Below the pieces are notes generated by a model. The model was not told the DNA's origin and did no database searches. It was given only the letters and a program-made list of their open reading frames with translations. A DNA stretch of 61,297 bases from Dimorphilus gyrociliatus (taxonomy: Eukaryota; Animalia; Annelida). Made by a program: the position numbers and the translations under genes. Position 1 is the first letter of the stretch. The number at the start of each line of letters is the position of its first letter. Location: contig CAJFCJ010000098.1 of NCBI GenBank assembly GCA_904063045.1, positions 18,959 to 80,255 on the forward strand, given 5' to 3'. Shown one piece after another: positions 1 to 61,297 of this stretch.

Positions 1-134
1 AATATTGAGGAGAATAACAGCATGACTGAGGAAATTGAGGAGAATAACAGCAATGACTGAGGAAAATTAAAAATTGATGAGAAGGAGACAATAATCAAGG
101 ACAAGAAAAGAGTACTGAAGAGTTCACAGAAGAA

Positions 135-1823
135 TTGAGATTATCTATATCATGGAGTAGCAATGACAATAATGATGAAAGTATAAACACAAAGGTTGAC
201 AAAGGAAATATCATTAATGGAAGTGATATTGAATATGATAATGAAATTGAAGTTGAAAATTTTGAAACAATTCAAAATGCATATATAGAATCTGAAAAAA
301 TTGAGGAAGAATCTTTTGAAAGTGAAACATCTGCCAAAGAAAATTCTTCTGACGATTTTCATTTTAAAATTCTGCCACATGGAAGTCAAAAAGGCAAAGA
401 CTTACTTTTTCACAAAGGTTTTTCATATACTATTAAATTAAAAACAAAAACAACTACTGTATGGACTTGTTCTGTCAGAAGCAAAAAAAGAAAATGTAAA
501 GCAAGCATCAATCAAAAAGGAAGCAATTTTGCAATTGGGACAAACATTCATTGTCATTCACCAATAAAAAATTTAGAAACCAGGATTCGTATAAGAAATG
601 AAATCAAAGACAATTGTTCTAGTGATATAAATTCTTCAGGTAAAAGAATTGCTGAAAATGTTCTTGTCAAGTATTCTAGTGCTTCAAACTTACCAAATAT
701 AATTAATTGTAAAGAAGTGGCAAATTGGAATAGAAGGAAGAACAGGCCTATTGTACCTAATGATAAAAACTTTGAGCTGAATATGACATTCATTCCTCCT
801 GAATTTTTAAAGAAGGATATAAATATGAATAATGAGAGGATCATTATCTTTGCAACAAATCATCAATTGGAGCTTTTGTCAAAGGGGAAAATTTGGTACC
901 TTGATGGTACTTTTAAGATTGCCAATGAACCTTTCATTCAAATGTACTCCATTCATGTATTTTTGAAAAAAAATGGACAGCTTAAGCAAGTTCCTTTGCT
1001 TTTTTCTTTTCTGTCTTCTAAAAAAAGAGAGCATATAAACTACTTTTCCAGGTAAGAATTACATTTCATAAATATACTTACTAATAAGCAATCATGTTAA
1101 ATTTTTAAGGCTGTGAAGGATTTAGCTGAAAATTGTGCTCCTAAGAAAATAGTCTTAGACTATGAAAAGGCTGTTTGGAAAACTTTACAAAATATATGGC
1201 CTGATGCTGTCTTGACTGGATGTTCATTTCACTGGTCTCAGGCAATATTTAGAAAAATTCAGGTTTATTGATTTCTAAAATTTTTAACAATCCAATTAAT
1301 ATTTTTTTTGTTTAAGGAACTTGGTTATAGCAGGGAATTTAGAAAAAAAGAGGGAGCTTGGGAATCCATGAGAATGATTATGTCTTTGCCATATTTGCCT
1401 CATGGCATGATTGAAAATCAATTCACTAAAATTCAAAATCAACTGACAAAAGAAAATAAACTGTCTGATTTGTTGGACTATGTGTCTAATAGTTGGATAA
1501 AAAATACATTTTGGTCTCCAGAGACTTGGTCTGTTTTTGATCAAAGCATAAGGACAAATAATGATCTGGAAGGTTATCATCAAAGGCTCAATAAAATTGT
1601 TGGAGAAAATGTTTCTTTTTATTTAGTGATTGATGAGTTAAAGAGGGAAGCAGACATGATAAATCTGTACAAAAAGCTTTTAAGTGAGAGAAAGATAATT
1701 AGACTTCAGAGGAAGACTTATAGCCAAATTCAAAAAGATCTTTTCTTAATTTGGGAAAATTTTAAAACAGGTGAAATTAATGCAAACCAGCTTCTGCAGC
1801 TTTGCTCAGAATTATATTATTGA
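135..1823 (+). pseudogene. FLYWCH-MULE transposase (exons ~135-1051, 1110-1262, 1317-1823) with a 1 bp frameshift near 1034
   Basis: FLYWCH motif (GFSYTIK..TTVWTCSVRSKKRKCKA..H.H), then YLDGTF, LDYEKA, GCSFHW and RTNNDLEGYH (MULE D-D-CxxH-E). GT-AG introns at 1052-1109 and 1263-1316. Restoring one T (cattataaa) gives HYKLLFQ spliced in frame to AVKDL. Confidence 0.85.
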
Positions 1824-2079
1824 AAATAATTGACAATACCTTGATATCAAAAAACTGTACTTGAAAACACTGGTCATTTAATTGTAAAACTTGAAAAAAG
1901 TTTGTCTTTCTTTTAAAGTTGTTTACAAATAATCAATACACAATTTATATGGTAAACCTAAAGTTGCATATATAAAAAGTTTTCTATTAACTTGTTTTTC
2001 AATATAGATTTACATTTAAATGAAATTTATTTTTATTTATGTTTTCTTTTAGTTCATGGATATTTACTTTTAGTTTATA

Positions 2080-2200
2080 GACATTTTCTTTCACTGTATG
2101 GACGTTTTCTTTCACTTTATGGACGTTTTCTTTCACTTTATGGACGTTTTCTTTCACTTTATGGACGTTTTCTTTCACTTTATGGACGTTTTCTTTCACT
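2080..2200. repeat. 21 bp tandem subterminal repeat of MULE family 1 (ttttctttcactttatggacg, about 5-6 copies)
   Basis: Visible directly. It generates the spurious LSLYGRF / KENVHKV repeat ORFs. Copy number is lower in the other family-1 elements. Confidence 0.9.
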
Positions 2201-2357
2201 CCATAAGGAAATATAATTCCTAAAAAATTAAGCTAATAGGAAAAGTTAAGTGATTTTTTTTGTGAATATTTCATTTATTAATTATATGTTTAACATATTC
2301 TTTTACCAAAGGTTTACTTTTTCAACACATATTTATATTTAAATGAAATTTATTTTA

Positions 2358-2453
2358 ATGGACGTTTTCTTTCAGTTCATGGACGTTTTCTTTCAGTTTA
2401 TGGACGTTTTCTTTCATGGACGTTTTCTTTCATGGACGTTTTCTGTCGACCCC
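2358..2453. repeat. Right TIR of MULE family 1, built from 16 bp atggacgttttctttc units
   Basis: Reverse complement of the left TIR seen at 25799 and 32901 (cgacagaaaatgtccatgaaagaaaa). Confidence 0.85.
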
Positions 2454-2970
2454 AAAATTAACACACTTTAAAGGTGTGGATGTATTGCTAAAAGCAGCAA
2501 AACGTTACGAAAAATCAACCTGTGGTAAAGTAATGACAATTATTGCAGGTAATGGTGAACTCTATGGTGTGTTAAAGCGTATGAAAGAAGATTTAGACCT
2601 TGAACATGTATACTTCTTAGGTCACGTTAATCAAGAGACATTAGTTAAAATGTACAATATTGCAGATGTAAGTGTTGTGCCTTCTCGTACAGAACCATTT
2701 GGTCTAGTAGCAATTGAAGCCCTTGCTTGTGGCACACCTGTAGTGGGTACTAACCAAGGTGGTTTACCAGATTTTATTGATAGCAAAGTAGGTCGTCTGG
2801 TTCAAGTAGAAGATGATTTAGAACTGGCTGATGCCATTATGGAAGAACTTAAACACAGCGATAAAGCAGCTAGACGTGCCTACTGTGCTGAATATGCAGT
2901 AAAGGGTTTCTCATTAGAACATTCAATCAAAGCTGTAGAAACATTATATAAAGAAATTTTATGTATGTAA
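2454..2970 (+). pseudogene. 3' half of the GT4 glycosyltransferase, fused directly to the MULE right end
   Basis: Matches the 3' part of the copy at 8446-9548 from aaaattaacacac (K-LTHFKG) to the stop. An in-frame ATG at 2416 lies inside the TIR. Confidence 0.9.
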
Positions 2971-2984
2971 TACTGTAGGTAATT

Positions 2985-3220
2985 GCTCATTTTACTCAAT
3001 ACATATTCTTTAAATGAAATACTTGTGTTTTGCTGATTAATTTCTACCAAAATTACATTTGCTAAGACTATTTGTGGACGAATTCTAAAGGTTCTATTTG
3101 TGTGAGTACTTTGGCAAATTGGCAAATGATTGGAAAGAATGCTTACAGTTGTAAGAAACCAGAAATTCCTCCAATTTCAAAACAACAAAGTACAACCAGT
3201 GATGTTTATAACTGAACCAA
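2985..3220. repeat. Dispersed ~240 bp module of unknown nature (other copies ~4070-4290, 12670-12890, 13750-13975, 40700-40947; partial at 21900-21950, 24280-24460, 61065-61100)
   Basis: Shared ctcatttactcaata...aggttctatttg...agtactttgg...aaatgattggaaag...agaaattcct...caacaaagtacaa, roughly 80% similar by eye. Confidence 0.7.
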
Positions 3221-4368
3221 TATTCTAAAGGATTTTTGATATGTTTTCATTGATTAATTTACATTTTGAATTAATAATTTAATTCATGAGGCAATTTAAA
3301 TGTGTATAAAAACTTTTCAATAATGACAGAAATTGTTCGATTGCTCTGTAATTCATTATTCAATTATTACCACTAAACAATGGAATTTTAATAATTTGGC
3401 ATTTTCCACCATTTTAAAGACCAACGCAGCCTTTTAACAAACATATTTTTAGAATTTTTGTGCACTTAGATATAGTGAATTATCAATACTTGGACTTTAG
3501 ATATCCATTTCTATTTTACAGTCTAATGGTATTGCAATAGCACAATTGTAACAATCATGTATAGCTGTTGAAAAAGTTGTAGCTTGGCAGTTAGTATAAA
3601 AAAGTAGTTTTCTTACTTTTTAAAACACTTAAATCTATTGTAAAAGTATTTTTCTGTTTGTTTTTATTATTTTGTGAGAGATGCTTGTCACTCTCTGTTC
3701 ACATTTCAACCTCTCTCTTATATATACAGCATAAATTGTTTAGATTCAATAAAAACTGCACACAAAATATCTTTTTAAAACATTTTCTCACTTTCAGTTT
3801 TCTTCATTTTCCACTTCTCCTTATCACATGTGACTCGTTGCAGGGGTAGGAACAATATTTCTAGTGATTTTGGAAAATTAGCACTTTGATTACTTTTAGA
3901 GTATGCTAGGCCTAGACTGAGGATTAGGTCTGTTTTCAAATAGTGTTTTTTGAATATTATGAATTCAATATTTATCAAAAGATGCTAAAAAGAAAATTTT
4001 GACAAGATTCCTACTCCCCTCTATAATGTAACTCCTTGGATGATTGATATCAATTTCATAAATTATTGAACAAAATTGTACTTTGTTGTATTGTAATTGT
4101 AGGAATTTCTCCTTCTTCAGAACAGTATTCGTCCTTTCCAATCATTTATCAATGCACCAAAGTACTCACACAAATAGAACCTTTCAAATTCGTCCACAAG
4201 TAGTCTTAAGAAATGTAATTTCAGTAGAAATTAATCAACAAAATGCCAGTATTTTGTTTAAAGAATATCTATTGAGTAAATGAGTTTCTAGTTCTAAACT
4301 ATTTTAAACAATCACCAGGAATATTAGAAGAATAATTAAAATATTTAAGAGCAGTGTAATTAAACAAC

Positions 4369-5480
4369 CTATTTGCTTAGTTCAAAAAGATCACTTCCGC
4401 AATGCCATATCCGTTCCAGAGAAATTCTTTTAAGTTTTGAACAGTGTTTAAACAAGTTAATTATTATTTTAGACTGGTCTTCGCTCAAATTACATTCTGT
4501 AAAGTTGAGGCATTTTAAAGTATTTGACAAATGAAGAAGTTGTGCACAAATATAGAATAGTCCATTGCCTGTTGTATGATTTCCTGTCAGGTAGATTGTC
4601 TCTAGCTTGGCGCATTCTTTAAAAAGGTTTCCAATATGTCTACATTGCCCATTGTTTAAATTACAACAGCCGAAATTTATCTCTTTTAAACAGCTTGACG
4701 ATTGGATGAGTCCTTTACAAATGTTAAATAATCCTTCTCCCATCTGAACATTCCATGCCAAGTTGATTGTGTCTATTTTAGAGCAACTTTAGAAAAGCTT
4801 TCCAATCTTTCTACATTGTTCCTCTTCTAAATTGCAGCCTTTGAAATCAATCTTTATCAGCTGTTTCACTGATTTTAATGTGTCAGCAATATTCCTTAAT
4901 ATTTGTTCTGATATTGTTGTATTTTCTTTTAGAGTATTTGAAGAGTTGTGTAGATGTTTACATATATAAAAAAATCCATTTTCCATATTGTCATTAAATG
5001 ATAAATTGATCTTTTCAATTTTATGGCAGTTATTTAAAAAATTACCAATTTCTCTGGCCATACTTCCATTTAAAAGACAACTTTTTAAATAAATTTCTGC
5101 TAGAGTATTACAACAATTGTAGAGTCCATCCAAAATAGTAGGCAAGCTGTCTTTTAAATCTTTATTCAATGAAAAGTCAACTTTTTGTAAAGAACAACAT
5201 TTCTTTAATAAATCTGCAACATTCTTAATACTATTCCCATCCAAATTACAATTGCAAAAGTTTATAGCTTTGAGTCCAATTGACGATATTAAAAGTGCTT
5301 GGCAAATTTTAGGTAAAAAGTGTTCAACATTTGGATTCCAACTTAAATTAACTTTTTCAATTTTTGAACAGTTTGAAAGCAGATTTGATAGAGTTTCACA
5401 GTTGTTCTTGCCTAAATCACAATAACATAAATTGATCTTTTGTAATGAATTTGATGAAATGAGTAGTTGTTTAAAATTAA
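4369..5480 (-). pseudogene. NLR-type (ribonuclease-inhibitor-like) LRR fragment with an in-frame stop at 4789-4791
   Basis: About 57 aa periodic LRRs (CNLDGNSIKNVADLLKKCCSLQKVDFSLN...). One TAA at KLF*SC. Truncated 5' by a Tc1 fragment. Confidence 0.8.
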
Positions 5481-5945
5481 TGATAGGCCAACTTTCAAAT
5501 CTTCAATTGTATGATGCAATTGAAACATTTTCCAGATATATTGGGCACTGAAGCTAGAAATTGTAAACATTTTGGTAATTTTGTTCAATGATAGCCCTTC
5601 TTGGCATTTTTCAACAACCAAATAACAAATTTTTTATCAATGACCATTATTTTTTTGAAAAACCAAAGATATAATTATAATAAAATACTTTCCTATTTGA
5701 TTTATGCAGCTTAACCCCCTTTTTTTGATTAAATAGATGGTGACTCATTTTTAACTAACCCCTTTTTTCGAGATGTATTTACTAAAACAGGATTTTATAA
5801 AAGAAAAACAATTTTTTGATCATTTTTCGTAAAGGACATTAGTTTATACATATTAATCATTATTATTACCAATTCAAAGTAGCTATTCAGCATAGCTTAA
5901 TATCAAAACAAAAAATTTTACAAGGTGGCTGGGCACTTTTTGCCT
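5480..5945 (-). mobile_element. Tc1/mariner 5' end: long left TIR (~5730-5945) plus HTH N-terminus (~5480-5625)
   Basis: VVEKCQEGLSLNKITKMFTISSFSAQYIWKMF resembles the Tc1 paired-like HTH. The TIR matches the element end at ~20965-21180. Confidence 0.7.
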
Positions 5946-6125
5946 ATATTTGCATTCAATTATTATAGAGGGAAAATTTTCCAACACGATGGGCCCAGCT
6001 GTCATACAGCAGCCAGAGCAAAGGAATACCTAAAGAGAAAGAAAGTTGAAACATTGCATTCATGGCCAGCTAACTGCCCAGACTTCAACATTATTGAAGC
6101 CAATATGGGGCATATATAAAAGTAT
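5946..6125 (+). mobile_element. Tc1/mariner DDE transposase fragment
   Basis: IFQHDGPSCH...WPANCPDFNIIE, matching the Tc1 QDNAPCH / WPxxSPDLNPIE motifs. Confidence 0.85.
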
Positions 6126-6432
6126 TTTTTAAGACAAAACTCTTCCAATCAATGGATGATGACCTAGTTTTATATATCTAAATCTAAAAGAATCAACTAA
6201 TAATATGATAAAATAATTACAATTTTATTCACAAAGTATATTTAAATACAACCATAATAACACACCCATAATGAATTAATTAAAACAAACAAACAGTGAG
6301 TGTTCACAATATGGTATTGGAACAGATGTAACAACTTTGATACACCTGAAAAATTGAATTCAACAATTCAAATGAAGCCACAATACATTGATTTGGAAGG
6401 TAGAATAGCCATCAAAATTGAAAAGTAACCAG

Positions 6433-7944
6433 AATGGATCCTTAACAATTTGGAAAGTACCATCAATATACCAGTAGTTGGATTTGGATAATAAGTTCAG
6501 CTGATGGTTTGTTGCAAAAATTAAGATTCTTTCTCCATTTTCACAAATGTCTTTCTGGAGAAATTCATCAGGTAAAAAAGTTGTGTTCAAGTTGAAATTA
6601 TACACTTTTGGTTCAACTGGCCTGAATTTTTGTCTGTTTGAGTTTGCCATCCTTTTTAAGTAATTGATATCAGGAAGACATTTAGCATTAGGTTCATATG
6701 ATAATAGAAATTTTTCAGCAATGCTTCTTCCAGATGCTTTGTTATCACTTTTGCAAATAGTTTTTACATCAGTTTTTACTTTAACATCTACTTCCAAATT
6801 AGGTTTTCTGTTGTGATTATGTTCCAGATTGCCTTTAATAAATATACTTCCATTTTGTCTTATTCTAGCTACACATCTTTTTTTCTTACTTCTCACACTG
6901 CATACCCAAATTGTTGTTGTAAGTGTTTTATGTTTAACAACAAAAGAATATCCATCATTCAATAAAATGTCATGTCCTTTTCTGCTTCCTCCTTGTACAA
7001 TCTCAAAATCATTCCTCCTGATTGAGTCATTTTCATCTTCTGTATTTTCATCAGTTCCTTCTACATCCATTGATTGGTTTTCTGATTGCCGAGGACTTTC
7101 ATAATCAAATGTTGAATCTTTAACCTCAGCAGGATCACTTCTGTTATCATTGAAGTCCTTATTACTTTCTTTGTATTGATCAATTTCCAGATTTGTTAAC
7201 TTCTTAAGGCTAACAGTACATTTTCTTTTGTTACATCTTGTGCAAACAGGTATGCTAGGTGTTTCTGTGTCAATGTGTTAAGAAAAGATAGTTGCCTAAA
7301 TCATAATTGAAAACTGATGTACCTGAACATTTTCTATGGATAAGATTCTCACAAAGGCAGCATTTCAAATATTTTTGCCTTCCATAAATTTTTGAATCAC
7401 AATTGTTGCACTTTGAAACCATGTTGTTTCAACAGAACAAATTCACTTGATTATTAAAAAATCACTGTCCTTTCCAAATATTCAAAATGGCTGAAATTTT
7501 GTTTATAGCAAATATTGAAATAGTTGTTATTAAAGAAAATATATTAAATTGTAATATTTTGCATCAAAAATCTAGTTAAAAAGCTTTAAATATTTACCTG
7601 TTCAAAATCTACAAAGAAGCACTTTGTCCAAATTTATTCAGGACATACAGCTTACCTTTGAAAGTATATGCTGTCCAAAGTGAAAGTTTATTTCAACCAC
7701 CTTCACTATTGAACTTCCTGCCATTTCACTTTTCAACAATATTTAATATTTTTAAATAATACTTCACATTGATAAAATATTACTTTTTACAGTCTGAGTA
7801 TATACATATATATCTATTATTAACAAAACCATTTGATGAAAAATCAATAAATAAAAGAAAGAGGAAAGAGGGTGGGAATGTACCTGGGTATGTTCACACC
7901 TGCCTTGGGTACATTCGCACCCAGGTACGTTTGCACCTGACCCT
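6433..7944 (-). mobile_element. MULE family 2, 3'-truncated: left TIR, PHD exon, FLYWCH and first catalytic D
   Basis: TIR with repeated ggtgc(g/a)aa(c/t)gtacc motifs at ~7875-7944. GYSFVVKHK..IWVCSVRSKKKRC and YIDGTF are present. Sequence breaks from the longer 60 kb copy after KDPF. Confidence 0.85.
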
Positions 7945-8029
7945 GAAGAAAATATATGATATATGGAGTTATGATAATAATTTGAAAGAAAAAAACTTGA
8001 TTCTGATTCTGATCATACAGATATACACA

Positions 8030-8185
8030 GGTTTCTCCTCCAGTAAAAGATTTTTCCATATTGTAGCACATATTTTTTCTTTAAAAGAAAAAAGAAAAAA
8101 GACAACATTCTGGCTATGCAGTGTTAGGAGCAAAAGAAACAAATGTTCAGCAACAGTCAGCTAGCAGGGAACAACTTTTATCCTA
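8030..8185 (+). mobile_element. Degenerate FLYWCH/MULE fragment (also inverted at ~15520-15670)
   Basis: HIFSLKEKRKKTTFWLCSVRSKRNKCSATVS*QGNNF. Confidence 0.65.
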
Positions 8186-8257
8186 GTTTAATGATTTTTG
8201 AAAAATCTTTAACAAATCTTATATAATTACCACACAATGCCACAAAACTCTTTTGAA

Positions 8258-8390
8258 TAGTACAATCCTGGCTCAATACTACTTCTCTATTGTGAGATTA
8301 TAGTTGACAAATGTATGTGTGCAAAGAAAAAGACTTTTAATATTTGGACTATCAAAATTTACTTTGTAGCATATTTATGCTGACTACTTT
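8258..8390. other. Host-gene-derived fragment, paralogous to ~41595-41710
   Basis: atagtacaatcctggctcaatactacttctctattgtgagattatagttgacaaatgtatgtgt vs atagtacaatactggttcaatactacttctctattgtagaatatagctgacaaatgtatgtgt. Confidence 0.75.
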
Positions 8391-8440
8391 TATAACAAGT
8401 TTCTATTGTTATAGCAAGAAATTTCTCATAAATTACAAGT

Positions 8441-8457
8441 AAGGGATGATGAGTGTG
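8441..8457 (+). promoter_or_regulatory. Shine-Dalgarno-like relic (aaggga, 8441-8446) 8 nt upstream of GTG (8455), with in-frame ATGs at 8446 and 8449
   Basis: The sequence reads aagggATGATGagtGTGaagattttg. The same arrangement is in the inverted copy at ~15183-15199. Confidence 0.45.
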
Positions 8458-9548
8458 AAGATTTTGTTAGTTAATCATTTTCCATTGGAGGGACTGGTAG
8501 TGGCGTGTACACCAAAAATTTGGCAAAGGCTTTAGTAAGTTTTGGCCATAAGGTTAAAATCATTTATCCAGAACACGAAGACAAGACATATAAAGGATTT
8601 GAATCAAGAGTCATTAAGTTTAAGGGACCAAATACAGTAAAGCCTGAAGTGGATTTCAATTTTCCATGTTTTACAACCCATCCAAGAAGTAATACAACTT
8701 ATTATGAATTATCAGATGATCAAATGAAGACTTACATGGATAAATATATAGAAGTGGTTCAAGAGGAAGTAGATACTTTTAAACCAGATATTATCCATGC
8801 ACAGCATTTATGGATTACACCTTATGCTGCTATGTTAACAGGTGTGCCATATGTTATTACTGCCATGGTACGGATTTNNNNNNNNNNGTATAAAGTGCCG
8901 AGCAATAAACGTATGATTTTATTAAATGGTTATGATGAATCCTTATTCCATCCTCTGGACTTAAGTAAAGAAACTGTTTTAAATGAATTTGATGTTACAG
9001 TCAAAACAGATTGTATCGTAGCTTTTGCAGGAAAATTAACACACTTTAAAGGTGTGGATGTATTGCTAAAAGCAGCAAAACGTTACGAAAAATCAACCTG
9101 TGGTAAAGTAATGACAATTATTGCAGGTAATGGTGAACTCTATGGTGTGTTAAAGCGTATGAAAGAAGATTTAGACCTTGAACATGTATACTTCTTAGGT
9201 CACGTTAATCAAGAGACATTAGTTAAAATGTACAATATTGCAGATGTAAGTGTTGTGCCTTCTCGTACAGAACCATTTGGTCTAGTAGCAATTGAAGCCC
9301 TTGCTTGTGGCACACCTGTAGTGGGTACTAACCAAGGTGGTTTACCAGATTTTATTGATAGCAAAGTAGGTCGTCTGGTTCAAGTAGAAGATGATTTAGA
9401 ACTGGCTGATGCCATTATGGAAGAACTTAAACACAGCGATAAAGCAGCTAGACGTGCCTACTGTGCTGAATATGCAGTAAAGGGTTTCTCATTAGAACAT
9501 TCAATCAAAGCTGTAGAAACATTATATAAAGAAATTTTATGTATGTAA
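8446..9548 (+). CDS. Bacterial-type GT4 (GT-B fold) glycosyltransferase, intronless; this copy has a 10-N gap and two 1 bp homopolymer deletions
   Basis: KILLVNHFPLEGTGSG, PDIIHAQH, YVITAHGTDL, AGKLTHFKG and PSRTEPFGLVAIEA (E-x7-E), GTPVVGTNQGG. No signal peptide, TM segment or intron. Indels near 8490 (G run) and 8863 (C run) relative to the inverted copy. Confidence 0.85.
8878..8887. other. Assembly gap (10 N) inside the GT4 gene, replacing ~110 bp present in the other copy
   Basis: N run; compared with 14645-14760. Confidence 0.95.
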
Positions 9549-9632
9549 TACTGTAGGTAATTGCTCATTTTACTCAATACATATTCTTTAAATGAAATAC
9601 TTGTGTTTTGCTGATTAATTTCTACCAAAATT

Positions 9633-10532
9633 AAAATGTTCAGGTACATCAGTTTTCAATTATGATTTAGGCAACTATCTTTTCTTAACACATTGACACA
9701 GAAACACCTAGCATACCTGTTTGCACAAGATGTAACAAAAGAAAATGTACTGTTAGCCTTAAGAAGTTAACAAATCTGGAAATTGATCAATACAAAGAAA
9801 GTAATAAGGACTTCAATGATAACAGAAGTGATCCTGCTGAGGTTAAAGATTCAACATTTGATTATGAAAGTCCTCGGCAATCAGAAAACCAATCAATGGA
9901 TGTAGAAGAACTGATGAAAATACAGAAGATGAAAATGACTCAATCAGGAGGAATGATTTTGAGATTGTACAAGGAGGAAGCAGAAAAGGACATGACATTT
10001 TATTGAATGATGGATATTCTTTTGTTGTTAAACATAAAACACTTACAACAACAATTTGGGTATGCAGTGTGAGAAGTAAGAAAAAAAGATGTGTAGCTAG
10101 AATAAGACAAAATGGAAGTATATTTATTAAAGGCAATCTGGAACATAATCACAACAGAAAACCTAATTTGGAAGTAGATGTTAAAGTAAAAACTGATGTA
10201 AAAACTATTTGCAAAAGTGATAACAAAGCATCTGGAAGAAGCATTGCTGAAAAATTTCTATTATCATATGAACCTAATGCTAAATGTCTTCCTGATATCA
10301 ATTACTTAAAAAGGATGGCAAACTCAAACAGACAAAAATTCAGGCCAGTTGAACCAAAAGTGTATAATTTCAACTTGAACACAACTTTTTTACCTGATGA
10401 ATTTCTCCAGAAAGACATTTGTGAAAATGGAGAAAGAATCTTAATTTTTGCAACAAACCATCAGCTGAACTTATTATCCAAATCCAACTACTGGTATATT
10501 GATGGTACTTTCCAAATTGTTAAGGATCCATT
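9633..10532 (+). mobile_element. MULE family 2 fragment (inverted copy, lacks the left TIR)
   Basis: ORF 10003-10605 has FLYWCH and YIDGTF. A small indel near 9908 shifts the frame. Confidence 0.85.
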
Positions 10533-10844
10533 CTGGTTACTTTTCAATTTTGATGGCTATTCTACCTTCCAAATCAATGTATTGTGGCTTCATTTGAATT
10601 GTTGAATTCAATTTTTCAGGTGTATCAAAGTTGTTACATCTGTTCCAATACCATATTGTGAACACTCACTGTTTGTTTGTTTTAATTAATTCATTATGGG
10701 TGTGTTATTATGGTTGTATTTAAATATACTTTGTGAATAAAATTGTAATTATTTTATCATATTATTAGTTGATTCTTTTAGATTTAGATATATAAACTAG
10801 GTCATCATCCATTGATTGGAAGAGTTTTGTCTTAAAAAATACTT

Positions 10845-11480
10845 TTATATATGCCCCATATTGGCTTCAATAATGTTGAAGTCTGGGCAGTTAGCTGGCC
10901 ATGAATGCAATGTTTCAACTTTCTTTCTCTTTAGGTATTCCTTTGCTCTGGCTGCTGTATGACAGCTGGGCCCATCGTGTTGGAAAATTTTCCCTCTATA
11001 ATAATTGAATGCAAATATAGGCAAAAAGTCCCCAGCCACCTTGTAAAATTTTTGTTTTGATATTAAGCTATGCTGAATAGCTACTTTGAATTGGTAATAA
11101 TAATGATTAATATGTATAAACTAATGTCCTTTACGAAAAATGATCAAAAAATTGTTTTTCTTTTATAAAATCCTGTTTTAGTAAATACATCTCGAAAAAA
11201 GGGGTTAGTTAAAAATGAGTCACCATCTATTTAATCAAAAAAAGGGGGTTAAGCTGCATAAATCAAATAGGAAAGTATTTATTATAATTATATCTTTGGT
11301 TTTTCAAAAAAATAATGGTCATTGATAAAAAATTTGTTATTTGGTTGTTGAAAAATGCCAAGAAGGGCTATCATTGAACAAAATTACCAAAATGTTTACA
11401 ATTTCTAGCTTCAGTGCCCAATATATCTGGAAAATGTTCAATTGCATCATACAATTGAAGATTTGAAAGTTGGCCTATCA
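10845..11480. mobile_element. Tc1 fragments: DDE on minus (10845-11020), TIR plus HTH on plus (11020-11480)
   Basis: Mirror of 5480-6125. Confidence 0.75.
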
Positions 11481-12590
11481 TTAATTTTTAAACAACTACT
11501 CATTTCATCAAATTCATTACAAAAGATCAATTTATGTTATTGTGATTTAGGCAAGAACAACTGTGAAACTCTATCAAATCTGCTTTCAAACTGTTCAAAA
11601 ATTGAAAAGTTAATTTAAGTTGGAATCCAAATGTTGAACACTTTTTACCTAAAATTTGCCAAGCACTTTTAATATCGTCAATTGGACTCAAAGCTATAAA
11701 CTTTTGCAATTGTAATTTGGATGGGAATAGTATTAAGAATGTTGCAGATTTATTAAAGAAATGTTGTTCTTTACAAAAAGTTGACTTTTCATTGAATAAA
11801 GATTTAAAAGACAGCTTGCCTACTATTTTGGATGGACTCTACAATTGTTGTAATACTCTAGCAGAAATTTATTTAAAAAGTTGTCTTTTAAATGGAAGTA
11901 TGGCCAGAGAAATTGGTAATTTTTTAAATAACTGCCATAAAATTGAAAAGATCAATTTATCATTTAATGACATATGGAAAATGGATTTTTTATATATGTA
12001 AACATCTACACAACTCTTCAAATACTCTAAAAGAAAATACAACAATATCAGAACAAATATTAAGGAATATTGCTGACACATTAAAATCAGTGAAACAGCT
12101 GATAAAGATTGATTTCAAAGGCTGCAATTTAGAAGAGGAACAATGTAGAAAGATTGGAAAGCTTTTCTAAAGTTGCTCTAAAATAGACACAATCAACTTG
12201 GCATGGAATGTTCAGATGGGAGAAGGATTATTTAACATTTGTAAAGGACTCATCCAATCGTCAAGCTGTTTAAAAGAGATAAATTTCGGCTGTTGTAATT
12301 TAAACAATGGCAATGTAGACATATTGGAAACCTTTTTAAAGAATGCGCCAAGCTAGAGACAATCTACCTGACAGGAAATCATACAACAGGCAATGGACTA
12401 TTCTATATTTGTGCACAACTTCTTCATTTGTCAAATACTTTAAAATGCCTCAACTTTACAGAATGTAATTTGAGCGAAGACCAGTCTAAAATAATAATTA
12501 ACTTGTTTAAACACTGTTCAAAACTTAAAAGAATTTCTCTGGAACGGATATGGCATTGCGGAAGTGATCTTTTTGAACTAAGCAAATAGG
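11480..12590 (+). pseudogene. NLR-type LRR fragment (inverted copy, with extra 1 bp indels)
   Basis: Mirror of 4369-5480; ORFs 11717-12001 and 11943-12170. Confidence 0.78.
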
Positions 12591-13987
12591 TTGTTTAATT
12601 ACACTGCTCTTAAATATTTTAATTATTCTTCTAATATTCCTGGTGATTGTTTAAAATAGTTTAGAACTAGAAACTCATTTACTCAATAGATATTCTTTAA
12701 ACAAAATACTGGCATTTTGTTGATTAATTTCTACTGAAATTACATTTCTTAAGACTACTTGTGGACGAATTTGAAAGGTTCTATTTGTGTGAGTACTTTG
12801 GTGCATTGATAAATGATTGGAAAGGACGAATACTGTTCTGAAGAAGGAGAAATTCCTACAATTACAATACAACAAAGTACAATTTTGTTCAATAATTTAT
12901 GAAATTGATATCAATCATCCAAGGAGTTACATTATAGAGGGGAGTAGGAATCTTGTCAAAATTTTCTTTTTAGCATCTTTTGATAAATATTGAATTCATA
13001 ATATTCAAAAAACACTATTTGAAAACAGACCTAATCCTCAGTCTAGGCCTAGCATACTCTAAAAGTAATCAAAGTGCTAATTTCCAAAATCACTAGAAAT
13101 ATTGTTCCTACCCCTGCAACGAGTCACATGTGATAAGGAGAAGTGGAAAATGAAGAAAACTGAAAGTGAGAAAATGTTTTAAAAAGATATTTTGTGTGCA
13201 GTTTTTATTGAATCTAAACAATTTATGCTGTATATATAAGAGAGAGGTTGAAATGTGAACAGAGAGTGACAAGCATCTCTCACAAAATAATAAAAACAAA
13301 CAGAAAAATACTTTTACAATAGATTTAAGTGTTTTAAAAAGTAAGAAAACTACTTTTTTATACTAACTGCCAAGCTACAACTTTTTCAACAGCTATACAT
13401 GATTGTTACAATTGTGCTATTGCAATACCATTAGACTGTAAAATAGAAATGGATATCTAAAGTCCAAGTATTGATAATTCACTATATCTAAGTGCACAAA
13501 AATTCTAAAAATATGTTTGTTAAAAGGCTGCGTTGGTCTTTAAAATGGTGGAAAATGCCAAATTATTAAAAATTCCATTGTTTAGTGGTAATAATTGAAT
13601 AATGAATTACAGAGCAATCGAACAATTTCTGTCATTATTGAAAAGTTTTTATACACATTTAAATTGCCTCATGAATTAAATTATTAATTCAAAATGTAAA
13701 TTAATCAATGAAAACATATCAAAAATCCTTTAGAATATTGGTTCAGTTATAAACATCACTGGTTGTACTTTGTTGTTTTGAAATTGGAGGAATTTCTGGT
13801 TTCTTACAACTGTAAGCATTCTTTCCAATCATTTGCCAATTTGCCAAAGTACTCACACAAATAGAACCTTTAGAATTCGTCCACAAATAGTCTTAGCAAA
13901 TGTAATTTTGGTAGAAATTAATCAGCAAAACACAAGTATTTCATTTAAAGAATATGTATTGAGTAAAATGAGCAATTACCTACAGTA

Positions 13988-15194
13988 TTACATACATAAA
14001 ATTTCTTTATATAATGTTTCTACAGCTTTGATTGAATGTTCTAATGAGAAACCCTTTACTGCATATTCAGCACAGTAGGCACGTCTAGCTGCTTTATCGC
14101 TGTGTTTAAGTTCTTCCATAATGGCATCAGCCAGTTCTAAATCATCTTCTACTTGAACCAGACGACCTACTTTGCTATCAATAAAATCTGGTAAACCACC
14201 TTGGTTAGTACCCACTACAGGTGTGCCACAAGCAAGGGCTTCAATTGCTACTAGACCAAATGGTTCTGTACGAGAAGGCACAACACTTACATCTGCAATA
14301 TTGTACATTTTAACTAATGTCTCTTGATTAACGTGACCTAAGAAGTATACATGTTCAAGGTCTAAATCTTCTTTCATACGCTTTAACACACCATAGAGTT
14401 CACCATTACCTGCAATAATTGTCATTACTTTACCACAGGTTGATTTTTCGTAACGTTTTGCTGCTTTTAGCAATACATCCACACCTTTAAAGTGTGTTAA
14501 TTTTCCTGCAAAAGCTACGATACAATCTGTTTTGACTGTAACATCAAATTCATTTAAAACAGTTTCTTTACTTAAGTCCAGAGGATGGAATAAGGATTCA
14601 TCATAACCATTTAATAAAATCATACGTTTATTGCTCGGCACTTTATACAGTTGTGCTGTTTCAGCATCTACTTGTTTAGAGATGGTAATAATCATCTTAG
14701 CATTAGCCACCCCTTCTATAGCAAAAACTATGGTATCTGTCATCTTTTACAAAGCCTTTTAAATCCGTACCATGGGCAGTAATAACATATGGCACACCTG
14801 TTAACATAGCAGCATAAGGTGTAATCCATAAATGCTGTGCATGGATAATATCTGGTTTAAAAGTATCTACTTCCTCTTGAACCACTTCTATATATTTATC
14901 CATGTAAGTCTTCATTTGATCATCTGATAATTCATAATAAGTTGTATTACTTCTTGGATGGGTTGTAAAACATGGAAAATTGAAATCCACTTCAGGCTTT
15001 ACTGTATTTGGTCCCTTAAACTTAATGACTCTTGATTCAAATCCTTTATATGTCTTGTCTTCGTGTTCTGGATAAATGATTTTAACCTTATGGCCAAAAC
15101 TTACTAAAGCCTTTGCCAAATTTTTGGTGTACACGCCACTACCAGTCCCCTCCAATGGAAAATGATTAACTAACAAAATCTTCACACTCATCAT
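13988..15194 (-). CDS. Bacterial-type GT4 glycosyltransferase, complete copy; 401 aa once one extra base in a 5-T run (~14723-14727) is removed
   Basis: ORFs 14703-15194 and 13988-14743 join as KDDRYHSFAIEGVANAK. 1207 nt minus 1 = 402 codons including the stop. Confidence 0.88.
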
Positions 15195-15751
15195 CCCTTA
15201 CTTGTAATTTATGAGAAATTTCTTGCTATAACAATAGAAACTTGTTATAAAAGTAGTCAGCATAAATATGCTACAAAGTAAATTTTGATAGTCCAAATAT
15301 TAAAAGTCTTTTTCTTTGCACACATACATTTGTCAACTATAATCTCACAATAGAGAAGTAGTATTGAGCCAGGATTGTACTATTCAAAAGAGTTTTGTGG
15401 CATTGTGTGTAATTATATAAATTTGATAGATTTTTAAATTATATTAAAGATTTTGTGGATTGTGTGGTAATTATATAAGATTTGATAAAGATTTTTCAAA
15501 AATCATTAAACTAGGATAAAAGTTGTTCCCCTGCTAGCTGACTGTTGCTGAACATTTGTTTCTTTTGCTCCTAACACTGCATAGCCAGAATGTTGTCTTT
15601 TTTCTTTTTCTTTTAAAGAAAAAAATATGTGCTACAATATGGAAAAATCTTTTACTGGAGGAGAAACCTGTGTATATCTGTATGATCAGAATCAGAATCA
15701 AGTTTTTTTCTTCAAATTATTATCATAACTCCATATATCATATATTTTCTT

Positions 15752-17263
15752 CAGGTCAGGTGCAAACGTACCTGGGTGCGAATGTACCCAAGGCAGGTGT
15801 GAACATACCCAGGTACATTCCCACCCTCTTTCCTCTTTCTTTTATTTATTGATTTTTCATCAAATGGTTTTGTTAATAATAGATATATATGTATATACTC
15901 AGACTGTAAAAAGTAATATTTTATCAATGTGAAGTATTATTAAAAAATATTAAATATTGTTGAAAAGTGAAATGGCAGGAAGTTCAATAGTGAAGGTGGT
16001 TGAAATAAACTTTCACTTTGGACAGCATATACTTTCAAAGGTAAGCTGTATGTCCTGAATAAATTTGGACAAAGTGCTTCTTTGTAGATTTTGAACAGGT
16101 AAATATTTAAAGCTTTTTAACTAGATTTTTGATGCAAAATATTACAATTTAATATATTTTCTTTAATAACAAATTATTTCAATATTTGCTATAAACAAAA
16201 TTTCAGCCATTTTGAATATTTGGAAAGGACAGTGATTTTTTAATAATCAAGTGAATTTGTTCTGTTGAAACAACATGGTTTCAAAGTGCAACAATTGTGA
16301 TTCAAAAATTTATGGAAGGCAAAAATATTTGAAATGCTGCCTTTGTGAGAATCTTATCCATAGAAAATGTTCAGGTACATCAGTTTTCAAATATGATTTA
16401 GGCAACTATCTTTTCTTAACACATTGACACAGAAACACCTAGCATACCTGTTTGCACAAGATGTAACAAAAGAAAATGTACTGTTAGCCTTAAGAAGTTA
16501 ACAAATCTGGAAATTGATCAATACAAAGAAAGTAATAAGGACTTCAATGATAACAGAAGTGATCCTGCTGAGGTTAAAGATTCAACATTTGATTATGAAA
16601 GTCCTCGGCAATCAGAAAACCAATCAATGGATGTAGAAGGAACTGATGAAAATACAGAAGATGAAAATGACTCAATCAGGAGGAATGATTTTGAGATTGT
16701 ACAAGGAGGAAGCAGAAAAGGACATGACATTTTATTGAATGATGGATATTCTTTTGTTGTTAAACATAAAACACTTACAACAACAATTTGGGTATGCAGT
16801 GTGAGAAGTAAGAAAAAAAGATGTGTAGCTAGAATAAGACAAAATGGAAGTATATTATTAAAGGCAATCTGGAACATAATCACAACAGAAAACCTAATTT
16901 GGAAGTAGATGTTAAAGTAAAAACTGATGTAAAAACTATTTGCAAAAGTGATAACAAAGCATCTGGAAGAAGCATTGCTGAAAAATTTCTATTATCATAT
17001 GAACCTAATGCTAAATGTCTTCCTGATATCAATTACTTAAAAAGGATGGCAAACTCAAACAGACAAAAATTCAGGCCAGTTGAACCAAAAGTGTATAATT
17101 TCAACTTGAACACAACTTTTTTACCTGATGAATTTCTCCAGAAAGACATTTGTGAAAATGGAGAAAGAATCTTAATTTTTGCAACAAACCATCAGCTGAA
17201 CTTATTATCCAAATCCAACTACTGGTATATTGATGGTACTTTCCAAATTGTTAAGGATCCATT
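15752..17263 (+). mobile_element. MULE family 2, 3'-truncated (third copy)
   Basis: Left TIR caggtcaggtgcaaacgtacc..., PHD exon from ~16274, FLYWCH ORFs 16627-17327. Confidence 0.85.
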
Positions 17264-17575
17264 CTGGTTACTTTTCAATTTGATGGCTATTCTACCTTCC
17301 AAATCAATGTATTGTGGCTTCATTTGAATTGTTGAATTCAATTTTTCAGGTGTATCAAAGTTGTTACATCTGTTCCAATACCATATTGTGAACACTCACT
17401 GTTTGTTTGTTTTAATTAATTCATTATGGGTGTGTTATTATGGTTGTATTTAAATATACTTTGTGAATAAAATTGTAATTATTTTATCATATTATTAGTT
17501 GATTCTTTTAGATTTAGATATATAAAACTAGGTCATCATCCATTGATTGGAAGAGTTTTGTCTTAAAAAATACTT

Positions 17576-18512
17576 TTATATATGCCCCATATTGGCTTCA
17601 ATAATGTTGAAGTCTGGGCAGTTAGCTGGCCATGAATGCAATGTTTCAACTTTCTTTCTCTTTAGGTATTCCTTTGCTCTGGCTGCTGTATGACAGCTGG
17701 GCCCATCGTGTTGGAAAATTTTCCCTCTATAATAATTGAATGCAAATATAGGCAAAAAGTCCCCAGCCACCTTGTAAAATTTTTTGTTTTGATATTAAGC
17801 TATGCTGAATAGCTACTTTGAATTGGTAATAATAATGATTAATATGTATAAACTAATGTCCTTTACGAAAAATGATCAAAAAATTGTTTTCTTTTATAAA
17901 ATCCTGTTTTAGTAAATACATCTCGAAAAAAGGGGTTAGTTAAAAATGAGTCACCATCTATTTAATCAAAAAAAGGGGGTTAAGCTGCATAAATCAAATA
18001 GGAAAGTATTTTATTATAATTATATCTTTGGTTTTTCAAAAAAATAATGGTCATTGATAAAAAATTTGTTATTTGGTTGTTGAAAAATGCCAAGAAGGCT
18101 ATCATTGAACAAAATTACCAAAATGTTTACAATTTCTAGCTTCAGTGCCCAATATATCTGGAAAATGTTTCAATTGCATCATACAATTGAAGATTTGAAA
18201 GTTGGCCTATCATTAATTTTTAAACAACTACTCATTTCATCAAATTCATTACAAAAGATCAATTTATGTTATTGTGATTTAGGCAAGAACAAACTGTAAA
18301 CTCTATCAAATCTGCTTTCAAACTGTTCAAAAATTGAAAAAGTTAATTTAAGTTGGAATCCAAATGTTGAACACTTTTTACCTAAAATTTGCCAAGCACT
18401 TTTAATATCGTCAATTGGACTCAAAGCTATAAATTTTGCAATTGTAATTTGGATGGGAATAGTATTAAGAATGTTCAGATTTATTAAAGAAATGTTGTTC
18501 TTTACAAAAAGT
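17576..18512. mobile_element. Third copy of the Tc1 fragments followed by the start of the LRR fragment, ending at the gap
   Basis: Repeats 10845-11780. Confidence 0.75.
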
Positions 18513-19024
18513 NNNNNNNNNNNNNNNNNNNNNNNNNNNNNNNNNNNNNNNNNNNNNNNNNNNNNNNNNNNNNNNNNNNNNNNNNNNNNNNNNNNNNNNN
18601 NNNNNNNNNNNNNNNNNNNNNNNNNNNNNNNNNNNNNNNNNNNNNNNNNNNNNNNNNNNNNNNNNNNNNNNNNNNNNNNNNNNNNNNNNNNNNNNNNNNN
18701 NNNNNNNNNNNNNNNNNNNNNNNNNNNNNNNNNNNNNNNNNNNNNNNNNNNNNNNNNNNNNNNNNNNNNNNNNNNNNNNNNNNNNNNNNNNNNNNNNNNN
18801 NNNNNNNNNNNNNNNNNNNNNNNNNNNNNNNNNNNNNNNNNNNNNNNNNNNNNNNNNNNNNNNNNNNNNNNNNNNNNNNNNNNNNNNNNNNNNNNNNNNN
18901 NNNNNNNNNNNNNNNNNNNNNNNNNNNNNNNNNNNNNNNNNNNNNNNNNNNNNNNNNNNNNNNNNNNNNNNNNNNNNNNNNNNNNNNNNNNNNNNNNNNN
19001 NNNNNNNNNNNNNNNNNNNNNNNN
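18513..19024. other. Assembly gap (N run)
   Basis: N run. Confidence 0.98.
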
Positions 19025-19433
19025 ACTCTCTTGAGGTAATATGAAATTTTTAATTTTTAGAGGATTTTTTGTTCTTATTAATCTTCATGATTAAAAACTT
19101 ATTAATTATTTTATTAATAATCAATCTAACATAAATTTAGCAATTTTGTTTGTTAATGAAGTTTTTTTTCATTGTTATTGTCAAAATACTAATTGTTACA
19201 TAAAAAATCATAATAATGATATGACAAATTCATTTACTAATATTAGTTTAGCTCTTCTTTTTCTCCAATATTTTAGAAAAAATATTGAATAATGGACAAG
19301 TGTTCTATTTGCAATGATAAATTTGTTGGTAGGCAAATAAAAGGCCAATGCTCTTTGTGTTGGCATATTTGTCATATAAAATGTCTTCATGGTTTGTACT
19401 ATCTTCTATTTGAAAAACATTTACTGTTTTTTT

Positions 19434-20564
19434 TGCTGTCTTGACTGGATGTTCATTTCACTGGTCTCAGGCAATATTTAGAAAAATTCAGGTTTATTAA
19501 TTTCTAAAACAATTTTAACAATCCAATTAATATTTGTTTTGTTTAAGGAACTCAGTTATAGCAGGGAATTTAGAAAAAAAGAGGGAGCTTGGGAATCCAT
19601 GAGAATGATTATGTCTTTGCCATATTTGCCTCATGGCATGATTGAAAATCAATTCACTAAAATTCAAAATCAACTGACAAAAGAAAATAAACTGTCTGAT
19701 TTGTTGGACTACGTGTCTAATAGTTGGATAAAAAATACATTTTGGTCTCCAGGAGACTTGGTCTGTTTTTGATCAAAGCATAAGAACAAATAATGATCTG
19801 GAAGGTTATCATCAAAGGCTGAATAAAATTGTTGGAGAAAATGTTTCTTTTTATTTAGTGATTGATGAGTTAAAGAGGGAAGCAGATATGATAAATCTGT
19901 ACAAAAAGCTTTTAAGTGAGAGAAAGATAATTAGACTTGAAAGGAAGACTTATAGCCAAATTCAAAAAGATCTTTTCTTAATTTGGGAAAATTTTAAAAC
20001 AGGTGAAATTAATGCAAACCAACTTCTGCAGCTTTGCTCAGAATTATATTATTGAAAATAATTGACAATACCTTGATATCAAAAAACTTTACTTGAAAAC
20101 ACTGGTCATTTAATTGTAAAACTTGAAAAAAGTTTGTCTTTCTTTTAAAGTTGTTTACAAATAATCAATACACAATTTATATGGTAAACCTAAAGTTGCA
20201 TATTATAAAAAGTTTTCTATTAACTTGTTTTTCAATATAGATTTACATTTAAATGAAATTTATTTTTATTTATGTTTTCTTTTGGTTCATGGATATTTAA
20301 TTTCAGTTTATAGACATTTTCCTTCACTTTATGGACACTTTCTTTCACTTTACGGATGTTTTCTTTCACTCCATAAGGAAATATAATTCCTAAAAAATTA
20401 AGCTAATAGGAAAAATTATGTGAATTTTTTTTGAATATTTCATTTATTAAGTATATATTTAACATATTCTTTTACCATAGGTTCACTTTTACAACATATA
20501 TTTATATTTAAATGAAATTTATTTTAATGGACGTTTTCTTTCATGGACATTTTCTGTCGACCCC
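19434..20564 (+). mobile_element. MULE family 1, 5'-truncated copy (3' transposase exons plus right TIR)
   Basis: GCSFHWSQ exon, TNNDLEG exon with a +1 near 19753, and the end ctgtcgacccc. Confidence 0.88.
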
Positions 20565-21186
20565 TGGTGCTGCATGCTATACATCTAGGAGTACCTTACA
20601 GTATCTAAATGAAAAGAACTTAAGACACTAGTAAGACTGGCCAGCGCAGAGTCCTGACTTAAATCCTATTGAAAATTTATGGTCATACCTAAAAGGAAGG
20701 GTTGGTAAACATCTGTTCACACATGTTGATGATCTATGGAGGGTAACACAGCAAGAATTTGACAATATTCCAACTGAATATGTTGAAAAATTGTTTAACA
20801 GTGTTAGAAAGGGGCTACAACTGTGTCATTTCAATAAGGTTGGCCAGACTAAGAATTTAAAAGGTTTAAAAGTATTATTACTATATTTTCATAAAATATT
20901 ATAATAATTCATGTATAGAAATTGTTAAGGAGTGTCCTAAGGTAGATTTAAAGTAAAATATTTAATTAAATAAATGGTGACTCATTTTTAACTAACCCCT
21001 TTTTTCGAGGTATAATTACTAAACAGGACTTTATAAAAGAAAAACAATTTTTGATAATTTTTTGTACAGGACATTAGTTTCTACATATTAATCATTATTA
21101 TTACCAATTCAAAGTAGTTATTTTGTATATCTTAATATCAAAACTAAAAATTTTACAGGGTGGCTGGGGACTTTTTGCCTCTACTG
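20565..21186 (+). mobile_element. Tc1/mariner 3' end (degenerate transposase C-terminus plus long right TIR ending ...gcctctactg|TA)
   Basis: DWPAQSPDLNPIENLWSYLK. The terminus reverse-complements to TA|CAGTAGAGGCAAAAAG, a Tc1-like end. Confidence 0.85.
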
Positions 21187-21250
21187 TATAATATAAAATC
21201 ATACTTATGATGCATTTCTGATAAATATATTTCATTGCAAGTACACAAGA

Positions 21251-21457
21251 CTTTTTGACAGAAAACATCCACAAATGAGAAATTTCAAGACTAGATTTTG
21301 GATTGAGAAATGGTTACGAAGAAGAAGACAACAAATGATTTGTACTTAGGGGGGTCTTCTATAAGGGTTAGGGGTAATGCAAAAGGTTAGGTACTGCCAA
21401 GGGCTGGGTTAGGGTTAGGGTAAAAGGACTGATTTGTGGATGTTTCCTGTCACATCC
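21251..21457 (-). mobile_element. 207 bp MULE-type MITE, reverse orientation, no TSD recognised
   Basis: TIRs gacagaaaacatccacaaat / atttgtggatgtttcctgtc, with internal gggttagggttaggg. Confidence 0.7.
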
Positions 21458-21549
21458 TGGCTGTCATTTTATTTATCAACATTGTTTTTATTTTTGTAGA
21501 TTCCATTATTTTATTCTAAATAATAAAATTAAGAAAACTTAATATTTTT

Positions 21550-21780
21550 ATGGGTTTGGAAATTTGCTGAATCATTGTTCCATACTGGAAACAATTTATC
21601 TAAGTGATAATAAAAATATGGTAATTGGATTTTTAAATATTTGTGAAGGACTTCAAATGTCATTAAATAGTCTAAAAATTCTTTATATATGTGACTGAAT
21701 TAAATGAAGAACAATGTGTAGTGTTTGGAAATTTGCTGAAAGATTGTGTGGGCTTACACAGGATTGATTGGGACTCTTGA
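21550..21780 (+). pseudogene. Isolated NLR-type LRR fragment; 2 bp deletion near 21697 relative to the copy at 28666-28884
   Basis: LETIYLSDNKNMVIGFLNICEGLQMSLNSLKILYICD. Confidence 0.7.
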
Positions 21781-22141
21781 AGTGTGAGAATTCTGTTTCT
21801 CTTTTTTGATTTAAACAAAAAAAACCTTTTGCAAACCCTAACCCTAATCCTAAAACTTTGGATGAATATCATTTAACCATTTATTTGTTTATAGTTGTGG
21901 ACTAACATGAGGTTCTATTTGGACCAGTACTTTGGCATAATATTAAATGAGTAGTACAGATAAATAAGGTTTGGATGAGAACAAAATTCCTATGATCATG
22001 TACAACAAAGTATATTTTAATATTTAATTTAAATGAAGGCATTTTGTTTTCCATTGTATATGTATATTAATTTTCAGACTGAAAATTTCAGAAACTGTGA
22101 TGACAACAGCAAAAGCATTATAGTTTTAAGACAATTAATTA

Positions 22142-23628
22142 CTATTTATATAGAAGGATTTGAAAAGGATAGATTTTATTGTTAGGGACATTAATATGAA
22201 GTTTTGTGTTTTTGTTAGAACGTTTAAAAAAGAATTGATTTATATTGTTATCAATATAAATCATATTACAAATGCTTCCATAAGTTGTATCATTTTTTAA
22301 ATCATTCCAGATAATTAAATTATCAGGACTAACATTTTCTTTCAACAAAATATAAGTATCATTATTATCATTTTTTATTGAATCTTTAATATTAGACAAA
22401 TCAATTGAATGAGTAGATGGAGGTAAATTATATCACATATTTTATTTCTTTTAAGTGAATTAACTGTAAAAAAAAAGAAAATTTTATAATTTGCTTTTAA
22501 GAAAATAAAGATTGATATACTTGTTTTTCAAAAAATGAATATGCATAAATTATTATTCCATGAATATTTTTGCTTTTGAATTAAGTTTGAAATTTTTTGA
22601 AATTATAAATTTCAATTTACTACAGACTATATGATCATGTAAAAATTGACCAGTAAAATTTACAATTTTTATATTTTTCCAAATGTAATCTTCAATTTTT
22701 AGAATACTTTCAGATGTAAAATCATTTCCATTGTCAACTGTAAAAAGAAACAAAGGGAAATATATTAAATTAGGGCGAATATATATAGGTGCAATCGGGG
22801 TAGGCAAACAGAGTTGAAGTAGACAACTTTAGTTTGAAATTCAATAACATTATCAGTCAAAATTTCTATTTCATTTTGAAAATTGAAAAAATAATTTTGG
22901 AGCGAATTGATTTGTCCAGTATTTAAATTTGTATTATTTTGTAGAACATTTTCAAATGTATTTTCAAATTGATAAGCAAAATCTGTGGAAGAGGAGAGTG
23001 AGAGTTGATGGTTATGGTTATGTCTTGGGGTTAGGGTTATAGGTTAAATCTAACCCTAACTCTAAATTAGATATTATTACTTTCAACTTTTTAATGAATT
23101 TCCCAAAATAATATCAAATTTTGAAATTTCTGTATCTAAAAAAGAAAGAAAGAATTATTCATTATTTATATAATAAATATAAACATTTTACTATTTTTTC
23201 CAGTTAGTAAGCAAACACTTGATATTGAATAAATATTTTCAAGATCAACAGCCCACCATGAATATTCATTTGGATCAGCATCAGTTAATGAACATTGAAA
23301 TATATTCTTCAATCAACCAATCAAAAAAAAATAGATTAATAATTTATTCATGGGTAAAAACAAAAACATAATAAATTATACTTTACTATTTCTAGTGATT
23401 TTAATCATTGAATCTGTTGCAAAAGTTGCTAGATTTGTATATTCCTCACTTAATATAGATCCATTTGTTGAGCTTTGAAAAGCCATTTTTCCTCTAGCAA
23501 GATTGTTTGTAGAATTGATTATTGTAGGAAAAAGTCCTTTAAATTAAAGTTAAAAAAGAAGGTAGAAATAACAAAAATAGAGAAAATATTTATTATTTAC
23601 CACAAAAGATAAATGTTGCCAAAATCAT
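22142..23628 (-). pseudogene. Secreted F-type lectin (FTP/fucolectin domain) paralog, internally deleted
   Basis: Exon 1 at 23628-23601 (MILATFIFC) is spliced to exon 2 from 23536 (GLFPTIINSTNNLARGKMAFQSST). Next exon has DADPNEYSWWAVDLENIYSISSVCLL. Downstream exons align with those of the 36.5-38.7 kb gene. Confidence 0.7.
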
Positions 23629-23678
23629 TTTTTTTTCTCTCCCTCTCACCCTTTGCCAATTAAGCGATTATTATTATC

Positions 23679-23885
23679 AGACACGACAGAAAACGTCCCC
23701 AAATTCATGGTTTAACCCTAACCCTAACCTACCCCTTGTCTCTCCTTAACCTTCTTGATTGCTCCTAACCTTTAGATGGAACCCCCCTAACTATAAATCA
23801 AAAGCTTCTTTACTCCTCCTAACAATTCTTCAATCTGAAATGTTGCTTTCAAAAATCTCATTTGGGGACATTTTCTGTCGGCCCC
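23679..23885 (+). mobile_element. 207 bp MULE-type MITE with a perfect 9 bp TSD attattatc
   Basis: TSD at 23670-23678 and 23886-23894. TIRs cgacagaaaacgtcccc / ggggacattttctgtcg match the family-1 MULE ends. Confidence 0.9.
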
Positions 23886-24474
23886 ATTATTATCCTATAT
23901 ACAAATGGACACAAAAAACCATAAACTTATTAAAAATAATCATAAAAGAAGATATTATTAAGTAAATCCCTTTTTTCTAATATATTGAATTTAATTATCC
24001 TAAATGTTTTTAAAGTTCTAGATTCTAATTCTACTAATTAAAAGTCTTTCTAAAGCTCCAGATTTATAATTTCTATGAAATAAGACTTTTTCTAAACTTC
24101 CACCATTATAATTCCTACAACACAAGAGTCATAATATCTAAAGTCTAAATATCTTTACATTATTATTTCTAAGTGCACATTCTTTCTTGTTAGAATTAAA
24201 AATTGAAAGGGAAAAATGATTGAAATTTATATGAAACAATAAATATATGAATAATCTAAATCCATTAAATCAAACTGTTGAATATTTTCTTAGAACTAAA
24301 GTTGTGGACAATTTCTCCTGTGGACATTTTCTCTTGTGAACTTGGAAGGTTCAATTTGTTTAAGTACTTTGGTAAGTTGATAAATGATTGGAAAGAATAC
24401 TGTTCAGAAGAAGCAGAAATTCCTACATTTACAATACATCAAAGTACAAAGAAAATTCGCACACTGTAATAAAT

Positions 24475-24640
24475 CTATGGTTTTACCCTAACCCTAACCC
24501 GGCCATTGTTTTTGCCTAACCTTTTTGAATACCCGTAACCTCCTAAGAACATATCAACAGTTATCTTATTCCTCCTAACCATTTCCCAGGCTGAAATCTA
24601 ACTTTCAAATATTTCATTTATGGCCGTTTTCGACCGGTCC
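24475..24640 (+). mobile_element. Degenerate MITE-like fragment with ccctaa repeats (copy at ~31577-31742)
   Basis: accctaaccctaacccgg... ending atggccgttttcgaccggtccc. Confidence 0.45.
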
Positions 24641-25798
24641 CAATGAAATTAGTTAATATTTAATAAATTCAACAATAAATTTTTTTCTGAACAATAACTT
24701 AATGTTTAATGAAGTTATAAAGTCAGTTACATTAAGCTTACAAAACCAATGATTATTTCATGATATATGTGAATAAACTTTCAATTTATAAATGAAAACT
24801 TATATTTCTTTAGAATATATTCATTGGAATGACAGTATCTAATACTACTCAAAAGAACAATGGCTTGTTAAGGTTGGAATAAAACTATTGATTTCGTGGA
24901 AATTTTTTGTTACATCAATTATATGTCAATGTATAATATTAACTCTAATAAAAAATTTCAGTTCCAGTTACAGTGCATATTGCAATTTAATCAATTGAAC
25001 AAATGAACAAATGTCTTGGTCCATTTCAACCAAATTTCCTCTTAATGTCTAATTTAAATGCTTTATTTCAAATAAAATACTTAAAGTTGCAGCAATAAAA
25101 AAGTTGAATAACAGAGTAGATAGTTTCTAATAGCAGGTTTCCAAGTTACCAAACTAGTGTCCAATATTGAAAGAGTAGAAGGCTTGTCCCATTAGAGGTT
25201 GTTTCCAGTTGATCTTTCCAGTGTAAGGTAATAACCAATCACCACTTTACAATTGGTGGTCTAGTTTATATTTAACCTTGGGAACAATATGTTACAAAAC
25301 AGAGATATCTTTTGTATTATTTAGATAAAATATTAACCTTTTATTGGGTTCCCCATTATGTTTTTCCAATTGATTTCTGTTTAAACCCCTCTGCTATTTG
25401 TATTTTTACCCTAATGATATATCATTAGAATGTTTTGTTTCAACTGTTCCAACTCAATCATAGTTATTAAACAGATGGCGTTAGCATTTCTCTGTATGTG
25501 TTATTCAAAGATATTGGCAAAAAGCTCAATTAGTATAGACACTTCAGAATCTGTAACATTCTGTTATTAGGTATGCAAATAGCAGACTATTCATCAACTG
25601 CAATCGGTGATTTGCCAAAGAGTATGTAACTTGGTTAGGAGCAAAAGGAGCAAGACAACTTGTGAAGATACCTGTATAGCTATTTGTTCAACATTGATAT
25701 CAAATATATACTATTGGGAAAGTGGCTGGGAGGCAATACTTTGGTTGTGTAGCATCATATGTGCAGTGTTCAATATTTGCAGTAACTACTTATTAATT

Positions 25799-27666
25799 GG
25801 ATGCGACAGAAAATGTCCATGAAAGAAAACATCCATAAACCGAAAGAAAACGTCCATTAACTGAAAGAAAACGTCCATAAACTGAAAGAAAACATCCATG
25901 AATCAAAAGAACACATAAACCCTAACCCTAACCCTGTTAAAGAGAATTGATGAGCCAAAAAAATGCAGGGAAAGTGTACCAATAAAAAGTAATTCTGCTG
26001 CAAAACTTAATGAGAAGGAAGAAGCAATTGTTGAATATCCAGAAAAGAATATTGAGGAGAATAACAGCATGACTGAGGAAAAATTAAAAATTGATGAGAA
26101 AGGAGACAATAATCAAGGACAAGAAAAGAGTACTGAAGAGTTCACAGAAGAATTGAGATTATCTATATCATGGAGTAGCAATGACAATAATGATGAAAGT
26201 ATAAACACAAAGGTTGACAAAGGAAATATCATTAATGGAAGTGATATTGAATATGATAATGAAATTGAAGTTGAAAATTTTGAAACAATTCAAAATGCAT
26301 ATATAGAATCTGAAAAAATTGAGGAAGAATCTTTTGAAAGTGAAACATCTGCCAAAGAAAATTCTTCTGACAATTTTCGTTTTAAAATTCTGCCACATGG
26401 AAGTCAAAAATGCAAAGACTTACTTTTTCACAAAGGTTTTTCATATACTATTAAATTAAAAACAAAAACAACTACTGTATGGACTTGTTCTGTCAGAAGC
26501 AAAAAAAGAAAAACTTTACAAAATATATGGCCTGATGCTGTCTTGACTGGATGTTCATTTCACTGGTCTCAGGCAATATTTAGAAAAATTCAGGTTTATT
26601 AATTTCTAAAACAATTTTAACAATCCAATTAATATTTGTTTTGTTTAAGGAACTCAGTTATAGCAGGGAATTTAGAAAAAAAGAGGGAGCTTGGGAATCC
26701 ATGAGAATGATTATGTCTTTGCCATATTTGCCTCATGGCATGATTGAAAATCAATTCACTAAAATTCAAAATCAACTGACAAAAGAAAATAAACTGTCTG
26801 ATTTGTTGGACTACGTGTCTAATAGTTGGATAAAAAATACATTTTGGTCTCCAGGAGACTTGGTCTGTTTTTGATCAAAGCATAAGAACAAATAATGATC
26901 TGGAAGGTTATCATCAAAGGCTGAATAAAATTGTTGGAGAAAATGTTTCTTTTTATTTAGTGATTGATGAGTTAAAGAGGGAAGCAGATATGATAAATCT
27001 GTACAAAAAGCTTTTAAGTGAGAGAAAGATAATTAGACTTGAAAGGAAGACTTATAGCCAAATTCAAAAAGATCTTTTCTTAATTTGGGAAAATTTTAAA
27101 ACAGGTGAAATTAATGCAAACCAACTTCTGCAGCTTTGCTCAGAATTATATTATTGAAAATAATTGACAATACCTTGATATCAAAAAACTTTACTTGAAA
27201 ACACTGGTCATTTAATTGTAAAACTTGAAAAAAGTTTGTCTTTCTTTTAAAGTTGTTTACAAATAATCAATACACAATTTATATGGTAAACCTAAAGTTG
27301 CATATTATAAAAAGTTTTCTATTAACTTGTTTTTCAATATAGATTTACATTTAAATGAAATTTATTTTTATTTATGTTTTCTTTTGGTTCATGGATATTT
27401 AATTTCAGTTTATAGACATTTTCCTTCACTTTATGGACACTTTCTTTCACTTTACGGATGTTTTCTTTCACTCCATAAGGAAATATAATTCCTAAAAAAT
27501 TAAGCTAATAGGAAAAATTATGTGAATTTTTTTTGAATATTTCATTTATTAAGTATATATTTAACATATTCTTTTACCATAGGTTCACTTTTACAACATA
27601 TATTTATATTTAAATGAAATTTATTTTAATGGACGTTTTCTTTCATGGACATTTTCTGTCGACCCC
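25799..27666 (+). mobile_element. MULE family 1, non-autonomous internally deleted copy with both TIRs; flanks do not form a TSD
   Basis: Left flank ttattaatt, right flank tggtgctgc. A deletion joins ...agcaaaaaaagaa to aaactttacaaaat (positions ~490 to ~1180 of copy 1). Confidence 0.9.
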
Positions 27667-28288
27667 TGGTGCTGCATGCTATACATCTAGGAGTACCTTA
27701 CAGTATCTAAATGAAAAGAACTTAAGACACTAGTAAGACTGGCCAGCGCAGAGTCCTGACTTAAATCCTATTGAAAATTTATGGTCATACCTAAAAGGAA
27801 GGGTTGGTAAACATCTGTTCACACATGTTGATGATCTATGGAGGGTAACACAGCAAGAATTTGACAATATTCCAACTGAATATGTTGAAAAATTGTTTAA
27901 CAGTGTTAGAAAGGGGCTACAACTGTGTCATTTCAATAAGGTTGGCCAGACTAAGAATTTAAAAGGTTTAAAAGTATTATTACTATATTTTCATAAAATA
28001 TTATAATAATTCATGTATAGAAATTGTTAAGGAGTGTCCTAAGGTAGATTTAAAGTAAAATATTTAATTAAATAAATGGTGACTCATTTTTAACTAACCC
28101 CTTTTTTCGAGGTATAATTACTAAACAGGACTTTATAAAAGAAAAACAATTTTTGATAATTTTTTGTACAGGACATTAGTTTCTACATATTAATCATTAT
28201 TATTACCAATTCAAAGTAGTTATTTTGTATATCTTAATATCAAAACTAAAAATTTTACAGGGTGGCTGGGGACTTTTTGCCTCTACTG
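27667..28288 (+). mobile_element. Tc1 3' end (duplicate of 20565-21186)
   Basis: Same sequence offset by 7102. Confidence 0.85.
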
Positions 28289-28352
28289 TATAATATAAAA
28301 TCATACTTATGATGCATTTCTGATAAATATATTTCATTGCAAGTACACAAGA

Positions 28353-28559
28353 CTTTTTGACAGAAAACATCCACAAATGAGAAATTTCAAGACTAGATTT
28401 TGGATTGAGAAATGGTTACGAAGAAGAAGACAACAAATGATTTGTACTTAGGGGGGTCTTCTATAAGGGTTAGGGGTAATGCAAAAGGTTAGGTACTGCC
28501 AAGGGCTGGGTTAGGGTTAGGGTAAAAGGACTGATTTGTGGATGTTTCCTGTCACATCC
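28353..28559 (-). mobile_element. 207 bp MITE (duplicate of 21251-21457)
   Basis: Offset by 7102. Confidence 0.7.
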
Positions 28560-28649
28560 TGGCTGTCATTTTATTTATCAACATTGTTTTTATTTTTGTA
28601 GATTCCATTATTTTATTCTAAATAATAAAATTAAGAAAACTTAATATTT

Positions 28650-28884
28650 TTATGGGTTTGGAAATTTGCTGAATCATTGTTCCATACTGGAAACAATTTA
28701 TCTAAGTGATAATAAAAATATGGTAATTGGATTTTTAAATATTTGTGAAGGACTTCAAATGTCATTAAATAGTCTAAAAATTCTTTATATATGTGACTGT
28801 GAATTAAATGAAGAACAATGTGTAGTGTTTGGAAATTTGCTGAAAGATTGTGTGGGCTTACACAGGATTGATTGGGACTCTTGA
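28650..28884 (+). pseudogene. Isolated NLR-type LRR fragment
   Basis: ORF 28666-28884: LKILYICDCELNEEQCVVFGNLLKDC. Confidence 0.7.
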
Positions 28885-29245
28885 AGTGTGAGAATTCTGT
28901 TTCTCTTTTTTGATTTAAACAAAAAAAACCTTTTGCAAACCCTAACCCTAATCCTAAAACTTTGGATGAATATCATTTAACCATTTATTTGTTTATAGTT
29001 GTGGACTAACATGAGGTTCTATTTGGACCAGTACTTTGGCATAATATTAAATGAGTAGTACAGATAAATAAGGTTTGGATGAGAACAAAATTCCTATGAT
29101 CATGTACAACAAAGTATATTTTAATATTTAATTTAAATGAAGGCATTTTGTTTTCCATTGTATATGTATATTAATTTTCAGACTGAAAATTTCAGAAACT
29201 GTGATGACAACAGCAAAAGCATTATAGTTTTAAGACAATTAATTA

Positions 29246-30731
29246 CTATTTATATAGAAGGATTTGAAAAGGATAGATTTTATTGTTAGGGACATTAATA
29301 TGAAGTTTTGTGTTTTTGTTAGAACGTTTAAAAAAGAATTGATTTATATTGTTATCAATATAAATCATATTACAAATGCTTCCATAAGTTGTATCATTTT
29401 TTAAATCATTCCAGATAATTAAATTATCAGGACTAACATTTTCTTTCAACAAAATATAAGTATCATTATTATCATTTTTTATTGAATCTTTAATATTAGA
29501 CAAATCAATTGAATGAGTAGATGGAGGTAAATTATATCACATATTTTATTTCTTTTAAGTGAATTAACTGTAAAAAAAAAGAAAATTTTATAATTTGCTT
29601 TTAAGAAAATAAAGATTGATATACTTGTTTTTTCAAAAAATGAATATGCATAAATTATTATTCCATGAATATTTTTGCTTTTGAATTAAGTTTGAAATTT
29701 TTTGAAATTATAAATTTCAATTTACTACAGACTATATGATCATGTAAAAATTGACCAGTAAAATTTACAATTTTTATATTTTTCCAAATGTAATCTTCAA
29801 TTTTTAGAATACTTTCAGATGTAAAATCATTTCCATTGTCAACTGTAAAAAGAAACAAAGGGAAATATATTAAATTAGGGCGAATATATATAGGTGCAAT
29901 CGGGGTAGGCAAACAGAGTTGAAGTAGACAACTTTAGTTTGAAATTCAATAACATTATCAGTCAAAATTTCTATTTCATTTTGAAAATTGAAAAAATAAT
30001 TTTGGAGCGAATTGATTTGTCCAGTATTTAAATTTGTATTATTTGTAGAACATTTTCAAATGTATTTTCAAATTGATAAGCAAAATCTGTGGAAGAGGAG
30101 AGTGAGAGTTGATGGTTATGGTTATGTCTTGGGGTTAGGGTTATAGGTTAAATCTAACCCTAACTCTAAATTAGATATTATTACTTTCAACTTTTTAATG
30201 AATTTCCCAAAATAATATCAAATTTTGAAATTTCTGTATCTAAAAAAGAAAGAAAGAATTATTCATTATTTATATAATAAATATAAACATTTTACTATTT
30301 TTCCAGTTAGTAAGCAAACACTTGATATTGAATAAATATTTTCAAGATCAACAGCCCACCATGAATATTCATTTGGATCAGCATCAGTTAATGAACATTG
30401 AAATATATTCTTCAATCAACCAATCAAAAAAAAATAGATTAATAATTTATTCATGGGTAAAAACAAAAACATAATAAATTATACTTTACTATTTCTAGTG
30501 ATTTTAATCATTGAATCTGTTGCAAAAGTTGCTAGATTTGTATATTCCTCACTTAATATAGATCCATTTGTTGAGCTTTGAAAAGCCATTTTTCCTCTAG
30601 CAAGATTGTTTGTAGAATTGATTATTGTAGGAAAAAGTCCTTTAAATTAAAGTTAAAAAAGAAGGTAGAAATAACAAAAATAGAGAAAATATTTATTATT
30701 TACCACAAAAGATAAATGTTGCCAAAATCAT
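29246..30731 (-). pseudogene. F-type lectin paralog (duplicate of 22142-23628)
   Basis: Same exons; ATG at 30731. Confidence 0.7.
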
Positions 30732-30781
30732 TTTTTTTTCTCTCCCTCTCACCCTTTGCCAATTAAGCGATTATTATTATC

Positions 30782-30987
30782 AGACACGACAGAAAACGTC
30801 CCCAAATTCATGGTTTAACCCTAACCCTAACCTACCCCTTGTCTCTCCTTAACCTTCTTGATTGCTCCTAACCTTTAGATGGAACCCCCCTAACTATAAA
30901 TCAAAAGCTTCTTTACTCCTCCTAACAATTCTTCAATCTGAAATGTTGCTTTCAAAATCTCATTTGGGGACATTTTCTGTCGGCCCC
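30782..30987 (+). mobile_element. MITE with TSD attattatc (duplicate of 23679-23885)
   Basis: Same TIRs and TSD; 1 bp shorter in an A run. Confidence 0.88.
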
Positions 30988-32900
30988 ATTATTATCCTAT
31001 ATACAAATGGACACAAAAAACCATAAACTTATTAAAAATAATCATAAAAGAAGATATTATTAAGTAAATCCCTTTTTTCTAATATATTGAATTTAATTAT
31101 CCTAAATGTTTTTAAAGTTCTAGATTCTAATTCTACTAATTAAAAGTCTTTCTAAAGCTCCAGATTTATAATTTCTATGAAATAAGACTTTTTCTAAACT
31201 TCCACCATTATAATTCCTACAACACAAGAGTCATAATATCTAAAGTCTAAATATCTTTACATTATTATTTCTAAGTGCACATTCTTTCTTGTTAGAATTA
31301 AAAATTGAAAGGGAAAAATGATTGAAATTTATATGAAACAATAAATATATGAATAATCTAAATCCATTAAATCAAACTGTTGAATATTTTCTTAGAACTA
31401 AAGTTGTGGACAATTTCTCCTGTGGACATTTTCTCTTGTGAACTTGGAAGGTTCAATTTGTTTAAGTACTTTGGTAAGTTGATAAATGATTGGAAAGAAT
31501 ACTGTTCAGAAGAAGCAGAAATTCCTACATTTACAATACATCAAAGTACAAAGAAAATTCGCACACTGTAATAAATCTATGGTTTTACCCTAACCCTAAC
31601 CCGGCCATTGTTTTTGCCTAACCTTTTTGAATACCCGTAACCTCCTAAGAACATATCAACAGTTATCTTATTCCTCCTAACCATTTCCCAGGCTGAAATC
31701 TAACTTTCAAATATTTCATTTATGGCCGTTTTCGACCGGTCCCAATGAAATTAGTTAATATTTAATAAATTCAACAATAAATTTTTTTCTGAACAATAAC
31801 TTAATGTTTAATGAAGTTATAAAGTCAGTTACATTAAGCTTACAAAACCAATGATTATTTCATGATATATGTGAATAAACTTTCAATTTATAAATGAAAA
31901 CTTATATTTCTTTAGAATATATTCATTGGAATGACAGTATCTAATACTACTCAAAAGAACAATGGCTTGTTAAGGTTGGAATAAAACTATTGATTTCGTG
32001 GAAATTTTTTGTTACATCAATTATATGTCAATGTATAATATTAACTCTAATAAAAAATTTCAGTTCCAGTTACAGTGCATATTGCAATTTAATCAATTGA
32101 ACAAATGAACAAATGTCTTGGTCCATTTCAACCAAATTTCCTCTTAATGTCTAATTTAAATGCTTTATTTCAAATAAAATACTTAAAGTTGCAGCAATAA
32201 AAAAGTTGAATAACAGAGTAGATAGTTTCTAATAGCAGGTTTCCAAGTTACCAAACTAGTGTCCAATATTGAAAGAGTAGAAGGCTTGTCCCATTAGAGG
32301 TTGTTTCCAGTTGATCTTTCCAGTGTAAGGTAATAACCAATCACCACTTTACAATTGGTGGTCTAGTTTATATTTAACCTTGGGAACAATATGTTACAAA
32401 ACAGAGATATCTTTTGTATTATTTAGATAAAATATTAACCTTTTATTGGGTTCCCCATTATGTTTTTCCAATTGATTTCTGTTTAAACCCCTCTGCTATT
32501 TGTATTTTTACCCTAATGATATATCATTAGAATGTTTTGTTTCAACTGTTCCAACTCAATCATAGTTATTAAACAGATGGCGTTAGCATTTCTCTGTATG
32601 TGTTATTCAAAGATATTGGCAAAAAGCTCAATTAGTATAGACACTTCAGAATCTGTAACATTCTGTTATTAGGTATGCAAATAGCAGACTATTCATCAAC
32701 TGCAATCGGTGATTTGCCAAAGAGTATGCAACTTGGTTAGGAGCAAAAGGAGCAAGACAACTTGTGAAGATACCTGTATAGCTATTTGTTCAACATTGAT
32801 ATCAAATATATACTATTGGGAAAGTGGCTGGGAGGCAATACTTTGGTTGTGTAGCATCATATGTGCAGTGTTCAATATTTGCAGTAACTACTTATTAATT

Positions 32901-34784
32901 GGATGCGACAGAAAATGTCCATGAAAGAAAACATCCATAAACCGAAAGAAAATGTCCATTAACTGAAAGAAAACGTCCATAAACTGAAAGAAAACATCCA
33001 TGAATCAAAAGAACACATAAACCCTAACCCTAACCCTGTTAAAGAGAATTGATGAGCCAAAAAAATGCAGGGAAAGTGTACCAATAAAAAGTAATTCTGC
33101 TGCAAAACTTAATGAGAAGGAAGAAGCAATTGTTGAATATCCAGAAAAGAATATTGAGGAGAATAACAGCATGACTGAGGAAAAATTAAAAATTGATGAG
33201 AAAGGAGACAATAATCAAGGACAAGAAAAGAGTACTGAAGAGTTCACAGAAGAATTGAGATTATCTATATCATGGAGTAGCAATGACAATAATGATGAAA
33301 GTATAAACACAAAGGTTGACAAAGGAAATATCATTAATGGAAGTGATATTGAATATGATAATGAAATTGAAGTTGAAAATTTTGAAACAATTCAAAATGC
33401 ATATATAGAATCTGAAAAAATTGAGGAAGAATCTTTTGAAAGTGAAACATCTGCCAAAGAAAATTCTTCTGACAATTTTCGTTTTAAAATTCTGCCACAT
33501 GGAAGTCAAAAATGCAAAGACTTACTTTTTCACAAAGGTTTTTCATATACTATTAAATTAAAAACAAAAACAACTACTGTATGGACTTGTTCTGTCAGAA
33601 GCAAAAAAAGAAAAACTTTACAAAATATATGGCCTGATGCTGTCTTGACTGGATGTTCATTTCACTGGTCTCAGGCAATATTTAGAAAAATTCAGGTTTA
33701 TTAATTTCTAAAACAATTTTAACAATCCAATTAATATTTGTTTTGTTTAAGGAACTCAGTTATAGCAGGGAATTTAGAAAAAAAGAGGGAGCTTGGGAAT
33801 CCATGAGAATGATTATGTCTTTGCCATATTTGCCTCATGGCATGATTGAAAATCAATTCACTAAAATTCAAAATCAACTGACAAAAGAAAATAAACTGTC
33901 TGATTTGTTGGACTACGTGTCTAATAGTTGGATAAAAAATACATTTTGGTCTCCAGGAGACTTGGTCTGTTTTTGATCAAAGCATAAGAACAAATAATGA
34001 TCTGGAAGGTTATCATCAAAGGCTGAATAAAATTGTTGGAGAAAATGTTTCTTTTTATTTAGTGATTGATGAGTTAAAGAGGGAAGCAGATATGATAAAT
34101 CTGTACAAAAAGCTTTTAAGTGAGAGAAAGATAATTAGACTTGAAAGGAAGACTTATAGCCAAATTCAAAAAGATCTTTTCTTAATTTGGGAAAATTTTA
34201 AAACAGGTGAAATTAATGCAAACCAACTTCTGCAGCTTTGCTCAGAATTATATTATTGAAAATAATTGACAATACCTTGATATCAAAAAACTTTACTTGA
34301 AAACACTGGTCATTTAATTGTAAAACTTGAAAAAAGTTTGTCTTTCTTTTAAAGTTGTTTACAAATAATCAATACACAATTTATATGGTAAACCTAAAGT
34401 TGCATATATAAAAAGTTTTCTATTAACTTGTTTTTCAATATAGATTTACATTTAAATGAAATTTATTTTTATTTATGTTTTCTTTTAGTTCATGGATATT
34501 TACTTTTAGTTTATAGACATTTTCTTTCACAGTAGGGACGTTTTCTTTCACTCCATAAGGAAATATAATTCCTAAAAAATTAAGCTAATAGGAAAAGTTA
34601 AGTGATTTTTTTTGTGAATATTTCATTTATTAAGTATATGTTTAACATATTCTTTTACCAAAGGTTTACTTTTTCAACATATATTTATATTTAAATGAAA
34701 TTTTTTTTAATGGACATTTTCTTTCAGTTTATGGTCGTTTTCTTTCATGGACGTTTTCTTTCATGAACATTTTCTGTCGACCCC
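32901..34784 (+). mobile_element. MULE family 1, non-autonomous copy with a perfect 9 bp TSD ttattaatt
   Basis: TSD at 32892-32900 and 34785-34793. TIRs ggatgcgacagaaaatgtcc / cattttctgtcgacccc. Confidence 0.93.
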
Positions 34785-35149
34785 TTATTAATTGTATTCC
34801 ATGTATGAGATGATAAAAGATCCTCTAACAGGCATGTTTTTTATCAGAAGAGTCAGATCCCTTCCATCAATATTCAGTATGCTTATCAGCAATTTTATAC
34901 CAATCATTATGTTTGACAATGTGTTGTACTCGGGACTTTCTGTCTTTGAAAGCTTCTAATATTTTAGCTTCCTTTTTTGAAATGGGGTTGTGTGCTTGAG
35001 TTTTTTTGTTGATTTTTATTTTAACCAATTGAATTATCTTATTTGTCATATTTTAATAATATTATTAAGAATGAGGCAAAAGAAAATCAAAGCATTTTTC
35101 ATTATTCAGTATTCTGAAAGGTTAGATCAAGAGTAGTAATAGAATTAAC

Positions 35150-35680
35150 TTTAGGAAAATGCAGAAATAAGCTCTATTGTTACAATATCATCTTTTTTCC
35201 AATTTTAATATTCCTCCTCTGCTCACACTTTCAAATGCTGTTCTAGCCTTCAACCTTTGCATACTCAGGATCTGTCTGTTGTTTACTATTACAAGTACAA
35301 CAGTTTGTATTCCTGGCCACAAACCAGCAGATATATCAATGTAATGTAAACCTAAAACTGCAGCCTTATATGTATTATTTCTGGAATTCCATCCAGAATG
35401 TGTATCCAACACGACTGCATCAAAACCACGTTTTACTCTTGACTGTGTGGCTAAATTTGTTGTTCTATAGACATAAAATGCTGGTTTAGCAACTGATGTA
35501 TTTAATTGAAATTCTGCTATATATGTATACAAATTGTTCGATCTGGAGGTGCCTTGTACCAGTGTTAAAGATACAGATCTTTCAAAAGATGTTGAAAATT
35601 TAATCTTTGAAGTGTTTCTTTACAATAAATGTTCTTTCAAGTCTCCTGGCTACTCAGGAAAGTATATGGAAAAAGGAGAG
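35150..35680 (-). pseudogene. C1q-domain gene remnant
   Basis: KPAFYVYR..RGFDAVVLDTHSGWN..YKAAVLGLHYIDISAG..SVSRGGILKLEK, with a +1 in an A run before DDIVTIEL. Upstream stop codon; bounded by a MULE fragment. Confidence 0.7.
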
Positions 35681-35689
35681 GACTGTAAA

Positions 35690-36120
35690 GACATGAGAAA
35701 GCCGATGGCCTTACCTTTTATGCCTGATAATATCACTGCTCCAACACTTTACAGATTAAAATCTCACATGACAGAAAAGAAAAATTTGCAGATTTGTTGG
35801 AATATTATGAGACTACTTGGATAATGAACTCCATATGGAAACCAGAGATTTGGTCTATATATGGATTGTCCATAATGACTAATAACAGTGTGGAGGGATG
35901 GCACTGTAGAATGGACAGTAAAGTACCATCCAAAGAATCATTTCATTGGCTGGTTGATGAACTGAATAGAGAAGCGGATTTAGTTATAATCTATGCAAAC
36001 CTTATGTCTGAGAAGAAGATTATCAAGTACCAGAAAAAGCGATATACTGAAATAGAGAAAAAATATTTGAAATTTGGGAAAATTATAAACTTGGAGGGTT
36101 TTTGGCTGATGAACTTATAA
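35690..36120 (+). mobile_element. MULE transposase C-terminal fragment (fourth family), frameshifted
   Basis: MALPFMP...LLEYYETTWI..IWKPEIWSIYGLSIMTNNSVEGWH..LVDELNREA. Confidence 0.8.
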
Positions 36121-36564
36121 TTAATATTTGAATTATAGAGCCAGTCAATGAAATTTAGTTTTTAATAAAATGTATTGAAGAAAAGAAAGTTAAAATGTTT
36201 TCAGAAAGCGAAAAAAACATAGCATATCTCTTAAATTAAGAAACCTGTCAAACGACTCTTCACATTCTTGAGAGAATGAATGCCAAATGGAATCAAAAAG
36301 TTTTTATCAGATAAAAAATATTCTTCAATGTAAACTATCCAGCATTAAAGTTTGTTATCATGTTTTAAGCTGTAAAAAATGCATTTGAAAGATTTCAAAT
36401 AAAAGGAATATGAAAAAAGGAATAGAATGAAAATAGTGAGGAACTTTGAGGTTTGCCTGTGATATCCAATTATCACTTTAAAGTTGACAAACTGTCTATT
36501 TCTTATAAACATCTTTAGTAATTAATTATATAGAGTTTACCCTTAAAAGGCAATTGGATAATAA

Positions 36565-38714
36565 TCAAAATATATGTACAGTTGCAATCATTTTTTCTGA
36601 TATATCATGATATACTGAAATTTGAGAATCTGATTTCTTGCATTGATAAACAAGTTGATTTTTCAAATTCCATTCAGTATCTTGAATTATCAGTTTATTA
36701 CAAATAGTTATTTTAGAATCTTCTCCATTCTTCAAAGAATAAACTGCAACTTGTTCCTTACTGTCTAAACCTTCAATGAAAACATATAAGAATGAATTCA
36801 AGTTATAAGTTGTACCAAAGAGTGGATAAGTTAATTTTTCAAATTCTTGTAAACAACGCGGTCTAACTGCAATTTTATTTATTCATTTATACTGTTCTTA
36901 AATTGAAATTTCTATGTACAAACCTTTGTGAGTTGTTCTTGAAACTGCAATAAGATCTATTTCACTTAGTCCTATACTATCCTTCGACACCAGTGTAATA
37001 GAATTTGAGAATTGAAAGTTGAACTTTATACAAAATGTATGAGATTGTAAAAAGTCACCATATGCATATTTTATGATATCATATCCTTTTAGATAGTCAA
37101 AAACCTTTACTTGCATGTTCTGCTTGGCTGAATTGCCATTAAAAACTGAAACAATATTGAGAAAATAATTTTCATACAACGTTTAAAAATGAATGGATTA
37201 CACACTTGTCAAACAAACATAATTTAGATATATGAGTTCAGTTTGTAACACAATAACATTATTAAATGCTAAATTTATAATTCCAGTATTATCTGTAAGA
37301 TAGTACACGCCATCTTTGATCATGTTGAAATCATTGGTTGACATTTCTGCATTCTCCAATTTGCCGGAAGTAATAAATTCGTTCAAGTTATTACCATATT
37401 CTATATGTAAAAAAAAAGACAAAAAAAATCATCTAGAGAGTACAAACTTTGTTTTAAACAAAGGTTATGTACTCTGTGGTTCATATTGATCTATTGCAGA
37501 AGCATATAGATATATTTCTGTAAACTGCAAATATTTTAGTTCATTTGTTGAGTCATACCGAATGACAAGTAAATATCTTCCAACAATAGGAGGATTACAT
37601 CCAATATTGATATTTTCAAAAGGAACTCTAAATAATGCTGACAAATTGTCAATGCAAAATTTATGATGTGAATGAAAATCCGAATCTGGTACGTGATTCG
37701 CTGTAACATAAATATTCGCAAATCTCTGTAATTCATCTGGAAAAGAAGTCAAATTACCTAATGTCAAACAAAAAAATAATCTATTACTCACGATCCCTGA
37801 TTTGAGTGACAAAGATAATTCTATGAAATATTCTTGATTGGAGAGCATCAATTAGCATATATGGTTTTTTATATGGACCTATCTCAAAATGTCTTGAATG
37901 AAATGATGTAAGGAAATTATTATCATAACCATTTTCTATATTATAACCAAGGCCATTTCCTCCATTTCTTGTCTTCAAGCTCGCTATATTCAAACTATCA
38001 AATCCTTTGTTTGTAAAGAAAGGTATTATAATTATTAAAGTACACATAAAGTTGACCTTCACCTCTATTACTATTAATTAAAGATCCTGTAACATCTACG
38101 TCACACAATATCAACTTTTTATTGATTGCTGTTAATTTAATTGTAAGAAAAGAACCAATGGATTCTGAATCGCAAAAATAGCAATCGTATTGCGCAATAT
38201 CTGTAGCAGTTGGCTGTTTTACGGGTCCAGTGACATATTTGCAAAGAGTTTTATTATCATTAGGATAATCACCAACAAAAATGTTGAATTCCTTTAAATT
38301 TTCATCTGGCTCAATAAAATAGACTTGTATTTAAAATAGTCATTAATTATTTAACTTACAAAGTGCATTGTTTGTATTTAACAGACAGACTTTTGTAACA
38401 GAATAAATACTTTGAAGATCAACAGACCACCATGACACATCCTGAGGATCGGCTTCTGTACTCGAACAGTATTCATTCTGTACAAAAAATGGTACAAAGA
38501 TAATAGAGTTACATGTTGAAATCTACAATTTATTACTTACTGCGCCATATTCAATATTAATATTATCATCATTTGCAAAAAAAGGTGCTGAAGGCTTTTC
38601 GCTGCTAACAGTAGAACTTTGAAATGATAATTTTCCTCTTGCTAAATTTATACATTCTGTTCCAATAGGACAACAAACTGAAATCAATAAAAGTAATAAA
38701 GTTTTATAATACAA
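36565..38714 (-). CDS. Secreted multi-exon F-type lectin (two FTP/discoidin-like domains plus further modules); exon limits approximate
   Basis: Signal peptide MYYKTLLLLLISVCCPIGTEC, then NLARGKLSFQSST, EADPQDVSWWSVDLQSIYSVTKV, LKEFNIFVG..LCKYV..LILCDVDV. Second domain ends CNPPIVGRYLLVIR..LQFTEIYLYA. Confidence 0.75.
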
Positions 38715-39139
38715 CTCAATTTATAAAATATATTCTCACAAAGTAGAAGGAAAAAAGCAAAAGTTTTATAAATAACTTCAGCCATTCTTAAAAAGCGTAT
38801 AGTTCAACGTTTTTATTACTTTCCTTTATGAACATGTTCTATTTGATTTTGAAACATTCATTTCTCCTTAATTTGAAACAATGATTTCACGAATTATGAA
38901 TAAACTGTTTTGAAGAACAGTATATAACTTTATTCCTTTGTATTTGACAAAGACTTGCAAGATTCAGTAAGGTCAGAACTGAAAATTTTATATTTTTGAT
39001 CAATATTTAATTTAATATATATATTAATATAATGATGAAACCAGCCAACCATAATAATTAATAAATTAAAAAATAACAAGTATGCAGTAGGTGAAGTTTA
39101 ACCTTTTATCTCAGTTGGATCACCACCAGACTAATTATA

Positions 39140-39320
39140 TGCAGGTCCAGAAAAGCATTTAGGAATAGAGATCCTTTTTCATCTAAAAGTAACTATTGAT
39201 TTGTTGTTAAGGGGATTCCATCTTAGGATTAGGGGTAATCAAAAAGGCAAAGGAGACACAATGGTTGGGTTAGGATTTTTTTAAACTATACATTTCGGGA
39301 CGTTTTCTCTTGTATCTATA
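39140..39320 (-). mobile_element. Degenerate copy of the 207 bp MITE
   Basis: ctattgatttgttgttaaggggattccatct..gggtaatcaaaaagg..ggttgggttagg..cgggacgttttct matches the reverse complement of the MITE consensus. Confidence 0.6.
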
Positions 39321-39745
39321 GTTTTTTTGCACTGCTTTTGACTGCATTTTTGGAAGATAAGCAAAATAAAAATAAAATTTTTCTGAGTGTCTTACACATT
39401 GTTCAAGGCTAGAGAGACAATTTTTGCATATTATAAGATGCATGCAAGACAGTAATAAAACATTTGCTCTACTCCAACCAAATCAATAGTTTAGAGTATA
39501 TGCATTCATACGTGATAAATTGGAATTGAAGATTAAAATGTTGTTGATATTCTCTTCAATTGAAAATCATTGCTAAAATAATGTTTTTTGGCTTTTCTAA
39601 TATGATTGTTTGTTTGTTTATTTATAAATAATGTGAAAAAATGGACAACATCTACTTAATTTACAGATTTACACAGTGAAAAACAAACACTAAATCATAC
39701 TATTGAAAAATTTCGCATAAAGCTAATTTATCTTTATCCTCCTTT

Positions 39746-40587
39746 TCAATAATAATATGAATTGAAATTTGGCAAATTGTTAAGTAAAATATTTTTATCA
39801 GATTTAAAAGTAATATAAGAATTCTGTTCAAAAATTGTTTGTAATTTAAATGATTTGAAAATTTTGATATTCTTTGAATTTTTAAATGTTAAAAGTAGAT
39901 CCACTACAACATTTTTAATACTTTCATTATATTTTTTGAATACTAGTAATGGATTTATTGTTTCATTTTCAAATATACCATTTTCACTTGTTAGGTCAAG
40001 TACTGTATATAAATTTTGTATTTTTGAACAGGTATCATAAGACTTATCAATAGTTGAGTAGTATTCCCTCAAAGAACAGTGTCGTTTATGGAATGAAAAT
40101 ATTTTTAGTCCATTTAAAAAAGGAGAAAAACACTCAATCATAAATAATGACCCTGACATTGGGGCTTATTTGTTTAAATCAATAAATATTTAAGTATACC
40201 TATATCAGAAACTTGAAAATGATTGATGACATTCACCTCATAGTTATGCAATAAAATCTCCTTAAAGATATTTGATGTATTTAAATTAACAACAGCCAAA
40301 GTATTAAAGCCATATGCTCCACCAGATCCAAAAATAATTCTATCTGTTAAAATTTCCAACCAAAATTCACTCCATTTTTTACATTTTATTAATGAACTTT
40401 GTAAATTGAATTTTTCAATTTTCGCTGTTGGTTTATAGATTATAAATTTTAAATAATGTTGATTTTCTTCTATAACATTCATATGAATTGAAAATTGAGT
40501 TGAATTATCATCTTTAAAACCAATTATGAGTGATGAACAATTTTCAGTTTCATTCTGGCTGCCTTGTCCATAAACTTTAAATTTCAT
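39746..40587 (-). CDS. Coding exons including a farnesoic-acid-O-methyltransferase-like (Methyltransf_FA) domain at 40174-40587
   Basis: FKVYG..SLIIGF..SSLIKCKKWSEFWLEILTDRIIFGSGG resembles the FAMeT signature (LS.dEF..FWI....I.VG.GG). Recognised by eye only. Confidence 0.5.
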
Positions 40588-41589
40588 AGCCCTAAAATTG
40601 TTATGATATTTTGTTGGTATGTAATAGATAACTGAAGAGTTTTCTTGAATTGTATAAATTCGTTCAGTTCTTTCTTTTTGAATAGAAAAAAAAATGTCAG
40701 GAGTTATAAAATTTTTGATGAAATTGTACTTTGTTGTATTGTAATTGTAGGAATTTCTGCTTCTTCAGAACAGTATTCGTCCTTTCCAATCATTTATCAA
40801 TTTACCAAAGTACTGGTCCAATTAGAACCTTTCAAGTTTGTCCACAAATAGTCTTAACAAATGTAATTTCGATAGAAATAATTCAACAAAATACCAGTAT
40901 TTCGTCCAAAGAATATGTATTGAGTAAATGAGTTTCTAGTTCTAAACAAGTAAGTTTAAACAACCAGTTAACGGTTAAAGAACTGAACTGTCAACTGTTA
41001 ATTTCGTAGGGTTTATATACTCTTTTAAGGGTTGATAGTTGACAAATTTCAATGTTCACAAAAACAAAAGTAACATTTTAAGACAAAGAAAAGTTCTAAA
41101 TATGGTCATGTTTTTATTGTTTTCCTCTTCTAAATAATTGTTGAATTTCTCAGGTTGGAGAGTTGCATAAGATGTAACAATTTTAGTAGGACAAGTCCAA
41201 CAATCAAGAAAACATGTAGATTGTATATTTGACCATTTTTATATTCTACCTTAATAATGATATTCAATTGATTGAGTTAGTAAATTTAGCATCAGCATAT
41301 AAGGAGGAAATATATCTGATTAATGCATGTTAAAAAGAACAGTATTGTGTATACACAATACTGTTGAATAGTGAATATAATCTAAACTTAGAATTGAAGC
41401 ATAATTGATAATTAATTGAACTAGTTTTAGTTGGAAATCCTAAATGTATGGATTAATAAAGTGTAATATTAATGCTAGGTTGCAAATAGCAAATATTCTT
41501 TATATAATTCAATAGGTTTTATTGCTGCATAATGTGTATGCACTGCCCTATGCGAAACTAGGTCACTACTGCTTATCTTTATCAGTGCT

Positions 41590-42568
41590 ATCTGCATAGT
41601 ACAATACTGGTTCAATACTACTTCTCTATTGTAGAATATAGCTGACAAATGTATGTGTACAGAAATAGTAAATAATAGTTACTTTTGTTCCTAAAATATA
41701 GCTTTTAATTGTTAATTTAAGTCCACTTTCAATACTCATTGGTTTTGAATGGTGAAAATATTGGGTAAAATATGTGTCTTGCATATTTAGCAATTGAGTG
41801 TGATTAGATGACCATTTCATTTCCAGGTCCTTTATAAGAAATTCATTAAATCTGTAGACAAAAAAAGAGAGAGTGGGTAGAGTGGTGTGAATTTATAAAG
41901 TAATTCAAACTTGTTGGCCAAGGCCACAAAAACTGGCATGACTGCTCCAATAAAATTGACAGTTATATATTGATTTATACAATCTATACTATTAGGGCAA
42001 TTTGCATTCCAACTCTTAGTGAAATCCCAATCAAGTGCCTTCTCGCATTCCATTCCAGGAAGAGAAGATGAATGAGTTCATGTTGCTCCTGATTCAAGTT
42101 TAGCGGCATCTTCAAATTTTTCGTAATTATGTTCAGGCGCTTTTTCATCTATTTAATGAATAGCATTTAATTATTAATTGTTCATAATATAACAAAGTCT
42201 TAAGTTTAACCATGTGCAAATATATGAATTGCATTAAATCCAACATTTGTAGCCAGTGGTCCATACTCTTTTGGTTGAAATTTAATGGAAGAGGAATTGG
42301 AACCAAATGTTTCATCTAGTAAAGAGCAAGTTTCAATATCATTGAGCTTGAATACTTTCTCAGCACTGTTAATTGTAACAGTAATCTTTAATATTCTGTT
42401 CTTAATTTTTAAAATTGCCTGAAGTATACAAAATTCAATGACGTCATAAGATTTTTGATAAGTGATAGTAATCCATGCCGATGAACATAAAGGATTTGAA
42501 CATTTAGCAGCCCATTCCAAAATTTCGTCATAGAAATTTGACATTGTATATCTACAATGATAACTCAT
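41590..42568 (-). CDS. Discoidin/F5-8-type-C-like exons of a host gene; may be spliced to the 39.7-40.6 kb exons
   Basis: EWAAKC..SAWITITYQKSYDVIEFCILQ..SIKFQPKEY..VGFNAIHIF, and DFTKSWNANC..QYITVNF. Confidence 0.5.
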
Positions 42569-42729
42569 ATATTCATAATTTCCAGGATATACTCTTAAAA
42601 GACAATACAGGTAGCAACAATACTAAATACAACTTGTAAAGACTAGTATTATTGTGATAGTGAGCATGCTTTGCAAGAATTAGCAATTGAAGTCTGATTG
42701 AAATAGCAAGATGTCACAGACAACAATAA

Positions 42730-43980
42730 AGCTTTTGCTAAAGAACACTTACTATTACGAACTATCAGGCATATCATGCTTATGGTTGGGTTGCTAAAGA
42801 TGTTGTGAAAGCAAATCTTTTAGATTATTTAACTGGTCCTGCCAGGGATTTGGTGTTGACACTTGATGGAGAGCCTACTGTAGAGGAAATATGGAAAGCC
42901 CTCCATGACAAATTCAATCTTGATCCTATGGAGTATCAAGAGAAACTGTTTAATTTAAAGCATATGAATGGCAAAAGTGTGGTTCAGTTTGTTAACAGAC
43001 CAAAAGAAATTGATAAAGAGGTTTTCTCCACCTAGACAAATGAACTCACAATTGCTTGCAACAATGAAAGAAATGAAACTGATGGAAGTTTTACAAAGAG
43101 GATTACAAGAGGATATTCTACATTTAGTGTACACCTCACATCCTAGAGGTCAAACATTGGCAGAACTATATGCTGCTGCTAGGAAAGTAGAAACCTTGCT
43201 AAAACTAACTCAGAGAAAACCAATCGCAATGGTGTTCAAATTGGAAGCTCAAAAGAGAAAAGAGCCCAAAAAGACCCAGGTGATCAGAAAAAATGCTTCT
43301 ACAGAAACCCCAAATTTTTGGAATAGAAAGCATGTACCTGACTACAAAAACACCACTAAAGAAAAGTGGTCAAACCATAAAGTTCAAAAGTATGCACCAT
43401 CTCCAACAAACAGGTATTATAAGAAAAATCAACAAGGAAAGTTGATCCTGAAAGAGGAACCTAAGCTACAAAAATTGGACACATTAGACAATGACAGCAT
43501 GTCAGAAAATGCCGAAGTTCAAGATATTCTCTGTTTTTCAGATAGTGAAGAATCCATCTGTCAGCTGTGTCAAAGTAAACAATCTGAGCAAAATGCTTCA
43601 GCATTTGTTGGACAATTTGAAACTAACACTGGTTTTAAGTTTGATGCCTGGATAGACTCTGATAGTGACAGATCTTTTATTTCAAAAAAGGTATTAAGAT
43701 AACTCAAGGAAAAGTATCCTTCCCAGAACAAACTGTGAAAAATGCTAGAGATGCTTCAGGTAATAGAATAGAAATGTGAAAAGAAATCATTCACAGACTT
43801 TATTTCAATGGGAAAATTATTAAACAACGCTTTCTGATCAACAAAATCATTACAAAACAATGTATTAGTGGGTGTGACTTTCTACAACAAAATGGAGCTA
43901 TCCTTGACTTCTGCAAGTCACATAATACTAAAATTGTTTTTATTCTCAAAAGTTGGTCATGATCTCCCAAAGCCATTTTC
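42730..43980 (+). mobile_element. Ty3/Gypsy-like LTR retrotransposon relic: gag plus aspartic protease, with stops and frameshifts; no LTR recognised
   Basis: LTGPARD..IWKALHDKF..GKSVVQFVNR, LQRGLQEDI..TLAELYAAARKVE, WIDSDSDRSFIS (degenerate DSG), SGCDFLQQNGAILDF. Confidence 0.75.
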
Positions 43981-45647
43981 TCCAAATCCCAATATGAAGG
44001 GGTGAATAATGTAAATCTAAAATGTTTTTACATGCATCCTTTGAATGTTCTTTGTTCCACTGTGGCTACTTCTGCATCTTGTTTACTGCTTTTTTTTCAC
44101 CTTTATTAAGTTTGTTCAAGATCTCATTTACACTTCTTTGGTCTTTGTCCACTATTCTATTGGGTTTTGCTTTGACTTGTTCAAGTATTTTCATTGGGAA
44201 AACTTATTTCTGCTTTCGTTGAATCAATTTCTGCTAGGTTTTGAAAAGAATTTTTCACTGAATTCTTTTCTTGGCTCCTTCAGCGTTTTATCGAGGTCAG
44301 ATCCAGTTTATAATTTCTGTTTGATTTGAAGGATTTTCAGCACCTTTGAAAAATGATTTGGATGACCTAGTAGAGAAGAAAGTGAATAATTTAAAGGAAG
44401 AAAATCTGTTGAATGAAATTCTAGAAGAAAGAGTATGTTTCAAAAAGCAAATATGATTTCTTATACTAATTTCTATTGTTATTTTTAGAGATATACTTAT
44501 CCCAAGTTCACTGAATGCAAAACCTGCAAACATTACGTTATGGATTACTGTCCAGGCATAAAAGATGACTGTTATGAAGGTTATGGTGTCACTATAATGT
44601 GCACTAAATTGAAACTTCAACAACGCCTTTAATGATTTTTAACATTGGTTTCTTTCACATAGAACTCTAGAATCAAATGCACAAAGTGCAATGAGAGATA
44701 TTATGTAAAGGATGGTTCCTGTTTGCCTTGTCCAGAGAATTGTGCTCTTTGTAATGAACAGAATGGTATTCTACTTTGTCATGTCTGTGCTCCAGAATAC
44801 TCTATATGTGATACAATAATGTGTGCCCCTTGCCCAAGTTATTGTCTAAAATGCCATTGACCAAATGGAAAGTTGATTTGTTTACCAGATTTATGTGAAG
44901 CTGGCTCTGCACTGAACACAGAAAACCTTTGTACTAAATGTCCTACCAATTGTCTATCTTGAACATATAATGAACAAAATTCAAGAACAGAATGCCATGG
45001 CAACAGTACTCATCATTCTTGTATTGAAGATGAAAATCAAGGATATTGGACAAAAAAATTTGATGGAACTTGTTCAGGTTATATACAAAATATTTGTGAA
45101 AGTAATCAAAATTCAAAATTTATTCATTTTTTAAATAGAGTGTCCATCCAAATGCTTGAAATGCTATTTTAAAGATCAGACTGCTGTGTCTCCAATATGC
45201 TATCCTTCAAAATGTCAATTGAAATATGGTTTTGATGATGTCAGTGGCACATGTTTCCAATGTCCAGATGGTTGTGATATTTGCAAAAAGAGATCTGGTT
45301 TATTGTACTGTCTGCAATGTAGTAAAGGGTTTGGACCAAAACTGACACTAGATGGCAATATTGATAAATGTATAGCTTGCAATCTTATAGAGAATTGTGA
45401 GCACTGTGAAGTGGTTAATAACATAGTTAATTGTTTAGGATCTCAATGCATAAATAATAGAAAATTTGCTTTCCCAAAAAGAGATTGTTCAGAGATTATT
45501 CCACCTTCAACAATATCTATTTCAACTCATTTCTCCACATTGAAACCTGGTTTTATTTCGCATGTTTCTACTAAATATACAACTCCAAAAGGGTGTCCTT
45601 TTTCAAATATCCCTAATTGCAGATCTGACAGCTTAATAGGTGTAGCT

Positions 45648-45854
45648 GGTTACGACAGAAAATGTCCCCAAATGCATGATTTAACCCTAACCCTAACCTA
45701 GCCCTTGTCACTCCGTAACCTTTTTGATTACCCCTGACCCTTAGAAGGAACCCCCCTAACTACAAATCAATGGCTACTTCACTCACCCTAACCATTTTTC
45801 AATCCAAAATGTTGCTTTCAAAAATCTCACTTGGGGATGTTTTCTGTTGGCCCC
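45648..45854 (+). mobile_element. 207 bp MITE inserted in a coding exon, TSD (g/a)gtgtagct
   Basis: TSD at 45639-45647 and 45855-45863. Removing it restores LIGVADLCSCTKC. Confidence 0.88.
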
Positions 45855-46586
45855 AGTGTAGCTGACCTTTGCAGTTGCACAAAATGTCTTGATAATTATA
45901 TTTTGTCAGAAGATAAGAGTCAATGTCTACATTGTTCAACTTTGACTTCTCAATGTGAAGTTTGCACAATGCTTAGTTCATCACCAATTACAATTCAATG
46001 TTTAGAGTGTCAAATTGGGTATTATTTAACTTCAACTGGAAATGGACCTTGTGCCAAATGCCTAGAAAATTGTCTGAAATGCTCAGTCAATTTAGAAAAT
46101 CCAGCAACTACCAAATGTACCCAATGCTCTCATAGTTATGCAAAAATTCAAATAGAAAATGTACTAAATGCCCAATGTATCCAATCAAATGTTCTGAATG
46201 TAGAATTGATCCAAATGATGATGAAAATACAATATGTTTACAATTTGGTTGTTCAAATGGTGGATCATTCAATGATCTAGATTTCACTTGTCAACAATGC
46301 TCAATTAAAAATTGCCAACTTTGCATCAGAGATGCTTTACTTAATGATAAATGCCTAATTTGCAATGAATCATTTTTTATAGCAGAAGATGGAAGTTGTA
46401 AAAAATGCACTGCTAATTGTAAAAAGTGCTTAGATGAGTTTACATGTTTGGGAGATGGTTGTAAAATAGGTTTTATTAAGGATAAGCATAGTGGAGAATG
46501 TATTACCTGTACAGGAAATCATGTTTTGTATTGCGAATATGAAAGTTTAAATTCAAACAATTTGATACCAAGAATATGTGAAAAAG

Positions 46587-49234
46587 GGGGTCGGGTCAGA
46601 ACGCCCCAGGTCAGTACGCCCCAGGTCAGAACGCCCCAATTTTGGGTCAGAACGCCCCATTCTTGATTTTGAACGCCCCACTCATGAGTCAGAACGCCCC
46701 ACTCTCTTTAGAGAATTATAGAAAACAATGCTGAGAGAAAAATATTCTTAAATACCAGTTATTATAAATATTTTTACCAGTTTTTTTTTTATCAGTTTAT
46801 TCTCAGAAATTGTGTTGCTTAAATATAATTCATCTTAGAATAATTAATTTTTTTGCTGTTAATGTCTCACTGAAAAAAGGAGGATGAATTTAAAAACTTG
46901 TTGGAAATGTATGAAGAAGTTTCATTGGACTCAAAAGAAGTTTAGATGCAAATTATGTAGGCACTTTTACCATGCTAAATGTTCAAATAGTAAGATTTTA
47001 TTCTTTAATATTTCTTTTCTATTTAACCATTTCCTCAGATGCAGATTATTGTATAGACTGTTTTAATATAAAAAACAAAAAGCTAATTGTTAAAATAAAA
47101 AAGCTGGAAAACAAAAAATCACCAACATGTTCAAAAGTATTTGGAAATGAAACTGTTAGTGAAAGTTCAAGTTTCGAACAGGTACAAAATATTTAACAAA
47201 TATCTGTTAAAAAAACTATTTAATGTTTTACTATAGCTGAGGTTATCTTTTGACTTTGAATCTAATTTCCCTGATGTTTCAAGTACTCCAGGGAATAATG
47301 GAATGGAGAGTTGTGATAAAGATATTGATATTGATAATGATGGAATTTCAAGAGAAGATCAACATCAACCTGCTAAAATTGTTACAGAAAATAGTCCAGT
47401 TGTAAGAAGAATTGATATAAATAATGAATCTTCTTTTAATGATACAAGAGAGCTTTGTCTAAATGATAATTTAAAACATGATTTTGAAATATTTAAGAAT
47501 GGGAGCAGAAAAGGAAAAGATATTCTTCTTCACAATAATTTTACTTATACTGTAAAAAGATCAAGTGAAACAACCATTACCTGGAAATGTAGTCAAAGAA
47601 CTAAAAAATCACCATGTCTTGCATCTGTAATTCAAAAAGATTTAAAGTTCATTTTGAAAAATTCTAATCACATTCACAAAAGAGAGAAAAATGATATGAG
47701 AAAAATTATTGAAGCAAGGTTAAATTTAAAGGAAGCTGCAATTATTGATAAAGACAAATCTGGTAAAAGAATTGCAGAAGATATCAGTCTGAAGTTCCAA
47801 GCATTGATGTCATGAAAAGATCTGCTAATAGATACAGAGAAGGTGCCAGACCAAAGCACCCAGAAAACATTATGTTTGAATTAAATTTAAATGAAATTCC
47901 AGATAATTTTTTCTTAAAAGATATAAAAGGGAAGAAAAGCCGAAACATGATGTTTGCAACTGACCATCAAATTAAATTATTGAAACATTGTAAGATATGG
48001 TTTATTGATGCCACATTTAAAATTGTGAGAAAACCTTTTTACCAATTGTTTACAATTCATGGATTTATAAGAAAAGAAGGTGAATATAAACAAGTTCCTT
48101 TAATGTTTGTCCTCATGACAGGAAAGAAGAAGAAACATTATTCATTGATATTTGAGGTTGGCTTTCTAAAGTAAATATTTGAGTAAAAATTCTAAAGATA
48201 TATTTTGCTTTACAAGGAGTTAAAAATCTTAATAGATGGAAAAAGCCCAAAAAAGTTTGTTCTTGATTTTGAAAAAGCTCTTTGGATATCTTTAAAAAAT
48301 GCTTTTGTTGATTCTGATCTACAAGGATGTGCTTTTCATTTTAAACAAGCAATTCTTAAAAACATACAGGTAAATTAAAGTAATTATAACAATTCTGTTA
48401 CAGATTTAATTTGTGAAATTAAGAAATTAACAAATACAAATTTTCTTTTTAGAAATTAGGATACATCAAGGACTATAAAATGAAAGGTTATAAAGGAAAT
48501 GTGTTAAGAAAACTAATGTGTCTAGCATACTTACCAGCATCATTCATCAAACAAAAGTTTTATCAAATTAAAGAGGAACTTTTGGAACTGAATTTATATG
48601 CTGATCTTCTTGAGTATATGCAATCTACTTACATTGAAAGCAATATTTGGAAACCAGAAAATTGGTCAGTTTATAAATTAATAGTTCGTACAAATAATAA
48701 TGTAGAGTCTTGGCACACAAGAATCAATCAAAATTTGAAAAGCAATGAAAACTTTTATACTCTTATCACTGAACTTCATAGAGAAAGCAGCCTTATTGAA
48801 GTTTATGAGGATATGTTGGTGGAAAATAAAATGAGACAGAATCAGAAGAATAAATATAAAGATTTGCAGGATATTATCTTTGAGTTGTGGAAGAAGTTTG
48901 AAGTAAGAGAATTAAGTTTAGATAATCTCTTAAAGGGTTTAATTGACTTGAACATTGCTTGAAAAATTATTTCTTTTTTTGTGATCACTTATTATATTTG
49001 TTTAAGCTTTTGTACTTTAAGACAAAAAATACATTATGCATATATATTTTTATATTCAATTGACTTTTTTTAATTTAATAAGTACAGCATTAAAAAATAT
49101 TATGTTCTTCAAAAATCAGTGGGGCGTTCTGACTCATGAGTGGGGCGTTCGAAATCAAGAATGGGGCGTTCTGACCCAAAATTGGGGCGTTCTGACCTGG
49201 GGCGTACTGACCAGGGGCGTTCTGACCCTAAGCC
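46587..49234 (+). mobile_element. Full-length MULE family 3 element (2,648 bp) with ~115 bp TIRs and a perfect 9 bp TSD gtgaaaaag
   Basis: TSD at 46578-46586 and 49235-49243. TIRs are built of gtcagaacgcccc / ggggcgttctgac units. Confidence 0.95.
46884..48962 (+). pseudogene. PHD-FLYWCH-MULE transposase (exons 46884-46989, 47039-47181, 47237-48156, 48217-48369, 48453-48962); one frameshift near 47795
   Basis: PHD CWKC..CKLC..HAKC..CIDC, FLYWCH, FIDATF, LDFEKA, GCAFHF, RTNNNVESWH. The frame breaks between LKF and PSIDVMKR. Confidence 0.88.
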
Positions 49235-49350
49235 GTGAAAAAGAATATGTACTTTATGTAGCTGCAATTCCAAATGAATGTAGAGGTAGTGTATATTGAG
49301 GATAAACTAAAGAATTAGACATATAATCAGTTTATTGTACTTTGTTTTAG

Positions 49351-50633
49351 CATGTGATAGAAACTGTCTGCAATGTTCTGCAACAGGTGAAGGGAATTGT
49401 GATGAGGGAAATTGCAAAGCTGGATATTTTCTTCACAATAAACATTGTCATACTAAAAAAGAAAATTGTCTTGAGCACTGGTTTCAAGATGGTCAGTTTG
49501 TATGCTCCCAATGTGAAAAAACTTATAAACCCTCTAAAGGAAATTGTCACAAATGCCCTGATGGTTGTAAGTATTGTCATGGATACCTTTGGAGATTTAC
49601 CTGTAGTCAAGATGGTTGCTTAGATAATTACTATATAGACGTTTCAAAAAAATATTGTAAAATATGTGATAGTCTTTGTAAGAAATGTATTCATTTGCTT
49701 TCATGTGCAGAATGTGCACCTGGCTCTGGTCTTGTAGGTTATAGTTATAAAAACTGTTTTTTATGTATTGACCCCAATTGTCAAAACTGCCCATCAGCTA
49801 CATTGAATAGTGAAGATGCAGTTTGTATTGAATGTAAGGATAGATTCTACAGAGCTACAACACCTTGTTTAAAATGTCCTCCAAATTGTTTACATTGTGC
49901 TATAAATTATTCTGGAATGAAATGTGTAAAATGTCTGCCAGACTATTATTTGTATAATAATCAATGCATTAAATGTCTGCCAAATTGTATAGAATGTTAC
50001 AACAGCCAGAAATGCACTAAATGCAAACCAACATATTCTCTTGGATCAGATGGATTTTGTAAAATATGTTCAAGTGTTACATTTGAAAACTGTCTAACAT
50101 GCATAGATCATGTTTATAGGCCATCAGAATGTTTGACATGCAAACCATACTATGCTCTAAAAGGTGATAAATCAGGTTGTGTTCCATGTCCAATTAGTGA
50201 TTGTGAAGTATGTATTTATGGAAAAGAATGCTTGAAATGTAAAGAAAACCACTTTCAAACAAAATATAATACAGAATGTGGTAAATATTGCTTCAGCTGT
50301 ACAGGTCCTACATGTATTCACCCAAGACTTCAAACTGCAGAAATTGGTAGTGCAGTTCTTGTTAAATGTGACTTTGGCGACTGTTGGTCAAGGAGAACAA
50401 GCATAAATTATGAAAGAAGTTGCTCAAGACAGCTATGCCCAAATGATGATTATCAAAATAATTGTTTCCGGACTGATAAGTGGTATAAATGTGAAAATTG
50501 TTGTACAGCTACAAAATGTAATATTAAAGATATAGGAAGTCAATTGCCAGAAAATTTTTCTTGCAGATTTCACTCTTCAGAGTTTTTTATATACATTTCA
50601 CTTTTGTTTCTTGTGTTTTCTCTTGCTTTCTAA
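49351..50633 (+). CDS. Intact terminal exon: Cys-rich repeats, Ly6/uPAR three-finger domain and hydrophobic GPI-type C-terminus
   Basis: Open for 1283 nt. CFSCTG...CENCCTATKCN followed by FFIYISLLFLVFSLAF*. Confidence 0.85.
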
Positions 50634-51753
50634 CAGTTGTATATTTTTACTTTTATGCTGAAATATACTGATAAATATTCATATATAAATAGCAATTGTT
50701 GTTTACTGTATCCATCTTAAGTTAGACACCAGTTTTGCTAAAAATCACCTTGAATTCTTAGTTAAAAACAAGCAATTTGAAACAAGAAGCTGATAGACAT
50801 AGACCTTGGTTAGTTATCATTAAGGTACATCTTTAAATATCAGTTAATGTTTGGCCAAAATCCTTTTCCTGTATGTGTCCCATGGATTTAGCTCAACAAA
50901 GTGCTTTGGCACATGCCAGTAGTTTTCAAACTATTTTTATTTATATTAGAAAAAGGATCCTACATGCATATTTGCACATTTTTCTTCCTTTTACAATCTT
51001 TTTCCTAAGTGTTGAACCTTGTAACGTCATGTTTTTAAAGATAAATAAAAACTGGACAGTTTGGCCACTGTAAAGTGATGATTATTGAAATGTTTCAATC
51101 CATAAGTAAATATTCTTGAAAGAATATTGTTGTTCCATAAATTCATCATCATCTTCATATTCACAATCTTCTGAAAAATTACTATACAATTTGTCTTTAA
51201 CTCTATTAAAATGAATGGAAATACAATAGTATAAATAGTTAAATTATACAAACAAAATTAAGGGCTATTAGGGATTATATAGAGCTCAATAGAGAAAGAA
51301 AGATATAGGTATAGGTAAGCATGAACAAATCAATGGTTTTACCCAACCTTATTACTACAAAACACAATAATATTACTCAATCAATAAAGTAATGAAATCC
51401 AGAGAGAAGAGACATTGCACTTGAAAAAATAGGAATACATTTCGTCAAAGTGAGTCATTATTTGCATTCAGCTAAATGAAAAAATACCAACTTCAGCAAA
51501 AAAGGTGTTGAAATATATCTACAGATATAAGAAAGGCATATTGGTAAATAGTATAGATTGACTAGGCAAGAGGTTAATGTTAATTCTGAAAAAAAGACAT
51601 TTACACTCTGCCAATCAAGATATCTCTGCACTATAAATGGAAATTAAATAGAAATCTTGTGAATTTTTTAAAGGTAATATTTTTGAGACAAAATATTAAA
51701 AAAAAAGAAATTACAAGAATATATCTTTCTTTCTTCAGAGATAATTACAGATC

Positions 51754-54700
51754 ATGAAAAATCCTATATTAAAATATCATGAAAAACAGATAAAACATGC
51801 TTTAGAGAATGATGAAATATTTAATAAGAAATTACAAGAATTAAAGATTAATTTCAATTCTTTTGATGATACTAATAAACTTTTAAACATTTTAGAAAGT
51901 ATAAAACTCTATGATAAAAAATATACTGAAATTGGAAATTTAATTAAAAGTACCTGGAAAAATGTTATCTTTGAAAGAAAATATTATTTTCAATTGCAAA
52001 TTGACTTTTTACATAATCAAAAAACTTTTATCATAAAATATAATGATAAATATATACCAAATCAACTTTTATTGACAAAATGCAATAAGAATGAAGAAAG
52101 TGTTGGCAAATTTTTTCAAATTGAACAACTTTTGAATTATTTAAAATTCTTAAAAAATGATGATAAACTACTAATTTATGGTGAAGAAGGTATTGGTAAA
52201 ACATTTTTCTCAACAGCTATTCTCCATTTTTGGTCTGAGAATAAACGAGAAATATTTCTAGAAGATAAATTATTTTTATATGTCAAATTCAATGAATTAT
52301 TTAAAGATGAAAATAGAAATTATTCATTTGAGGAGATTTTATTCAAAAATAATTTTGGTAATAATTCAAAAATCACATTTGAATTATTTAAACATTTTCT
52401 ATGCAATTCGGGAGAGAAAGTTCTCTTAATTCTGGATGAAATTGATGATATTAACTTCTTGGAGACAAATGAGAAATGTGAATTTCTTAATTATCAATTC
52501 CCAATGATTATTTTGTCAAGAAGAAGAGAAGGAGAAGGAGAGAAATTAAATTCTTTACTTGGTTGTTGTTGTTCTACATTTGAATTAAAAGGATTTAACA
52601 AAGGTCAGATAAACAGTCTTTTCCTAAGATGCTTAAAGGAATATAATTGTGAAAATGATTATTTAATTAATGATGTTAATGATTGGGTATTTCAAACTAC
52701 AAAGAAAAATGATATGGAAGATTTAAATCAACTTTTAACCATGTTAAAAAGTAACAGTAACGGAAAATATCTCTTCAAACTTTGTAGTAATCCTTTTATG
52801 GCAAATTTAATATTAATCATTTGGAAAGAACAAAAATATTTCAACATATTGCACAATAAATATGAAATATTTGACTGTATTTCAACTCTATGTTTACAAA
52901 AAGGGAGAGCAATAAACAAGGAAAATAAAATTTATTACATAAGTCTATTTGCTTTTTATGATCTATTCCAAATTGGATTTACATGGACAGAGATAAAGTC
53001 TGTAAATAATACTATAAAAGAATACTTCTATTTTCGATGGTTTTTTAATCCTTCAACAAGGAAGAGTGGATTAAATTTTGAATTTTCTCACATGCTATTT
53101 AAAGAATATTTTGCAGCAAAATTTATCATTGAATCGTATCAGAAAAAACTATATGAAAATATTCAATTAATAGAATCAATAATCAGAAATTTAAAGAATT
53201 TGTTTATATTAAAAAATGTCTTCTCATTTGTCCTTGACATTGACTGTAATATCTGTGCAAAGCTAACAGCTATAAAAGGATTGGATAATATTTTATCTAT
53301 TCTGGATATAGATGAAAGACTTTGCACATATATTAGAAATAAATCCATCATTACTACAATTGAATTATCTAATATTAAATTACCAATTGGAATTTGGAGG
53401 TTAATCCTACATAACTCTACCAAACAAATCAAAGAAATTCAAATTACAGATGTAGATATAGATTTAAACAACTTTATTCATATTGGTCAAGAATTTCTAA
53501 AAAATTCTCTTTCTATTATAAAAATTTATGATAACAATCTAATGAGTTCTATCATTACTGCTGAAACTTTACAAAGCATAATGGAACAATTTAAAAATTT
53601 AAAAGTTTTTAAATTAAAAAATATTCAATTTGAAAATTCAAATAACAATACTCCATTATGCATAAAATCAAATAGTTTAGAAGAGTTATATATTGTAAAT
53701 TGTAGACTGGAAAAAGCATTCGAAATAAATTGTCCAAACTTAAGAAAATGTAAACTGATAAAAGTTTGTAAAAAATTAAATTTTACAAAGTTTTTGGAAG
53801 ATAATTTTAAATTACAAGAATTAAATTTATCTGAAACTTCATTATCAGAAGATTTGGGCAAGAATTTCTTTGAAATGTTAAATAATTTTACAATATCATT
53901 ATCTTCCCTTAAATGCAATATTTGTGATATTGTTGCAAAATCTAATGATATTGTTCAGTTTCTTAAAAAACATAAACATTTAAATACTTTAGAAATGATT
54001 GGAAATATAATTGATTTGGCAGATAATTTGATGGATACATTGGATTTTTTTCAGGCTATTTTAACAGCAAATTCTCTAAAAGTATTAAAATTACCAATTA
54101 TTGAGTGCTCAAATAGTGAAATAATAAGAGAAACAACCACAATATTTGATGATTTTACAAGGATAAAACTTGATTTGATATTTCTAGATATTGGTGGAAA
54201 TTCTCTAGACAATACCTTGATATATAATTTTATTAAAATGCTAATTTCATGTTCAGTTAGTTTAAAAGTTTTGGTAACAAATTGGTACAATTCTGCTCAT
54301 ACTGAACTTTTACTATTTAGTAAATTAATTAATGAAACTAATTTATGGAATTATTCTAATTTGAAATATTTGAAATTTTTACATTCAAATTCAAAATTTA
54401 ACTTGAAAGAGTTTAATGAAAATTTCACTTCTGGAATGAAAAATTTAAATGATAAATTATCTCTAAATGTTTTAAGAATAATTCACCTAAAAAATTGCCA
54501 ACTGTCTGATGATTTCTTAACAAGGCTGATAAATATTTGGACTGAATTAACCTCAATAAAAAGTTTGGATATTAGTTACAATAAATTTTCAAAGGATGCA
54601 AGTTTAAAATTTTTAAAAAAGATTAAAAGTGAAAAATATCAACAATTTACAAATTTGTATATGCATCATTGTAATTGGGAAAATATAGATATACTTGAAT

Positions 54701-57700
54701 ATTTGAATTCAATTTCAGAAATAAAGTATTTAAGAATTTTCAACTCAAAATCCAAATATACAAAACTGGTATCAGATATAAAAAATAGAAATGAAAATCT
54801 TATAGTTGATGTCAATTCAGAAACTTTTAATTTATCAAATATGAAAAAATTATGGAGAATTTACAAATATATTTCTGATGTGAAAACTTTAAATACTGAA
54901 ATTTTAGCAAATTATGAGAAGGAAATTATTCGATATTTATTAAACTTTACAAATATACATCTACATACAATTCTCATTAAAAAATATGATTTTTTTAAAG
55001 AGGAGAAATCTGAATTGAATTACTGTGGAATGCTGACTAAACAATTAATTTTTAATAAGGAAAATATTCAAGAATTTAATCTAAATAATAGTTTAATTGG
55101 AGATTGCAATGGTAAAATCTTGCTGGAATGTATTAAGGAGAATTGTAAGAATTTATCAATTCTGAATTTAGAAAATTGTGGATTTACATCAGAAATTGGA
55201 AATATTATTGGAGAAGCTATTGGCCAACAACAAAATCATCTGCAAGAATTAAACTTGAAAAATAACTTTTTAAAGGCCTATATTGGACAATGTATATTTG
55301 AAAATATTGAACAGAATTGTAGTAATATCATGATTTTGAATGTTATAAATTGTGGATTTACATCAAAAATTGGTACCAGTTTTGCAAATGCAATTGGAAA
55401 ACAAAGGAAATTGAAAGAGTTATATATTAGTAGCAATTGTTTGAATGATCAGATTGGAAAAAATCTATTTTTCAATATCAAAGAGAATTGTACTAATATT
55501 TCTGCTCTTAATTTTGATTGTTGTGGATTTACATCAGAAATTGGAGATATATTGGGCAATGGAATTGGTGAACAGAAGTATTTAGTCTATCTTAATGGAT
55601 CTGATAATGAATTTGGAAATGATATTGGAAAAAATATTTTTTATAATATAAAGAAAAATTGTAGTCATCTACTCACAATGAATTTTTGGAATTGTCATTT
55701 TACATCAAAAATTGGAAATATTGTTGGAGATGCAATTGGTCAACAAACTAACATTCAACATGTTTCATTTTATGACAATGAATTAGGAGATGATGTTGGA
55801 AAACATATTTGTTTGAACATAAGGGATAATTGTTCAGATATATTAACACTTAGTTTTGAATCTTGTTCATTTACTTCAGAAATTGGAGATGTTTTAGGTG
55901 CTGCGATTGGTCAACAAAAAAATCTTCGAGATTTGGGCATCTATGAAAATCCATTTGGTGATGAAGTCACCAAAAATTTATTAACAATTATCAGAGAAAA
56001 CTGTAAAAATATTACATTGCTGAATATTGGAGATTGTACAGTAACAACATTAACTTCAGAGAGCATTACAGACATTATTAATGATGATAATTGCCTAGAA
56101 GAACTCAGTATTAAAAATATCAAATATGAGTTTGATTGTGCAAAAGATATATTTTTAAGTATTGAAAATAGTTGTAAAAGTTTTTATGGTCTATGTTTTG
56201 GAAATTGTTACTTTCCTCCTGAATTAACAGCTATATTTACTGCTAGTATCATTAAACAAGATAGAATAAAAGAACTATATCTATGGGATAATCAATTGGG
56301 TAATGAAGGCTGGAAATATGTTTTAATGAACTTGAAAAATAATTGCCCAATCCTTTCAACTTTGGATTTAACTAACTGTGGAATTTCTTCAGATATTGGA
56401 AATGTTTTGGGTTGTGCACTCAGGAAGAAGAGATTTATGAAAGAGTTGTTTCTTTGGGATAATCAGCTTGAAGATGATGTTGGAAAGCATCTATTTCATT
56501 GTATAAAAGAGTCTCATCATACTATAACAATTTTAAATATTGATAATTGTGGTTTTACATCAAATATTGGAGATATTTTGGGTGATGCTATAGGTCAACA
56601 ATATGGTCTTAAAGAGTTATTTTGCTGTAATAATCACTTTGAAGATAAAGTTGGGGAAAATATCTTTGAAAATATTACAAAAAATTGTAGAAAAATGACA
56701 GTTATTGATTGCAAAAATTGTGGATTTACATCAAAAATTGGAAATAGTATTGGTAATGCAATTGGTTGTCAAAAATATCTTACTGAATTGCATATAGCAA
56801 ATAATCAACTTGGAGATAAAGTTGGCAGAAATATATTTCATAATATAAACAATAATTGTGAATTTATTAAATATTTAAGAGCTTTTAATTGTGGATTTAC
56901 ACACCAAATTGGTAGAATCATTGGTGATGCAATTGGCAAACAAACAAACCTACATTCAATTGATGTATCTGAAAATTATTTTGGAGATGTTATTGGAAAA
57001 TCTATATTTGCAAATATTAGATGGAATTGTTCAAAACTTACAAAATTTGGTTTTGGTAAATGTGGATTTACTTCAAAAATTGATGCAATTATAGTTGATG
57101 CAATTGGTCAACAAACTAACCTTAAAAGCTTATATTTTTGGCATAATGAAGTGGGAGATGTTATTGGAAATCGCATTTTTCAATCAGTACAACAAAATTG
57201 TCAAAAACTCTCTCTTTTTAAGATACAAAAGTGTAGATTTTCTTTTCATGTTGGAAAAATTGTTTGTGATGCAATTGGCCAACAAAATGACCTTGAAGTT
57301 TTGTCAATCTGTGACAATGATTTTGGAGATGATATTGGTAAAGATTTACTTGAAAAAATTTATAAAAATTGTCATAAAATCTCATGTTTAACTATGGGAA
57401 ATTGTCAGTTTACTTCTAGAATAGGAAATATCCTGCCCAAAGCAATTTGTCAACAGAAAAACTTGGAAATATTAGATATAAGTGATAACATTATAGAAGA
57501 CAGTATTGGAACAGAATTATTCAAAAGTCTTGAAAACAGTTGTATAAACCTTACCAAACTTGATATAAGCAATTGTGGATTTACTTCAGAAATTGGAATA
57601 ATTTTAAGTGATGCAATAGGTCAACAAACTTCCCTAACATCACTCATAATTCAAGATAACCTTTTAGGAGATACTATAGGAAAATATCTCTTTTCAATTA

Positions 57701-59094
57701 TAGCAAAGAACAATAAAAAACTTGAGTTATTAAATTTTAGCAATTGTGATTTTACAACAGATGTTGGTTACATAATGGCCGAGGCAATTGGTTCTCTAAA
57801 AAATTTGAAAATATTACATTGTCAGGACAATAAATTAGGAAATTATGTTGGAAAACATATATTTAAGCAAATCAATGAAAATTGTAGAAATATTGAGAAA
57901 CTTATTTGCAGTAATTGCAGATTTACTTCAACTATTGGAGATATTGTTGGTGATGCAATAGGCAAACAAACTAATATTAAAGAATTGTCATTCTGGCTTA
58001 ATCTATTGGGAGATGATGTTGGTAAAAGTATTTTTCAAAATATTCAAAAATATTGTAGAAATATTAAAGTACTGAATTTTGGAAATTGCCAATTTACATC
58101 TGCAATTGGTAATATTATTGGAGATGCAATTAGTGAACAAAAGGATCTTAATTATTTATACATTTGGAATAATGACTTTGGAGATCATTTGGGAAGATAT
58201 ATTTTTGAAAATCTTCAAGCAAATTGTTATAATTTAACTCATTTAAATGTTGGAGGTTGTAGACTTACTTCAAATATGGGAAGTATTATTGGTGAAGTAA
58301 TAGGTCAACAGTATAATCTACAAAAGTTGGTAATGTGGGAAAATTCATTAGGAGATAATGTCGGAGAAGAAATTTTTAATCATTTAAAAGAAAACTGTAA
58401 AGAAATTGTATATATTAATTGTAGAATGTGTAATTTTACTTTTCAAATTGGAAATTGTATTGGAGAAGCAATTGGACAGCAAAAACATGTTAAGAATTTC
58501 AATATGGCTGAAAACAATCTGGAAGATGATGTTGGAAGGAATATATTTGAAAATATTAAAGAAAATTGCTATGATATTTCAATACTTAAATTTGACAATT
58601 GTGGATTTACAACAGATATTGGAAATATTTTAGGAGATGCAATTGGCCAACAGCATAGACTTCGAGAATTAACATTCTCCAACAATCAATTAGGAGATGC
58701 TGTTGGAATTAATCTCTTTAATAAACTCAGAGAAAATTGCTTTAATATTAAAATTTTTAAATTTGACAATTGTGGATTTACAGCAAATATTGGAAATATT
58801 TTGGGAGATTTAATTGGCCAACAAAACAATCTTCAAATATTGCATGTAGCAAATAATCAATTTGGAAATGATGTTGGAAAATGTCTCTTTCAAAATATAA
58901 AAAAATATTGTGACAATATTTATGAAATTCAATGCAACAATTGTGGATTTACCTCAAAAATTGGAAATGTTGTTTATGATGCTATTGTTTATCATCAACA
59001 ATTAAATTACCTTCATATTTGGAATAATCGATTAATGCATAGAATTCGAGAAAATCTATCTTCAAATATTTTAGTTAGGAACAGATTAGGATAA
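51754..59094 (+). CDS. NLR-like protein, 2,446 aa, uninterrupted ORF: unknown N-terminus, NACHT and a very long RI-type LRR array
   Basis: Walker A LLIYGEEGIGKT (~52180), Walker B LLILDEIDD (~52425), IILSRR, LCSNPF, winged-helix FEFSHMLFKEYFAA (~53080). 23 repeats of 57 aa from 55174. Confidence 0.92.
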   Translation: MKNPILKYHEKQIKHALENDEIFNKKLQELKINFNSFDDTNKLLNILESIKLYDKKYTEIGNLIKSTWKNVIFERKYYFQLQIDFLHNQKTFIIKYNDKYIPNQLLLTKCNKNEESVGKFFQIEQLLNYLKFLKNDDKLLIYGEEGIGKTFFSTAILHFWSENKREIFLEDKLFLYVKFNELFKDENRNYSFEEILFKNNFGNNSKITFELFKHFLCNSGEKVLLILDEIDDINFLETNEKCEFLNYQFPMIILSRRREGEGEKLNSLLGCCCSTFELKGFNKGQINSLFLRCLKEYNCENDYLINDVNDWVFQTTKKNDMEDLNQLLTMLKSNSNGKYLFKLCSNPFMANLILIIWKEQKYFNILHNKYEIFDCISTLCLQKGRAINKENKIYYISLFAFYDLFQIGFTWTEIKSVNNTIKEYFYFRWFFNPSTRKSGLNFEFSHMLFKEYFAAKFIIESYQKKLYENIQLIESIIRNLKNLFILKNVFSFVLDIDCNICAKLTAIKGLDNILSILDIDERLCTYIRNKSIITTIELSNIKLPIGIWRLILHNSTKQIKEIQITDVDIDLNNFIHIGQEFLKNSLSIIKIYDNNLMSSIITAETLQSIMEQFKNLKVFKLKNIQFENSNNNTPLCIKSNSLEELYIVNCRLEKAFEINCPNLRKCKLIKVCKKLNFTKFLEDNFKLQELNLSETSLSEDLGKNFFEMLNNFTISLSSLKCNICDIVAKSNDIVQFLKKHKHLNTLEMIGNIIDLADNLMDTLDFFQAILTANSLKVLKLPIIECSNSEIIRETTTIFDDFTRIKLDLIFLDIGGNSLDNTLIYNFIKMLISCSVSLKVLVTNWYNSAHTELLLFSKLINETNLWNYSNLKYLKFLHSNSKFNLKEFNENFTSGMKNLNDKLSLNVLRIIHLKNCQLSDDFLTRLINIWTELTSIKSLDISYNKFSKDASLKFLKKIKSEKYQQFTNLYMHHCNWENIDILEYLNSISEIKYLRIFNSKSKYTKLVSDIKNRNENLIVDVNSETFNLSNMKKLWRIYKYISDVKTLNTEILANYEKEIIRYLLNFTNIHLHTILIKKYDFFKEEKSELNYCGMLTKQLIFNKENIQEFNLNNSLIGDCNGKILLECIKENCKNLSILNLENCGFTSEIGNIIGEAIGQQQNHLQELNLKNNFLKAYIGQCIFENIEQNCSNIMILNVINCGFTSKIGTSFANAIGKQRKLKELYISSNCLNDQIGKNLFFNIKENCTNISALNFDCCGFTSEIGDILGNGIGEQKYLVYLNGSDNEFGNDIGKNIFYNIKKNCSHLLTMNFWNCHFTSKIGNIVGDAIGQQTNIQHVSFYDNELGDDVGKHICLNIRDNCSDILTLSFESCSFTSEIGDVLGAAIGQQKNLRDLGIYENPFGDEVTKNLLTIIRENCKNITLLNIGDCTVTTLTSESITDIINDDNCLEELSIKNIKYEFDCAKDIFLSIENSCKSFYGLCFGNCYFPPELTAIFTASIIKQDRIKELYLWDNQLGNEGWKYVLMNLKNNCPILSTLDLTNCGISSDIGNVLGCALRKKRFMKELFLWDNQLEDDVGKHLFHCIKESHHTITILNIDNCGFTSNIGDILGDAIGQQYGLKELFCCNNHFEDKVGENIFENITKNCRKMTVIDCKNCGFTSKIGNSIGNAIGCQKYLTELHIANNQLGDKVGRNIFHNINNNCEFIKYLRAFNCGFTHQIGRIIGDAIGKQTNLHSIDVSENYFGDVIGKSIFANIRWNCSKLTKFGFGKCGFTSKIDAIIVDAIGQQTNLKSLYFWHNEVGDVIGNRIFQSVQQNCQKLSLFKIQKCRFSFHVGKIVCDAIGQQNDLEVLSICDNDFGDDIGKDLLEKIYKNCHKISCLTMGNCQFTSRIGNILPKAICQQKNLEILDISDNIIEDSIGTELFKSLENSCINLTKLDISNCGFTSEIGIILSDAIGQQTSLTSLIIQDNLLGDTIGKYLFSIIAKNNKKLELLNFSNCDFTTDVGYIMAEAIGSLKNLKILHCQDNKLGNYVGKHIFKQINENCRNIEKLICSNCRFTSTIGDIVGDAIGKQTNIKELSFWLNLLGDDVGKSIFQNIQKYCRNIKVLNFGNCQFTSAIGNIIGDAISEQKDLNYLYIWNNDFGDHLGRYIFENLQANCYNLTHLNVGGCRLTSNMGSIIGEVIGQQYNLQKLVMWENSLGDNVGEEIFNHLKENCKEIVYINCRMCNFTFQIGNCIGEAIGQQKHVKNFNMAENNLEDDVGRNIFENIKENCYDISILKFDNCGFTTDIGNILGDAIGQQHRLRELTFSNNQLGDAVGINLFNKLRENCFNIKIFKFDNCGFTANIGNILGDLIGQQNNLQILHVANNQFGNDVGKCLFQNIKKYCDNIYEIQCNNCGFTSKIGNVVYDAIVYHQQLNYLHIWNNRLMHRIRENLSSNILVRNRLG
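55174..59040 (+). repeat. 171 nt (57 aa) coding tandem repeat, 23 units
   Basis: First to last NCGFT is 3765 nt = 22 x 171 + 3. Confidence 0.92.
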
Positions 59095-59632
59095 TCCAAA
59101 ACAAAATGTCCATTTTTTATAATTGTATCCAATACAATAGTTTTATATCCAATGTATATTTTTGTGCTCATTTTCAAGTTCTGATCAATTCAATTTTAAG
59201 CTAAATAGTATACTACTCAGAAGAAATTAAGTCTACACCACTTGGAACATGTTTTTCCTCTTCTTTTGACAAGCAAAAGGTTGAGATTAAAATAGGCCTA
59301 CAACATCCATTCCATCTCTCAGTTTAGAAGCTGCTCCTTTTTCAATATATTTTACCTAATTCTGAGTAGTTTCATTAGTTTGTTTGAAAATATTAGCATT
59401 TATCATGATCAAATATTAAAAATCTTTTTCATGATGAAAAAAGATTATTTTTTTTTATTTTTTTTGTGTTTAATAATAGATTAAACTTGCAATTTTATAT
59501 ATATATTATTTTACATATTTTATTGGAGCAATGTTCAATAGTTAAATTTTTGGTCTATTTTTGTATGTGCCCACCCTCTCTTTCTATACATGTGCTTATT
59601 CTTTGGCCCATTCCCTCATATAAGCTTGGCAG

Positions 59633-60915
59633 CAAGTGCTTCTTTGTAGATTTTGAACAGGTAAATATTTAAAGCTTTTTAACTAGATTTTTGATGCAAA
59701 ATATTACAATTTAATATATTTTCTTTAATAACAAATTGTTTCAATATTTGCAATAAACAAAATTTCAGCCATTTTGAATATTTGGAAATGACAGTGATTT
59801 TTTAATAATCAAGTGAATTTGTTCTGTTGAAACAACATGGCTTCAAAATGCAACAATTGTGATTCAAAAATTTATGGAAGGCAAAAATATTTGAAATGCT
59901 GCCTTTGTGAGAATCTTATCCATAGAAAATGTTCAGGTACATCAGTTTTCAATTATGATTTAGGCAACTATCTTTTTGTAACACATTGACATAGAAACAC
60001 CTAGCATACCTGTTTGCACAAGATGTAACAAAAGAAAATGTACTGTTAGCCTTAAGAAGTTAACAAATCTGGAAATTGATCAATACAAAGAGAGTAATAA
60101 GAAGGACTTCAATGATAACAGAAGTGATCCTGCTGAGGTTAAAGATTCAACATTGGATTATGAAAGTCCTCAGCAATCAGAAAACCAATCAATGGATGTA
60201 GAAGGAACTGATGAAAATACAGAAGATGAAAATGACTCAATCAGGAGGAATGATTTTGAGATTGTACAAGGAGGAAGCAGAAAAGGACATGACATTTTAT
60301 TGAATGATGGATATTCTTTTGTTGTTAAACATAAAACACTTACAACAACAATTTGGGTATGCAGTGTGAGAAGTAAGAAAAAAAGATGTGTAGCTAGAAT
60401 AAGACAAAATGGAAGTATATTTATTAAAGGCAATCTGGAACATAATCACAACAGAAAACCTAATTTGGAAGTAGATGTTAAAGTAAAAACTGATGTAAAA
60501 ACTATTTGCAAAAGTGATAACAAAGCATCTGGAAGAAGCATTGCTGAAAAAGTTCTATTGTCATATGAACCTAATGCTAAATGTCTTCCTGATATCAATT
60601 ACTTAAAAAGGATGGCAAACTCAAACAGACAAAAATTCAGGCCAGTTGAACCAAAAGTGTATAACTTCAACTTGAACACAACTTTTTTACCTGATGAATT
60701 TCTGCAGAAAGACATTTGTGAAAATGGAGAAAGAATCTTAATTTTTGCAACAAACCATCAGCTGAACTTATTATCCAAATCCAACTACTGGTATATTGAT
60801 GGTACTTTCAAAATTGTTAAGGATCCATTTTATCAGCTGGTCACTGTTCATTCCTTTGTAAAAAAGAGTGGTGATATGAAGCAAGTCCCTCTTGTTTTCA
60901 TTTTCTTAACATCAA
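59633..60915 (+). mobile_element. MULE family 2 copy lacking both TIRs; spliced PHD-FLYWCH-MULE ORF from ATG 59837 (intron 59937-59994), truncated after LVFIFLTSK
   Basis: MASKCNNC..CCLC..IHRKCS|ETPSIPVCTRC is in frame with ORF 60153-61019, which has YIDGTF and QVPLVFIFL. Confidence 0.85.
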
Positions 60916-61139
60916 AGCATATGAACAAACTAATGTTTGTGATGATTGCTCAACTGCTTTTAAAACATCCCATTTTACATCATTCATACATAAAACGAAC
61001 CTTTAGAATGACTAACTGAAATATCTTATAGGATTTAGTGAATATTTTTGTCCTAGACTGTATATTGTATTTTGTTGTATTTCAATTATAGGAATTTCTG
61101 GGTCAGTGTACAACTTTTTTTGTACTTTGTCAAATGATT

Positions 61140-61220
61140 ATGAGGAGTGAAGTAGCTATTGATTTGTAGTTAGGGAGATTCCATCTAACAGGCAATCAAA
61201 AAAGTTAGGCAGTGACATGA
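61140..61220 (-). mobile_element. Degenerate internal fragment of the 207 bp MITE
   Basis: gagtgaagtagctattgatttgtagttaggg is the reverse complement of the MITE segment at ~45750-45790. Confidence 0.55.
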
Positions 61221-61297
61221 TGTTTTCAATAAATAAATGTATTCTAAACCTAGAATTAAAAGTATTAAACATTTATTGCTTTAACAGTTAAAGAGTT

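Follow-up and report, generated by a model that had tools for sequence, protein, structure and literature searches.

Claims of bacterium-to-animal gene transfer often fall to contamination. The described cases of horizontal gene transfer (HGT) in animals include the foreign genes of bdelloid rotifers, the UDP-glycosyltransferases of Tetranychus, and examples from insects and nematodes (PMC13342648). Also relevant to the locus described here are Pack-MULEs and gene capture by Mutator-like elements (MULEs), and the Phantom clade of MULEs, which carry FLYWCH zinc fingers (PMC6446971). The genome of the annelid Dimorphilus gyrociliatus, available as a PacBio assembly of ~78 Mb with a median intron of 66 bp, contains MULE and Mariner DNA transposons and islands of transposable elements (TEs), and the paper that describes it contains no HGT analysis (PMC7854359). 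A literature search likewise returned no paper describing HGT in D. gyrociliatus.

We analyzed a stretch of 61,297 nucleotides from an assembly of this species (hereafter the window), in which a gene on the minus strand had been predicted, from sequence alone, to encode an intronless bacterial-type GT4 glycosyltransferase acquired by HGT. The gene (GT4) resembles known animal HGT cases in that it is an intronless bacterial open reading frame that falls within a bacterial clade, is linked to host repeats, has the read depth of the host and shows RNA coverage. It departs from them in several respects: the insert appears to be unusually young, being 87% identical at the nucleotide level to living bacteria; it still has the remnant of a neighboring gene and a barely shifted GC content; and it was received by an annelid whose genome is compact. 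We consider it quite likely that an intact Clostridia GT4 gene was recently transferred into Phantom/MULE repeat DNA of the animal and was then duplicated. The features on which the argument draws are as follows.

13988-15194, minus strand: GT4 glycosyltransferase coding sequence (ORFs, Pfam, read contigs, intact translation)
15186-15194, minus strand: GT4 start region, ATG ATG AGT, with the GTG start codon of the original bacterial gene next (alignment with bacterial genes)
15169-15249, minus strand: remnant of the bacterial gene upstream, comprising the final 27 codons of a 411-aa protein (tblastn to residues 385-411, 85% identity; DNA alignments)
13972-13987, minus strand: remnant of the bacterial intergenic spacer (alignment; the blastn match ends at 13974)
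13763-13970, no strand assigned: dispersed host repeat R1 (copies, sequence comparison, read depth)
12678-12882, no strand assigned: inverted R1 copy (205 nt, 84% complementary to 13763-13967; 880 nt apart)
15402-15458, no strand assigned: copy of a 57-nt repeat, in the assembly and missing from four of four runs
15519-15623, minus strand: degenerate FLYWCH zinc-finger fragment, Phantom/MULE-derived, upstream of GT4 (tblastn, blastn)
16072-18512, plus strand: Phantom/MULE transposase gene fragment, divergent from GT4 (joints, tblastn, Pfam FLYWCH)
8391-9548, plus strand: GT4 copy 2 (GT4 at 8446-9548) with the upstream-gene remnant (Pfam at 8505-9548, blastn, tblastn)
2454-2970, plus strand: GT4 copy 3, 5'-truncated, the last ~169 codons (blastn, self-comparison)

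In the assembly, GT4 is split into a 163-aa ORF (14703-15194) and a 251-aa ORF (13988-14743), which overlap on the minus strand and match the Pfam families Glyco_transf_4 (E 6e-14; 52.9 bits, cut-off 28.5) and Glycos_transf_1 (E 1.7e-36; 125.8 bits, cut-off 26.4), respectively. No record for the 251-aa ORF turned up in public assemblies. The frame is broken by one surplus base in a run of five As at 14723-14727. When contigs of four public runs (X1, X2, X4 and X5) were placed on positions 12500-16700, the base at 14723 was absent at 100% of depth in all four, and it is the sole difference between assembly and reads in the coding sequence. As every run omits this one base, the frameshift is a long-read assembly error. 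Its removal yields a 1,206-nt ORF of 401 aa with a single terminal stop, so that the uninterrupted, intronless 401-codon gene of the original prediction is confirmed. All of the motifs that had been quoted for it (KILLVNHFPLEGxGSG, AHGTD, AGKLxxxKG and EPFGLVAIEA) are found in the translation, and its peak 19-residue Kyte-Doolittle hydropathy is 1.37, with no stretch resembling a transmembrane segment or signal peptide, again as had been claimed. What the prediction of a single locus at 13988-15194 overlooked was that the assembly itself had introduced the frameshift and that two further copies of the gene lie in the window.

The flanks contain more single-base differences between the assembly and the four runs (at 13080, 15604, 15710 and 15753), and in X1, X2, X4 and X5 alike the reads join 15401 directly to 15459, skipping the 57-nt repeat copy, which TRF did not report. 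The assembly has uncorrected indel errors that break ORFs, and other genes of this genome that appear to be frameshifted may be intact.

A homolog search with the C-terminal half of GT4 as the query gave 2,732 relatives, and there was no eukaryotic protein among the best 120 of these. Over the full length of GT4, the best matches are 92.7-90.2% identical (the closest, P0123, at 92.7% of amino acids), a second group is at 81-83%, and the remainder are at ~65% or lower. In a tree of 123 rows, GT4 falls in a nine-row clade (aLRT 99) nested within a 19-row clade (aLRT 100), and a codon tree places the window GT4 as sister to the bacterial locus L012. We fetched the contigs that encode nine close proteins, and all nine are bacterial, with a common gene order: SLT, an unknown 411-aa protein, GT4, a 581-aa cNMP-binding protein and an NTP-transferase (GalU), to which the longer contigs add TyrRS, a two-component system and pyruvate:ferredoxin oxidoreductase. 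This synteny around GT4 is kept across bacterial lineages that are 92%, 80% and ~77% identical. The nesting within bacteria that had been expected of a transferred gene is therefore what the tree gives, with every checked clade member on a syntenic bacterial contig.

These observations also bear on the possibility that GT4 is an old, vertically inherited eukaryotic gene or that it moved from animal to bacteria, to which we attach practically no credence. We found no supporting point for it, and it is at odds with the bacterial gene order conserved at all three levels of identity, including the overlapping upstream gene, with the retention of the tail of that bacterial gene in the animal copy, and with the lack of eukaryotic proteins in the best 120 matches.

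The named relatives of GT4 are Clostridia, in line with the earlier guess of a Firmicutes-like source. Among them are Helicovermis profundi (Bacillota, Clostridia) as well as an Acidaminobacter sp. isolate and Acidaminobacteraceae MAGs, the latter two at 60-63% identity over the C-terminal half of GT4. A scan of GTDB genomes returned only two Clostridia MAGs, 77-79% identical to GT4, so that the donor species is unsampled there. A scan of viral contigs found no relative, and there was no sign of a phage or virus as vector. At the DNA level, window positions 13974-15249 match the bacterial locus L001 at 86.8% over 1,276 nt (blastn), and the single gap in this alignment is the assembly error described above. 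The GC content of the animal GT4 is 35%, compared with 37% for the bacterial gene and 29% for the whole window. Because of the bacterial clade and its synteny, the tail of the upstream gene and the short stretch of DNA homology, the direction and source of the transfer are clear: a fragment of a Clostridia chromosome entered the genome.

Several side observations concern these bacterial relatives. Run X2 contains a 513-nt contig of depth 10 (compared with ~4,800 for the locus) that matches 14493-14703 (211 nt) with 14 mismatches. At 93% identity, it is closer to GT4 than any bacterial gene that we fetched (87%), and it could be a diverged paralogue or derive from a donor-like bacterium in the culture. 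In L001, positions 8785-10020 encode the conserved 411-aa protein, which matches nothing in Pfam or NCBIfam and whose gene shares 20 nt with the start of GT4, and positions 11229-12974 encode the conserved 581-aa protein, which is recognizable at its C-terminus only (cNMP-binding). Together with GalU, these two proteins have the look of a glucosylation module that is undescribed and possibly regulated by nucleotides.

The protein encoded by GT4 has an EX7E-type motif (EPFGLVAIEA) and a glycine-rich N-terminal loop. A model of P0123, which served as a bacterial proxy, has a pLDDT of 90.3 and a pTM of 0.87 and adopts a GT-B fold. It aligns with TM-scores of 0.80-0.81 to a Leishmania major SPS-like protein, MshA, BshA and a cyanobacterial sucrose-phosphate synthase (SPS); the identity to solved structures is 18-24%. 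These four are retaining GT4 enzymes, which use a UDP-sugar to glycosylate acceptors that are small acids or phosphorylated compounds. The likeness to MshA, BshA and SPS thus extends to the GT-B fold, the EX7E-type motif, the glycine-rich loop and the soluble character of the protein. The bacterial neighborhood of GT4, with GalU, a cNMP-binding protein and the unknown 411-aa protein, differs from those of mycothiol, bacillithiol and sucrose synthesis. Membership of the BshA or MshA family was rejected since the scores lie far under the curated NCBIfam cut-offs: P0123 scores 115.6 against MshA (TIGR03449; cut-off 462.5) and 108 against BshA (TIGR03999; cut-off 273.7), and the GT4 halves of the window are likewise under both. 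Of the BshA/MshA-like label in the original prediction, then, the fold stands and the family assignment does not.

The GT4 product would be a soluble cytosolic retaining GT-B enzyme. The NTP-transferase of the bacterial cluster scores 392.6 against GalU, above the cut-off of 326.8, and because galU is part of this cluster, UDP-glucose would be the likeliest sugar donor. By analogy with MshA, BshA and SPS, the acceptor may be a small acid or a phosphorylated compound.

The bacterial DNA amounts to ~1,276 bp, from about 13972 to 15249 (~1.28 kb). DNA homology begins 55 nt upstream of the GT4 ATG, in the remnant of the upstream gene. This remnant, which marks the 5' limit of the bacterial DNA, runs into the start of GT4, an overlap that is also found in the bacteria. 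At the other end, homology stops ~15 nt past the GT4 stop codon, just ahead of the ribosome-binding site that serves the following gene in the bacteria. No further bacterial neighbor genes were found in the window. At the start of the gene, the animal copy reads ATG ATG AGT GTG where the four nearest bacterial genes, which start at GTG, read GTG ACG AGT GTG. This alignment fits the idea that the ATG start could be an adaptation to eukaryotic initiation. More distant bacteria have an ATG at the second position, and the donor may already have carried one.

The transferred DNA would have been a ~1.28-kb piece of chromosomal DNA from an anaerobic, uncultured member of the Clostridia that entered the nuclear DNA of the animal, and it would have consisted of the tail of one gene, the whole of GT4 and a few spacer bases. 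The landing site would have been repeat DNA derived from Phantom/MULE elements, and the insert would then have been duplicated along with ~6.7 kb of flanks.

Integration into animal DNA is seen in each of several read sets. In X1, a single 2,779-nt contig covers 13379-16212 and extends more than 590 nt past each junction, at a depth of ~10.5 within the insert and of 9.9-10.9 in the flanking DNA. Contigs of X5 traverse both 13974 and 15249, and the depth in X2 is ~4,800 over GT4 and 3,700-5,900 in the non-repeat flanks; overall, depth is even across insert and flanks in X1, X2 and X5. In X4, which comes from a separate 2017 study and carries a different organism label, a 2,074-nt contig covers 13970-16098 with zero mismatches in GT4. 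Two of the checks that had been proposed for this locus, reads across the host junctions and depth relative to the host, both favor integration: short-read contigs of X1, X4 and X5 cross the junctions, and GT4 depth equals flank depth in X1 and X2.

Bacterial contamination, or a chimeric long-read contig, might be suspected, given that the assembly is an older PacBio one that contains N gaps and indel errors (PMC7854359), the more so as bacteria are certainly present in the culture. However, just 1.28 kb is bacterial and the neighboring bacterial genes are absent, both junctions are crossed without a mismatch in short-read assemblies made independently from four runs that belong to two studies, GT4 has the depth of its flanks, and the nearest bacterial DNA is merely 87% identical. 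Within the reach of these data, both contamination and a chimeric assembly are excluded by short-read contigs that span each junction at even depth, and we regard either as exceedingly improbable. Tree, junction-spanning contigs and depth all agree with the bacteria-to-animal transfer originally proposed, which we would amend by adding that the gene is multi-copy, that it lies within transposon-derived DNA and that the transfer was probably recent.

On the 3' side of GT4, repeat R1 ends exactly at the bacterial DNA, whereas its other copies proceed with TTTCTAGTTCTAAAC; R1 is thus truncated by the bacterial DNA and does not naturally end there. Copies of R1 are found at 12674-12882 (inverted), 40724-40932 and 4076-4284, and its read depth is 6-40 times that of its neighbors. 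On the 5' side, there is a short high-copy repeat at 15317-15386, followed by the FLYWCH fragment, whose 35 aa are 51% identical to a FLYWCH ORF of the window (78% by blastn to the FLYWCH part of the Phantom copies). Farther out lies the transposase gene fragment, which comprises a PHD-like exon, FLYWCH and the start of a MULE domain and ends in a gap of 512 Ns. Its two introns, 16099-16207 and 16376-16433 (109 and 58 nt), are marked by GT..AG joints that are present in X4 only, so that intronless GT4 contrasts with a spliced neighbor on the plus strand. Copies of the fragment are located at 9633-11781, 5180-7333 and 59634-60829. Rfam gave nothing in the window.

Two simpler accounts of this arrangement were rejected. 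R1 is not a MITE that inserted after the transfer, as bacterial DNA does not resume past R1, and the bacterial DNA is not a simple insertion into R1, as the 5' flank of GT4 is not the continuation of R1.

The surroundings of GT4 are reminiscent of a Pack-MULE in that the gene lies between a FLYWCH fragment and a Phantom-associated repeat and has been multiplied together with a Phantom transposase fragment. GT4 could have been captured by, or integrated into, a Phantom/MULE element that was still mobile and have spread as transposon cargo, as an expressed, whole bacterial enzyme gene. Such a history would account for the many identical copies, the flanking FLYWCH and R1 sequences and the divergent, spliced transposase gene. 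However, no terminal inverted repeats with a target-site duplication were found around GT4 in the window, and the sole inverted pair (12678-12882 with 13763-13967) lies wholly 3' of the gene. In contrast to Pack-MULEs, the GT4 copies share ~6.7 kb of flanks in tandem or inverted arrangement, which is more like segmental duplication, and classical Pack-MULEs carry fragments of host genes where here there is a whole bacterial gene. We consider spread as cargo unlikely.

The copies belong to a repeated unit of ~6.7 kb in which GT4 and its 5' flank are accompanied by the Phantom fragment, a spacer and R1. Two arms contain this unit and meet in inverted orientation at 9633, and N gaps occur at 8878-8887 and 18513-19024. 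Copy 2 is interrupted by the first of these gaps (10 Ns, with ~102 nt missing) and by two 1-nt deletions. Copy 3 belongs to a segment in which 13701-14504 corresponds to 3257-2454 at 100% identity (blastn), and at 2454 it abuts other Phantom-like DNA. Compared base by base, the three GT4 copies of the window have zero substitutions among them. The 6.7-kb repeat is either a very recent duplication or in part an artefact of the PacBio assembly. A step in X2 depth near 14474, from 5,900 to 4,800, hints at surplus 3' fragments, and X5 shows the opposite.

More generally, the left half of the window (1-34800) consists largely of big, near-identical repeats, part of which may be assembly artefact. 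It includes a 7.1-kb tandem duplication (19434-27645 compared with 26536-34726; 99.4%) of another Phantom-like region.

Of the 167 columns in which at least 95% of 122 bacterial homologs agree, GT4 retains the conserved residue in 165, and the two exceptions, S78T and A162V, are conservative. When branch-wise dN and dS were fitted to pairwise distances, the window branch had a dS of 0.38, a dN of 0.030 and a dN/dS of 0.08 (bootstrap 0.05-0.13), values that include unsampled bacterial history; the dN/dS of bacterial branches is mostly 0.04-0.06. The surplus of dN on the window branch would allow just ~1-3% of neutral divergence. Because this surplus is small, GT4 would be either a very recent arrival or a gene that has been constrained since transfer. 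The low dN/dS of the branch may stem from the unsampled donor and is no proof of selection in the animal, and as the three copies carry no substitutions, they provide no test of selection within the animal.

The mean depth of X4 is 127 over 13970-16098 compared with 8-11 over 12855-13664 (~12-fold), in contigs that are strandless. Given its spliced joints and very uneven depth, X4 is probably an RNA run, and GT4 is probably transcribed. Antisense RNA, or read-through out of the divergent transposase gene, might account for the X4 signal over GT4. There is no canonical AATAAA within 330 nt past the GT4 stop, just an AATGAA at +45. Nor was a poly(A) end seen in the X4 contigs.

These data are also those on which a more modest view of the gene would draw, namely that GT4 is a neutral passenger, too young to have decayed, which sits in silent TE islands, is transcribed incidentally and has no role. 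The gene is surrounded by TE-rich DNA without conserved genes, and TE islands of this genome are in closed chromatin (PMC7854359). It lacks an intron and a canonical poly(A) signal, its RNA contigs are strandless, and the putative ceiling of ~1-3% on neutral divergence fits a very young insert. On the other side are the ATG where the nearest relatives have GTG, an RNA depth ~12 times that of the flank, and the retention of several copies with intact frames, none of which is decisive. We regard a passenger without any role as a realistic possibility, if a less than even one. GT4 may benefit the animal or may merely not yet have been lost.

The host is probably D. gyrociliatus, to judge from a 48% identical protein of this species found with one transposase ORF of the window and from agreement with the published genome (PMC7854359). 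The two organism labels under which the identical sequence was deposited presumably reflect the renaming of the species. The transfer could in principle be real and the recipient another eukaryote in the worm culture, such as a protist or micro-animal. In keeping with this, the window has no conserved housekeeping gene, a search for NLRs found nothing, the sole named relative of a transposase ORF in the window is a D. gyrociliatus protein only 48% identical, and run X6, which dates from 2024 and bears the same species label, contains almost none of the locus. We nevertheless consider another recipient very improbable, as the same sequence occurs with zero mismatches in runs of two studies that are three years apart and carry two organism labels, and as the intron sizes and MULE content match those of the published genome (PMC7854359).

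Two observations on the host are separate from the question of transfer. In X6 (273 million contig letters), almost no sampled words of the 4.2-kb locus are present, those of host repeats included; X6 may stem from a lineage that has diverged but shares the species name, or it may lack the locus. At 51754-59094, the window contains an uninterrupted ORF of 2,446 aa with a NACHT domain (Pfam E 4e-8), for whose N-terminal 600 residues no relative was found among proteins of 1,345-4,280 aa.

Taken as a whole, the locus is a well-supported bacterium-to-animal transfer of an already known kind, and it passes the standard tests for contamination. The transfer appears to be young, as the tail of the neighboring gene, the original gene order and the close living relatives of the donor can all still be recognized. 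It may thus offer a useful glimpse, in nature, of how such a transfer begins, from integration into transposon DNA to the appearance of an ATG start and a gain in copy number. The small genome of the host and its maintenance in laboratory culture would make it possible to follow these steps by experiment.
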